Positions 1-32,000 of a DNA stretch of 32,000 nucleotides are shown piece by piece; the first letter of the stretch is position 1; each line of letters opens with the position of its first letter. The stretch spans positions 3,630,001-3,662,000 of the forward strand of contig NC_010814.1 of NCBI RefSeq assembly GCF_000020385.1, in the 5' to 3' direction. The stretch is from Trichlorobacter lovleyi SZ. Its GTDB lineage: Bacteria > Desulfobacterota > Desulfuromonadia > Geobacterales > Pseudopelobacteraceae. The notes beneath the pieces were generated by a model that searched no databases, was not told the DNA's origin, and saw only the letters and a list, made by a program, of their open reading frames with translations. The translations under genes and the position numbers were made by a program.

Positions 1-380
1 TGTACTACAAGGATAGCCTTTGTTCTTGGGCCTATCTTTGCCTCTATCTGACCTGCATCCATCTGCCAGTTGTGCGGCTCACTGTCCACAAGCACAGGAA
101 CACCACCTGCGCGTACTATCGACTGGGCAGGAGAGATAATGGTGAAGGTTGGCATAATAACTTCATCGCCCGGCTGAAGATTGAGCAGTCCAACCGCCAG
201 ATCCAGCGCAACAGAACCATTACTGACGGCGATACCAAACGGCATGCCACAATAAGCAGCCCAGCGCTGTTCAAACAGATCCAGATACATGCCCGCCGAT
301 GATATCCAGCCTGACTTCAGTGCATCATTTACCAGGGCAATGTCACGTTCCGTTATACACGGTTCAGAAACTGGAAGCAT
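1..380 (-). CDS. DegT/DnrJ/EryC1/StrS-family PLP-dependent sugar aminotransferase, N-terminal 126 codons (gene continues past the left edge)
   Basis: Absent from the ORF track because it is truncated. My own minus-strand translation from ATG 380..378 gives MLPVSEPCITERDIALVNDALKSGWISSAGMYLDLFEQRWAAYCGMPFGIAVSNGSVALDLAVGLLNLQPGDEVIMPTFTIISPAQSIVRAGGVPVLVDSEPHNWQMDAGQIEAKIGPRTKAILVV. This is the typical DegT N-terminus (SNG-AL, GDEVI-P-FT, TKAI). The start overlaps the TGA of the upstream cupin gene by 1 nt (TGATG). Confidence 0.8.
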   Translation of the reverse strand, partial: MLPVSEPCITERDIALVNDALKSGWISSAGMYLDLFEQRWAAYCGMPFGIAVSNGSVALDLAVGLLNLQPGDEVIMPTFTIISPAQSIVRAGGVPVLVDSEPHNWQMDAGQIEAKIGPRTKAILVV

Positions 381-826
381 CAAAAGCGCTCCTTCTCTAC
401 CAAGCCGGTATAGGGCCCCTGCTTCAGTTCAAAAAAAATCGTATCCTCAAGACATTTCAGGCGATGACCGCCAGAGACCAGCAGGATGATATCACCCTCT
501 TCAAGGTTCCAGATCCCAATCAGGCACTTATCCAATCCATACAGTTCCACCTCCGCCCTGCCCTTACGAATAAGCAATGTTTCCGGAGTACCCACCAGAT
601 GGCGTTGCAGCGGTAGATGGGTATGCCGGGCAACCACGCCATCCTTTGGGTAGACCACAAAGCCGGCTTGCTGATAATAGCTGTCCGGGGAGATGAAAGT
701 CGTGGTTTCCGGCATATAATCCTTACGGATAATGGTAGCAATATGCTGGTCGTGCCAGACAACATGCTCCACAAGATGGGATGGAGTGTATTCTTCTGAA
801 ATGATTTGATCAGCTTCTGTTGGCAT
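380..826 (-). CDS. Cupin-fold protein (possibly a sugar ketoisomerase or WbuC-like cupin)
   Basis: 148-aa ORF with a cupin metal motif, GVVARHTHLP...E..LIRKGRAEVEL...GDIILL..G..H. ATG at 826 is preceded by AGAGGA. It overlaps the upstream gene by 17 nt and the downstream DegT start by 1 nt. The precise activity cannot be read from the sequence. Confidence 0.55.
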   Translation of the reverse strand: MPTEADQIISEEYTPSHLVEHVVWHDQHIATIIRKDYMPETTTFISPDSYYQQAGFVVYPKDGVVARHTHLPLQRHLVGTPETLLIRKGRAEVELYGLDKCLIGIWNLEEGDIILLVSGGHRLKCLEDTIFFELKQGPYTGLVEKERF

Positions 827-1985
827 AGGTTCCTCTATATGGGGTCCACATGGTATACAACCTGTCTTGAGGTCGCAGACGATCTAAAACCTTCTGGAGC
901 ATTTTTTGCCGATGATAGCGGTACATTGCACAAATGATATAGATACATGTGTTCTTTGGCGTGAAGGTGTCCCACGCTTGCACCTTGATGCCGTTAATCA
1001 GAGACTGATGTTTATGGGGGTAATCATCAATCAGGGACTTACAGCTTGCTTCCCACTGCCCCTCCCATATTTGTTGCAGAACGCCACTGACCGCAAGAAA
1101 CACATTGCTTGCCCCATAGAAGCAGAGTTCAGCCCCCTGCTCGGTCAATTCCCGCCATTCTTGCTGGCTCAACACGACTTTTTCACTAAAAGCCCGGATT
1201 CTCTCCAGCCTATCCGACCAGCCTGTCCCCATCAGGCAGGTCCCACCTTTTTTTTTCCGGTAAAGAACTGTCAATTGGTATCCGCGATCAATGGCAACCA
1301 GCTGCAATCCCGCCTGTTCTCCCAGTAGTGCCAATGATTTCCCGGAGTAGTGCCCGACATGTTCCATCACCCATGGATCGATCCCTTCATCAAGATCGTT
1401 CTCCAGGTCCGGGACCTCCACCATCAGCAGGCCGTCTTCACGTAGAAAAGTAGCAATATGCTGCAAAAATGCCTGTGGGTAGAGCATGTGTTCCAGAACC
1501 TGCCGGGCAACTAACAAGTCAAAACTGGATGAAAGCTGAATCTGGCGAACATCTCCAAAAATGGTTGGTATCCCCACAAACGGCAAAGGCGAGCTTTCCA
1601 CCCCAAGCAGCTGAAGATCTGGGTAAAATGACTGAAGACCTGCCAGAAAGTCCCCCCTGTTCGAGCCCACCTCAACTACATGGCGAATCTGCGACCAGTC
1701 GCAATGCAGATCAAGAAAAGCCTTGGACATCTCTGCACGTGGATCTACCAGAGGAAATTCGTGTAGATCAGCACTCAGTAGCTGGTAAGCGTCATAGGCG
1801 GGGGCCATCCAGGTCTCGAATTCCCGGGGTTGAGCAAAGGCAGTAGCATTCCAGACAAAATGACAGGCCTCACATCCCTCCATAAAAAGTGGTCGAGTTT
1901 TTTCAGAATACATATGGACACTGCCAAGCTGCAGTTGACGGTCAAATAATGCTACAGCTGCATTTCCACAAATCGGGCAATTCAT
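810..1985 (-). CDS. SAM-dependent methyltransferase with TylCIII-like (NDP-hexose C-methyltransferase) three-part architecture
   Basis: N-terminal Zn-ribbon MNCPICGN...CEACHF; class I SAM motif VVEVGSNRGDFL; DLLVARQVLEHM; GLLMVEVPDL; EHVGHYSGKSLALLGEQAGL; C-terminal Rossmann-like CFYGASNVF. I chose the start at ATG 1985 (MNCPICG), 14 nt after the upstream stop at 2000, not the 2081 ORF extension. The gene contains an A9 run (KKK, 1248..1256). Confidence 0.6.
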   Translation of the reverse strand: MNCPICGNAAVALFDRQLQLGSVHMYSEKTRPLFMEGCEACHFVWNATAFAQPREFETWMAPAYDAYQLLSADLHEFPLVDPRAEMSKAFLDLHCDWSQIRHVVEVGSNRGDFLAGLQSFYPDLQLLGVESSPLPFVGIPTIFGDVRQIQLSSSFDLLVARQVLEHMLYPQAFLQHIATFLREDGLLMVEVPDLENDLDEGIDPWVMEHVGHYSGKSLALLGEQAGLQLVAIDRGYQLTVLYRKKKGGTCLMGTGWSDRLERIRAFSEKVVLSQQEWRELTEQGAELCFYGASNVFLAVSGVLQQIWEGQWEASCKSLIDDYPHKHQSLINGIKVQAWDTFTPKNTCIYIICAMYRYHRQKMLQKVLDRLRPQDRLYTMWTPYRGTYANRS

Positions 1986-1999
1986 AGCTAGTCCTGTTA

Positions 2000-3511
2000 T
2001 CAGACAAACAGTTCTGGATAGGAGTCCAAAAAGCAAGAGGCAATCGGGGTCTGAGCCATAGTAGGATTCCACCGCATCCATGTCTGTTTGAAACGCTCAC
2101 GTAGCAGCCCGATTGCAACACTTTCGGTATGGTCCCCCTGCAACCGGTCCATCATTTCCTGAGTTGCAGCAACAATTTCTTCAGGGGAGTTGTCTTCATA
2201 CTGAATGCCCAACATGCTTTCCTGGTTGCCCCCATTCTCGAAGAAGAGTCCCGTGTCATTGTAACTATGATAGCGCTCAAGAAACTCGGCAAAGGGCAAA
2301 AGTTTACCGGTACGGATATCTCTGATTTTTTTGGGAATATACAGGTCAGCGGATCGAATATTACAGACGTTGACCGTATTTACCATCAGCTCAGGGGTTC
2401 GGAACACATATGCCAAATGACAAAGACCACTGGGAGTACCAAGGAGGAAACGGCACTTTGCCAACAGATAGACATCCAGCAAAGGCTCGCGATAGACAGA
2501 GTTTGAGTAGTCAAAGAAACGCCGGTCCGGGTGGTTTAAAATCTGGCAGGTTCTTTCTCCAATTCGGATAACATATCCCCCTCGATCCAGGATGCAATCA
2601 ATGGCCGGGAGGAATGTTTGAATGTCGGAATTACGAAACCAGTTCGGGCTGCCAGGCGATTCGCCGTAGTAGGCACTGTCGCGGGCAAAGATGCATACAA
2701 ACCAAGCCCCCTCCGGCAAATAGAGCTTGTTTCGAAGGAAATCCTCCCCCGTCTCTTCTTCTTCACGGCTAAAGTGGATTTGGGGTTCATTGATGTCAAG
2801 AACGCTACTCTCTTCATCTCCTGAAACACAATATGCCCCGCCGTTGGTAGAGTGGGTAAATTCCACCAAGTTATCGAAGAGATCAGCATGCCTCCCGAAG
2901 AACTCCTTTGCATACTGCTGATTGAGTGTATAGCGACTCTTTGACCAATCGTAGGAGGTGTAGCACATCAGCTTGGGAAACGCCTGATCACTGAAGACAG
3001 GCAGCTCCCGTGAAATCATCTCCACCAGGGCCGGATTTGCCGACCTACCGCTAAAAAAGACCACTGATTTTCCTGTTCGCTTGGTCACTCCTGACTTATA
3101 AAGAGGAATCAGCTTTAATGCATCGATCGCCAGTCCACCTATAATATCATACTGCAAAGTGTCAACCAGGATCCCGTTTGTTCCATGCAAAGCCTTGAGC
3201 ATACCTGCCAACCGCTCCAGAACTTTACGGCTCTCGTACGATTCCTTCCTGACAGCGCGGACCAAGGCTAAACTTACCTCGGCCATAACATCGCCGACGT
3301 TCGTATCTTTAGTCTCTCGCCACAGATCAGAAAGAACCTGCATGGCAGCAGCCGGATTGTCATTTTCCATTTCCAGACGAACCAACATCAGGCCGGCGCA
3401 AAGATTGCCCGGCGCCCTGGACAATGCAAACGTCAACAGCCGCCGTGCTGTCTGTGCCTGACCTGCCTCCAAAGCCTGCTGGGCAACCTCCGACAGGGCT
3501 TCTGCATTCAT
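2000..3511 (-). CDS. TPR-like N-terminal domain fused to a putative glycosyltransferase domain (resembles the uncharacterised TIGR04372-type family)
   Basis: I chose the start at ATG 3511 (MNAEALSEV), directly abutting the upstream stop at 3508..3510. The first ~130 aa are helical-repeat/TPR-like (ARRLLTFALSRAPGNLCAGLMLVRLEMENDNPAAAMQVL). The C-terminal ~300 aa carry W-VCIFARDSAYY...RNSDI..FLPAID.ILDRGGYVIRIG...LLGTPSGL, which I recall as typical of an uncharacterised putative GT family. This rests on recall and is unverified. Confidence 0.4.
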   Translation of the reverse strand: MNAEALSEVAQQALEAGQAQTARRLLTFALSRAPGNLCAGLMLVRLEMENDNPAAAMQVLSDLWRETKDTNVGDVMAEVSLALVRAVRKESYESRKVLERLAGMLKALHGTNGILVDTLQYDIIGGLAIDALKLIPLYKSGVTKRTGKSVVFFSGRSANPALVEMISRELPVFSDQAFPKLMCYTSYDWSKSRYTLNQQYAKEFFGRHADLFDNLVEFTHSTNGGAYCVSGDEESSVLDINEPQIHFSREEEETGEDFLRNKLYLPEGAWFVCIFARDSAYYGESPGSPNWFRNSDIQTFLPAIDCILDRGGYVIRIGERTCQILNHPDRRFFDYSNSVYREPLLDVYLLAKCRFLLGTPSGLCHLAYVFRTPELMVNTVNVCNIRSADLYIPKKIRDIRTGKLLPFAEFLERYHSYNDTGLFFENGGNQESMLGIQYEDNSPEEIVAATQEMMDRLQGDHTESVAIGLLRERFKQTWMRWNPTMAQTPIASCFLDSYPELFV

Positions 3512-4446
3512 GTCTGCCTCGTACAGGTGAGACAGACTATGGATGCTTGAGCAGGCTCGACCTCCCGGCGGCTCCAATAACGCACTTTGTCAAAATAAAA
3601 CCGTCGGAATTCCGGGATTTCTTTCACTGCTCGCTCTAGCCCCAACTCACCCGCAGCCGGGGCAAAGGGGTCTTTCCAATACATCAGTGCCTTGAGGGCG
3701 GTTTCATCCTCGGAAAGTATGAAACGATGACTTTCAATGGTCAGTCCTGCCTGACTGACAAGTTCATCCCACTCTTCCCAGGTTCGATCCTGATGGATCG
3801 CAAATGCTTCACGAACCCATTCCACATAGCTCGGGTGGAATATCTCCTCGAACTTCTTGATGTAACAATTTGTCTGCAAACTGAGATAGACTTTTCCGCC
3901 TGGCTTAAGAATGCGGGTAATTGTTGCCAGCACATTCTCCACCCGATCTATATGCTCAAGCGAGCAGACTGCGACGACACTTTCAAAAAAATTATCGGGT
4001 AGCGGCAATTCCGCAGTCACGTCTGCCTGCAATACAGAACGATACGCTCCACCGATAAACCCTTTGTCCACAAAACCTTCGATGCTACGTTGATAGGAAC
4101 CAGTTTCCGGAAAAAGATCGACGCCAACATCAATTTTACCCAATATCCTGCTGGTCCAGAAACCATACCCACAGCAAAAGTCTATTGAAGGGCCTTTAAG
4201 CGGCGTTTGGTCGGCAAAATAGGTCATCTCCGCGGCCTTGAGCAGGTCATCCCAAACCAGAAAATCTTTTTCCCCTTCCAGCAGCAGACGTTCGGAAAGC
4301 ACCGCAAAATCGGTCTCCCCAGAAATCGCATCTGACATAGCCGGGGCTTTTGAGCGCAACCAGTCATGAATTTGTTGGCCATCCAGATATCCGCCTACAA
4401 ATTCACTATCAAAGCCTGGCTGCACAAAAAATTTGAATCGAGACAT
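3508..4446 (-). CDS. Class I SAM-dependent methyltransferase
   Basis: Motif I-like DFCCGYGFWTSRILGKIDVGVDL, a post-I acidic residue, and LKPGGKVYLS. I chose the start at ATG 4446 (MSRFKFF), 2 nt after the GT9 stop at 4449. The 4518 extension would overlap the GT9 gene by 70 nt. Confidence 0.65.
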   Translation of the reverse strand: MSRFKFFVQPGFDSEFVGGYLDGQQIHDWLRSKAPAMSDAISGETDFAVLSERLLLEGEKDFLVWDDLLKAAEMTYFADQTPLKGPSIDFCCGYGFWTSRILGKIDVGVDLFPETGSYQRSIEGFVDKGFIGGAYRSVLQADVTAELPLPDNFFESVVAVCSLEHIDRVENVLATITRILKPGGKVYLSLQTNCYIKKFEEIFHPSYVEWVREAFAIHQDRTWEEWDELVSQAGLTIESHRFILSEDETALKALMYWKDPFAPAAGELGLERAVKEIPEFRRFYFDKVRYWSRREVEPAQASIVCLTCTRQT

Positions 4447-4448
4447 TT

Positions 4449-5390
4449 TCACACCCCTGGTTTGAGTTGTCGTTGTAATGCCTCTAGCACCCGATGAACA
4501 GGTATCTCCGCCATGCAATGCCGTTCAAGCAGACATTGGGGCTGTCCGCACGGCATTTGCGGACAGGTTTCTGACCAGATTGTTTCACCTTGGCCATAGA
4601 GGCATACCTCTCTTGGGTCGGTCGGACCAAACAGCCCAACTATCCTTTTACCCAGGGCAAGTGCGAGGTGCAGCCCCAGGCTGTCCTGACTCAGGATCAC
4701 CCGGCACGAAGAGATCCACTCAGTATAGCGATGAAGATTGTCCAGGCCCTGTTGCCACGACACACGCAATCCTGATGATTCCAACGCTTTCGCAACAGCT
4801 AGCCAGTGTTCCTCAGGCATCCGCTTGGTCGGCCATTTGGAGCCGACCATATGGTTCAGGCCCACATCAAAAAGGAGTTCATTATTTGGGTAATAGCCCA
4901 AGACATAAGGCTGCTCCTTCCATTCCAGCCCCAACATCTCGATCAGGTTCTGCTGCCAGGGGCGGCGTTCAGGATCAGGTGTGCTTTTGTCGCGTATATA
5001 TTGCAGAAAACCTTGGCCCTTTTCATAAGCCTGGCAGCTGCCTGTCATGGCATCAAACCGGAACCCGTAACGCGCCCAGGCATCAACCATATCTGCCAGT
5101 GCGCAGACTCCCGGATGTTTTTCCAGATTAATGACGATATCGAACTGCTCCCGCATCAGCTGAAAAGGCACAAAGGCATCCACCACCAACACACGGTCTA
5201 AAAGCGGATTGCCGGAAATGAGCGGGACGGCAGCCTCGTCGACCAGCCAGGTGATTTTCGCCTCCGGGTGCCGCTCCTTGAGTGCCGTCAGCAATGGAGT
5301 CGTTCTGAGAACGTCTCCCAAACTGGTCACCTTGCCGACTTCCGGGTCGAGAGTTTCAGAATGCCCGAGTTTTATCAGCAGAATCTTCAT
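4449..5390 (-). CDS. Glycosyltransferase family 9 (heptosyltransferase-like)
   Basis: MKILLIKLGHS...LGDVLRTTPLLTALKERHPEAKITWLV at the N-terminus and DSLGLHLALALGKRIVGLFGPTDP near the C-terminus are the two GT9 hallmarks. The start shows an ATGA overlap with the upstream radical SAM gene. Confidence 0.75.
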   Translation of the reverse strand: MKILLIKLGHSETLDPEVGKVTSLGDVLRTTPLLTALKERHPEAKITWLVDEAAVPLISGNPLLDRVLVVDAFVPFQLMREQFDIVINLEKHPGVCALADMVDAWARYGFRFDAMTGSCQAYEKGQGFLQYIRDKSTPDPERRPWQQNLIEMLGLEWKEQPYVLGYYPNNELLFDVGLNHMVGSKWPTKRMPEEHWLAVAKALESSGLRVSWQQGLDNLHRYTEWISSCRVILSQDSLGLHLALALGKRIVGLFGPTDPREVCLYGQGETIWSETCPQMPCGQPQCLLERHCMAEIPVHRVLEALQRQLKPGV

Positions 5391-6328
5391 TCACGTTCGC
5401 CTTCGATATCCAGGACATCTACGGTCGTATGGCCGAATTGCTGGAAGCGGTTTGTCTTCACCTTTATATCACAAGGGTTGCAGTCCCCATAAAAGGAACA
5501 GGCACGGAATTCATCAATCGCATCCGCATCCAGATCGGGGTCGAGGATGTGAGCAAAGGGATCTCGGCCCTGGAATAGATCCGCGTGGCACTTGTAGACC
5601 CAGCCGGCAGGGTCGACGATCAGCTCGCTGGTCCGGCAGCGGCACGAGCGAAACGGTTTTCCCAGGACGGCGCCGGGATACTTGAATTCACCATACAGCG
5701 TACCGTTCCATTCTCCCAGGAATTCCTTGGTCCGGAAATCGACCCCCAGCTTCAGACAACGTTCCTGCGTCTCGAGGATGTGGCGGCGAATCTCTTCGTC
5801 AGGGTGAAGGATGCCGTAGATGCCCACCCGAAAGCCAGCTTCGACCAGGCGGAAATAGTTGCCCACCAACTCGTCAATATCGTTCTGGCCCGGATGATAG
5901 CTCACACGGATCGGCGCATAGGGGGCATCACGTAAGAACCGCCAGACCGGCACATTCGCGATAAACGAGTCAACATCAAAGGTCAGATTCGTCATCAAAT
6001 CGCACCTGAGTTCCGGTTTTGCTTCATTGACAAGCCGAACAAAGGAGTTCGACAGTGTCGGCTCCCCTCCCTGCAGAGTCAGTGGCAGGTCAGCCCTCAG
6101 CTCCAACCGGTTGGCAGCCAGAATCCACTCATCAGCGGTCATCTGGCGCTTTAGCATGTTTTTTCTGGAACCGCCATCATGGAGGTTTATACAGTAGTAG
6201 CAGTGCAGGTTACAGGCCATGGTCAGAAAAAAAGCGACGTAATTATGCCGTTCGCCAGGGCGGATGGCCCCGAGCGTACTGTGGGACGAACTATCTGGCC
6301 AGGACAGACTTTCAGAAATCAATGACAT
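5387..6328 (-). CDS. Radical SAM enzyme with C-terminal SPASM/twitch-type auxiliary cluster motif
   Basis: CX3CX2C at FFLTMACNLHCYYC; LTLQGGEPTL (GGE motif). C-terminal CRTSELIVDPAGWVYKC fits CX9-15GX4C, followed by CSFYGDCNPC. ATG 6328 is preceded by AGAGGA. Confidence 0.8.
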   Translation of the reverse strand: MSLISESLSWPDSSSHSTLGAIRPGERHNYVAFFLTMACNLHCYYCINLHDGGSRKNMLKRQMTADEWILAANRLELRADLPLTLQGGEPTLSNSFVRLVNEAKPELRCDLMTNLTFDVDSFIANVPVWRFLRDAPYAPIRVSYHPGQNDIDELVGNYFRLVEAGFRVGIYGILHPDEEIRRHILETQERCLKLGVDFRTKEFLGEWNGTLYGEFKYPGAVLGKPFRSCRCRTSELIVDPAGWVYKCHADLFQGRDPFAHILDPDLDADAIDEFRACSFYGDCNPCDIKVKTNRFQQFGHTTVDVLDIEGERE

Positions 6329-6343
6329 GACACATCCTCTTGC

Positions 6344-8875
6344 TCAACTGCTGTGTCTGGAAGCACCATGAAGCAGTGCTTTATACAGCGCCTGCAGATA
6401 AGCATGACCATGGAGCAAATCAGGTTCCAAGTGGTTACCTTCAGCCCATTCATTCCAGGCCTTGATAAAAACGATTCGATCAGCAGGGTCTTTTCTTTGC
6501 TCAACCTTCCGCAGGGCATCTTCCAGCATCTCTCCAAACAACTCGGGCGTGGAGCCTTGCAGCACAAAACCGTTACTGCCGCTACGTGGTGTATTATCCC
6601 AGTTAGGCACTACCAGTGGGTATTCATTATCTGACAACTGGTACTGTTTCAAATACAGCACCAAGTCCTCATAGCGAGACACCTTGGGAACGGAATTGCC
6701 AGAAAGGGGAATGACAGGCACCAGAGGTGCATTCATGGAGACAAACGGCGCATTATCAACACAGGCCTGGCAGCCATACGTTTCAGGATTGCGCACGTTA
6801 TGAGCCACAAAGTATATACCGCCCAAACCGGCTTCCTGGGCTAATTGCTGCCAATATGAGGTAAAGAGACAAGCGTCCGGCAGATTGGTTGGAGCATAAA
6901 TTACAAACAGTGGCCTGTCATGCACTCTTAGATAACGCGGATCCCGGAATGCCGGCAGTAGTGTATCGAAGTGCGCCTTATAATCCTCAAGCCCAGGGTA
7001 AGTCTGTTCTATCAACACACGATCCGGTGCCCCGTGCCATATACCTGACCAGGTTTGGTTAGCCCAACCAAGACAGAATGGGAAGTCAGGCTGTCCTGTC
7101 CGCACGACCTCATCAAATGGTCGCTCCAAAAGCTGGTGTCCGGCAAACCAGTAATGCCAGTAACAGAAGGCGTCAACACCATAACGACGCGCCATTTCAG
7201 CTTGTTCTAGCCGTATTTCCGGCACTCTAAGGTCATAATAACCCAAATCAGCAGGAACATGAGGCTGATAATGTCCTTCAAAGAGAGGGACCGCTTTACC
7301 TACATTGGTCCATTCCGTGAAACCTTTGCCCCACCATCTGTCGTTTTCGGGGATCGGATGAAACTGGGGGAGATAGAAAGCGATTGCTAACGCACGCTTC
7401 CCCAAAGGCAGGATTGTTCCTGAATGTACAACATCACGGACATCAATCTGCTCTTTTAGATGCTTTGTCAGATTATTATGAAACAGTGCCGTAAGGTTAC
7501 CCATATCAACAATCGGGTCCCTGAGTCTCACATCAAGCAATGTTTGCAAGAAGGCATGATGCTCAACAGAATCGGGTGTATGCACAGCAACCTGCTTGAA
7601 GTCATCTTCCAGAAAGGTCCCCCAATTAGAGATGGCTGAAAAGGCTACCGTATCGACTCCCAAACTTTTACCAAGCTCTACAAAACCACCCATCTCTTTG
7701 AAATTGCTGACCTGCACAATCATACGCAGTACAATCTGCATATGCTTTCTATATTCCGACTTGGCAAGCCCCTCCAAATTGGATAACAAACGCGAAAAAA
7801 CACCACCTTTTCGAATTATTTCATAACTTTCTGGGGTTACAGCATCAACGGAAATCGCAATCAGGAATATCTTGTCAACAACTCTCGAAAGGACGGCAGA
7901 AAAACTCCCCTCTGTCAGCAACATGCCATTGGTGTCAATTCTGATTCGGATTGTTGGATATCTGTTCCAATCAAATTCAGCAAAAATCCTGCGATATACT
8001 GAGCTGGCGAGAGGATCACCGGCACCAGAAAACCAAAGTTCCTCAACTCCCAAGGGTATTGCATCCAAAACAGCCATATCTTGGGAATAGGTTGTTGCAG
8101 CCTCCTGAGGCGAAGCTACATAAAGCGATGTCCGACACGAAGGACACGCCAGATTACAGGTAGGATCATCATCAAAGGAAACAATACGAGGCACTCTACC
8201 CTCAAGGGCATCTTCAACCATAAAGTTGAGCCCCCTCGAGATAAGCTCGGAAGAGCAGAATAATTCGTAGGGGATCTGATAGGCGGTACTGTTCCGATAT
8301 TCTCCTAGACCTATCTTCTGCATGCCTGCGCATTTACGCTTGTCACAGTAGCGATAACTACCGTCTTTAATCGATTGGCGCAAGACACGAGCCACAGGAG
8401 AATGCCATATTTCCTCTAAAGACTGCTGGCGGATATTCCCTATGGAAAAGGGAAGATAACAGCAAGGAGACAAATCACCATTGGTGTGGAGTTCAAGATA
8501 AAGAAACGGATTGGGACAGATAATACCTGAAAATTCGTCACCATATGAATAGGTCGGTATGTTCACAAGCGATGGAATCGCAGCTTCACCGCCAGGACAT
8601 CCCCCATCAACCCCCAAGTAAGCATCAAAATAAGCCTGCCATCCCGGCGGAGGGGATGGAGACACATCTACAGCCAGTGACTGTAAAAACGTCTTTTCCG
8701 CCAAATCTGTAACTACCGTATTCGGGCACAGATCAATGCCTTGCGCATCATGCAATAGCGAGATCAAGGCAGCAGCGTGCTTCTTGATAAGTGTCAGTGT
8801 ACGATGATCTCGGCAGGTTCTAATAGCATTAGCCATACGGGACATCACTAGTTGAAGATAGTGGTCTGTATTCAT
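6344..8875 (-). CDS. Fusion protein: radical SAM domain (with an upstream SPASM/twitch-like Cys motif) plus C-terminal WbsX-type glycosyltransferase-like domain
   Basis: Radical SAM core: DDDPTCNLACPSCR (CX3CX2C), WFSGAGDPL, RIDTNGMLL, ISVDAVTPESYEIIRKGG. Upstream of the core: CPNPFLYLELHTNGDLSPCC (CX12GX4C), then GNIRQQSLEEIWHSP and YCDKRKC. C-terminal half: AFYLPQFHPIPENDRWWGKGFTEWTNV...YGVDAFCYWHYWF...AWNEWAEGN, the WbsX-family signature. I chose the start at ATG 8875; the track start 8881 is a TTG two codons upstream. Confidence 0.75.
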   Translation of the reverse strand: MNTDHYLQLVMSRMANAIRTCRDHRTLTLIKKHAAALISLLHDAQGIDLCPNTVVTDLAEKTFLQSLAVDVSPSPPPGWQAYFDAYLGVDGGCPGGEAAIPSLVNIPTYSYGDEFSGIICPNPFLYLELHTNGDLSPCCYLPFSIGNIRQQSLEEIWHSPVARVLRQSIKDGSYRYCDKRKCAGMQKIGLGEYRNSTAYQIPYELFCSSELISRGLNFMVEDALEGRVPRIVSFDDDPTCNLACPSCRTSLYVASPQEAATTYSQDMAVLDAIPLGVEELWFSGAGDPLASSVYRRIFAEFDWNRYPTIRIRIDTNGMLLTEGSFSAVLSRVVDKIFLIAISVDAVTPESYEIIRKGGVFSRLLSNLEGLAKSEYRKHMQIVLRMIVQVSNFKEMGGFVELGKSLGVDTVAFSAISNWGTFLEDDFKQVAVHTPDSVEHHAFLQTLLDVRLRDPIVDMGNLTALFHNNLTKHLKEQIDVRDVVHSGTILPLGKRALAIAFYLPQFHPIPENDRWWGKGFTEWTNVGKAVPLFEGHYQPHVPADLGYYDLRVPEIRLEQAEMARRYGVDAFCYWHYWFAGHQLLERPFDEVVRTGQPDFPFCLGWANQTWSGIWHGAPDRVLIEQTYPGLEDYKAHFDTLLPAFRDPRYLRVHDRPLFVIYAPTNLPDACLFTSYWQQLAQEAGLGGIYFVAHNVRNPETYGCQACVDNAPFVSMNAPLVPVIPLSGNSVPKVSRYEDLVLYLKQYQLSDNEYPLVVPNWDNTPRSGSNGFVLQGSTPELFGEMLEDALRKVEQRKDPADRIVFIKAWNEWAEGNHLEPDLLHGHAYLQALYKALLHGASRHSS

Positions 8876-8895
8876 GATCAATCTCTTTTACTCAC

Positions 8896-10929
8896 TTAAT
8901 AAGCAGGCCTACCGACAGCAAGGTCAACCAGCAAGTTTATGCTTTTTTGCGGGTCACCAAGCGCTCTGGCCAGAAATGTCTTTCTAGCCTCCTGCACTTC
9001 CGATGAAAACCACCATTCCTCTGGAGCATCGGCAACGTGAACCAGAAACTCCGCTGCTGCCTGAGGATCTGTCTGGCAAATCCCAACAGTGATCAGAGGA
9101 TCAAAAAAATCCCTGTAGTACACATCCAAAAAACCAAGGGGGGCTGGAAACAGCAAGATGGTTGGAATATTCATACTGAGTGACTCAAGGTGCGTTGTGG
9201 CCAGATATGCAACCACAACCAAACGAGATGCAGCCATGACCTCCTTACAGCTTCTGGAAAGATCATCTCTGGTTGAATCTACCAGTAAATCTTCTAGAAA
9301 CGTCATATCATCCTGGCAGTTTTTCCAGTTACTACCATAGCCGCTCTTGGGATATCCACGGTAATGAATGTATTTTCTAACTCCCACTTCCAGAGAGTCT
9401 AGAAACTTTCTCTTAAACTGAATACCGTGGATAGCATGGAAGCCATTACCTGCCAAAGCAGAACTGCCACTCAGCAGTGAATCCTTCATGAAAGCCAAAC
9501 CGCTTACATACAGAATCCGATGTTCATAATGCGACCGGGGCTGCCGTTCTTCTCCAAAATCATAGAGTGAACCGCCTTGGACACCATTTCTGATTAATAT
9601 GCTATGGGCTCCATGAGCCATGTAGATATCGCAGAGTTTTGACCAGCGCGGCAATGCAGACGCAACAAAAGGATGCTCAGAATAATTATGTTCATGATAG
9701 ATTGTCTTGACGCCCTGTTGCATGAGGATAGCCAGCACAATCGGTTCGATTGCATCACCAATCCACAGCTCACTGACCACATATTTCAAACGACGGTATA
9801 ATGACATTTGAGTCATTATTGAACCGTACACAGCTCTCCAATCCTCAACAAATGTACGGGGAAACAACGCAGTGAAGGTAGAAAGGAAAAAATTGCTGAA
9901 ACGGTCCAGCTCAACCGCCGGTTGTGCAAGAAATGTCCGTTTTTCAAAATCAATCGTGGTACCACAGGTAAAAAGACGGTCATATCCAATCCGCTGAATC
10001 TCATATCCCGAACGGGTTGCCAGCTGCTGAGACCACTGTTCCTTGAACCACGAGCCAAGAATCCCCACAATAGGCTGATAGGGGGTTGGTGGAGTCGGAG
10101 AGGCTTGAACATAATCCGAGTGATACGCCTGTTGATAGAATGGGAAACGACCGGAATGGAAATAGCTACAATACATGCTGAATAGCTGTTCTTGCCCAAA
10201 ATCACGATCAGACAGAAACCAGTGCAGGTCATCATAGTCAACTGGCATATAAAAACATGCTGGGTCAAGCATAACAGCATGAACATCAGACACCGCCAAT
10301 GCAGATTCTGCAGCGACAAAGTGGTCATAGACTAATGTCAGATGCCGGTCAAGACTCATTCCAAGAGCCCTGCGCCAGAATTCTATCCCCAACTGGCTGC
10401 CATGAATGGCATCCAAACGTTCAGCAAGCAGAGGCATTACCTGCTCGGTAACAGCAGAAAGATATGATGCGGATGCCTTCAGACCCTCTGGATGAGTACG
10501 CTCTGTCGCAACCTCCTGAAAAGACCCACCCCCTAAAATTCTACGTAAGCATAATCCTGTGAACGCATCAGGGACGAGATACTCATCAGCACCAGCACCA
10601 TGTTGCAACGCCAAGGCCGACGGCAGAAAAAATCTCCTTCTTTTTGCCAATGTACCAGTCTTATCTACTGCTACCGACCATCCAAGTACCTCAAGACTTT
10701 TCAATGCCTCTGGGTTCCCATGACGAGCAGCCTCTTTAAAAAGGGCATAAGCTTGAGCAAATTTGCGCTCACGCACCATCATACATGCCATGAAATTTGC
10801 GTGATTCGGACAGTTCAAGGCTGTCAACGCAGTAGTGTTGCTGAACACGCTTGCGTCAGCCTTGGCATAGTTTCCGCCAGCAAGTAGATTAGATATATGA
10901 TCAGACAAATCATCCATAAACGATCTCAT
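8896..10929 (-). CDS. Large uncharacterised protein: N-terminal Sel1/TPR-like repeat, C-terminal putative transferase domain
   Basis: 677-aa ORF. The N-terminus has a Sel1-like repeat, FAQAYALFKEAARHGNPEALKSLEVLGW. The C-terminal part has YHEHNYSEHP...ILYVSG...IHYRGYPKS...RLVVVAYLATTHLESLSMNIPTILLF. This pattern recalls O-antigen-region putative transferases (LIC12162-type) and TagF-like folds. The coding call is solid; the function is a guess. Confidence 0.35.
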   Translation of the reverse strand: MRSFMDDLSDHISNLLAGGNYAKADASVFSNTTALTALNCPNHANFMACMMVRERKFAQAYALFKEAARHGNPEALKSLEVLGWSVAVDKTGTLAKRRRFFLPSALALQHGAGADEYLVPDAFTGLCLRRILGGGSFQEVATERTHPEGLKASASYLSAVTEQVMPLLAERLDAIHGSQLGIEFWRRALGMSLDRHLTLVYDHFVAAESALAVSDVHAVMLDPACFYMPVDYDDLHWFLSDRDFGQEQLFSMYCSYFHSGRFPFYQQAYHSDYVQASPTPPTPYQPIVGILGSWFKEQWSQQLATRSGYEIQRIGYDRLFTCGTTIDFEKRTFLAQPAVELDRFSNFFLSTFTALFPRTFVEDWRAVYGSIMTQMSLYRRLKYVVSELWIGDAIEPIVLAILMQQGVKTIYHEHNYSEHPFVASALPRWSKLCDIYMAHGAHSILIRNGVQGGSLYDFGEERQPRSHYEHRILYVSGLAFMKDSLLSGSSALAGNGFHAIHGIQFKRKFLDSLEVGVRKYIHYRGYPKSGYGSNWKNCQDDMTFLEDLLVDSTRDDLSRSCKEVMAASRLVVVAYLATTHLESLSMNIPTILLFPAPLGFLDVYYRDFFDPLITVGICQTDPQAAAEFLVHVADAPEEWWFSSEVQEARKTFLARALGDPQKSINLLVDLAVGRPAY

Positions 10930-10949
10930 CAGTCAGCGGGTAGTATTCA

Positions 10950-13172
10950 TTAGATAAGCGCCTTCCAGTCGGCAATCGTTGGAGTAGCGCATACATCCAA
11001 ACGTTGTCGTACTGCTTTAGAAAAGCTCGGGGACCTCCAGCATCGTGCCAGATTTACAGCAGAGGCCAGACAGTCAGGCTCATCTGGCAAGCACTGGGCA
11101 ATCAGTATATTCTTTTCCAGCAATCCTTCTGTAACGGCAAGATATGATGCAGACTGAAATAACAGGCAAAAAGCGTTCGAAACGGGGTACACCTGCAACA
11201 GGCGATACACTCGTTCAAATGCCTGCGCAAATTCTCCATTTCTAAAAAGAAGCTGACACATCAGCAATTCATCTTCAGGATGCAGCACCGGCTGCCGCAC
11301 TACGATTTCCAATGCTTGGCTCCAACCACCCAACGCAAGTAATGTCTTAGCGCAGTTCCATCTCAGATCGCTGCCTTGCTCTACTGCTTTTTGGCTTTCT
11401 TCAAGCCGATCCGACACCCTTGCTGAAATGCTACCAACGGCAAAAGGGTCCAACGGCATACTGCCTATTGCGGTATGTAACCGCTTTAGTTCGTTGTCAT
11501 CAAAGACATGGGCGCTTCTCCCCCATAACCCAAGTAGCCGCACCGGCAACTGTGAGGTCAGCCAGTCGGTCGCGCCAGCCTCATTGACGATGCGCTGCCA
11601 GTCATCTCCGGCAAGGCGAAAAAATGCCGCCAGATATTCGCAGCCGAGCAGCCATGGATCAGGTGTGAACTCTGCAGGGTATATGTGAACAATCACACTC
11701 CAACCTGCATAGAGCTGAAACAGAGCAACATCAGGATAGGCGTCTGCCACAGCGGTTCCCAGCATCGGAATCAGATCACCTTGCCTGAGCGCCTTGACAA
11801 CGCCATCCCATGCCGCCTGCGCTCCGGTTGTTTCCTGGAGGCCATGCAGCGGTATCATGCGCCATGCAGGCTGTCTTTTCCCTTCTTCTAAAAGAATGTA
11901 GAGGTGATCCAAAAACAAGGGGAGAGATCTGCCAGCCGCCGGATACTTACGGTTACGCCTTTCAAGCAGCCGTTCACAGCATGCGTCTGGTGAGGCAAGG
12001 ATTTTTGAGACAAGCTCAAGCAGTTGTCGAAGACTGAATACAGTGTAACCAATCTCTGTCTCCTGTGGCATAGGTGCCGCATCCTGCTCATCGAAGCGTA
12101 TCGCTGGTTGCAACGTTGCCATTGCAAACACTTCCGAGGAACTCCCTCTATGGTGTATAAGTAGTGCCCCGTTTCGGTAGTCTTCGATATAGGAGGGCCC
12201 AAGGCTAAGTACAAATTGCGGGTTACTGGAAAAACGCTCAATCAATTCGCGATGGCACGCCTCATCTCCCGGAAAAGGCCGAAATATCAGACGGCGACCT
12301 GGAAACGACTCTAACAGGGATTCAACCGTTCTGATTGCATTGGAGCGTGCCTTGTCACTCTCGAGTTTCCAGTAGGAAAAATTATATATGATATCGACTG
12401 GTTGAGTGTCTGACATCCTGGAAATGAAGCTGTCGATTTTCGTATTTCCAAAAGGGACCAGTGTTAGCGTTTCTGAACGATGGTCGATAATTTCGCGAGG
12501 GAAAAGATCTATCAGAAGCTCTTCAAAGTTGGGGGCCAGGATATCCGGTTCAAAACTGGGACAAAGTAAATAGTCAAACATGAGCCCCGCGCCGTAAAAC
12601 ATGTACCCATAACGAGCAAGAATATCCGTGCCGTGAGGCTGCAGAATCCGCAACGTATTGGGAGGCAACCGACGCATCTTCTCCGCTGCATAGTCCAAGG
12701 CTATTACGGCATCAAGAAAATCCAGACGCACCAGCTTTTCCCCGGGCGGAGCCCATATCCAAGGGTAACCACTGAAGGCAGTATCCAGAAAACGATCTGG
12801 CGGAGTTAGGTGGATATCAGACATAACAACAAACAGCTGATATCGTTCATCATAACGCAACAGATCCGCCCAAGCGGTTTGCATCTGATTGAACATCGGG
12901 CCACTATATTCGTGGATAAGCAGCCCTATTGCTTTCTTGCCGCCGCAGGCCTGTTTTGCCAAAGAGAGCTGGAGATTAAAGAGCTCCTCAACCCAGTCAG
13001 CAGTGCCCTTTGAACCATCACAAAATCCCTCTAAAACCGCTGAGTGCTCAAATCCGAGTGTCTTCAGACACGAAAGATATGGCCCCAATACAGCAAGCTC
13101 AGGTTTACCATAAAGCTTGCCAGCAAGAAGCGATTGATCTGTAGCATAGATAGAGGAGTATGATCTTTTCAT
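10950..13172 (-). CDS. Large uncharacterised protein: N-terminal putative TagF-like (CDP-activated phospho-)transferase region, C-terminal helical-repeat region
   Basis: I chose the start at ATG 13172 (MKRSYSS), preceded by GGTGG and 11 nt after the upstream stop. The 13229 extension would overlap the kinase gene by 44 nt. LVPFGNTKID...VDIIYNFSYWK...RRLIFRPFPGD...YIEDYRNGALLIHHRGSSSEVFAMATLQPAIRF resembles the G-P-x-D / ILYAPTWR / K-HP / LITDYSS-FD layout of glycerophosphotransferases. The last ~150 aa are TPR-like helices. Function is inferred only. Confidence 0.35.
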   Translation of the reverse strand: MKRSYSSIYATDQSLLAGKLYGKPELAVLGPYLSCLKTLGFEHSAVLEGFCDGSKGTADWVEELFNLQLSLAKQACGGKKAIGLLIHEYSGPMFNQMQTAWADLLRYDERYQLFVVMSDIHLTPPDRFLDTAFSGYPWIWAPPGEKLVRLDFLDAVIALDYAAEKMRRLPPNTLRILQPHGTDILARYGYMFYGAGLMFDYLLCPSFEPDILAPNFEELLIDLFPREIIDHRSETLTLVPFGNTKIDSFISRMSDTQPVDIIYNFSYWKLESDKARSNAIRTVESLLESFPGRRLIFRPFPGDEACHRELIERFSSNPQFVLSLGPSYIEDYRNGALLIHHRGSSSEVFAMATLQPAIRFDEQDAAPMPQETEIGYTVFSLRQLLELVSKILASPDACCERLLERRNRKYPAAGRSLPLFLDHLYILLEEGKRQPAWRMIPLHGLQETTGAQAAWDGVVKALRQGDLIPMLGTAVADAYPDVALFQLYAGWSVIVHIYPAEFTPDPWLLGCEYLAAFFRLAGDDWQRIVNEAGATDWLTSQLPVRLLGLWGRSAHVFDDNELKRLHTAIGSMPLDPFAVGSISARVSDRLEESQKAVEQGSDLRWNCAKTLLALGGWSQALEIVVRQPVLHPEDELLMCQLLFRNGEFAQAFERVYRLLQVYPVSNAFCLLFQSASYLAVTEGLLEKNILIAQCLPDEPDCLASAVNLARCWRSPSFSKAVRQRLDVCATPTIADWKALI

Positions 13173-13185
13173 GACGCCACCACTA

Positions 13186-13752
13186 TCAGGAAGCTGTCGG
13201 CTTAGCCAGCTGTACCAGTCTAGGCACAAGCTGCTGAAGTATCAATTCTATCGTATCCTGAACAGAAGTAACACCGTCTGAAACATCAATACAAAGCTCT
13301 GGGGCAGTGGGCTCCTCAGCAGGAATATCCAGACCCAGTACATTTGAAATCTCGCCCAGGTCATACCGTGTATAGAGTTGCTTGGTCTGATCCCGTCTCC
13401 GACGGGTCGCTTCATCAGATTTCAGGTAGACCTCAAAATAACCGGGCAATGTTTGCCGATGGTATTCCTGCACCTCTCTGATGGCGGTATTGGCAGCAAC
13501 AATTATGATAATCCCCTGGTCAGCCAGCATAGCCGCCAGGCGACCGATACGCAGGGCATTTTCAGTCCGGCTCTTTAGGTCATAGTGGCTTGTTTCCATG
13601 CCAAGTACCACCCGCATGGCATCACCATCCAAGATGACGGCAGCATGGCCCACATTCTGCAATCGCTCTTTGAGTGCCCAGGCAACCGTTGTCTTTCCTG
13701 CATTTGGAAGACCGATGATCCAGATTATCAATTGGGTGCTCACAGTCTGCAT
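13186..13752 (-). CDS. cysC: APS-kinase-fold kinase; by context more likely a Cj1415-type cytidine diphosphoramidate 3'-kinase than a sulfate-assimilation CysC
   Basis: P-loop IIGLPNAGKTTVAWAL, ILDGDAMR, and FEVYLKSDEATRRRRD.TKQLY are the adenylylsulfate kinase hallmarks. No ATP sulfurylase or sulfotransferase is present in the window. The gene sits 2.3 kb downstream of the Cj1418/1417/1416-like genes. It starts at ATG 13752 and overlaps the upstream gene by 13 nt. Confidence 0.7.
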   Translation of the reverse strand: MQTVSTQLIIWIIGLPNAGKTTVAWALKERLQNVGHAAVILDGDAMRVVLGMETSHYDLKSRTENALRIGRLAAMLADQGIIIIVAANTAIREVQEYHRQTLPGYFEVYLKSDEATRRRRDQTKQLYTRYDLGEISNVLGLDIPAEEPTAPELCIDVSDGVTSVQDTIELILQQLVPRLVQLAKPTAS

Positions 13753-14774
13753 AGTTCTAAAAATTCAGAAAATTCAATCCAATCGAGATATTCACGGTCA
13801 CTACGGTGCAACAGTTTACCAGAAAGTTCGGGAAAAGCCGCCTGTAAGCCATCTCGAAATGTTGCGTCATTTTGTATAAAGCGTTGCGTTGTTTCAGCGT
13901 CCTTACAAACTATTCCCTCTATGTACAATTTTGTATCGTCATTTCTCAATCCAGATGCATTTCTGCGGAGCAGTATGATAGATGAGTGTGAACGATAATA
14001 ATCTGCAAAGCTGTCCAAAGAAAGATAGCAAACCTGTTTTCCGGTCCCAAGCGCAAGACTACCTTGTCCATGAACATTAAAGGAAATGTCAAAAACACCA
14101 CAGACTGCCCGGCTGAATAACAAGAAAAAATCTTCTGGCGAACGAACTGCATATAAAAGTGTTACACCCTTTGCAAAGGCGACTGATACCCGAGAAGGGA
14201 TAGACTTCTCATCACTGTAAGTTTGAATACGACAATTCCCATGCAGTTGTTTTGCCATAAGATTAAAAAATGGCGATATATCGAATCCCTCCCATGCAAC
14301 CCCCTGAACTGTGAGTTCGGGCCTGGCCATGGGTATTTTTGCCATATCCAGCAAGGTTGCACAGCACGCAATACCTTCAATACAACCAAAAAGAGTTTGG
14401 CCATGCTCATAATAGATTGGCGTAAGGTCATCGATAGTCTGCAAGGCAGCCCATTTGGAAAGATTGCTAGAAAAATCATCAGGATGATGGATCAGCTCCT
14501 GATACAACCGTCCCACCTCTGACAGGTCACCACTCGATAATGCCTGCAACATCCAGATGTAACAAGAAATATCCTGAGAATAACGGGCATGCATAAACCA
14601 ATCATAAGCCTGTTGCATGGTTCGGAAATCGTATATTTTCTTGATGGGAGGAGAGGTTGCTATAGCCCCAAATTCCAAATATGAAACAACTTCTCCACCA
14701 TCATTATAATGGTTATTCACCAGGGTCCTCCACGACGAATATTCCTTCTGGCAACTTTTTCGAATACGAATCAT
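13740..14774 (-). CDS. Hypothetical protein (no recognisable family)
   Basis: 344-aa ORF in operon phase with no motif I can place. The start is uncertain: ATG 14774 overlaps the upstream gene by 62 nt, and the next in-frame ATG is at 14618 (MQQAYDWF). Confidence 0.45.
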   Translation of the reverse strand: MIRIRKSCQKEYSSWRTLVNNHYNDGGEVVSYLEFGAIATSPPIKKIYDFRTMQQAYDWFMHARYSQDISCYIWMLQALSSGDLSEVGRLYQELIHHPDDFSSNLSKWAALQTIDDLTPIYYEHGQTLFGCIEGIACCATLLDMAKIPMARPELTVQGVAWEGFDISPFFNLMAKQLHGNCRIQTYSDEKSIPSRVSVAFAKGVTLLYAVRSPEDFFLLFSRAVCGVFDISFNVHGQGSLALGTGKQVCYLSLDSFADYYRSHSSIILLRRNASGLRNDDTKLYIEGIVCKDAETTQRFIQNDATFRDGLQAAFPELSGKLLHRSDREYLDWIEFSEFLELCRL

Positions 14775-15489
14775 TCAATCGCTTTATAGCCACCAGTCTG
14801 AGAAATGGGTGCATTACAAAATATGGTTTGCATTGTGGCGCAGAGATATTCTTTTGAGGCTTCGGGGATAATTTGCAGTGCCAACGTCGTAGCAGGCGCT
14901 CTAACACCATTGATCTTACATACGGATCAAGAATAGCATCAACAAAATGAGACTGATCTTGGTTAAGGTATATATTCACTCGAAAGGCAGCTTCTTCAAG
15001 GATTGGGCCATCATCAAGCTCCGCGCCCATGAAAAATGCTGTTCCATAAAGCGTCCCGTCCTCAAGCAAACTATAATAAAATGTTGTACTTCCTCGATAT
15101 GCTGGAAGCCGTCCTGGGTGTACATGGATAAACCGCTTGCCAGAGGACAAAATCTTGTCACGTAGTATGCCGCCACCGGTAAAAATCCATGTCTCAAGAT
15201 CAAAACCGTCCAGATACTGCAGCAGTTCATCATCATTTATATTGTTCGCCCCCACAGTATCCAGAGGTATCCCATGGCGCTTGCAATATTTTTCAGCTGT
15301 CTCTGTTACATCAAAATATGACGTATCATAGTGATATCGCATTGACTCAGCACAAATATCCTGAAAATGCAAAATAGAATGAGAAAGCATAACAACACGT
15401 ACGGGATGAACAGCAGCGCGCTCAAAGGCCGCTAGATAAGCAAGGCTTCTCATGCCGGGAAACAAAATCATGCCAAAGGAATTATCCAT
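14713..15489 (-). CDS. Formyltransferase-fold protein (Formyl_trans_N-like; candidate sugar N-formyltransferase)
   Basis: FIHVHPGRLPAYRGSTTFYYSLLEDGTLYGTAFFMGAELDDGPIL matches the formyltransferase core (H-P-S-LP-YRG ... D.G.D.GPI). I chose the start at ATG 15489 (MDNSFGMILFPG), preceded by AAGGTG with 5-nt spacing and overlapping the upstream stop by 8 nt. Confidence 0.6.
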   Translation of the reverse strand: MDNSFGMILFPGMRSLAYLAAFERAAVHPVRVVMLSHSILHFQDICAESMRYHYDTSYFDVTETAEKYCKRHGIPLDTVGANNINDDELLQYLDGFDLETWIFTGGGILRDKILSSGKRFIHVHPGRLPAYRGSTTFYYSLLEDGTLYGTAFFMGAELDDGPILEEAAFRVNIYLNQDQSHFVDAILDPYVRSMVLERLLRRWHCKLSPKPQKNISAPQCKPYFVMHPFLRLVAIKRLNDSYSKKLPEGIFVVEDPGE

Positions 15490-16024
15490 GCAACACCTTA
15501 GCAACGGATTCCTGCTCAAGCACAAGGACTGCCCTCACTAGCGAAACATCGTAGATATCCCCTATCAAGACATGATCTATCACCTTCAATGCAGAGTTCA
15601 GTTCGTTCAAGGACAATGTTCTTGAAAAACGCACCAATAATATAGCTGCAAAAAGAGCCAGGTCGTCTGCTATCGCGTATGTCTCGCCTACCTTGTGAAA
15701 GCAACTATCGTACTGAGCCGCAAGCCGTCCGAATAACGCAAACTTCTTTTGCAACATGTAGACAAGCTCAGAATCGGATGTCCCTGTAATCCGCTCATGA
15801 CGCCACAATGTTGTAAGAAGCTGAATAAGCGTTCTTGCGGCATCAGATTCTTCATGTGCATCTACATAGCTATCAATCTGCTTTAGCGCCGTATGAGCAT
15901 CTGGCTTACGAGCCCCAAGGGAGTGGTATCGTTGTTCCCAAAAGCAAGAGATACCATCCGCTATATCAAGCAGTGGAATTTCGCCCTCGTTTTTAGTGTA
16001 AGAGCCGACCGAGCTCACTACCAT
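15482..16024 (-). CDS. Hypothetical, predicted all-helical protein (no recognisable family)
   Basis: About 180-aa ORF in operon phase. ATG 16024 overlaps the upstream TAG (ATGGTAG). The track start at 16030 is a TTG two codons upstream. Confidence 0.45.
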   Translation of the reverse strand: MVVSSVGSYTKNEGEIPLLDIADGISCFWEQRYHSLGARKPDAHTALKQIDSYVDAHEESDAARTLIQLLTTLWRHERITGTSDSELVYMLQKKFALFGRLAAQYDSCFHKVGETYAIADDLALFAAILLVRFSRTLSLNELNSALKVIDHVLIGDIYDVSLVRAVLVLEQESVAKVLHG

Positions 16025-16779
16025 CTCCAATCATGGTGCCATACTGTTTTACAGCTATCCACCGAGCAAACCATTTCTTCATATATTTCACGGTCAGTCT
16101 GTACATCAACTTCACACCAACGACCGTTTACAGAACAAACCTGCACAGTGACATCCTGCTGTAAAGCATGCCTGATCCACGAAGTCATATCCAAACACGC
16201 TTGTTCTTTTGCTGAAAGCTTCAGATATATGTCAAAAAACTGTTTCCACCCCTGGGGTTTAAATAACAAAAGTCCCATGTACTGTGCTTCGACTTCTTCA
16301 AGCGTCTTTGGTTTGCCACCAATCTCCTTCAAAATACCACATTCCTCTTGGAAGGTTTCAGCATCAGCTATCGGATCTTCGCCCCTCAAACGCCAGAGTT
16401 CCAGCCAAAGCCGGTCAGCAGTAATTGCAATTGAGCCGTCGCAGGCGATAAGCGCACGGACATGGTCCGGGTGGTAAACAATATCTGAGTAACTGATGAT
16501 AGTTGGCCCTGAAGCTAGCCAATCCGTTGCACAAACAAGTGAAGAGGCCATATTGGTCTCTGCCCAGCGTGTATTGTCCACTGTAGAAAAATCACCATAC
16601 AGCAACTCTCCGCGATAACCCCTTACCACTAGTATTTCAGTAACTCCCGCTGCACGCAAACTTGCAAGTTGCCACTGCAGAAGATTCTTACCTGCAAGCA
16701 TAGTACAACATTTGGGGCGTCCCTCCGTATCACTCCCCATTCTGGAACCACGACCTGCAGCAAGTATAACGGCTTTCAC
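16018..16779 (-). CDS. Nucleotidyltransferase (MobA/LicC-like NTP transferase); candidate Cj1416-type CTP:phosphoglutamine cytidylyltransferase
   Basis: N-terminal KAVILAAGRGSRMG signature (GxG[ST]R). 253 aa. The GTG start forms a GTGA overlap with the upstream amidotransferase-like gene. Confidence 0.7.
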   Translation of the reverse strand: MKAVILAAGRGSRMGSDTEGRPKCCTMLAGKNLLQWQLASLRAAGVTEILVVRGYRGELLYGDFSTVDNTRWAETNMASSLVCATDWLASGPTIISYSDIVYHPDHVRALIACDGSIAITADRLWLELWRLRGEDPIADAETFQEECGILKEIGGKPKTLEEVEAQYMGLLLFKPQGWKQFFDIYLKLSAKEQACLDMTSWIRHALQQDVTVQVCSVNGRWCEVDVQTDREIYEEMVCSVDSCKTVWHHDWRW

Positions 16780-17417
16780 TCGTTAGACCTCCTAAAATGA
16801 CTCGCAAAGAGTGCTTGATCAAACGACTTAAATGACTGTTCACGCTCTGGATGCCACATGATACCAAGCAGCTTCATATCATGTGCATAAACCGCCTCAA
16901 TTGCTCCATCAACCGCTGACACAGCCCATACCTTTAATGGCGAAGCCTCATCGGGTATTGCCTGCCAAGCATGATACGAATTGACTTGTTGAGACGGCAA
17001 CAAGTGCGGCAATGGCCGTCCTTCAAACACACGCAAAGCGTGGTTCATCCCAATGTGAAGATCTTGGGATACAGGCGACAGAACACCACCAAGCTGCTGC
17101 ACCATGAACTGCATTCCACGGCAAATACCAATGACCGGATGGTTCCTTGCCATCATCCACGAAAGTGCTAACGATTCGCTTTCGTCCCTCTCAATCGACG
17201 CCCCAATATCGTTTCCGCCGGTTAGAACCAGTCCACAAGGTTTCAGTTCATCTAGCAGGCGCCGCGCCATAACAACATTGTTGGGAAGCAGCAGCGGCAT
17301 GCAGTCCGGAAGAGCGCAACCTAAAAAACTCCACCAGTCGTGCGCAATGCAATCTCGCACCTCAGCATGCATACCCTCTGCTGCTACTCTCATGGATATA
17401 GCCAAAAGCGACTTCAT
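16776..17417 (-). CDS. Class I glutamine amidotransferase / peptidase C26-like hydrolase; candidate Cj1417-type gamma-glutamyl-CDP-amidate hydrolase
   Basis: LVLTGGNDIG, nucleophile elbow PVIGICRGMQFMV, and His-Glu pair in GIMWHPE. 213 aa. The start shows an ATGA overlap with the upstream kinase-like gene. Confidence 0.7.
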   Translation of the reverse strand: MKSLLAISMRVAAEGMHAEVRDCIAHDWWSFLGCALPDCMPLLLPNNVVMARRLLDELKPCGLVLTGGNDIGASIERDESESLALSWMMARNHPVIGICRGMQFMVQQLGGVLSPVSQDLHIGMNHALRVFEGRPLPHLLPSQQVNSYHAWQAIPDEASPLKVWAVSAVDGAIEAVYAHDMKLLGIMWHPEREQSFKSFDQALFASHFRRSNE

Positions 17418-19801
17418 AACGGATGCAAACTTTGACGTTCGGCATCAAGCTCACAACGTTTGGCAGCAGCTACCTTGTCAAATAATATTTGCCCACAACC
17501 TATAGCTGCCGGTATGTCATTTTCACTGCATCTGATAGCCATATGGGAATTTGCTCCGCCATATTGCGTTACCAGCCCCGCTATACACCGGGTAAACAGC
17601 CAGTCGTAGCCGGGATCAGCGTTTTCAATGCAGACGATGCATCCATTCAGATCAAGATCTCCCCGACTTGTACTGTCAAGGCGTACAACCTTGCCCTCCA
17701 CATGTCGACGCGTAACCCAGTTGGGGGTACTGCGATGCTGAGGCACCACATAAACATCCCGGCATGAGCGTATTAGGTATCCTAATTTGAGATTTTTACC
17801 AGCATCTGAAATGTTTTTGCCTTGTCGAATCAACGGTTCAAAGTATTCACGCGGCATGGAAAGCAAAGGAGCAATAGAGACTCTTAGTAAATCTTCAATA
17901 TTTAGCCAAGAGAGGTCATCCCGAGTTAAACCGATCACATCCCCCCATACGGCAAGCGATTCAAGTGCATCTGAAAGGCTGCGGGTAAAAATAAACTTGG
18001 CATACTCCCGTCCAGCTATAGCTTTTTCTGCATAGAGCAACAACTCTTCTGCCTGGAGGTGCCCCAAGCCAGCCTCATGTAACAATTGATCCAGGTTACG
18101 TTTTTCAGCCGGCTCTAGTTCAAATGGTTCGTGGCAATAGGTTGTAGAGGTATATAAACCTGCCAATACTTCAGGTCTATCAGCATAACGAGGGCTTAGG
18201 ATATCATAGGTGCCTGGGCGTAAATGTCCGTAACGAGACATGAAGTCTCCTGGCGAGAGTCCTCCCTTTGCAACGCTTTGCATATCTGTACTCATCACGC
18301 TCGTAATTGTCTTGACGCTTTTTCTGAAAGTACGAAGCCGCTCCGGCAACATTGCATGCCGATCTACGGCAGACCTGAGTAATGCCTCAGCCATAAAGGC
18401 ATGGCGCGCAATCATAGAGAAAGGTAATGTACCAAGAGTTCTACACTCTTCCAGCAACTTCCTCACCCAGGCCAGTAGGGCATACGGCTGTTTACCAAGG
18501 ACACATGAATCATGAAACGATTTTTGAGACATCACAAGCCGTTCAAGGGTTCCAAGCGCAACCATGAGTGGTGAGGATGCCTCTGCACTGACATTTTGCC
18601 GTGTCAGATATTGATAACAGCTAGACACTTGATCAAAACGCTGTCCAGACAGTAGTCCGGGATAGCGCGCGGCAATTGTCTGTTGAAATGTAAAATCGTA
18701 GACTGTGCTAACGATTCCGAACTCAACCTTATCATGCAACTCGGGGTTCTTGTCCAGGCGGTCGAGCCAGGCATTTACCAGCAGTTCAGCAGTATCGTCC
18801 AGAATTCCAGCAGCAAGGAACGAATTAAAACTACAACGTACATCAATATACGGGCGTCCCGCGAGAATCAGCATCAGCTCTTCAGGCGGCACCGACCGAT
18901 ACCCCATTTTTTCTCGTGCAAGGCTCCAGACGCGCTGCGTTATCAAATGACGATACAATGATGTAGCCAACGGTCGGGGAGTAACTCCGATAATCTCGGC
19001 TGGATTCCAATCCGGCATAACACCGAAGAGGGTTCTCTGTCCAAAGAGGCCAGGCCGAGGTGACGAGAGACGCTCAACAAAGTCTTCCACAAAAGATATT
19101 CCATGAGCAGTCTGATCAACAATTTCAGCGGCCCATTTTCCTGCAACAGCAATGGGGCGCACCTGAAGAACATAGATGCAACCGGCCAAATCTCTGCAAA
19201 ACTCTATATCAAGGGCGTCGCTATGAAAAAAGTTTTCAAGGCGGCGCGCAAGGTAAACAAGCTCCAACAGACGGGGAGAATCAAAATCAGTATTTCTGAA
19301 ACCACGATATACATATACGGTTTTACCACCAACACCGCTGGTTACCGTATCGGTTTGAGAGGTTTCATCATCATAATTCAGTACATAGTAAGGAGCACCA
19401 TCATCTGCAGCACGAGTCATGATCACGCCACTCATGACAGTACCCACAACCATCTGCTGTATCAAAACCTGGTCTTTGGCGGTATTCACGCCATATGAAT
19501 CAATGACTTGCTTAACAGCTTGACATATGGCGTTTTCTTGATCCACTGGTACATTAAGAATGCTTTCAAATACGCCTGCATTGGAACAGCTTACAGTATC
19601 CTCCTGACGGCAACTGCTACGCACCGCAATTTTGCCTATAGCTCCTCCGAAAGAGCTCTTGATACGTACCAAAACAGTATCTTGGGAATCAAACCACTCC
19701 TGCACAGAAAAATAGAGCAAAGGCGGAACATTAAATCCAGCCTGATGCAAAATTTCCAATATCTCTGCTTTTGATTGCGCTTGTTTAACCTGATGCTCCA
19801 T
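17414..19801 (-). CDS. PEP-utilising-family kinase with N-terminal PPDK_N ATP-grasp and extreme C-terminal phosphohistidine swivel domain; candidate Cj1418-type L-glutamine kinase
   Basis: N-terminus IAVRSSCRQEDTVSCSNAGVFESILNV (the PPDK_N pattern VAVRSS..ED..SFAG...LNV). C-terminus LVTQYGGANSHMAIRCSENDIPAAIGCG, with the His about residue 753 of 795, so there is no room for a C-terminal PEP/pyruvate TIM barrel. ATG 19801 is preceded by GGAG at 5 nt. Confidence 0.7.
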   Translation of the reverse strand: MEHQVKQAQSKAEILEILHQAGFNVPPLLYFSVQEWFDSQDTVLVRIKSSFGGAIGKIAVRSSCRQEDTVSCSNAGVFESILNVPVDQENAICQAVKQVIDSYGVNTAKDQVLIQQMVVGTVMSGVIMTRAADDGAPYYVLNYDDETSQTDTVTSGVGGKTVYVYRGFRNTDFDSPRLLELVYLARRLENFFHSDALDIEFCRDLAGCIYVLQVRPIAVAGKWAAEIVDQTAHGISFVEDFVERLSSPRPGLFGQRTLFGVMPDWNPAEIIGVTPRPLATSLYRHLITQRVWSLAREKMGYRSVPPEELMLILAGRPYIDVRCSFNSFLAAGILDDTAELLVNAWLDRLDKNPELHDKVEFGIVSTVYDFTFQQTIAARYPGLLSGQRFDQVSSCYQYLTRQNVSAEASSPLMVALGTLERLVMSQKSFHDSCVLGKQPYALLAWVRKLLEECRTLGTLPFSMIARHAFMAEALLRSAVDRHAMLPERLRTFRKSVKTITSVMSTDMQSVAKGGLSPGDFMSRYGHLRPGTYDILSPRYADRPEVLAGLYTSTTYCHEPFELEPAEKRNLDQLLHEAGLGHLQAEELLLYAEKAIAGREYAKFIFTRSLSDALESLAVWGDVIGLTRDDLSWLNIEDLLRVSIAPLLSMPREYFEPLIRQGKNISDAGKNLKLGYLIRSCRDVYVVPQHRSTPNWVTRRHVEGKVVRLDSTSRGDLDLNGCIVCIENADPGYDWLFTRCIAGLVTQYGGANSHMAIRCSENDIPAAIGCGQILFDKVAAAKRCELDAERQSLHPL

Positions 19802-19849
19802 CAGAACTCCAACTCAAAAATACTAAAATACCACAACATTAATATTGAA

Positions 19850-20811
19850 CTAATCACACATCCCATCACCTGCAACAGTGTGATTAAGTCTCCATACACC
19901 ATTCTCTTTGCCCCAGATATGCGGCGAACGCCAACTGTCTATAACTTCATGAAAATATTCTTCGCTAATGCCGCAGTACTCAAGAAAAGTCTTGTAATAC
20001 TGTTTTGGAAACTCGCCATCAAACCGTTTTACGAGCTGCACCCCCTCCTCGCGGGTTAAATGGCCATCCCGTATTTCGTGAGCCGTATCCGAGGTGGCGC
20101 GACCAATACCGAATTTTATGAATGAGAGATAATAGTGAAATCCATCCAGTTGGTCGTCAATTGAAGCATATTTTGAATACGTTCCTTCATTTCTTTCAGA
20201 TCTGGCAGAAAAACCTGTATGCTCAGCTGCATAGTAGTAATTTTCCTGCGGTATCCACTTATGGTAGTAAGAAAAGAAATGTATCTTCAAATTTGCTTTA
20301 TCCATTTCTTCAAGAGGTGGGGCAAGGTAAGGGACAAGATCATTCTGGTCAACACCATAATGAACCATGTCTTCTGGCGGAAGGTTTGAAAAGTAGTGCG
20401 TTTTCTGATCAGAGCTATAGTTCCTGTCGGGCCTGTATGCGTTGGTCATGTCACCACCATATTCGACCTCTCCGTTTTCTCCATACATGATTAACGGTAT
20501 CTTATGCTGCACTGCAATCTGGAGAGGAAAGTTATGCTGCCCAAAAATAAATGGCTGAAACGGATCTCCCAGTATTTCAAAAGAAAGCTTGGTCAACTTT
20601 CTATGAACAATGCCGTTGGGCGTCCCGAGGACATTATCAAGTCCACCGACATGCACCATATTCTGAAAGTTTCTCCAGCCAATGTCGGTATACAAATGAG
20701 GAGCCCATGTAACCGTAAGCACTTTCATGCCATATTTATACTTCAGCATATGGGCTACGAAAGCGCTATCCTTACCACCGCTGGCCGGCACCATGAAGTG
20801 GTTGCGGTTTT
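19850..20811 (-). pseudogene. N-acetyl sugar amidotransferase (WbuX/WbpG/PseA family), C-terminal ~320 codons, separated from its N-terminus by the IS element
   Basis: PP-loop MVPASGGKDSAFVAHMLKYKYGMKVLTVTWAP followed by GDPFQPFIFGQ and PLIMYGENGEVEYGG. The track ORF 19850..20875 borrows its first 21 codons (MRCCMEPLLSKGSAHCLYSCL) from antisense IS sequence. Confidence 0.75.
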
Positions 20812-20841
20812 TGAGACATGAGTATAAGCAATGAGCCGATC
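20812..20841 (+). repeat. IS left terminal inverted repeat
   Basis: TGAGACAT...ATAAGCAAT...CCGATC blocks are shared with the reverse complement of 22010..22048. Confidence 0.7.
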
Positions 20842-20861
20842 CCTTTGAAAGGAGAGGTTCC

Positions 20862-21167
20862 ATGCAGCACCGCACCCGTTACAGTTCAGAATTTAAGGCC
20901 AAGGTAGCCTTGGCAGCTTTAACCGAATCCAAGACGCTGGCCGAGCTCGCCAGCGAGTACAAAGTTCACCCAAGCCAGATCAGCAACTGGAAACAGGAAC
21001 TCGTTGAAAACGCCTCAGACCTCTTCGGCAAAGGGAAGAAGCAAGAGGTCAATCACGACGCCGAAGTAGCCGAGCTGCACCGCGTCATCGGCAAGCTCAA
21101 GGCGGAAAACGATTTTTTGTCAAATCTGCCCGGTCTGAGCTTGACCGGGCGCAGAAACAGAAAGTGA
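20862..21167 (+). CDS. IS3-family transposase OrfA (helix-turn-helix)
   Basis: MQHRTRYSSEFKAKVALAALTESKTLAELASEYKVHPSQISNWKQEL plus a leucine-zipper-like tail (AELHRVIGKLKAENDFL). GGAGAGG lies 5 nt upstream of the ATG. Confidence 0.85.
   Translation: MQHRTRYSSEFKAKVALAALTESKTLAELASEYKVHPSQISNWKQELVENASDLFGKGKKQEVNHDAEVAELHRVIGKLKAENDFLSNLPGLSLTGRRNRK
21113..21119 (+). promoter_or_regulatory. Candidate programmed -1 ribosomal frameshift heptamer T TTT TTG joining orfA to orfB
   Basis: gat ttt ttg in the orfA frame. The -1 frame is open from here (FFVKSARSELDRAQKQKVIATGHPDVSVERRCELLGVARASYY) through the DDE domain, giving the usual OrfAB fusion layout. Confidence 0.55.
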
Positions 21168-21991
21168 TCGCCACCGGCCATCCTGATGTTTCTGTTGAAC
21201 GCAGATGTGAACTGCTCGGCGTAGCGAGAGCCAGCTACTACCGTGGTCCGGCATCCGGCCTTCGTTCCGGTGATCTTGCACTCATGCGGCGGATCGACGA
21301 ACTCTATCTGCAGCATCCCTGGATGGGAAGTCGCTCTTTGGCAGATCATCTGACAATACCAGAAGAGCCGGTAGGCCGTGACCGGGTTCGCCGTCTGATG
21401 CTGCTGATGGGCATCCAGTCTCTGTCGCCCAAGCCGGGAACCAGCAAGCGGCATCCCAAGCATCCGGTTTACCCATATCTGCTGCGGGGACTAACCATTG
21501 ACCGTCCCAATCAGGTGTGGGCAACCGACATCACCTACATTCCGATGGCCAGAGGCTTCATGTACCTGGTTGCCATCATGGACTGGGGCACCAGAAAGGT
21601 GCTCTCTTGGCGCCTGTCCAACACGCTTGACACCCGCTTCTGTGTCGAAGCACTCAAGGAGGCACTGTTCAAATACGGAGCCCCCGAGATATTCAACAGC
21701 GACCAGGGGTGCCAGTTCACCAGCGAGGCATTCACCTCAGTGCTGAAACAGTGGAACGTTAGGATCAGCATGGATGGCAAAGGCCGTTTCAAGGACAACA
21801 TCTTCATTGAACGGCTCTGGCGTACCCTCAAATACGAGAGGATCTACCTTAGAACCTACGAGACCGGAACTGAGCTTTTCAAAGACCTGACAGACTGGTT
21901 CAACTGGTACAACAACGGCAGAAAGCATACATCACTTGACAAGCAGACACCGGATGAGGCGTATTACCAAAGACTGAAGCTGGCAGCCTGA
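21164..21991 (+). CDS. IS3-family transposase OrfB (DDE/rve integrase domain), probably made as an OrfAB fusion
   Basis: NQVWATDITYIPMARGFMYLVAIMDWGTRKVLSW (first D), IFNSDQGCQFTS (second D), ISMDGKGRFKDNIFIERLWRTLKYERIY (E). The frame is open upstream to the slippery site at 21113. Confidence 0.85.
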   Translation: MIATGHPDVSVERRCELLGVARASYYRGPASGLRSGDLALMRRIDELYLQHPWMGSRSLADHLTIPEEPVGRDRVRRLMLLMGIQSLSPKPGTSKRHPKHPVYPYLLRGLTIDRPNQVWATDITYIPMARGFMYLVAIMDWGTRKVLSWRLSNTLDTRFCVEALKEALFKYGAPEIFNSDQGCQFTSEAFTSVLKQWNVRISMDGKGRFKDNIFIERLWRTLKYERIYLRTYETGTELFKDLTDWFNWYNNGRKHTSLDKQTPDEAYYQRLKLAA

Positions 21992-22009
21992 GGCCAGAAA
22001 CGACAACCA

Positions 22010-22048
22010 GATCGGTATATTGCTTATTCTACCCATCAGGATGTCTCA
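22010..22048 (+). repeat. IS right terminal inverted repeat
   Basis: Its reverse complement begins TGAGACAT and shares the ATAAGCAAT and CCGATC blocks with the left end. It carries about 9 extra nt relative to the left repeat. Confidence 0.7.
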
Positions 22049-22052
22049 CAAA

Positions 22053-22304
22053 TCACGACCAGCTAACCAACACTTCAAAACCTCCATCGGTTCTTTTATA
22101 CCTCTTGCACAAATCTACTAGTTCCCGCTCCCGCTGTGTCCAGTCAAAAACAGTATTTTTCTTGACGGAAAAGTTGCAGGCGGAACAAACCCCTTCTTCG
22201 TCAAAGGTAATGCGGGGGCGTTGATTGGACATAGTGCATTTTTTGCAAAACTTTATCTCTGCAGGCAGATTATAGCGCTGCAGAACATTCTTATTCTCAA
22301 TCAT
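22053..22304 (-). pseudogene. N-acetyl sugar amidotransferase (WbuX/WbpG/PseA family), N-terminal fragment with Zn-ribbon
   Basis: MIENKNVLQRYNLPAEIKFCKKCTMSNQRPRITFDEEGVCSACNF...FDWTQRERELVDLCKRYK is the characteristic N-terminus of this family. The frame ends at TGA 22055..22053, 4 nt before the IS right end. The start overlaps the hisH-like stop (TAATG). Confidence 0.75.
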
Positions 22305-22942
22305 TACATTGCCTCGTTTCGTATCTGCGCAAGCATGCCAAGCCCTTCCGAACCGCTTTTTTCAGGATGAAACTGCATACCAACAATATTGCCCTTTCTG
22401 ACAGCGGCACAAAATTCAAACCCTTCATATTCTGTAGTTGCCGTTATAATAGATGAATCGACAGGTTCAACATAATAGGAATGGACATAATAGACACAAG
22501 AATCCTTTCTCAGATGGCAGAAAAACGGTTCACGAGTCTCGGAACCATTTTGCTTCAAAACATTCCACCCAACATGTGGAATTCTCAGCGTGATGTTGTT
22601 ACACACGCTCGGGAAACGCCTGACCACACCTTGAATAAGATTCAGCCCAGCATTATCCCCAAACTCTTCGCTTCTGGAAAAAAGCAGTTGCATACCAAGA
22701 CAAATGCCAACAAGTAGCTTCCCTTGCCTTGCATGGTCAATGACAGCATCAAAAAGGCCCAGCTGTTGAAGATTTTCTATTGCCTCGCCGAAGGCGCCTA
22801 CACCAGGCAGCATGAGCAAGTGGCAGTCTCTGACATCCTGCGGATTTGAAGACACCGTTACATGAAGTCCAACTTGCTCGCAGGCATTCCTGAGGCTAAA
22901 AAGATTTCCAAGGTGGTAGTCGATGATGAGGGCCGAACGCAT
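22304..22942 (-). CDS. hisH: HisH-like glutamine amidotransferase subunit (WbuY-type, glycan amidation paralogue of IGP synthase)
   Basis: IIDYHLGNLFSLRNA...LLMLPGVGAFG...LVGICLGMQLLF..SEE...PHVGWN...YYVHSY...GMQFHPEKS. It is adjacent to a HisF-like gene and a WbuX-like gene rather than to his biosynthesis genes. Confidence 0.8.
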   Translation of the reverse strand: MRSALIIDYHLGNLFSLRNACEQVGLHVTVSSNPQDVRDCHLLMLPGVGAFGEAIENLQQLGLFDAVIDHARQGKLLVGICLGMQLLFSRSEEFGDNAGLNLIQGVVRRFPSVCNNITLRIPHVGWNVLKQNGSETREPFFCHLRKDSCVYYVHSYYVEPVDSSIITATTEYEGFEFCAAVRKGNIVGMQFHPEKSGSEGLGMLAQIRNEAM

Positions 22943-23791
22943 TCAGTTCACCAACCTGCAGACGATGCCATGTTTGCTTAAATATTGTTTTAACTCTACT
23001 ATGGAAATTTCTGAAACTCTTGAAAAGCTTTTTCCGCTCCTCAGAAAGTCGAGATTTCCTTCGACCGGATTCATATCAGCAGACAGTTTTTTTGCATAAT
23101 AATGAAACATTGAAGCCACCGCAGCCGCTCTAACATCTGACGTTGCAAAAACCTCCCTGACATGTTCCGGCTTGCCTGCTCCTCCATGAGCAATGACAGG
23201 AATTGATACTGCTGAGACTACCCGGTTTATAAGATCCATATCATAACCATCGCCTGTACCCTCCGCATTAATTGAGGTCAGCAGGATTTCACCAGCCCCC
23301 AGCTCTTCAACTCTTTGGACCCAGGAAACCGCCTCAATGCCTGAAGACTGCCGTCCATTCTCAGTGTATGCTATTAACGAGTTATCATCATTTCTGACAA
23401 CCTCAACAGCGACAACTATTGTTGATGAGCCAAAGACCCTGACTGCCTGAGCAATAAAATCAGGATTTTCTATAGCAGCAGTATTAATGCAAACCTTATC
23501 CGCTCCTGCTCTGAGAGCTTTCTGGATATCATTGAGCGTCCGTAAACCGCCAGCTAGCGTGATCGGAATAAAAACACTCCGACTGGTCTCTGTCACAAGA
23601 TCAAGAATGCTGTTTCGCTGATAAAGACTCGCAACAATGTCAGAATAGATCAGCTCGTCAGCTCCATTTTCGTAATAGTAGTGAGCAAATGCGATGGGAT
23701 CACCAAGCACGCGCAGACCCTCAAGATGTATCCCCTTGACAAGATTCGGCCCTTTAATGTCCAACCTCGGGATTATTCGTACCGGTTTCAC
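22943..23791 (-). CDS. hisF: HisF-like cyclase subunit (WbuZ-type, glycan amidation-associated)
   Basis: RIIPRLDIKGPNLVKGIHLEGLRVLGDP..A..YY.NGADELIYSDI, PITLAGGLRT, GADKVCINTAAIENP, GAGEILLTSINAEGTGDGYD, PVIAHGGAG. The GTG start forms a GTGA overlap with the upstream gene. Confidence 0.8.
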   Translation of the reverse strand: MKPVRIIPRLDIKGPNLVKGIHLEGLRVLGDPIAFAHYYYENGADELIYSDIVASLYQRNSILDLVTETSRSVFIPITLAGGLRTLNDIQKALRAGADKVCINTAAIENPDFIAQAVRVFGSSTIVVAVEVVRNDDNSLIAYTENGRQSSGIEAVSWVQRVEELGAGEILLTSINAEGTGDGYDMDLINRVVSAVSIPVIAHGGAGKPEHVREVFATSDVRAAAVASMFHYYAKKLSADMNPVEGNLDFLRSGKSFSRVSEISIVELKQYLSKHGIVCRLVN

Positions 23792-24534
23792 TGGTGCTTC
23801 TCAAAGGCGTTATCGCCTGACAACTGCTCTGCCAGCAATATCTCACAAAGCTTCAACTCCAGGCTGGTATCTATATCTATGGATTTTTCCCTAGCCATAA
23901 CATGAGCATAGACATGATCTTTCAGGAAAAAGGTTTGTTCCTTCAGTAGCTGAACCGTCCTACATAGGTAGATGGCTCCGTTTAACCGGTAGTATGTTTC
24001 CAGTTCCTGGCTTCTTTTGTACTTCACGTCCTCCCTGAGAAATGTGCGCATGGACAAATCGTCAGGAAGCGTATTACACCACAGTGGACTATGATCAAGT
24101 TCGCTCACAGAAATTACGGAATCTGCATTTTTTTTACGCAGGAATACCATTGCATTATCAATGTCCTCTCCGCTCCGCAATGGTGAAGTAGGCTGTAGCA
24201 GCGCGACATACTCAAACAGCTTTCCTTCGACCTCTTTATAGTAGTCAAGGGCATGCCTTACTACCTCAAAAGTGCTTGTATCATCCCGCGCCAATTCACA
24301 GGGGCGCATGAACGGCACCCGTGCCCCCCATGCTAGCGCTACCTGAGCTATTTCATGATCATCGGTCGAGACCATCAGCTCATCTATACAGTTGGCTTGT
24401 AAACCGGCCTGTATGGTATACGAGATCAAAGGCTGTCCCACCAACGTGAGCAGATTTTTGCGCGGCAACCGCTTACTTCCACCCCTGGCCGGAATCAGGC
24501 CGAGTACGCCACATTTTTTATGTGTCATATCCAT
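23788..24534 (-). CDS. Acylneuraminate (nonulosonate) cytidylyltransferase, CMP-sugar synthetase family
   Basis: GLIPARGGSKRLPRKNLLTLVGQPLISYTI...VSTDDHEIAQVA..WGARVPFMRP.ELA.D. I chose the start at ATG 24534 (MDMTHKK), 4 nt after the upstream stop, rather than the 24633 extension, which would overlap the radical SAM gene by 95 nt. Confidence 0.8.
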   Translation of the reverse strand: MDMTHKKCGVLGLIPARGGSKRLPRKNLLTLVGQPLISYTIQAGLQANCIDELMVSTDDHEIAQVALAWGARVPFMRPCELARDDTSTFEVVRHALDYYKEVEGKLFEYVALLQPTSPLRSGEDIDNAMVFLRKKNADSVISVSELDHSPLWCNTLPDDLSMRTFLREDVKYKRSQELETYYRLNGAIYLCRTVQLLKEQTFFLKDHVYAHVMAREKSIDIDTSLELKLCEILLAEQLSGDNAFEKHQ

Positions 24535-24538
24535 GAGC

Positions 24539-25993
24539 TTAATCCAAAAACATGGTTTTCTTACTGACTCGCTTAACACCAGCATTGACTGAACAAATAA
24601 GGTTCTCATCAGGAATAGTAAGCGACAGGTCATTTCTGATCTGTTTTAAATGATTCAACGTACAGCTATACAGCTCATCATCCGTAAGCTGCGACATGTT
24701 TACCTTGAGATACTGCTGTTCCCCTATATCTAATACATACTCTTTTTCATCCTTTATATAGCCATCCCTGATGGCACGATCATAGATTTCTGATCCAGGT
24801 ATTGGCAGAAGAAAACATACACTGGGTAAAATTCTGTTCTCCAGACAAACAGTAAATGTTCTGGCAATGTCCTCTGCAGTTTCAGTAGGATATCCAACTA
24901 TTACATTGGTGCCTGAACTTATTCCTGCAGCATCAAGAACACGTTTTTGGGCAGAAAACTCCTCGACTGATATCTGCTTATTCATCAGTTCTAAAATCCG
25001 AGGACTTCCGGATTCAAGTGAGTAAAAAAGACGCGTGAATCCAGCTGCCTTCATACGATTGACCAGCGCCAGATCATTATCTCCGAATAACCCAACTCTG
25101 CAAATGGCCTCAATGGTTATCTTTAATCCCATCGTGTCCAGTTCATCAAGTAATTGCACCACATCAGACTTATTTAAAAAAGAAAGCTCATCAAGAAATT
25201 TAAAATGATTAATGGCATAACGATCATGCAACCCTTTTATCATGGCCGCAACAAAAGCCACAGAGTGCCTACGGTAGGGGTTATGTGTTTGAATAAGCTG
25301 GTTATTACTACAAAATGTGCAGCGATAGGGACAGCCGCGAGTCGTTATTACAGGGAAAAATCTCTGATTTTGAAAAACACCTAAGTGATGGCTGAGGAGC
25401 TTACTGCCAGATTGGACATACGCCTCAACATCAAACAAATCCCAATCTGGAACCCCCTTCTGATCAAGCGAAAACTCCGGTTTTCTTGTGGCTGCTGAGT
25501 GTATTCCCTCTTGGTCTTTATATGCCACTCCTGGAATATCTGCAAAACTCTTACCCTGTTTAATCCGTTCAAGAACATCCACCAGGGCGAATTCACCTTC
25601 TCCCCTAATCGCAACGTCGGCGCAGGTCCAACGCAACACCGCATCGTTTTTAAGCATAGTCGCGTACCCGCCAACCACTATGCATGTTCGGGGACATACT
25701 GTTTTAATCAGTACGGAAAGTTCTTCCATTTGCCACAGTGTATGAACCATCCCACCAAAAGCTATAACATCATACTTCTCTTGATAAATTTGCTCTACAA
25801 ATTGAGAGCGATACATTGGTGTAACTGAAAAATCCAGCAAATCAAACTGATAGCCGCATTTTTTTACGTGCGTCATAACCTGACAGAGGCCAATGTTAAA
25901 GTAAATGAGAGTCTTATCCCGGCTCCAATCAGGTCGAGGATTTAAGTTGACAAACAAAATACGAGGATTGGTGGGAGCTGATGAATCTAACAA
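24539..25993 (-). CDS. B12-binding-domain radical SAM enzyme (class B type)
   Basis: N-terminal cobalamin-binding-like Rossmann region (ILFVNLNP...YDVIAFGGM...CIVVGG). Radical SAM core VITTRGCPYRCTFCSN (CX3CX2C). TTG start at 25993 is supported by a strong AAGGAG 8 nt upstream. No in-frame ATG lies before the conserved N-terminus. Confidence 0.8.
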   Translation of the reverse strand: MLDSSAPTNPRILFVNLNPRPDWSRDKTLIYFNIGLCQVMTHVKKCGYQFDLLDFSVTPMYRSQFVEQIYQEKYDVIAFGGMVHTLWQMEELSVLIKTVCPRTCIVVGGYATMLKNDAVLRWTCADVAIRGEGEFALVDVLERIKQGKSFADIPGVAYKDQEGIHSAATRKPEFSLDQKGVPDWDLFDVEAYVQSGSKLLSHHLGVFQNQRFFPVITTRGCPYRCTFCSNNQLIQTHNPYRRHSVAFVAAMIKGLHDRYAINHFKFLDELSFLNKSDVVQLLDELDTMGLKITIEAICRVGLFGDNDLALVNRMKAAGFTRLFYSLESGSPRILELMNKQISVEEFSAQKRVLDAAGISSGTNVIVGYPTETAEDIARTFTVCLENRILPSVCFLLPIPGSEIYDRAIRDGYIKDEKEYVLDIGEQQYLKVNMSQLTDDELYSCTLNHLKQIRNDLSLTIPDENLICSVNAGVKRVSKKTMFLD

Positions 25994-27510
25994 AAAACTG
26001 TCTCCTTAGTCTCTATAGAATCCTGCCGGATATCATAGTTACGGAAGATACTCTTGTTTTTCATGACAGAGCGAATTACAGAGCAAACCTTATCCACATC
26101 ATCTAGTCTGATATTATTTGAAGTAGGCAGGCTCAGACCGCTAGCTGACAGCCAATCCGCATTGGGAAAATGGCTATCGACCTGATCGGAAAACGGGGGT
26201 TGCTGGTGCAGAGGATAAAATAAGGGGCGTGTATCTATGCCATGTACCGCGAGGTGCCTCATGAGTGTGTCACGACAAAGACCTGATTGTTCTTGATCAA
26301 TAAGAATTGAATAAAGCCAATAGATATTTTTGGCCCATATTTCCTGTGGGGGAAGATGAATACCCTGGATATCTTGCAGTTGTTCAGCATAGCGTTTCAC
26401 CACTATTTCTCGATGCTGCATAAAAACATTGATCTTTTCCAGCTGCGCTAAGCCGATAGCTGCTTGCAAATTTGTAAGACGGTAGTTGAACCCAGTCACA
26501 AGATGCCAGTACCTTTTCTCACGGGTCATGCCATGGTCACGAAGCAGCCGCATCTTGTTATACAATTCAGCACTGCCGGTAGTGACCATGCCCCCTTCTC
26601 CCGTAGTGATCACCTTGTTCGCAAAAAAACTGAAGACCCCAATATCTCCGATGCTACCAACCATACGCCCCTTGTATTCCGCCCCCAAAGCTTCGGCACA
26701 ATCTTCTATGACATAAAGCCCGTAACGTCGTGCCACTTCCATGATTGGATCCATATCACAAGGATGGCCATAGAGATGTACCGGAATTACTGCTTTTGTC
26801 CGGGTCGTAATACAGGCCTCGACAAGGCAAGGGTCCATTGTCCATGTTGTCCGGCAGACATCAACAAATACCGGCTTTGCTCCACACAGAACCGTCATGC
26901 TGGCTGGAGCAATAAATGTCAGATCAGGAATTATGACTTCATCTCCAGGCCCAACCCCCAAGGCCGCCAAGGCAAGATGCAGTGCCGCAGTACCATTCGA
27001 AACACTTAATGCATGTTCCAAACCGAGATACATTCCAAAAGACTCTTCAAAACGCTCAACGTACTTTCCTTGTGAAGATATCCAGTTAGTAGCAAGACAG
27101 TCCAGAACGTATTCTACCTCCTTCCCCTTCAGAACCGGCTCCATAACCGGAAGCCGCCATAAATCAGCAAGCCTCAAAATATCAACCACATGCCCGGCAG
27201 CGTCTAAAATAGGAAGACTACAGATTTTTTCGTCAAGGAGGGCAATATTCTCTGTTTTTTCCTTTGGTAACGTACCGAAAATATAATTTCGATTCATGTA
27301 CTGCTCAGCTGGATCACAGATCGAGGCACCATGCAGTAATGCACGTCGGACATCACTATCCGTAAGCAGCCCCCTCATGACCTGATCACAATCGATAAGG
27401 AACACCACTCCTTTTCCGTTTCTATCAAGAGCAGCAAGAACATCCCTCAATGTTACATTTGTCGCTACGATCAAAGCAGAAAATTCATTTTCCATAACAA
27501 CAAACTCCAT
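25987..27510 (-). CDS. CBS-pair domain fused to a DegT/DnrJ/EryC1-family sugar aminotransferase (PseC/LegC-like)
   Basis: N-terminal ~120 aa hold two CBS motifs (VTLRDVLAALDRNGKGVVFLID..QVMRGLLTDSDVRRAL; SLPILDAAGHVVDILRLADL). Then YVLDCLATNWISSQGKYV..FE..F, SVSNGTAALHLALAALGVGPGDEVIIPDLTF, and FSFFANKVITTGEGGMVT (PLP lysine). The start is uncertain: GTG 27528, ATG 27510 or ATG 27495. Confidence 0.8.
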   Translation of the reverse strand: MEFVVMENEFSALIVATNVTLRDVLAALDRNGKGVVFLIDCDQVMRGLLTDSDVRRALLHGASICDPAEQYMNRNYIFGTLPKEKTENIALLDEKICSLPILDAAGHVVDILRLADLWRLPVMEPVLKGKEVEYVLDCLATNWISSQGKYVERFEESFGMYLGLEHALSVSNGTAALHLALAALGVGPGDEVIIPDLTFIAPASMTVLCGAKPVFVDVCRTTWTMDPCLVEACITTRTKAVIPVHLYGHPCDMDPIMEVARRYGLYVIEDCAEALGAEYKGRMVGSIGDIGVFSFFANKVITTGEGGMVTTGSAELYNKMRLLRDHGMTREKRYWHLVTGFNYRLTNLQAAIGLAQLEKINVFMQHREIVVKRYAEQLQDIQGIHLPPQEIWAKNIYWLYSILIDQEQSGLCRDTLMRHLAVHGIDTRPLFYPLHQQPPFSDQVDSHFPNADWLSASGLSLPTSNNIRLDDVDKVCSVIRSVMKNKSIFRNYDIRQDSIETKETVFC

Positions 27511-27511
27511 T

Positions 27512-28393
27512 TCAGTATGGACAGTCACCCGACATCTCTATGATCAGGCATCTAAGTTCCAACAGTTCTTCCAACGAGCGGCAGTTAACCTCAAGCACTA
27601 TCGGCACAGATAACAACTCCTTGAGATGCGGCATAAACCATGCCTGCCGATTAAAAGCACTATTTGTATCCCTCACCCCATCGTTATCACTCAGGTGCAA
27701 GCATCTAATAAATGCCTTCAGCTCATCAAAATATGCTTCAGGCCGCTGATCTAATGAATTGGCTGTCACTTTAGCATGACCAACATCCAATAAAAGCCCT
27801 ATCCCCAAATGCCCGAATTCGTTAAAAAAGCCTTGTATTTCATAAACATCAGCCAGCAACATCGGGTATTCCCCATTGCTTGAAACATTTTCTGGCGCCA
27901 CAACATTATTCTCAATAAGCAGGCCAACCTTATTTTCAACCGCATATGAGGCAAGTTGGCGGACTGCCTGTATGAATGCTTCATACGCCGTTCTCTTTTC
28001 AACCCTTGAGCTTGCAGCTAATTTAGCCTGTATCACAGGGTCCCCCAACATATCGGGTTCCATTTCAAGAGCAAAGCCAGCATGGACACTATAAAAGGGA
28101 GATCCTAGAGCAGCACAAAGATCTATGGCAGCCATGCAATGCTTAATACTTCGTGCATACGTATCTTGGTTAAGAGAGGCCAAGTTTAGAGTAAAAGGAA
28201 CTTCAGGAGGGGGAAAGTAATTGTGTACCAACAAGTTGATTTCTGAACGCGATTGAAATACCGGTTCAAGCATGTTGGATACAAACGGCAATGCAGAGCT
28301 TAGCTCAAGCGGTAAATTATATTTGCATGCGAGCCTTACAATATCACGTAGGCCCATTCCACGAAAACACCCCGTCGAGCAATAACAGTTCAT
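27512..28393 (-). CDS. Xylose-isomerase-like TIM-barrel protein (sugar phosphate isomerase/epimerase family)
   Basis: YSVHAGFALE, GLLIENNV, LLLDVGHAKV and CLHLSDNDG are the four metal-ligand segments typical of the AP_endonuc_2/xylose isomerase-like fold. ATG 28393 overlaps the upstream TGA by 1 nt. Confidence 0.7.
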   Translation of the reverse strand: MNCYCSTGCFRGMGLRDIVRLACKYNLPLELSSALPFVSNMLEPVFQSRSEINLLVHNYFPPPEVPFTLNLASLNQDTYARSIKHCMAAIDLCAALGSPFYSVHAGFALEMEPDMLGDPVIQAKLAASSRVEKRTAYEAFIQAVRQLASYAVENKVGLLIENNVVAPENVSSNGEYPMLLADVYEIQGFFNEFGHLGIGLLLDVGHAKVTANSLDQRPEAYFDELKAFIRCLHLSDNDGVRDTNSAFNRQAWFMPHLKELLSVPIVLEVNCRSLEELLELRCLIIEMSGDCPY

Positions 28394-28860
28394 CACCGTT
28401 CACTCCAGCGTCTCTCCATAATGGTGTGGCCAGTACGTCTGCATATCTCAACGGGCACAAAACCAGCATCTTCATATGTCTTGCGAGCATAATGATTCTC
28501 TGGGTGTACCTTCAGCATCATTCTGTCGATACCATTCAAACGACACCAACTAATGCAGTATTCCAAGGCAAATCTCGCAAGTCCTTTACCTGAATAGGCA
28601 TGCGAGATGTAAACACCGAAGGAAGGGCGCTGGTACCCTTCATCAAATCCCCTCAGCATAAACAAACCGATCAGTATATTGCCAAAGCCAATCCCCCAGT
28701 AGCGATCCTGAACCACCGATCCAAGGCGCACTGCGAGACTTTTTTCGTCCGCGTCAAAGGGTATAAAATACTGTTTATAGTCATTCGAATCCGATGACAA
28801 TAGCCTGGAAAGTGCTGCAGCATCGGACTTGGCGAGTCGCGCCACACTCAAGTCCTTCAT
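28393..28860 (-). CDS. GNAT-family N-acetyltransferase (PseH-like position)
   Basis: GNAT core YISHAYSGKGLARFALEYCISWC...IDRMMLKVHPENHYARKTYEDAGF. I chose the start at ATG 28860 (MKDLSVARL), which forms an ATGA overlap with the NeuB-type gene. Confidence 0.7.
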   Translation of the reverse strand: MKDLSVARLAKSDAAALSRLLSSDSNDYKQYFIPFDADEKSLAVRLGSVVQDRYWGIGFGNILIGLFMLRGFDEGYQRPSFGVYISHAYSGKGLARFALEYCISWCRLNGIDRMMLKVHPENHYARKTYEDAGFVPVEICRRTGHTIMERRWSER

Positions 28861-29933
28861 CGCCGTTCTCCACACATGGTCCACGTAATCATAGTATCTT
28901 GCTCAATATCGTTCGTCGCCACACATCCTAAAATTTCGGATAGCAAAGCAGGGCGAATCCCTCTGCCGGGTCGTTTGAATGCAAGCATCCCCAGCTCAAA
29001 CACTTCACCGGCTTTGATGTGTCTTGCAGCCACCAAACTTCGTCGCATGTTCACCGCGTTCAACACCTCGGCTTCACATGGTTCCTTCACTCCCGAGCCC
29101 AGAGACTCTTCAGCGTCGCGGATAGCACAACAAAGTCGCTGAAATTCTACCGGGGTTGCTGAAGCTGCATGGTCAGGTCCTGGCAGGCTTTTATCCAACG
29201 TCAAGTGTTTTTCTATAACCCTTGCACCAAGCCCAATTGCGACAAGACAGGCAGTATCAGACTGGGTATGATCGGAATAACCGACCTCCGTGCCAAATGC
29301 TGCTTTCATGACAGGAATAGTTAAGAGATTTGCATCCTGAATCCTTGACGGATAATTTGTTGTGCACTGCAACAGTACGAGCTGGTGATTCCCGGCATTC
29401 CTGATCGCCTCGACGGCAGTAGCCACCTCTGCCAGTGTCGCCATACCGGTAGAAAGATAGATTGGCTTGCCAGTGGCAGCAACAGCATGCAAAAAAGACG
29501 GTTCAACTATTTGCCCTGACGCAATTTTATAGGAGGCAACACCAAGTTCTTCAAGAGATGCAATGTCGGAAAAGCCATATGGAGTTGAGAGGAAGTCAAT
29601 TTCCAATCTCCGGCAATAATCCATCAGCTCTTTATGGTCCTCAAAGCTCAACTCAAGCTTCTTTAACATCTCGAGTTGCGACTCTTGTTTGTCAGTGACA
29701 GCAAGCTGATATTTCGCCTTTGGAGCTGTTCTCGTCACAACGTTTTCGGCTTGAAACGTCTGAAACTTCACGCAATCAGCCCCTGCCTGTTTAGCAGCTT
29801 CCACAAGTTTTTTAGCTAGCTGCATGCTGCCATTATGATTTACACCAGCTTCTGCTATTAGATAGATGTTATTACCTTCAGAAAATTGTATTTTGGGCAT
29901 TGAAACATCACTTTCTATCTTCTGATATATCAT
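28857..29933 (-). CDS. neuB: NeuB-family nonulosonic acid synthase (N-acetylneuraminate / legionaminate / pseudaminate synthase) with C-terminal SAF domain
   Basis: YLIAEAGVNHNGSMQLAKKLVEAAKQAGADCVKFQTF, YKIASG, STGMATL.EV, LLQCTTNYP, GYSDHT, and the SAF-like tail RSLVAARHIKAGEVFELGMLAFKRPGRGI. The start may be ATG 29900 (MPKIQFSEGNNIYLIAE) rather than 29933; neither has a strong SD. Which nonulosonate is made cannot be decided by eye. Confidence 0.85.
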   Translation of the reverse strand: MIYQKIESDVSMPKIQFSEGNNIYLIAEAGVNHNGSMQLAKKLVEAAKQAGADCVKFQTFQAENVVTRTAPKAKYQLAVTDKQESQLEMLKKLELSFEDHKELMDYCRRLEIDFLSTPYGFSDIASLEELGVASYKIASGQIVEPSFLHAVAATGKPIYLSTGMATLAEVATAVEAIRNAGNHQLVLLQCTTNYPSRIQDANLLTIPVMKAAFGTEVGYSDHTQSDTACLVAIGLGARVIEKHLTLDKSLPGPDHAASATPVEFQRLCCAIRDAEESLGSGVKEPCEAEVLNAVNMRRSLVAARHIKAGEVFELGMLAFKRPGRGIRPALLSEILGCVATNDIEQDTMITWTMCGERR

Positions 29934-29968
29934 TTTGGCCGCATGAGAGATGACTTATTTATGTATCG

Positions 29969-29983
29969 GCAAATAGTTTACCA
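29969..29983 (-). promoter_or_regulatory. Candidate sigma-54 (-24/-12) promoter for the large operon
   Basis: The minus strand reads TTGGTAAACTATTTGCC: TGG-N9-TTGC with the canonical GG-to-GC spacing, about 36 nt upstream of ATG 29933. The conserved C after GG is a T here, so the match is imperfect. Confidence 0.25.
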
Positions 29984-29985
29984 AT

Positions 29986-30008
29986 CTGAATGAGTTGAAC
30001 TCATTCAG
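29986..30008. repeat. Perfect 11-bp-arm palindrome CTGAATGAGTT-G-AACTCATTCAG (operator or terminator-like hairpin)
   Basis: Read directly from the sequence. Arms 29986..29996 and 29998..30008 are exact reverse complements. The palindrome abuts the candidate -24 element, and no U-tract follows it on either strand. Confidence 0.6.
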
Positions 30009-30147
30009 CCTATGTGTTTATCAACTAAACTCCAAAAACCTTTTCCAGCAGACACTCCATCTCATCGTCTATCCCCACATGCCCTGTGTATCATGACATG
30101 AATGCCATACCTCCATATAGTCGGCATTGGAGACGCTCCCCATTTTA

Positions 30148-31038
30148 TCAATGCGGTGCAGCAATTTTTGTCAGCACTGCGGTAAATTCCTGGCGGCCAC
30201 AGGGTGTATCGTAAACCACCACCGGATAGAGATCCAGCAACTCAAGCGAATGAAGCAGAGTTACAATAGACCTGAATGTATCAGGAACAAATTGCCATGC
30301 ATGGACATCAATATATGAACCTTGCGCATTCTTGTATAGCTCTATCGCTGCGTGTATCCGATTAACCAATGCATCTCTGAAGCCCGGATCTTCGTGATCG
30401 CCCTCCCAATGCCGTTGGATGTCATTGTGAGTGGCAAGGGCACCATATTCAATAACACTGGCAAGTATGTGCCTGGTTCTCTGTTCCTGAAATGCATATA
30501 AAACGTCAGCGATAGTCGACTCAGGGATAAAGTGATCGAAACAATACCGTTTATCCGGAATGGCCAGGAAGTAAAAGCCGCCGGGGGGGAGAAGCTGTGC
30601 CACCTGCCTGAGATGCGACAGAAGGCACGGCTGATGCTCAATGACATGTGCGCTGAATACCGCCTGAAAGGTATCACATATGGTTGAAAGATCTCCGTCA
30701 GGAGATACATAGTGAATATGCGGAATTTCTGTTACAGGAAGGTTATGTTCACGGGCGCGTTCACAGAGTCCGTCGTAATCCAGGACATCAAAGTAGCGCA
30801 CATTCGGTCCGACAAGTGACGGCCTGTAAAAGGGACCGATTTCTAAAATGCTCTCCAGTTGGCCGGCAATCTGGACCAGGACCTCCCTGAAGGCGGCAGC
30901 GGCAGCAGGCCGCCCTTCTGCCCTGCCGATACTCTCATAATGATGATAGAGCTCATCATCACCCAGCAGGCCAAGATCTGGATTTGTTGATCGATAGTAT
31001 TCCGGATCAAATTCATCCGGGCGTATCGGATGTGCCAT
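30148..31038 (-). CDS. Putative SAM-dependent methyltransferase-like protein
   Basis: 296-aa ORF; ATG 31038 is preceded by GAGGA. ILEIGPFYRPSL...VRYFDVLD and LLPPGGFYFLAIPD resemble class I methyltransferase motifs I and post-III. The N-terminal FDPEYYRSTNPDL...HHYESIGRAEGR motif is common in glycan-modifying proteins. It contains a G7 tract (30583..30589). Confidence 0.45.
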   Translation of the reverse strand: MAHPIRPDEFDPEYYRSTNPDLGLLGDDELYHHYESIGRAEGRPAAAAAFREVLVQIAGQLESILEIGPFYRPSLVGPNVRYFDVLDYDGLCERAREHNLPVTEIPHIHYVSPDGDLSTICDTFQAVFSAHVIEHQPCLLSHLRQVAQLLPPGGFYFLAIPDKRYCFDHFIPESTIADVLYAFQEQRTRHILASVIEYGALATHNDIQRHWEGDHEDPGFRDALVNRIHAAIELYKNAQGSYIDVHAWQFVPDTFRSIVTLLHSLELLDLYPVVVYDTPCGRQEFTAVLTKIAAPH

Positions 31039-31089
31039 ACCGTCCTCACAACGTGCGTTTCATCACCAGTTAATACCGGTTTCAGACTG

Positions 31090-32000
31090 TTACCGCCCTC
31101 GTTTCTCCGGCTTCTCGATCCCGTGTTTATCCAGACGGTACTGCAACGTTTTATAGGAAAGTCCCAGGATCGGCGCGGCCTTGCCGATCACCCAGTCGGC
31201 CCGTTCCATTGCCTTCAGGATCAGCGCCTTTTCCATCTCCTCAAAATTAATCCCCTCCGGCGGCAGTTCAAAGGGAACCATAACCCCCTCGCTCAGACTG
31301 CTGATTTCACTTGGCAGGTCCTCCGGCTGGATGATACTGCCTTCTGCCATCAGGACAGCCCGCTCAATGACCGACTCCAGCTGGCGTACGTTGCCAGGCC
31401 AGGTATAGTTCATCAGCTGTTTGAGTGCCGCCTTGGAGATCCCTTCCACGGCAATGCCGGATGCCTCCCGGTATTTTGCGACAAAGAAGTTTGCCAGGGT
31501 GGCGATATCGCTGCCTCGCTCCCGCAACGGCGGTAGATTGATCCGGATCACGTTCAGCCGGTAGTAGAGATCCTCACGGAAGGTGCCGCGCTTGATCTCC
31601 TGTTCCAGATCCCGGTTGGTAGCTGATATAATCCGCACATCCAGCGGCAGGTTGACCTTGCCTCCCACCCGGCGAATCTCCTTTTCCTGGATAGCCCGCA
31701 ACAGTTTGGCCTGCATGGAGACGTTCATCTCGCCGATTTCATCCAGAAAAACCGTCCCGCCGTTGGCAGCCTCAAGGATACCGATCTCTCGGGCATTGGC
31801 TCCGGTAAAACTGCCTTTTTCATGACCAAACAGTTCACTTTCAATCAGGGTTTCAGGTATGGCCGCACAGTTGATTGCCATAAAGGGGCAATCCTTGCGG
31901 GGCGAACGGTCATGCACCGCCCGTGCAACCAACTCCTTGCCGGTACCCGACTCACCATAGACCAGTACGGTGGATGAGGTGGCGGCAATCTTGGTGACAA
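31090..32000 (-). CDS. Sigma-54-dependent transcriptional activator (NtrC/bEBP family), AAA+ and HTH domains; N-terminus lies beyond the right edge
   Basis: My translation upstream of the track ORF gives [29 protein letters not shown] (Walker A). Then GSFTGA (GAFTGA variant), [12 protein letters not shown] (Walker B), and the C-terminal Fis-type [26 protein letters not shown]. The apparent TTG start at 31932 is internal to the real gene. Confidence 0.9.

Follow-up and report, generated by a model that had tools for sequence, protein, structure and literature searches.

Protein A, the product of the first of two large genes that follow the donor pathway in a Trichlorobacter (Geobacter) lovleyi sugar-decoration cluster, is a well-supported candidate for a phosphoramidate-type transferase that probably places a phosphorus-nitrogen group on a surface sugar. 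Its GT-B core is a divergent relative of the TagF-type CDP-activated phosphotransferases. On balance we favour a reading in which a variant of the phosphoramidate pathway other than that of Campylobacter uses A as its group transferase, and protein B, encoded by the second large gene, is a transferase of another kind. The relevant genes of the window, by which we mean the whole 32,000-nucleotide stretch of DNA that was analysed, are as follows:

17414..19801, reverse strand: Cj1418-like PEP-utilising enzyme, putative L-glutamine kinase (PRK05849; PPDK_N and PEP-utilizers)
16776..17417, reverse strand: Cj1417-like class-I amidotransferase / Peptidase_C26 (1.8e-22), putative gamma-glutamyl-CDP-amidate hydrolase
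16018..16779, reverse strand: Cj1416-like nucleotidyltransferase (NTP_transf_3, 1.8e-17), putative CTP:phosphoglutamine cytidylyltransferase
15482..16030, reverse strand: 182-aa protein without assigned family, its gene always preceding the formyltransferase-like gene
14713..15525, reverse strand: Formyl_trans_N-like protein (Pfam 1.1e-05, just under cutoff)
13740..14774, reverse strand: 344-aa protein without family match, a frequent, not universal, member of the module
13186..13752, reverse strand: Cj1415-like APS-kinase-fold protein (APS_kinase, 1.6e-29), putative cytidine diphosphoramidate 3'-kinase
10950..13172, reverse strand: protein A, 740 aa (ATG at 13172, stop at 10950)
8896..10929, reverse strand: protein B, 677 aa, LIC12162-family transferase
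6344..8881, reverse strand: third member of the A-B-rSAM unit, an 845-aa fusion of SPASM/twitch and radical SAM with a WbsX glycosyltransferase (Pfam)

The donor pathway that an earlier, sequence-only reading of this DNA had placed upstream of A and B was recovered. The Cj1418-like protein matches PRK05849 over its full length (995.6 bits) and the Cj1415-like protein matches PRK05541 (229 bits versus a cutoff of 127), while the best NCBIfam match of the Cj1417-like protein, NF045546, scores 81.7 bits, under its cutoff of 250. The Cj1416-like gene keeps its position in all loci. As that reading had also claimed, the two large open reading frames lie back to back directly after the APS-kinase-fold gene, following the homologues of Cj1418, Cj1417, Cj1416 and Cj1415. 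The intergenic gaps are 13 nt from the APS-kinase-like stop to the A start, 20 nt from A to B and 14 nt from B to the gene after it. With no terminator signal rising above chance, the layout looks like an operon. The claimed length of B (677 aa) stands and that of A (741 aa) becomes 740 aa; the purely mechanical reading frame, opened by a TTG further upstream, spans 759 aa, gene callers likewise give 740 aa on sibling contigs, and for B a length of 673 aa is called elsewhere. All motif strings quoted earlier are present in the A and B sequences. The 845-aa protein combines an N-terminal SPASM/twitch domain (Pfam SPASM) with Radical_SAM and Glyco_tran_WbsX (4e-134), and the A-B-rSAM/WbsX gene order is common to loci L001, L010 and L011. 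Genes for a nonulosonic-acid pathway lie in the window as well.

The family to which A belongs is unannotated and TagF-like (teichoic-acid-polymerase-like), with A as its founding member here. Protein A has no match in Pfam, NCBIfam or PDB sequences, falling under the threshold of Pfam PF04464 (Glyphos_transf), and a word-index search gives only three homologues. Exhaustive HMMER searching with a 3-sequence A profile retrieved 334 cluster representatives at E<=1e-3, including 139 at E<=1e-10. The term orphan, applied earlier to both proteins, is thus apt for A in that it lacks a named family but not in view of these remote representatives, and it does not fit B, a clear TIGR04331 member. Pfam Glyphos_transf matches 18 of 80 more distant A-profile relatives (best E 7.9e-19), and P0196, P0209 and P0210 pass the PF04464 gathering score over the same region as their A-profile match (library-wide E 7.5e-20, 1.1e-15 and 1.6e-15, respectively). 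A PDB sequence search with profiles of A relatives found no TagF. Profile alignment (hhalign) of the A core with TagF, TarL, Bcs3 and canonical Glyphos_transf proteins yielded a probability of 72% and an E of 3.4e-5 over 216 collinear columns, in which the A motifs FGNTKID, IIYNFS, LIFRPFP and LLIHHRGSS align in order with TagF GYPRND, IMYAPT, LRMH(584)Y and ITDYSS. Together with a GT-B model that matches TagF, the ordered motifs, the alignment and the PF04464-passing relatives bear out the proposed TagF-type resemblance of A. Three features of the protein are referred to below:

11823..12950, reverse strand: GT-B core of A (aa 75-450), two Rossmann-like domains (AlphaFold2, Foldseek, hhalign)
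12633..12635, reverse strand: H180 codon of A (LQPHGTD), invariant, aligned with S. epidermidis TagF H444 (TWHG)
10953..11822, reverse strand: helical C-terminus of A (aa 451-740), with TPR-like repeats preceded by a conserved segment of helices (W507, W537)

The AlphaFold2 model of the core, based on a 43-sequence alignment, has a pLDDT of 92.3 and a pTM of 0.90. Foldseek comparison of this model with the PDB returned GT-B enzymes including TagF (3l7i/j/m; E 3e-9 to 1e-8, TM 0.52-0.57), in the kind of structural comparison that the sequence-only reading had proposed. The best matches are UDP-GlcNAc 2-epimerases, not TagF, and various GT-B glycosyltransferases are among the top ones; the chemistry therefore cannot be read from the fold by itself. 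Conserved motifs of the core comprise P-H180-G, G242-x-x-K245-x-D247, IIYNFS (aa 261-266), F-R298-P-F300-P, SY328IEDY332 and H341-R342-G-S-S. The catalytic base of TagF is H444; in the register taken from hhalign and a TagF alignment its equivalent is H180, which is invariant in both the 43-sequence core alignment and a 20-sequence full-length alignment. In contrast, the second TagF histidine, H584, corresponds to F300 in A, at a position that varies across the A family, and only one half of the catalytic histidine pair sought in A is therefore present. Retention of the TagF catalytic histidine and nucleotide-binding motifs argues for A being an active enzyme. The TPR-like repeats ascribed to the C-terminus of A are likewise in evidence, as helices at aa 630-730 of the full-length model (pLDDT about 90), a sub-threshold ANAPC3 match and matches to TPR Pfam families in as many as 6 of 69 relatives. 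W507 and W537 are conserved in the full-length alignment of 20 sequences, and the helical region as a whole presumably serves for interaction or for recognition of the acceptor.

A link between A and Cj1418 homologues, suggested earlier as a check, was found in all readable contexts, an A-family gene adjoining Cj1418-type donor genes in 9/9; the linkage sample is small, with these nine contexts reached from A and five reached from Cj1418 homologues. The nine comprise the window, an uncultured Geobacter contig, a Deltaproteobacteria MAG, Fibrobacterota, Shewanella putrefaciens, Desulfamplus and three metagenome contigs. They always include the formyltransferase-like gene, which is the signature of the A-carrying locus type; it is kept in L005, L013, L014, L015 and L018, and is fused to the 182-aa protein (416 aa) in L001. 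The 344-aa protein has 37% identity in Shewanella and is missing in the Fibrobacterota locus L005. In the latter, a 1326-aa protein with two tandem A cores lies right after the APS-kinase-like gene, B is absent, and A is the sole transferase-like protein of the minimal module. Neighbouring sugar genes vary, being nonulosonic-acid genes in the window and dTDP-amino-deoxyhexose genes in Shewanella and Fibrobacterota.

These contexts bear on the alternative that A, as a TagF-like or GT-B enzyme of the ordinary kind, uses a donor unrelated to phosphoramidate (CDP-glycerol, CDP-ribitol, CMP-nonulosonic acid or a UDP-sugar, for example), its position reflecting just the sharing of surface-glycan islands. 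Such an enzyme would be consistent with the epimerases and assorted glycosyltransferases among the top structural matches, with the bona fide Glyphos_transf members among more distant relatives, and with the need of the nonulosonic-acid pathway in the window for a transferase. However, the adjacency of A and donor genes is kept across phyla despite the differing sugar pathways nearby, and in L005, L014 and L018 A abuts the APS-kinase-like gene or has just a split 344-aa-like gene in between. Moreover, the minimal module would have no other transferase if A were set aside, and the window ORFs scanned included no identified gene for the synthesis of CDP-glycerol or CDP-ribitol. We regard this alternative as quite unlikely.

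The four methyltransferase-type donor loci, arranged as in C. jejuni, contained no A-like gene at E<=1, and in three of them the module is adjoined by sulfotransferase-family genes (L019, L020 and, weakly, L006). Given this difference, homology between A and Cj1421/Cj1422 may be lacking. The donor made by Cj1415 is reported, in work by Taylor & Raushel, to bear a 3'-phosphate, like PAPS, and for a 3'-phosphorylated donor of this kind sulfotransferase-family genes plausibly provide another class of transferase. The true phosphoramidate transferase could be a sulfotransferase-fold enzyme elsewhere in the genome, or the 344-aa protein, which several loci share and to which no function is assigned, leaving A a role in glycan priming, polymerisation, scaffolding or the like. 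This appears highly improbable, as no sulfotransferase-family match was obtained among the scanned window ORFs or the called genes of other A-type loci, L005 has the full donor set and a double A yet no 344-aa protein, and the active-site motifs of A are retained.

In the favoured reading, with A as the phosphoramidate-type transferase, the upstream genes would make cytidine diphosphoramidate and its 3'-phosphate, a donor assigned from homology to Cj1418, Cj1416, Cj1417 and Cj1415. The 182-aa protein and the formyltransferase-like protein that it accompanies may modify this donor further, and the group transferred by A may be other than plain phosphoramidate. If A works as TagF does, its C-terminal Rossmann domain would bind the cytidine nucleotide through G-x-x-K-x-D, IIYNFS, F-R298-P and H341-R342-G-S-S, and in the N-terminal domain the invariant H180 would deprotonate a sugar hydroxyl. 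Attack of this hydroxyl on the beta-phosphorus would then transfer the phosphoramidate and release CMP or 3'-phospho-CMP, with the helical, TPR-like C-terminus recognising the acceptor or a partner protein.

Protein B is a member of TIGR04331, the LIC12162 family transferases (E 1.4e-161, 539 bits versus a cutoff of 225, residues 102-664), and also belongs to PF27859. Its likeness to A-type and TagF-like proteins is limited to 140-150 C-terminal residues within one region:

8920..9411, reverse strand: aa 507-670 of B, a C-terminal region similar to the nucleotide-binding subdomain in A-type/TagF-like enzymes

Here, B IHY-R524-G-Y526-P aligns with A LIF-R298-P-F300-P, and B VVVAYLATTHLES with A LLIHHRGSSSEVF. 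In hhalign the B family matches the A core with a probability of 88% (E 3e-6) and the YAPT-type relatives with 91% (E 1e-6), and fell short of significance against canonical TagF proteins; the TagF-type resemblance proposed for B is thereby confined to its C-terminus. A and B are fused as one protein in P0128, with radical SAM in Fundidesulfovibrio (P0130/P0280), and with radical SAM/WbsX as a single in-frame 1947-aa ORF in L011. These fusions indicate that B and the radical-SAM/WbsX protein work on the same glycan as A.

The sequence-only reading had both A and B as candidate transferases of phosphoramidate or another phospho-group; like Cj1421 and Cj1422 in C. jejuni, they would then differ in acceptor site. 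The placement of B directly after A in the window and in L010/L011, its fusion to A in three lineages and its A-type nucleotide-binding region accord with this, and in L017 a B homologue adjoins phosphonate-biosynthesis genes, where transfer of a phosphorus group is conceivable. Nevertheless, L017, which carries nonulosonic-acid genes as well, has neither the donor pathway nor an A-like gene, and its phosphonate pathway is already served by a canonical Glyphos_transf gene of its own. A Herbaspirillum LIC12162-family member lies beside neuABC (PMC6679464). B was also not found in four A loci whose sequence was read to the left and right of A (L005, L013, L014 and L015). B thus occurs apart from the donor pathway, a pattern that the earlier reading had itself named as counting against it. 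Furthermore, the Campylobacter MeOPN transferases compared are 47-67% identical to one another (PMC7901785), whereas A and B show no BLASTP similarity and are not paralogues, and the analogy with two large dedicated transferases of C. jejuni does not carry over. We consider it unlikely that both proteins transfer phosphoramidate. As a partner transferase of A without linkage to the donor pathway, B is probably not the phosphoramidate one; it would more probably transfer nonulosonic acid or another CMP-/CDP-activated unit made by this cluster. The Sel1-like repeat module once attributed to B has no Pfam support at E<=0.1 and is missing from fused and divergent B homologues; the segment is a single hairpin carried only by the three closest relatives.

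Protein A (740 aa), a candidate phosphoramidate-type transferase, fits best as a new branch of the TagF superfamily whose presumed donor is also new; the protein falls below the Pfam threshold of that superfamily and has no equivalent of TagF residue H584. Its description draws on a predicted GT-B fold, TagF-like homology including the TagF-type catalytic histidine, linkage to donor genes, and fusions with protein B (677 aa) and radical-SAM/WbsX proteins. The minus strand carries nearly all genes of the window, and A lies between B and a putative cytidine diphosphoramidate donor module comprising homologues of Campylobacter jejuni Cj1418, Cj1417, Cj1416 and Cj1415. The open reading frames, their order and the motifs quoted in the sequence-only reading are correct in the sequence; the length of A, put there at 741 aa, was one residue too high.

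Genes of the window around A and B (window coordinates)
29933-22304, minus strand: nonulosonic-acid set, comprising NeuB, GNAT, AP_endonuc_2-family (xylose isomerase-like TIM barrel), DegT, B12-radical SAM, CMP-sugar synthetase and HisF/HisH-like proteins
20875-19850, minus strand: N-acetyl-sugar amidotransferase, IS-interrupted
19801-17414, minus strand: Cj1418-like PEP-utilising enzyme
17417-16776, minus strand: class-I amidotransferase
16779-16018, minus strand: NTP_transf_3 cytidylyltransferase-like protein
16030-15482, minus strand: 182-aa protein
15525-14713, minus strand: Formyl_trans_N-like protein
14774-13740, minus strand: 344-aa protein
13752-13186, minus strand: APS-kinase-fold protein
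13172-10950, minus strand: A
10929-8896, minus strand: B
8881-6344, minus strand: SPASM/radical-SAM-WbsX fusion
below 6344: second radical SAM protein, GT9-family protein, methyltransferases and TPR protein

The gaps flanking A and B measure 13, 20 and 14 nt and hold no terminator signal above chance. No run of seven or more G or C bases occurs in 8896-13172, and the lack of a homopolymeric G/C tract in A and B argues against phase variation of the Campylobacter kind.

Both proteins had been called orphans. For A the label stands in that no Pfam, NCBIfam or PDB-sequence match was obtained (ANAPC3 being the sole Pfam match at E ≤ 1e-1), but it fails in that A has three word-index homologues (57-100% identity) and many remote ones, an exhaustive HMMER search with a 3-sequence A profile recovering 334 cluster representatives at E ≤ 1e-3, 139 of them reaching E ≤ 1e-10. 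The region conserved across the family corresponds to A residues about 100-450, and the TPR-like tail proposed for A was supported. Membership of A in Pfam Glyphos_transf (PF04464; gathering threshold 22.1 bits) is transitive only: A itself is below the threshold, and the cluster representatives P0196, P0209 and P0210, matched by the A profile at E 1e-15 to 1e-20, pass the gathering score on the region that this profile matches. Among the more distant listed matches of the profile, 18 of 80 hit Glyphos_transf (best E 7.9e-19). In PDB sequence searches, profiles of A relatives gave no match to TagF, returning only Rex/CoA-binding-like matches that arise from extra domains, and none of 72,556 plasmids matched A or B in tblastn. 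A genome-locus search with a narrow A alignment returned three loci, and a metagenome scan with a B alignment one. A few A-family relatives (e.g. P0211) show weak, sub-threshold matches to TIGR04396 'surface carbohydrate biosynthesis protein'. In the literature we found no description of the A family or of donor modules of the type that carries it.

An AlphaFold2 model of the A core (aa 75-450; 43-sequence alignment) reached a pLDDT of 92.3 and a pTM of 0.90, and was used in place of a full-length model (3-sequence alignment), which at pLDDT 50.5 was too poor. The modelled core bears out the suggested resemblance to TagF, being a predicted GT-B fold whose two Rossmann-like domains superimpose on that enzyme, and Foldseek comparison with the PDB recovered GT-B-type proteins exclusively. 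UDP-GlcNAc 2-epimerases top the list (E 3e-11, TM 0.5-0.6), and the TagF structures 3L7M, 3L7J and 3L7I occupy ranks 25-42 (E 3.2e-9 to 1.1e-8, TMq 0.52-0.57), with 24 other GT-B chains, mostly these epimerases, above them; BshA, PimB' and MurG are also among the matches. Aligned TagF, TarL and Bcs3 sequences were recovered from the PDB using a canonical Glyphos_transf ORF (159 bits) of locus L017, a metagenome contig (JACCDX011804203.1). Against the resulting four-member alignment the A core gave an hhalign probability of 72% (E 3.4e-5) over 216 collinear columns, the lower end of a range of 72-91% across the A and B comparisons that constitutes moderate support; against a single canonical Glyphos_transf the A family scored 0.7%, which is not significant, though the register was right.

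Motif correspondences between A and TagF in the hhalign alignment
RILQPH180G of A with IQTWH444G of TagF
FGNTKID of A with IGYPRND of TagF
IIYNFS of A with IMYAPT of TagF
IFR298PF300P of A with LLR582MH584Y of TagF (KLHP in other family members)
LLIHHRGSS of A with CLITDYSS of TagF

These correspondences indicate that the TagF catalytic base is kept in A and the second histidine is not: the histidine pair sought in A is represented by H180 at the position of TagF H444, but the H584 position is F300 and variable in the family (FRPxP). H180 (Q-P-H-G) is invariant in the 43-sequence core alignment, in which G242, K245, D247, R298, Y328, Y332 and G414 are near-invariant. R298 is present in at least 90% of these sequences and invariant in a 20-sequence full-length alignment, in which H341 too is invariant and R342 nearly so. 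The PDB entry 3L7M is titled 'TagF, H548A'; its sequence reads LLRMAY where wild-type 3L7I has LLRMHY, a change at residue 584, and the variant is thus H584A.

With TagF-type enzymes (PF04464; Staphylococcus epidermidis TagF 3L7I, TarL 8VA1 and the CriT domain of Bcs3, 8A0C), A has in common the GT-B fold of its modelled core, together with collinear motifs consisting of (W/P)HG with the catalytic histidine followed by G-Y-P-(R/K)-x-D, a hydrophobic-Y-x-(P/L/F)-(T/S) strand, a basic residue ahead of the HP/FP position and the strand-loop that reads TDYSS in TagF. In contrast, A has IIYN(F)S or IIYHLS in place of YAPT(W/F)R, H-R-G-S-S in place of TDYSS, with basic residues where TagF has Asp, Phe or a variable residue at the H584 position, an additional ~290-aa helical/TPR C-terminus, and linkage to a phosphoramidate-donor module instead of tagD/tarI-type genes. 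By analogy the chemistry is expected to be alike, with a hydroxyl receiving the beta-phosphoryl group of a donor linked to cytidine diphosphate and CMP as the leaving group. Polymerase activity is excluded for A, since a phosphoramidate, once transferred, offers no hydroxyl for chain extension.

From the linkage to cytidine diphosphoramidate genes we infer that A uses a CDP-activated donor and releases CMP. The cytidine nucleotide donor would be bound by the C-terminal Rossmann domain, and H180 would activate a sugar hydroxyl for attack on the beta-phosphorus, so that a phosphoramidate-type group would be transferred and CMP or 3'-phospho-CMP would leave. More speculatively, the conserved basic pair H341-R342, which replaces the TagF 'TD' in A-proper and in IIYHLS-type members, would accommodate a ribose phosphorylated at the 3' position; against this, 'TD' is kept in YAPT-type relatives that likewise adjoin an APS-kinase-like gene.

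Donor genes adjoin the A-family gene in every readable context, in a small sample comprising the window and eight further loci.

Genomic contexts of A-family genes
Window and sibling contigs
Uncultured Geobacter, 57% identity to A
Deltaproteobacteria MAG, 35% identity to A
Fibrobacterota: 1326-aa protein encoded right after an APS-kinase-like gene and comprising two A cores in tandem (BLASTP E 6e-40 and 2e-26); B absent
Shewanella putrefaciens, beside a Maf-like gene, flgT and flgO
Desulfamplus magnetovallimortis
Three metagenome contigs, one of them with an APS-kinase-like gene directly ahead of a YAPT-type relative

A formyltransferase-like gene and its small partner are present in all A contexts long enough to judge, and in the Geobacter contig the 182-aa and formyltransferase-like proteins are fused (416 aa). 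Wherever an A-family gene is present, the donor module contains extra genes, encoding the 182-aa, the Formyl_trans_N-like and often the 344-aa protein (window 13740-16030; L001 7131-9414; L005 13771-15094; L013, the S. putrefaciens locus, 11906-14684). None of the three has a C. jejuni counterpart, which suggests a donor or transferred group chemically unlike O-methyl-phosphoramidate (MeOPN), e.g. one that is N-acylated. The 344-aa protein was considered as a sulfotransferase-like enzyme and rejected (no match at E ≤ 1). The accompanying sugar genes vary by lineage, being of nonulosonic-acid type in the window and dTDP-amino-C-methyl-deoxyhexose type in Shewanella and Fibrobacterota, and the acceptor of the A family presumably varies with them. 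In S. putrefaciens the module lies directly beside the Maf-like (MptE-like) gene and flgT/flgO (L013 18781-21779), and the modification may thus sit on a flagellin glycan.

Four loci reached from Cj1418 homologues, in Maridesulfovibrio, Desulfonatronum, Lentisphaerae and Desulfovibrio sulfodismutans (L004, L006, L019 and L020), hold a methyltransferase inside the donor module, and none contains an A-like ORF at E ≤ 1. A 552-aa neighbour in L006 was ruled out as A-like on comparison. Sulfotransferase-family proteins adjoin the donor module in three of the four (Sulfotransfer_1/3; L019 15129-16313, L020 5681-9090 and L006 17691-18803), and these proteins and A never occur together in the loci read. 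This contrast ties the A family to one pathway variant, the formyltransferase type, and indicates that a different, PAPS-enzyme-like candidate transferase accompanies the methyltransferase type. The sulfotransferase-fold proteins of Lentisphaerae and D. sulfodismutans are positioned relative to the donor module just as A is, although their P-loop-like fold is unrelated to GT-B. By analogy they would be the logical acceptor-side enzymes for a 3'-phosphorylated, PAPS-like donor, and the sulfotransferase-family neighbours make up a second, attractive group of candidate phosphoramidate transferases. For the Cj1418-like protein of the window (17414-19801), at least 3,561 of the candidates scored are homologues at E ≤ 1e-20, with named sources including Desulfovibrionales, Fibrobacterota and Lentisphaerae; the glutamine kinase is termed 'C. 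jejuni-specific' in a 2022 review (PMC9561416). Given thousands of homologues of Cj1418-type kinases, the pathway appears to come in two or more variants of gene content, which differ in their candidate transferases.

The C. jejuni MeOPN transferases Cj1421 and Cj1422 are genetically defined, according to the passages of PMC9561416 and PMC7901785 that cite McNally et al. 2007. They resemble the A family in size (592-642 aa in Campylobacter versus 590-740 aa), in lying beside Cj1415-Cj1418-type genes and in duplication (two paralogous genes in C. jejuni, two tandem cores within one protein in Fibrobacterota). The C. jejuni locus is, however, of the methyltransferase type, which elsewhere comes without A-like genes, whereas the window has the formyltransferase-like gene and the 182-aa and 344-aa proteins in place of Cj1419/Cj1420-type methyltransferases. 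None of the 150 best A-profile matches was an AT-rich, Campylobacter-like protein in gene surroundings of the C. jejuni kind, and the genus did not appear among the listed matches of either the A-profile or the Cj1418 search. That A and Cj1421/Cj1422 are not homologous is a real possibility, given the different locus type, the lack of poly-G tracts and the sulfotransferase-like neighbours found in loci of the Campylobacter type. These neighbours also raise the question of the class to which Cj1421 and Cj1422 belong, on whose fold nothing useful was found in the literature.

A broader reading, which we regard as possible if rather doubtful, is that the A family is an unrecognised TagF-superfamily branch re-tooled for phosphorus-nitrogen transfer (possibly of an N-modified phosphoramidate, with formyltransferase-like help) from a 3'-phosphorylated cytidine donor, the change of the ribose-binding 'TD' of TagF to 'HR' being an adaptation to the 3'-phosphate. 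Such decoration of surface or flagellar glycans would then be widespread (Geobacter, Shewanella, Desulfobacterota, Fibrobacterota) rather than a Campylobacter speciality, and the enzyme class would be non-homologous to the sulfotransferase-like one of methyltransferase-type loci. Should A prove to be a TagF-like enzyme of the ordinary kind, using another donor, what remains of the finding is a family annotation. To our knowledge, transfer is the sole step of O-methyl-phosphoramidate biosynthesis not reconstituted in vitro, and we know of the Campylobacter transferases from genetics only. An unannotated family travelling with the donor genes offers concrete candidates for biochemistry from tractable Shewanella and Geobacter, and for A a confident core model and a predicted catalytic residue, H180, are supplied. 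The two pathway variants predict new phosphorus-nitrogen glycan modifications, on flagellin or lipopolysaccharide, in environmental bacteria.

The orphan label does not apply to B, which is a full-length member of the 'LIC12162 family transferase' group (TIGR04331/PF27859), scoring 539.1 bits against a cutoff of 225, with residues 102-664 covering model positions 2-581 of 585. PF27859 is recorded for B homologues; B itself has no Pfam match at E ≤ 0.1 and lies below the PF04464 threshold, and A gave no match to TIGR04331 in NCBIfam. LIC12162 members are without demonstrated activity and the family name thus predicts 'transferase' only, B being a new member of a named, biochemically uncharacterised family. 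The Sel1-like label given to its N-terminus has no Pfam support: the extra ~100-aa segment with a Sel1-like hairpin, beyond the LIC12162 model, occurs in B and close relatives and is absent in divergent homologues. BLASTP detected no similarity between A and B. By hhalign, B 507-670 aligns with A 284-423 (probability 88%, E 3e-6) and with YAPT-type relatives (91%, E 1e-6), and the last two motifs pair as had been proposed, IHYRGYP of B with LIFRPFP of A and VVVAYLATTHLES...NIPTILLF of B with LLIHHRGSSSEVF...LQPAIRF of A. The comparison of B with canonical TagF proteins was not significant; at the H584 position B has Y526. A candidate catalytic base is E413-H414 (YHEHNY), invariant and aligned in no profile comparison.

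A functional link between A, B and the radical-SAM protein is provided by fusions. P0128 is an A+B protein, P0130/P0280 of Fundidesulfovibrio butyratiphilus joins A, B and SPASM/radical SAM (1423-1559 aa), and in a Deltaproteobacteria MAG (JANXYI010000345.1; L011 6993-12836, plus strand) a single 1947-aa ORF comprises A, B and SPASM/radical-SAM-WbsX, in a domain order equal to the gene order of the three separate genes of the window. Both the LIC12162 family and the radical-SAM/WbsX fusion protein thereby gain functional context. The 845-aa fusion protein of the window (6344-8881) has an unusual domain order, with SPASM/twitch (aa 122-184) followed by a radical-SAM core (aa 241-379) and a WbsX glycosyltransferase (aa 500-832), and its gene is followed by the second radical-SAM gene (313 aa, 5387-6328).

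B had also been tied to the donor pathway, a tie that does not hold up. Cj1415-Cj1418-type genes neighbour it in the window, but in L017, whose B is 29% identical, no Cj1418, Cj1415 or A-like gene lies within 10 kb. The neighbours there are amidotransferase, HisF/HisH, CMP-synthetase, GT2 and GT11 genes, and the LIC12162-family gene stands between these nonulosonic-acid/GT2/GT11 genes and a phosphonate set (L017 9998-16610) comprising a cytidylyltransferase-PEP mutase fusion, a TPP-dependent decarboxylase and an Fe-alcohol dehydrogenase, followed by the canonical Glyphos_transf; a nonulosonic-acid glycan may be decorated with phosphonate in this organism. B resembles the LIC12162 family in its near full-length model match and in clustering with nonulosonic-acid genes as in Herbaspirillum, and departs from the family at large in its linkage to, or fusion with, an A-type enzyme and a radical-SAM/WbsX protein. 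More probably, B transfers a nonulosonic acid or other CMP/CDP-activated unit to the glycan on which A acts. In Herbaspirillum seropedicae AU14040 the LIC12162-family gene directly follows neuABC and a gene named 'surface carbohydrate biosynthesis protein', the same words as TIGR04396, an arrangement that mirrors the A-B pair (PMC6679464); beyond this gene order, nothing was found in the literature on LIC12162 biochemistry. An A-like plus LIC12162 two-gene unit may be general in nonulosonic-acid loci.

An IS3-family element of ~1.27 kb (window 20794-22065; ORFs 20862-21167 and 21164-21991, plus strand) lies inside the N-acetyl-sugar amidotransferase (PseA/WbpG-like) gene. The sibling contigs L007 and L008 are without it and encode a 392-aa amidotransferase, versus a 341-aa remnant in the window. 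The flanks of the element are 99.97-100% identical to these contigs, and at the junction the two alignments have 4 bases in common, consistent with a target-site duplication. In this strain the nonulosonic-acid pathway may have lost the activity of its acetamidino branch.

Follow-up and report, generated by a model that had tools for sequence, protein, structure and literature searches.

Does Trichlorobacter lovleyi SZ make a phosphoramidate donor of the type found in Campylobacter, and which group would it deliver, and to what? Trichlorobacter (Geobacter) lovleyi is a soil bacterium. The Campylobacter pathway, which leads to an uncommon decoration of sugars with a phosphorus-nitrogen group, is established for the enzymes Cj1418, Cj1416, Cj1417 and Cj1415, acting in that order, and a preliminary description of the T. 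lovleyi sequence had proposed a pathway of the Cj1418-Cj1417-Cj1416...Cj1415 type embedded among genes for nonulosonic acid (NulO) synthesis. We analysed the 32,000 nucleotides of contig NC_010814.1 (positions 3,630,001 to 3,662,000) that surround these genes, hereafter the window. The interval 13186-19801, in which all module ORFs lie on the minus strand, is best explained as a single translationally coupled seven-gene module within a glycosylation island. The features discussed below are:

6344..8881, minus strand: fusion of SPASM/radical-SAM and WbsX glycosyltransferase domains (Pfam)
8896..10929, minus strand: LIC12162-family transferase (TIGR04331, 539 bits, cutoff 225)
10950..13229, minus strand: predicted transferase of GT-B fold, with helical (TPR-like) repeats at its C-terminus (AlphaFold2)
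13186..13752, minus strand: cytidine diphosphoramidate 3'-kinase homologue (Cj1415 type), APS-kinase fold, 188 aa (Cj1415 identity, NF004041)
13740..14774, minus strand: predicted class I SAM-methyltransferase-fold protein (AlphaFold2 and Foldseek)
14713..15525, minus strand: formyltransferase-like enzyme, FT (motifs, profile matches)
15482..16030, minus strand: small helical protein of family X, partner of FT (X-family HMM, synteny)
16018..16779, minus strand: CTP:phosphoglutamine cytidylyltransferase homologue (Cj1416 type), 253 aa (Cj1416 identity, NTP_transf_3)
16776..17417, minus strand: gamma-glutamyl-CDP-amidate hydrolase homologue (Cj1417 type), class I amidotransferase, 213 aa (Cj1417 identity, motifs)
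17414..19801, minus strand: L-glutamine kinase homologue (Cj1418 type), 795 aa (Cj1418 identity, NF004508, Pfam)
19850..20793, minus strand: 3' part of wbuX, N-acetyl sugar amidotransferase (TIGR03573, alignment to locus L121)
20794..22065, plus strand: IS3-family insertion sequence, orfA 20862-21167 and orfB 21164-21991 (NF033516, 260 bits)
22056..22304, minus strand: 5' fragment of wbuX, codons 1-83 (77% identity to the corresponding residues of WbuX from L121, which is intact)
22304..29933, minus strand: HisH, HisF/WbuZ, PseF-like CMP-transferase, B12 radical SAM, CBS plus LegC/PseC-type aminotransferase, AP_endonuc_2 TIM barrel, GNAT and NeuB (NCBIfam and Pfam)
31090-31932: partial sigma-54 activator

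Four ORFs are homologues of the Campylobacter donor enzymes

The four putative donor enzymes were compared by BLASTP with those of a C. jejuni locus (L034), where the corresponding ORFs are 779, 200, 253 and 170 aa long and come after two methyltransferase genes and part of a DUF2972 transferase. The 795-aa kinase is 33.4% identical to Cj1418 over 784 aa (E 2e-138), the 213-aa hydrolase 27.5% identical to Cj1417 over 200 aa (E 2e-15), the 253-aa cytidylyltransferase 34.1% identical to Cj1416 over 249 aa (E 1e-50) and the 188-aa small kinase 38.3% identical to Cj1415 over 167 aa (E 2e-34). All four are full-length homologues, each is the only match in the window to its C. jejuni protein, and all are reciprocal within both loci, which supports the identity proposed earlier.

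Pfam searches of the 795-aa kinase detected an N-terminal ATP-grasp domain (PPDK_N, 7.4e-14) and a C-terminal phosphohistidine swivel (PEP-utilizers mobile domain, 5.2e-12), and no PEP/pyruvate TIM barrel. The GGANSHMAIR motif places the phosphohistidine at residue 753 of 795; His753 aligns with His737 of Cj1418, is followed in either kinase by 42 further residues and, like the motif MPDWNPAE, is invariant across 29 homologues. Domain content and motif position thus agree with the architecture first described. On the model NF004508 the kinase reaches 995.6 bits (cutoff 501). The hydrolase is a Peptidase_C26/GATase protein with the motifs GICRGMQ and WHPE (Pfam and motif reading), and its best NCBIfam match, NF045546, is at 81.7 bits under the equivalog cutoff of 250. 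The cytidylyltransferase contains NTP_transf_3 (1.8e-17) and the motif ILAAGRGSRMG, and the small kinase contains APS_kinase (1.6e-29).

The coupling overlaps, like the ORFs and motifs, are as initially reported and can be read directly from the sequence: the hydrolase start overlaps the kinase stop (ATGA), and the cytidylyltransferase start overlaps the hydrolase stop (GTGA). The small kinase gene begins 2,266 nt past the end of the cytidylyltransferase gene; the preliminary description had this distance right (2.3 kb), and overlooked the three conserved module genes that fill it.

Among 80 informative loci (those with at least 1.6 kb of downstream sequence), kinase, hydrolase and cytidylyltransferase follow one another in 74, in bacteria as well as archaea; in 78 the kinase gene is immediately followed by a hydrolase homologue, and the cytidylyltransferase is present in 75. 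This trio is so widespread that its occurrence outside Campylobacter is in itself not rare. Since each T. lovleyi ORF is the sole window match to its counterpart and the gene order is shared by over 70 unrelated genomes, the arrangement is far beyond chance. Given the succession seen in the 74 loci, together with the C. jejuni homology and the NCBIfam scores, the organism very probably makes a phosphoramidate donor. As predicted from homology, the L-glutamine kinase homologue would act first, the cytidylyltransferase would link its product to CMP to give CDP-L-glutamine, the class I amidotransferase would cleave off glutamate to leave cytidine diphosphoramidate, and the APS-kinase-fold enzyme would phosphorylate the 3'-OH to produce a PAPS-like donor. 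The 3'-kinase is linked to the glutamine kinase in 43 of 120 8-kb blocks and occurs in just 6 of 43 metagenome loci anchored on FT, so that the PAPS-like step is no constant of the FT variant.

Three further conserved genes form a proposed tailoring set

Family X corresponds to no Pfam or NCBIfam family. An HMM built without the window ORF nevertheless matches it at E 3.5e-13, the only match among 185 stop-to-stop segments of the window. In FT-type loci the X gene is directly upstream of FT, always in the order X then FT, and 19 of 20 long family representatives are X-FT fusions. The true start of FT is probably an internal Met around 15471. Its profile matches Met-tRNA formyltransferase (4iqf, E 1e-12), sugar N-formyltransferases and PseJ, and it reaches 25.7 bits on Pfam Formyl_trans_N, just under the gathering cutoff of 26.1. 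The invariant residues of the family are H134-x-H136-P-G...L-P-x-Y-R-G-S-T and D171-x-G173; whereas formyltransferases carry NxH...D, FT carries HxH...D, a histidine replacing their catalytic asparagine. Because of this substitution and the score just below the gathering cutoff, formyl transfer by FT is not assured.

X and FT accompany the kinase whether the search starts from the kinase or from FT. In the reverse search, from FT homologues, the kinase is present in 18 of 21 well-flanked metagenome loci; among 43 metagenome loci the cytidylyltransferase is present in 41, X in 39, the kinase in 37 and the hydrolase in 36. In 46 of 53 cases the type of accessory gene agrees with how closely the kinases are related.

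The third gene (13740..14774) probably starts around 14720, giving a protein of 326 aa. It belongs to no sequence family, and none of its 86 homologues carries a Pfam domain. In its AlphaFold2 model (pLDDT 91.8) the protein has a class I SAM-methyltransferase fold, the top PDB matches found by Foldseek all being SAM methyltransferases (for example 5t38, E 3.5e-6, probability 1.0). The gene is also inside the module in Aeromonas veronii, where all seven families are contiguous, and in a Geobacteraceae MAG, where six of the seven are. X, FT and the methyltransferase-fold gene, which fill the stretch from the cytidylyltransferase to the 3'-kinase, belong to the module as conserved components, and this seven-gene variant, with three conserved genes added to the four donor homologues, is widespread and apparently undescribed so far.

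In Campylobacter the place of the proposed T. lovleyi tailoring set is held by the methyltransferases Cj1419/Cj1420. The window contains no homologue of these methyltransferases, nor of the Cj1421/Cj1422-type or DUF2972/sulfotransferase-like transferases, and the end product therefore need not be O-methyl phosphoramidate. X and FT never occur together with the Campylobacter-type methyltransferases or the DUF2972/sulfotransferase-like transferases (overlap between FT loci and Cj1419-type methyltransferase loci, 0/39 and 0/80). These observations are consistent with a model in which X and FT constitute one two-domain enzyme that would acylate, most simply formylate, the phosphoramidate on its amidate nitrogen while it is bound to the nucleotide, after which the methyltransferase-fold protein would methylate it. 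What is transferred would then be a modified form of phosphoramidate instead of the plain O-methyl one. We know of no precedent for an N-formyl phosphoramidate.

Transferases and glycan context

Downstream of the module lies the GT-B/TPR protein, which may serve as transferase either for the modification or for the glycan. The AlphaFold2 model of this protein is of medium confidence (pLDDT 71.6); its N-terminal half matches GT-B enzymes (BshA, 6d9t; the Bcs3-CMP complex, 8a0c; OGT), and the model does not discriminate between a glycosyltransferase and a TagF-like phosphotransferase (only 7.7% by hhalign to TagF-like proteins). A T. lovleyi protein matches it with 100% identity, and of the only five members of its family one, P0124, carries a fused LIC12162 domain. 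The LIC12162 gene keeps its place after the GT-B/TPR gene in loci L121 and L123. The third protein combines Glyco_tran_WbsX (4e-134), SPASM (5e-13) and Radical_SAM (1.4e-6). In what is the weakest step of the scheme, these three proteins may build or decorate a NulO-containing glycan, probably on flagellin, and one of them may install the phosphoramidate-derived group.

The NulO genes lie upstream of the module (NeuB, TIGR03569 413 bits, cutoff 399.65), in the same order in L121 and in L126, a locus from another T. lovleyi population. The non-capsule, NulO context pointed out in the preliminary description is real, and it is kept in two relatives with kinases about 70% identical. With NeuB near FT in only 4 of the 43 FT-anchored metagenome loci, NulO is not the general acceptor; in T. 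lovleyi we infer a NulO or a protein-linked glycan as acceptor, and the final chemistry likewise. The window belongs to the T. lovleyi chromosome, and the island is low in GC, strain-variable and about 9 kb from flbT, which was seen only on a contig of a second strain; no flagellin gene is in view. To the scheme as a whole, comprising the donor steps, the tailoring set and transfer to a NulO glycan, we assign a probability of roughly 60%.

Directly upstream of the module, wbuX is split by the IS3 element, with a 4-bp target duplication. The 3' part covers just positions 64-343 of the TIGR03573 profile and can be aligned with residues 79-392 of the undisrupted WbuX of L121. Both flanks are 99.97-100% identical to the uninterrupted L126 allele, the two alignments overlapping by 4 bp, and the insertion is therefore recent. 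It may alter or silence the product in the sequenced strain.

Alternative explanations

It is unlikely that the product is ordinary O-methyl phosphoramidate, with the methyltransferase-fold protein as O-methyltransferase and X-FT, unrelated to the P-N bond, formylating the amino group of an amino sugar or NulO. The homology of the four donor enzymes to those of Campylobacter fits this account, as does the presence of the methyltransferase-fold protein, or another class I methyltransferase, beside FT in many loci; moreover, N-formylated amino sugars and NulOs are common, FT matches sugar N-formyltransferases and PseJ as well, and the Aeromonas locus adjoins dTDP-amino-sugar genes. However, X-FT accompanies the kinase trio across NulO, dTDP-sugar, SAR11 and archaeal contexts, and its mutual exclusion with Cj1419-type methyltransferases is complete, behaviour unexpected of an acceptor-specific sugar formyltransferase. 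That the locus is decaying or silent in the sequenced strain, either because the oppositely oriented IS3 blocks transcription of the module or because the NulO pathway supplying the acceptor is broken, we regard as quite unlikely. The gene that IS3 disrupts is intact in the other population, and no convincing promoter was found between the IS and the kinase gene, where promoter-like sites are at chance level; yet outward promoters can come from IS3 elements, the insertion is recent, and no frameshift interrupts any of the seven module ORFs or of the transferases downstream, which are all intact and keep their coupling overlaps. Such silencing would in any case bear on expression and not on the gene products encoded.

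The remaining accounts depart from the phosphoramidate itself. TagF-like phosphotransferases adjoin the module in at least 12 loci, many FT-type loci are without the 3'-kinase, and FtaD of C. difficile, which uses CDP-N-methylthreonine to place a phospho-amino acid on a flagellin glycan, offers a precedent for a GT-B/TagF-like enzyme that would transfer phospho-L-glutamine, or a different phospho-amino acid carried on CDP, directly from its donor, the amidotransferase being otherwise employed. This is very unlikely in view of the near-constant position of the Cj1417-type hydrolase after the kinase, the intact Cys-His-Glu motifs of the window hydrolase and the 3'-kinase kept in the window. Finally, a 795-aa protein of PEP-synthase or rifampin-phosphotransferase type, with an APS-kinase homologue making PAPS for glycan sulfation, would share the PPDK_N, PEP-utilizers and APS_kinase domains, but is highly improbable. 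The small kinase passes NF004041 (229 bits, cutoff 127) and misses the apsK equivalog TIGR00455 (108.5 bits, cutoff 138.7), matches Cj1415 better (111 bits) than the best solved APS kinase (82), and has neither a sulfate adenylyltransferase nor a sulfotransferase as partner within the window, all of which favours the glutamine pathway over a CysC function. The large kinase matches Cj1418 over its full length; its alignment with PEP synthase and rifampin phosphotransferase chains of known structure is confined to the C-terminal ~70 residues. By profile score the large kinase groups with neither family: PEP synthase models give at most 51 bits and rifamycin phosphotransferase 34 bits, against cutoffs of 598-1700. 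This last account is already largely refuted.

Homologues of the phosphoramidate donor enzymes in the window

In Campylobacter, glutamine is N-phosphorylated, cytidylylated and hydrolysed to yield cytidine diphosphoramidate, which is then 3′-phosphorylated (PMC6429109; 10.1101/2024.11.05.622173). BLASTP matched each of the four C. jejuni donor proteins to one window ORF, despite the presence of HisH and of a second, PseF-like cytidylyltransferase in the window; HisH gave no BLASTP match to Cj1417. The corresponding genes, with three others that lie among them, are listed here.

Genes of the window module, with domain assignments and BLASTP matches to C. jejuni donor proteins
17414-19801, minus strand: kinase, 795 aa; PPDK_N ATP-grasp segment and C-terminal PEP-utilizers mobile domain only (Pfam); 33.4% identity to Cj1418 over 784 aligned aa, E 2e-138
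16776-17417, minus strand: hydrolase, 213 aa; Peptidase_C26/class I amidotransferase with GICRGMQ and WHPE; 27.5% identity to Cj1417 over 200 aa, E 2e-15
16018-16779, minus strand: cytidylyltransferase, 253 aa; NTP_transf_3 with ILAAGRGSRMG; 34.1% identity to Cj1416 over 249 aa, E 1e-50
15482-16030, minus strand: X, small helical protein, 182 aa
14713-15525, minus strand: FT, formyltransferase-like enzyme, 270 aa
13740-14774, minus strand: methyltransferase-fold protein, 344 aa; 86 homologues, no Pfam domain
13186-13752, minus strand: 3′-kinase, 188 aa; APS-kinase fold (Pfam, 1.6e-29); 38.3% identity to Cj1415 over 167 aa, E 2e-34, 111 bits

The preliminary description had given the kinase a PPDK_N N-terminus, a phosphohistidine about 42 residues from the C-terminus and no TIM barrel, and both Pfam and the position of His753 bear this out. 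His753, in the motif GGANSHMAIR, aligns with Cj1418 His737 (both lie 42 residues from the C-terminus) and is invariant in an alignment of 29 kinase homologues; His737 was reportedly identified by Taylor and co-workers in 2017/2018 as the catalytic histidine of Cj1418. The kinase scores 995.6 bits against NF004508 (PRK05849; cutoff 501), covering profile positions 6-788 of 789. An assignment to PEP synthase or rifampin phosphotransferase, which had been named in advance as the outcome that would overturn the kinase reading, is contradicted by this full-length match to Cj1418 and by the family models, since the best PEP synthase model reached 51.4 bits (cutoff 883) and rifamycin phosphotransferase (Rph) 34 (cutoff 999). 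Pfam found no PEP/pyruvate-binding TIM barrel in the kinase, and the alignment with solved chains of PEP synthase and of rifampin phosphotransferase is confined to residues 700-771.

The hydrolase is a class I amidotransferase with Cys-His-Glu triad motifs, encoded directly after the kinase. Against NF045546, the Cj1417 model, it scores 81.7 bits (positions 2-187 of 198), below the cutoff of 250, yet none of the 18,950 models gives a higher score. The 3′-kinase scores 229 bits against NF004041 (PRK05541; cutoff 127). That it might instead be a CysC working with sulfate-assimilation or sulfotransferase partners had also been raised; the APS-kinase fold is common to both, and the Campylobacter homologue itself makes a PAPS-like 3′-phosphorylated donor. 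Against CysC stand a score of 108.5 bits on the apsK equivalog TIGR00455, under its cutoff of 138.7, and the absence from the window of sulfate-activation genes and of any sulfotransferase, so that as far as the window extends the CysC reading is not borne out. The protein is also nearer to Cj1415 (111 bits) than to the best solved APS kinase (82 bits). No PDB entry is closely related in sequence to the Cj1415-Cj1418 family.

Both translational overlaps read earlier are present: stop and start codons overlap as ATGA between the kinase and hydrolase genes, and as GTGA between the hydrolase and cytidylyltransferase genes. The APS-kinase-fold gene, placed about 2.3 kb downstream, begins 2,266 nt beyond the cytidylyltransferase gene. 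The proposed correspondence to the Cj1415-Cj1418 set thus holds for the four homologues and for the order and overlaps of the first three genes (the trio), with the hydrolase scoring under the NF045546 cutoff. For comparison we used the locus of C. jejuni strain GP013 recovered in the motif scan described below, which has the textbook order of a DUF2972 transferase fragment (DUF2972 at 3.5e-38), two methyltransferases and ORFs of 779, 200, 253 and 170 aa. The claim that the window follows the C. jejuni gene order applies to the trio and ends there, as the genes for X, FT and the methyltransferase-fold protein, which the C. jejuni O-methyl phosphoramidate (MeOPN) pathway lacks, separate the cytidylyltransferase from the 3′-kinase.

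Distribution of the kinase trio

The peptide MPDWNPAE, invariant in the 29 kinase homologues, was back-translated with AT-rich codons and used to scan genome contigs, with one genome per species. Even with the pattern confined to AT-rich codons, at least 120 kinase loci were recovered. The kinase family is large, and the scored candidates included 3,562 of its clusters at E<=1e-10. The loci listed span Helicobacter, Leptospira, Legionella, Shewanella, Vibrio, Pelagibacteraceae, Prochlorococcus and SAR86, as well as Fibrobacterota, Desulfovibrionales, Methanosarcinales and DPANN archaea. Eighty of the at least 120 loci were informative, with at least 1.6 kb downstream of the kinase. Among these 80 listed loci the hydrolase was found in 78, the cytidylyltransferase in 75 and both in 74, nearly always as hydrolase then cytidylyltransferase straight after the kinase; the cytidylyltransferase homologue lies about 630 nt past the kinase end in the 75 loci that have it. 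The 3′-kinase is less tightly placed, occurring upstream or downstream of the kinase in 43 of the 120 blocks listed. Because the trio recurs so widely across bacteria and archaea in a fixed order, it is an ancient, mobile module, and its occurrence outside Campylobacter is not unusual in itself.

Trio loci are common in single-cell genomes and isolates of Pelagibacteraceae and Prochlorococcus (L018, L023, L025, L028, L043, L051-L053, L061, L063, L065, L072-L074, L085, L097 and L111, among others), so that the surface ocean may be rich in P-N glycan chemistry. Three loci (L046, L067, L087) encode kinases of 910-1,016 aa. Domain fusions join the kinase to an N-terminal CTP_transf_like domain, the kinase to the 3′-kinase, and the 3′-kinase to X (L125 4268-7126; L089 1556-4417; L046, L067 and L087; L116 5368-6429), and are further evidence that the module proteins work together. 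In L123, a relative from JGI, the kinase-adjacent hydrolase is broken into two ORFs of 127 and 94 aa (12388-13040), and a second, intact pair of hydrolase and cytidylyltransferase lies 3 kb downstream (15919-17366). The second cytidylyltransferase is nearer to C. jejuni Cj1416 (40%) than to the window protein (34%), which looks like a xenologous copy replacing part of the module.

Two mutually exclusive accessory sets

Clustering of all ORFs of the kinase-anchored loci defined two accessory sets. Among the loci listed, 39 carry a Cj1419/Cj1420-type methyltransferase, often with DUF2972 or Sulfotransfer_3-fold proteins, while 22, including the window, carry FT instead, always preceded by X, a helical protein of 170-250 aa that belongs to no family. 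Overlap between the two sets was zero in the kinase-anchored loci listed. The Cj1419-type methyltransferase is absent from all 22 FT-type loci and from all 80 metagenome loci found starting from FT homologues (FT-anchored loci), and accessory type tracks kinase relatedness in 46 of 53 cases.

An HMM built without the 182-aa window ORF identified that ORF as an X protein (E 3.5e-13, the only hit in the window), and the 270-aa ORF is FT. A single 416-aa gene stands in this position in L121, another relative, and would fit the two window ORFs being one frameshifted gene; the L121 gene is unrelated and the ORFs match X and FT separately, so this explanation was rejected.

The FT family comprises 575 representatives at E<=1e-10. 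Its profile matches Met-tRNA formyltransferase (Fmt, E 1e-12) and also sugar N-formyltransferases, and the window protein scores 25.7 bits against Formyl_trans_N, where the Pfam gathering score is 26.1. The family has an invariant loop, H-x-H-P-G-x-L-P-x-Y-R-G-S-T, and a D-x-G motif, which together correspond to the formyltransferase catalytic loop with Asn changed to His: His136 and Asp171 are invariant, and the position of the catalytic Asn is taken by an invariant His134. Arg26, Tyr30, Arg204 and His239-Pro240 are additional invariant residues. Fmt, PurN and the sugar N-formyltransferases (VioF, PseJ) share the catalytic Asp and have xHxSLLPxxRG where FT has xHPGxLPxYRG; enzymes using N10-formyl-THF have the catalytic Asn and a usual C-terminal domain, whereas FT has the invariant His and replaces that domain by X, its obligate helical partner or domain. 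A Pacearchaeota locus encodes an X-FT fusion, and among the best 150 of the 575 family members, 19 of the 20 long representatives are such fusions as well.

The association was also examined in reverse: metagenome contigs were searched for FT homologues, and 571 of the 600 candidates passed confirmation. In the 43 FT-anchored loci with enough flank, the cytidylyltransferase was present in 41, X in 39, the kinase in 37 and the hydrolase in 36. A protein of about 375 aa from the Sulfatase family (alkaline-phosphatase superfamily), often in two copies, was seen in 31 of 43 FT-type loci (FT-anchored, L128-L207), mostly on marine, SAR11-like contigs lacking the 3′-kinase; an alternative installing enzyme or a pyrophosphatase are possible roles.

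A seven-gene unit with a methyltransferase-fold protein

The structure predicted for the 344-aa protein (pLDDT 91.8) has a class I SAM-methyltransferase fold, and most of the top 50 structures listed from the PDB are SAM methyltransferases, with TM-scores of only 0.35/0.49. Sequence comparison matched it to no family, and hhalign against sulfotransferase-like, DUF2972, TagF-like and methyltransferase families gave nothing. In Aeromonas veronii the genes for the methyltransferase fold, 3′-kinase, X, FT, kinase, hydrolase and cytidylyltransferase are contiguous, next to dTDP-amino-sugar genes. A Geobacteraceae MAG (L125) has six of the seven families contiguous, followed by a TagF-like/radical-SAM fusion. 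Because the same families are contiguous in these two genomes, the overlapping or abutting frames at 13186-19801 form a single unit of seven genes. The four donor genes are further members of an already known pathway; the seven-gene module is, as far as we found, a variant not previously described.

Candidate transferases

The model predicted for the 759-aa protein encoded at 10950-13229 combines a GT-B N-terminal half with helical (TPR) repeats; in sequence the protein is 100% identical to one of T. lovleyi. This fold fits glycosyltransferases and phosphotransferases alike, and hhalign against TagF-like proteins gave only 7.7%. The family is very small, with five members in 5.8 billion proteins, one of which (P0124, 1,322 aa) is a natural fusion with a LIC12162 domain, suggesting that 10950-13229 and the LIC12162 gene at 8896-10929 act as one unit. 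LIC12162 was also considered as a general phosphoramidate transferase, which is unlikely, as it occurs in one of the 120 kinase-anchored blocks listed and in none of the 80 FT-anchored loci. No homologue of the Cj1421/Cj1422-type (DUF2972) transferases was found in the window, whose candidates reach at most 0.4% against these families (hhalign). At other loci, sulfotransferase-fold, TagF-like or sulfatase-family proteins occur with the module, and the installing enzyme is evidently interchangeable between loci.

Radical-SAM/SPASM domains are fused to a transferase domain in two places, to WbsX in the window (6344-8881) and to a TagF-like Glyphos_transf domain in L125 (11021-13417). Both of these unusual fusions adjoin the phosphoramidate module.

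Nonulosonic acid context

Upstream of the module lie genes for NeuB, a LegC/PseC-type aminotransferase, a PseF-like CMP-transferase, HisH/HisF/WbuX, a GNAT protein and a B12 radical SAM enzyme, with a sigma-54 activator beyond. An NCBIfam and Pfam survey of the window agrees with the earlier view that this setting differs from Campylobacter capsule loci, with nonulosonic acid (NulO) genes, a sigma-54 activator and no kps export genes. NeuB passes TIGR03569 (413 bits, cutoff 399.65); the PseF-like protein (175 bits) and the LegC-type aminotransferase (361) score under their equivalog cutoffs of 205.7 and 420. As the window encodes neither a 4,6-dehydratase nor a hydrolysing 2-epimerase, the NulO route may depart from the canonical one or have its remaining steps encoded elsewhere in the genome. 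The NulO arrangement is the same in L121 and in L126, a T. lovleyi-like contig. Two relatives with kinases about 70% identical keep the layout of NulO genes, module, GT-B/TPR, LIC12162 and WbsX; of these, one carries a gene set of the legionaminic type, and X-FT is missing from the other.

A model for donor tailoring and comparison with known systems

Given the homology, motifs, translational coupling and conserved linkage observed, the donor enzymes probably follow the Campylobacter route here. Since X-FT stays linked to the donor genes whatever the glycan, it may act on a nucleotide-bound intermediate, where it would acylate (formylate) the amidate nitrogen. The methyltransferase-fold protein might then methylate the group, and a downstream transferase might place it on a NulO-containing glycan, probably on flagellin. 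The most far-reaching interpretation, tentative at a probability of roughly 0.3, is that X-FT and the methyltransferase mark a second, phylogenetically coherent branch of the glutamine-kinase pathway, extending from bacteria such as SAR11 and Aeromonas to archaea (DPANN and Methanosarcinales). This branch would make a chemically new substituent of glycans, a phosphoramidate that is N-acylated (N-formyl) and possibly O-methylated too, carried in T. lovleyi on a NulO-containing, probably flagellin-linked glycan. If true, P-N glycan chemistry would be far commoner than the one case of Campylobacter implies, and also more varied.

The nearest known system is the C. jejuni MeOPN locus (Cj1415c-Cj1422c), which shares with the window the four donor homologues, the trio order with overlapping genes and the distance from the histidine to the C-terminus. 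The likeness to an O-methyl phosphoramidate pathway put forward earlier extends to these donor steps; it stops at the Cj1419/Cj1420 methyltransferases, for which BLASTP and TBLASTN gave no window match at E<0.01, and at the Cj1421/Cj1422-type transferases. The C. jejuni genes form a capsule locus, whereas the window has NulO genes near a flagellar gene, and phase variation of the Campylobacter kind was rejected, as the window contains no homopolymer tracts of at least 8 G/C or at least 10 A/T. Sulfotransferase-fold proteins, which would parallel the use of PAPS, accompany the module in other loci and not in the window.

A working model for donor-bound tailoring followed by transfer is provided by C. 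difficile FtaABCD, in which CDP-threonine is made by a dedicated cytidylyltransferase, methylated on the CDP donor and transferred by a GT-B/TagF-like enzyme to the type A flagellin glycan; FtaC and FtaD are a precedent for the steps proposed for the window. The likeness is one of scheme, with no core-enzyme homology claimed: in C. difficile a phosphodiester to threonine is formed, whereas the window group would be a glutamine-derived P-N group.

Homologues of Cj1416-Cj1418 in predicted MeOPN-like clusters have been reported, from structure prediction, for Borg elements of Methanoperedens (bioRxiv 10.1101/2024.11.05.622173). That report does not include the X/FT/methyltransferase-fold set or a NulO context; contigs of Methanosarcinales with the trio were among the hits of our scan as well. 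Unmethylated phosphoramide groups, observed chemically, have been reported in the LPS of Xanthomonas campestris and Shewanella sp. MR-4, with no genes assigned to them (as cited in PMC3907429). Shewanella genomes carry the FT-type module (e.g. L113).

A 2019 review noted MeOPN-modified capsule sugars as so far identified in Campylobacter species only (PMC6429109), and a 2022 review termed the glutamine kinase C. jejuni-specific (PMC9561416). We found no paper tying a formyltransferase-like gene, NulO or flagellin glycosylation to the phosphoramidate pathway, and as far as we found the set built round the formyltransferase-like two-domain enzyme is undescribed. P-N bonds on glycans have been regarded as a Campylobacter curiosity; the trio is present in hundreds of bacterial and archaeal lineages, abundant marine groups included, with one of two exclusive accessory sets, the known methyltransferase/sulfotransferase-like one or the FT-centred one of the window. 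The surface modification predicted here is testable in culturable T. lovleyi, Aeromonas veronii and Shewanella, and the genes offer a handle on the unexplained phosphoramide groups of Shewanella and Xanthomonas LPS. Surface P-N groups of Campylobacter affect phage recognition and serum resistance, and relatives elsewhere may therefore matter for phage-host and host-microbe interactions.

Strain variation and further features of the island

An IS3 element of 1,272 bp (20794-22065), with orfA and orfB in the usual overlap and a 4-bp target duplication, breaks wbuX (N-acetyl sugar amidotransferase) after about codon 83, leaving pieces at 19850-20793 and 22056-22304. In L126, which is from another sample and 99.97-100% identical, wbuX is intact (392 aa), and the insertion is therefore recent and strain-specific. 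The plasmid collection held no near-identical copy of the element.

L127, also a T. lovleyi-like contig, matches window positions 1-7384 at 99.9% identity and diverges at about 7385, inside the WbsX gene. Its WbsX domain forms the C-terminus of a 1,972-aa protein with LIC12162 and methyltransferase domains, where the window protein has its SPASM/radical-SAM N-terminus. Recombination at the level of domains thus makes the island a mosaic that differs between strains. Onward downstream L127 encodes an aminotransferase, a methyltransferase, large GT2/TPR proteins and flbT, the last about 8.7 kb beyond the window start.

Pattern scans of the window for sigma-70 promoters, terminators and sigma-54 (-24/-12) sites remained at chance level. 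A HAMP histidine kinase and a sigma-54 response regulator are encoded upstream of the island. GC content is 43-51% over most of the island and about 55% at the right-hand window edge (31001-32000), in the IS3 element and in an interior stretch (5001-6000).

Two further genes are kept in L121 and L126. One encodes an AP_endonuc_2 protein (xylose-isomerase-like TIM barrel; 27512-28396) between the GNAT and aminotransferase genes, and the other is the B12-binding radical SAM enzyme inside the NulO set (24539-25993). The latter has weak NCBIfam matches that include P-methyltransferase families (Sden_1168, PhpK) and may act in C-methylation of the NulO or on phosphorus.

Follow-up and report, generated by a model that had tools for sequence, protein, structure and literature searches.

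A recurrent two-protein unit in Cj1418-type phosphoramidate loci and its possible role as a tailoring enzyme

Among the phosphoramidate genes of Trichlorobacter lovleyi SZ we find two proteins, ORF-A and ORF-B, that form an obligate pair. Synteny across phyla and gene fusions strongly support their functional link to the phosphoramidate pathway; an earlier note on this DNA had proposed such a link, and on this point our data agree with it. The same note took ORF-A, ORF-B and a third gene, ORF-C, together; the three are not one unit, and ORF-C is a rarer, occasional companion that usually follows the pair. We tentatively propose that ORF-A and ORF-B make up a two-part tailoring enzyme acting on a CDP-linked phosphoramidate, most likely by N-formylation, and that ORF-C would methylate, a chemistry that we infer.

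In Campylobacter jejuni, O-methyl phosphoramidate decorates the capsule, is related to virulence and serves as a phage receptor. The MeOPN donor of that organism, 3'-phospho-cytidine diphosphoramidate, is produced by the L-glutamine kinase Cj1418, the CTP:phosphoglutamine cytidylyltransferase Cj1416, the gamma-glutamyl-CDP-amidate hydrolase Cj1417 and the cytidine diphosphoramidate 3'-kinase Cj1415; no function has been assigned to Cj1419 and Cj1420, and two late steps, MeOPN transfer and the source of the O-methyl group, are likewise unassigned (PMC11800397). MeOPN has been reported from Campylobacter only (PMC6429109).

Results

Organization of the locus

The window, by which we mean the whole 32,000-nucleotide stretch analysed (NC_010814.1:3630001-3662000), carries the following genes around the cassette:

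17414 to 19801, minus strand: K, Cj1418-like L-glutamine kinase with PPDK_N and PEP-utilizers (Pfam), the first cassette gene
16776 to 17417, minus strand: H, candidate Cj1417-like gamma-glutamyl-CDP-amidate hydrolase (Peptidase_C26/GATase)
16018 to 16779, minus strand: N, Cj1416-like nucleotidyltransferase (Pfam NTP_transf_3, 1.8e-17)
15482 to 16024, minus strand: ORF-A, 180-aa protein predicted to be all-helical, of an unmodelled family, the upstream partner of ORF-B
14713 to 15489, minus strand: ORF-B, 258-aa formyltransferase-fold protein (Pfam Formyl_trans_N) with a His-x-His...Asp site
13740 to 14720, minus strand: ORF-C, 326-aa protein with a predicted class I methyltransferase-like fold and no sequence-level family
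13186 to 13752, minus strand: P, Cj1415-like APS-kinase-fold kinase (Pfam APS_kinase, 1.6e-29)
10950 to 13172, minus strand: 740-aa protein of no family (759 aa if TTG at 13229 is the start), with a faint TPR-like C-terminus
8896 to 10929, minus strand: LIC12162-family transferase (TIGR04331, E=1.4e-161, above cutoff)

All four enzyme types of the Cj1415-Cj1418 donor cassette are present in the window, contiguous and with overlapping reading frames. K exceeds the cutoff of NF004508/PRK05849 (E=1.4e-299, 995 bits; cutoff 501), as P does that of NF004041 (229 bits; cutoff 127), and H matches Pfam Peptidase_C26 at 1.8e-22, its best NCBIfam model being NF045546 GCDPHdlase at 7e-23 with 81.7 bits, below the cutoff of 250. 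The order K-H-N is kept in most related loci that have all three genes. A DegT gene lies elsewhere in the window (25987-27528).

The earlier note had described three overlapping genes between the cytidylyltransferase-like and APS-kinase-fold genes, and this holds: they lie on the minus strand between N and P, and their overlaps measure 7 to 13 nt. From the junction sequences, the ATG of ORF-A at 16024 overlaps the stop of N by 7 nt, the ATG of ORF-B at 15489 overlaps the stop of ORF-A by 8 nt (ATGGATAA), the GTG of ORF-C at 14720 overlaps the stop of ORF-B by 8 nt (GTGAATAA), and the ATG of the kinase at 13752 overlaps the stop of ORF-C by 13 nt; the K/H and H/N junctions are 4-nt overlaps (ATGA and GTGA, respectively). 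Two of the lengths given before need revision. ORF-B has 258 rather than 259 residues, and ORF-C more likely starts at the GTG, giving 326 aa, than at the ATG at 14774 that gives 344 aa, because the shorter form fits both the database gene call (P0001, 326 aa) and the lengths of the homologues (314-335 aa). All three are confirmed as genuine genes and not chance ORFs, since each has homologues (86 for ORF-C, 55 for ORF-B and 67 representatives for the ORF-A profile), all with conserved synteny.

Compared with the C. jejuni MeOPN pathway, the window has one homologue for each of the four enzymes, in one overlapping operon that candidate transferases follow, but it differs in having ORF-A, ORF-B and ORF-C between the Cj1416-like and Cj1415-like genes, where C. 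jejuni has none, as seen from the contiguous Cj1415-Cj1418 numbering. The earlier note had further contrasted these genes with methyltransferases at the equivalent place in C. jejuni; the absence of the three genes there stands, however the contrast itself is blurred because the predicted fold of ORF-C is methyltransferase-like and two ordinary methyltransferase genes lie further downstream in the window.

Co-occurrence, synteny and gene fusions

Cassettes of the Cj1418 type are widespread, with the Cj1418-like protein matching at least 559 species-level genomes, and in the 80 loci that we sampled through this protein the ORF-B family, and with it the A/B pair, is present in 36 (~45%), from diverse bacteria and archaea. 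The unit occurs in Aeromonas, Pseudomonas, Alteromonas, sulfate reducers, Ignavibacteriales and archaea. A second sample consists of 80 metagenome loci reached through ORF-B. In 75 of them ORF-A immediately precedes ORF-B; in the remaining five, where ORF-B is at most ~600 nt from a contig end and in four cases reaches it, ORF-A is not assessable. Of the 17 informative loci in this sample, those with 5 kb or more on each side, 16 have K. The pair is thus almost never found outside phosphoramidate loci, and the synteny with Cj1418-like genes on which the earlier proposal depended is conserved across genomes.

Moreover, ORF-A is found fused to three different partners: to ORF-B (P0140, L029, L035, L036 and L075), to the APS-kinase-like enzyme (L048 and L054) and to the NTP_transf_3 cytidylyltransferase (P0208). 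The gene order K-H-N-a-b-c(-P) recurs in an unrelated JGI contig and in Geobacteraceae, Ignavibacteriales and Methanosarcinales, Aeromonas veronii has c-P-a-b-K-H-N, and N-a-b is a common order, with P-a-b equally common. ORF-C adjoins A/B in 10/11 of the contexts reached through ORF-C homologues or the window, accompanies the cassette in 11/11, and also lies downstream of ORF-B in seven metagenome loci. It occurs without A/B in locus L170, where a 412-aa gene follows ORF-C. We considered and rejected this gene as an A-B fusion; by eye its product, with stretches GDS and N-Y-G-x-G-N-Y-G-L-D-Q-A, resembles an SGNH-like protein ('cluster 20') of loci lacking A/B.

On the kinase tree, loci with A/B are scattered and interleaved with loci lacking it, and we therefore rejected a single origin of the pair; an optional tailoring module would be expected to show this pattern. 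DegT aminotransferases show no enrichment in loci with A/B (10/32, vs 13/48 in loci without), an argument against an amino sugar as the acceptor. Of the loci with A/B, 10/36 have a methyltransferase within 3 kb, vs 21/44 of those without, and one type, 'cluster 9', is present in 0/32 vs 12/48, a contrast that might be partly phylogenetic as the loci are interrelated. The idea that A/B replaces O-methylation was set aside, as both contrasts argue for it only weakly. The cluster 9 protein (related to HvrF, PDB 9e72) holds the slot between N and P, as A/B/C do, in Desulfovibrio-type loci that lack A/B and whose kinase is the closest to that of the window; it differs in being an ordinary Methyltransf_11 protein with no sequence relation to ORF-C.

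ORF-B is a formyltransferase-fold protein with an altered triad

By sequence comparison ORF-B is clearly, although distantly, homologous to the formyltransferase superfamily (Fmt, PurN and the sugar N-formyltransferases). The window protein misses the gathering score of PF00551 Formyl_trans_N by 0.4 bits (25.7 against 26.1, E=1.1e-5), and PF00551 is among the precomputed annotations of many family members. Searched against the PDB, the family profile finds methionyl-tRNA formyltransferase (Fmt) as its best solved relative (5.9e-10) and sugar N-formyltransferases at 2e-8, and it also matches dTDP-4-amino-4,6-dideoxyglucose formyltransferases and VioF.

When aligned to PurN, ORF-B residues H122, H124 and D159 fall at Asn106, His108 and Asp144, and the N-terminal R14-S15 aligns with the substrate-phosphate binding site of PurN. 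The Asn-His-Asp triad by which the earlier note had proposed to judge the protein is therefore only partly kept. All 124 family sequences share H122, H124, G126, G133, D159 and G161, so that the Asn is never present and is always His, which weakens the idea of N-formylation; the His and Asp equivalent to His108 and Asp144, which in formyltransferases matter most for formyl transfer, are retained. In the folate-site region the family consensus is H-V-H-P-G-x-x-P-x-Y-R-G-S-T vs the motif H-x-S-L-L-P-x-x-R-G, with 'SLLP' degenerate in that its Ser has become an invariant Gly, the two Leu are variable and the Pro is missing in some members. The core is otherwise well kept (GGGIL, HxHPG, YRGS and D-x-G-x-I). 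Four conserved residues, D184, D188, R192 and H227, are specific to the family and absent from canonical formyltransferases, R192 and H227 being kept in 123/124 sequences.

ORF-B therefore resembles the superfamily (PurN, Fmt, the ArnA N-domain, VioF and dTDP-Qui4N formyltransferase) in its fold-level core, catalytic His and Asp and D-x-G-x-I loop, and its substrate, like theirs, would likely be a nucleotide-linked amine. Beyond the altered Asn and folate motif it differs in a family-specific C-terminal part that includes R192 and H227, in its obligate, separate helical partner and in its association with phosphoramidate rather than amino-sugar genes.

ORF-A is a diverged helical family

ORF-A has no significant sequence match in Pfam, NCBIfam or the PDB, profile search of the PDB included (Pfam matches up to E<=10 were noise), and the 50 family members scanned have no Pfam match. 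Its AF2 model (pLDDT 90) predicts seven helices, for which Foldseek returned nothing significant in the PDB, the best matches (E 0.078) being halves of (alpha/alpha)6 toroids, and none in BFVD. A word-seeded search gave only two relatives; alignment of the positional equivalents across loci followed by an exhaustive profile search overturned this orphan reading and recovered 67 representatives of a real, diverged family. The description of ORF-A and ORF-C as orphans in the earlier note is right in that neither has a Pfam or NCBIfam model, nor does either fall in a well-known unrelated family, however both have homologues and are not lineage orphans. An additional domain of helical repeats is known from some sugar N-formyltransferases, for example the ankyrin domain of QdtF, and this is a loose parallel to ORF-A.

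ORF-C has a methyltransferase-like predicted fold

The 86 ORF-C homologues are all annotated as hypothetical. No Pfam or NCBIfam model matches ORF-C, with Pfam matches up to E<=10 being noise, 65 family members lack a Pfam match, its profile finds nothing in PDB sequences at E<=10, and hhalign finds no relation to a canonical methyltransferase family (probability 0.1). The AF2 model (pLDDT 90.1) is similar by Foldseek to class I SAM-dependent methyltransferases or close SAM-using relatives in nearly all of the best 50 of 65 PDB matches at E<=1e-3, with the top match at E=6e-6 (TMt 0.50, TMq 0.38), TM values in a modest range of 0.38-0.50, and the phosphonate O-methyltransferase DhpI at rank 23. 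DhpI and MccD of microcin C are both class I methyltransferases that alkylate phosphorus-bound oxygens.

Invariant ORF-C residues are E105, G107 and G112 and the motif G145-x-D147-x-S149. The former belong to a Glu/Gly-rich loop (E-L-G-Q-T-L-F-G) after predicted strand 1, in which the canonical GxGxG motif I is absent, and the latter comes after a predicted strand (142-146), so that in the model the acidic D147, at the end of strand 2, would be placed as a SAM-ribose residue is. ORF-C also differs from the class in ~100 extra N-terminal residues. Because hhalign showed no relation, the assignment is one of predicted fold: the ORF-C model is methyltransferase-like, and by sequence ORF-C falls outside the family.

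Discussion

Our observations are consistent with a model in which ORF-A and ORF-B act as one two-part enzyme, which in some organisms is a single polypeptide. ORF-B would be the diverged, formyltransferase-fold catalytic subunit, and ORF-A, as a helical adaptor or a subunit that binds the substrate, would couple it to N and to the 3'-kinase P. With 10-formyl-tetrahydrofolate as the putative donor, ORF-B would formylate the nitrogen of the CDP-linked phosphoramidate or of its 3'-phosphate, and the extra invariant His in place of Asn might help with a poorly nucleophilic P-NH2 or with phosphoryl oxygens. ORF-C could then, as a divergent SAM-dependent methyltransferase-fold enzyme, O- or N-methylate the same group, and the modified phosphoramidate would pass to the glycan through the downstream LIC12162-type or 740-aa proteins. 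Support comes from the overlapping frames, which suggest translational coupling in an operon, from the conserved synteny with A/B in 36/80 K loci, K in 16/17 ORF-B loci and three types of fusion, from the homology of ORF-B to known formyltransferases with His108 and Asp144 kept, and from an ORF-C model that matches almost only methyltransferases, DhpI among them. However, the triad Asn is never present, the window ORF-B scores just below the Pfam threshold, ORF-C lacks GxGxG and profile-level similarity to methyltransferases at modest TM values, and it can exist without A/B. C. jejuni, moreover, produces the donor without A/B, so the module must be dispensable for the core pathway. We know of no glycan with an N-formyl phosphoramidate and found none in the literature searched, nor did we find a description of the A/B/C genes or module there (phosphoramidate pathway, formyltransferases and O-polysaccharide).

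The altered site of ORF-B also admits a different chemistry. ORF-B might be a repurposed formyltransferase scaffold that transfers no formyl group and, with ORF-A as partner, uses a metal or general acid-base site formed by the His-x-His of one strand, Asp159 and the invariant Asp and His residues D184, D188 and H227, acting on a P-N intermediate by, for example, hydrolysis, transamidation or phosphoramidyl transfer. The replacement of Asn106 by His in 124/124 sequences would fit such a site, as would the family-specific R192, H227, D184 and D188, the degenerate folate motif (H-P-G-x-x-P, with the Pro sometimes lost) and the sub-threshold Pfam score, and residues i and i+2 of a strand face the same side, a common metal-binding geometry. 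Nevertheless, the remaining formyltransferase core is well kept, His108 and Asp144 included, and to our knowledge no metal-dependent enzyme of this fold exists; we regard this alternative as rather unlikely. A second alternative, which we consider improbable, is that the target of A/B is the free alpha-amino group of the amino acid in CDP-L-glutamine or L-glutamine phosphate, formylated before the C26 hydrolase acts, much as Met-tRNA is formylated by Fmt. It draws on Fmt being the best solved relative of the ORF-B profile (6e-10), on the fusion of ORF-A to the cytidylyltransferase that makes CDP-L-glutamine (P0208) and on the common N-a-b order, but ORF-A is equally fused to the post-hydrolysis kinase (L048, L054), P-a-b is as common as N-a-b, and the formylated group would presumably be discarded later as glutamate, to no evident purpose. 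Least probable is that ORF-B, as an ordinary sugar N-formyltransferase, modifies an amino sugar of the same glycan and lies in the cassette only incidentally, for although its profile matches dTDP-4-amino-4,6-dideoxyglucose formyltransferases and VioF, and FdtA-like isomerase and DegT genes occur in some loci with A/B (e.g. in Pseudomonas; the window has its own DegT gene), DegT is not enriched there, the pair stays with K-H-N-P in glycan loci that differ widely and is fused to pathway rather than sugar enzymes, and the characterised sugar N-formyltransferases that we know of keep the triad Asn.

Returning to A/B as a tailoring enzyme, the conserved two-protein unit points to an extra step or a chemical variant of P-N glycan decoration, and defines two families without a curated model (ORF-A and ORF-C) as well as a formyltransferase subfamily with an altered triad. 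It is possible, if short of probable, that A/B marks an unrecognised branch of the phosphoramidate pathway, present in ~45% of our non-Campylobacter sample of 80 Cj1418-type loci and leading to an N-formyl phosphoramidate or to non-formyl P-N chemistry, with ORF-C as a new methyltransferase family acting on the phosphoramidate. If true, N-formyl phosphoramidate would be a glycan decoration so far undescribed.

As for the genes next to the cassette, the 740-aa protein has no Pfam or NCBIfam match (Pfam at E<=10 gave noise only), and a TagF-like profile built from neighbouring loci failed to match it, so that we rejected it as a TagF-like transferase. Its homologues adjoin the cassette in L001, L002 (Aeromonas veronii), L036 and L075, and it is possibly a transferase or an accessory cassette gene. 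The LIC12162-family protein is a candidate phosphoramidate transferase, and genes of this family also adjoin the cassette in L003, L169 and L170.

An overlapping operon encloses three accessory genes

In the window a Cj1418-like kinase (K), a C26 hydrolase candidate (H), a Cj1416-like cytidylyltransferase (N), ORF-A, ORF-B, ORF-C and a Cj1415-like APS-kinase-fold kinase (P) all lie on the minus strand in that order. The junction sequences show consecutive genes overlapping by 4, 4, 7, 8, 8 and 13 nt, so that every junction from K to P overlaps by 4-13 nt, and the earlier note was right to describe the operon as overlapping and coupled. The 344 amino acids which that note gave for ORF-C would follow from an upstream ATG at 14774; we instead favor a GTG start, because the gene as called in the database and the lengths of homologues fit a protein of 326 aa.

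Genes of the phosphoramidate operon and those next to it (window positions; starts of ORF-A, ORF-B and ORF-C from the junctions as read)
17414-19801, minus: K, Cj1418-like kinase (NF004508, E=1.4e-299, above cutoff)
16776-17417, minus: H, C26/GATase protein (top NCBIfam match gamma-glutamyl-CDP-amidate hydrolase, under its cutoff)
16018-16779, minus: N, NTP_transf_3 protein (Pfam NTP_transf_3)
15482-16024, minus: ORF-A, ATG start, 180 aa
14713-15489, minus: ORF-B, ATG start, 258 aa
13740-14720, minus: ORF-C, GTG start, 326 aa
13186-13752, minus: P, APS-kinase-fold protein (NF004041, above cutoff)
10950-13172, minus: unassigned 740-aa protein without a family
8896-10929, minus: LIC12162-family transferase (TIGR04331, E=1e-161)

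ORF-A and ORF-B form an optional pair of the phosphoramidate cassette

A kinase-first scan with a Cj1418-like alignment, at one genome per species, gave at least 559 relatives. Among the best 80 of these loci the ORF-B subfamily (E<1e-20) was found in 36, nearly all of which have ORF-A directly upstream of ORF-B or fused to it, and ORF-C was found in one (L079, Methanosarcinales). The order P-a-b-K-H-N (a, b and c being ORF-A, ORF-B and ORF-C) recurs in Pseudomonas, Aeromonas, Alteromonas and Sedimenticola, and K-H-N-P-a-b, K-P-a-b-H-N and K-H-N-a-b(-c) are further recurrent orders. A module-first scan, in which metagenomes were searched with motifs of the ORF-B subfamily, returned another set of 80 loci. 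ORF-A lies immediately upstream of ORF-B in 75 of them, and the remaining five end too near ORF-B to judge (within about 600 nt of the contig end, and at the very end in four). Where at least 5 kb was available on both sides of ORF-B, a Cj1418-like gene was present in 16/17 loci; ORF-C follows ORF-B in 7/80. The ORF-C homologues that we checked individually (loci L001-L004, L169, L170 and L171) all sit inside phosphoramidate cassettes, and L170 has ORF-C without the other two genes. On the kinase tree, loci with the ORF-A/ORF-B pair (A/B) are intermixed with loci that lack it, and A/B therefore behaves as an optional, mobile module rather than the mark of one ancient clade. We conclude that A/B is a widespread, conserved and sometimes fused accessory pair of the cassette, and that ORF-A, ORF-B and ORF-C very probably belong to the phosphoramidate pathway. 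The link to the cassette drawn in the earlier note is thus real, and better founded than sequence alone allowed.

Gene fusions place the pair more closely. ORF-A and ORF-B are fused in four species genomes (Methylotenera L029, Rubricella L035, Castellaniella L036 and Rheinheimera L075) and in the 435-aa representative P0140 of a 12-sequence cluster, which lies between C26 and NTP_transf cassette genes. An APS-kinase-like enzyme is fused to ORF-A in two loci (Mailhella L048 and Magnetococcales L054), as is a Cj1416-like cytidylyltransferase in P0208 (464 aa). ORF-A is therefore found, time and again, as one polypeptide with either the formyltransferase-like ORF-B or one of two enzymes handling CDP-linked intermediates, which is our strongest argument that A/B acts at the nucleotide-bound phosphoramidate stage and not on a sugar.

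One locus, L039 from a Rhodospirillaceae MAG, holds a K-P-a-b-methyltransferase block at about 9950-14956, with no C26 hydrolase or cytidylyltransferase gene detectable within 17 kb. Its neighbors are Rad52-like, DUF5681 and IS3 integrase genes, and the block may be a rearranged or mobile cassette fragment.

ORF-B is a formyltransferase relative with an altered triad

ORF-B has 55 homologues and falls just under the Pfam Formyl_trans_N gathering score (25.7 against 26.1 bits). Its homology to the formyltransferase superfamily is nevertheless secure, since a search with the profile of the family recovers methionyl-tRNA formyltransferase (E=5.9e-10) as well as sugar N-formyltransferases (2e-8). 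In the alignment, Asn106, His108 and Asp144 of E. coli PurN correspond to H122, H124 and D159 of ORF-B. Across 124 family sequences from genomes and metagenomes H122, H124, G126, G133, D159 and G161 are invariant, and R192 and H227 are kept in 123 of the 124, so that the canonical Asn-His-Asp triad, whose conservation the earlier note proposed to check, is systematically His-His-Asp instead. The ‘SLLP’ folate motif is degenerate in the family. ORF-B represents a distinct subfamily and not a decayed copy.

ORF-A and ORF-C are families of their own

All three genes are real, and the two proteins called orphans in the earlier note keep that status only with respect to curated families. No Pfam model fits ORF-A (0/50 family members matched) and a word-seeded search found just two relatives, but unannotated proteins of 190-210 aa at its position elsewhere align with it, having LQKKF, YD..K.G, LN.A.K.ND and LEQ in common, and an exhaustive profile search showed a diverged family of 67 representatives (E<=1e-3). 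The ORF-A profile has no match by sequence in the PDB. Its confidently predicted structure has seven helices (pLDDT 90.0) and has no significant structural neighbor in the PDB and no match among viral models; the top PDB matches, at E of about 0.08, are (alpha/alpha)6 toroid halves such as those of GH8, GH105 and LanC-like proteins.

ORF-C likewise belongs to no Pfam family (0/65 members) and its profile has no sequence match in the PDB, but 86 homologues exist at 28-63% identity, every one annotated ‘hypothetical’, in Aeromonas species, Geobacteraceae, Ignavibacteriales, Bdellovibrionales and metagenomes. Of 65 PDB matches (E<=1e-3) to the confident structural model (pLDDT 90.1), the best 50 are nearly all class I SAM-dependent methyltransferases or else close relatives that use SAM, including the EvdMO1 N-domain, METTL6, CcbJ, PsmD, AzeJ and DhpI, a phosphonate O-methyltransferase (top match E=6e-6, TM 0.38-0.50). 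The invariant residues of the family agree only loosely with a SAM site: strand 1 is followed by a loop of sequence E105-L-G107-Q-T-L-F-G112, and strand 2 by G145-x-D147-x-S149. Profile comparison finds no relation between ORF-C and an ordinary methyltransferase family of neighboring loci. As judged from its model, ORF-C is a rarer, methyltransferase-fold companion of A/B.

A proposed chemistry for the pair and its alternatives

Pathway membership, the pairing of ORF-A with ORF-B and the fold assignments are shown by these data, and the specific chemistry that we propose, N-formylation, is tentative. A/B would be a two-part tailoring enzyme in which ORF-B would transfer a formyl group from 10-formyl-THF to a nucleotide-linked nitrogen, in the simplest case that of the amidate in cytidine diphosphoramidate, and ORF-A would dock ORF-B to the cytidylyltransferase and kinase; ORF-C, where present, would methylate the phosphoramidate. 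Enzymes of the formyltransferase superfamily usually have nucleotide-linked amines as acceptors, and we infer that an acid-labile phosphoramidate monoester would be stabilized by O-methylation and by N-acylation alike. The replacement of the triad Asn with an invariant His weakens the case for N-formylation, which was also raised in the earlier note and is still our leading hypothesis. This change may suit the site to an acceptor that is a poor nucleophile, or to a phosphoryl group.

That same change may instead mark a switch of ORF-B to other chemistry at a putative metal site, for which the His-x-His on a strand, the Asp and more conserved Asp/His residues have the right look. As a further possibility, A/B may formylate CDP-L-glutamine at its alpha-amino group, much as Fmt does with its own substrate. 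An amino-sugar acceptor is unlikely, because DegT-type aminotransferases are not enriched with the pair (10/32 A/B-containing loci against 13/48 lacking it). Nor does A/B substitute for any of the four core enzymes: loci that have the pair and loci that lack it both contain K, H and N and, in most cases, P.

The role of A/B is not tied to the 3'-phosphate, because the pair also occurs where the APS-kinase-like gene is absent and K bears a fused CTP_transf_like domain (L003, L004 and L087). These K proteins of about 940-966 aa, with the extra domain N-terminal, are encoded at L003 4228-7128, L004 4268-7126, L087 3197-6022 and L170 3752-6565, and in L086 (1224-4094) an APS_kinase domain takes that place; the variants suggest alternative ways of donor activation.

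A route of four enzymes to the donor has been established in Campylobacter jejuni (PMC11800397), and MeOPN has been reported from Campylobacter only (PMC6429109). A preprint on Borg elements describes Cj1416-1418-like genes in archaeal elements and does not mention the ORF-A/B/C module (bioRxiv 10.1101/2024.11.05.622173). In the literature searched, which left the primary Raushel-laboratory papers outside, no formyltransferase-like gene, ORF-A-like or ORF-C-like protein is tied to the pathway.

Other accessory genes and genomic surroundings

An ordinary class I methyltransferase of 250 aa (‘cluster 9’; L006 13821-14582 and 12 other loci) occurs in 12/48 loci without A/B and in 0/32 with it, in most cases between N and P. 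Its carriers include the Desulfovibrio-type loci whose K is closest to that of the window, and among solved structures its nearest relative comes from the Pantoea pantaphos cluster (HvrF, PDB 9e72, E=2e-30). For any methyltransferase within 3 kb the trend is weak (10/36 loci with A/B against 21/44 without). A protein of about 410 aa (‘cluster 20’; L072 13345-14568, L170 8954-10192 and others), found in 1/32 loci with the pair against 7/48 without, may be another alternative accessory gene. It has an N-terminal hydrophobic segment and GDS and N-Y-G-x-G-N-Y-G-L-D-Q-A motifs, looks SGNH-like by eye and has no Pfam match.

TagF-like (Glyphos_transf) and LicD-like proteins, families that move phospho-groups from CDP-activated donors, adjoin many cassettes (L031 7097-8158; L087 8761-9939; L171 9007-10203; L003 11035-11709; L170 10267-10962) and are plausible alternatives to the LIC12162 family as phosphoramidate transferases. 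Beside A/B-containing cassettes there is also a familyless protein of 630-760 aa with a faint TPR-like C-terminus (window 10950-13172; L002, Aeromonas veronii, 8003-9907; L001 5268-7370; L036; L075), which a TagF-like profile does not match. In L086 a CTP_transf_like and PEP_mutase fusion (6776-8179) directly follows a cassette with fused ORF-A and ORF-B, so that genes for phosphonate and phosphoramidate decoration are adjacent, as was remarked for Borg elements too (bioRxiv 10.1101/2024.11.05.622173).

A radical-SAM partner recurs across ORF-C-bearing cassettes: an 845-aa fusion of SPASM/radical-SAM domains and a WbsX glycosyltransferase in the window (6344-8881) and, directly after ORF-C, separate radical SAM and WbsX genes in L003 (12180-14472) and a Glyphos_transf, radical SAM and SPASM fusion in L004 (11021-13417).

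Immediately upstream of the operon in the window, a plus-strand IS3-family element (20821-22030; transposase ORFs 20862-21167 and 21164-21991), ending in 21-nt imperfect inverted repeats (20821-20841 and 22010-22030), may influence operon transcription. It interrupts a WbuX-type N-acetyl-sugar amidotransferase gene (pieces 19850-20875 and about 22060-22304), leaving the N-terminal zinc-ribbon part upstream and the C-terminal 341 aa downstream of the element. Genes at 22304-31038 (NeuB-like synthase, GNAT, DegT aminotransferase, B12-binding radical SAM enzyme, CMP-sugar synthetase and a HisH/HisF-like pair) suggest a nonulosonic-acid pathway of legionaminic or pseudaminic type, and a sigma-54 activator is encoded at 31090-31932. 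This upstream region may be an island for O-antigen synthesis or for the glycosylation of flagellin, in which case the phosphoramidate could decorate a nonulosonic-type sugar.
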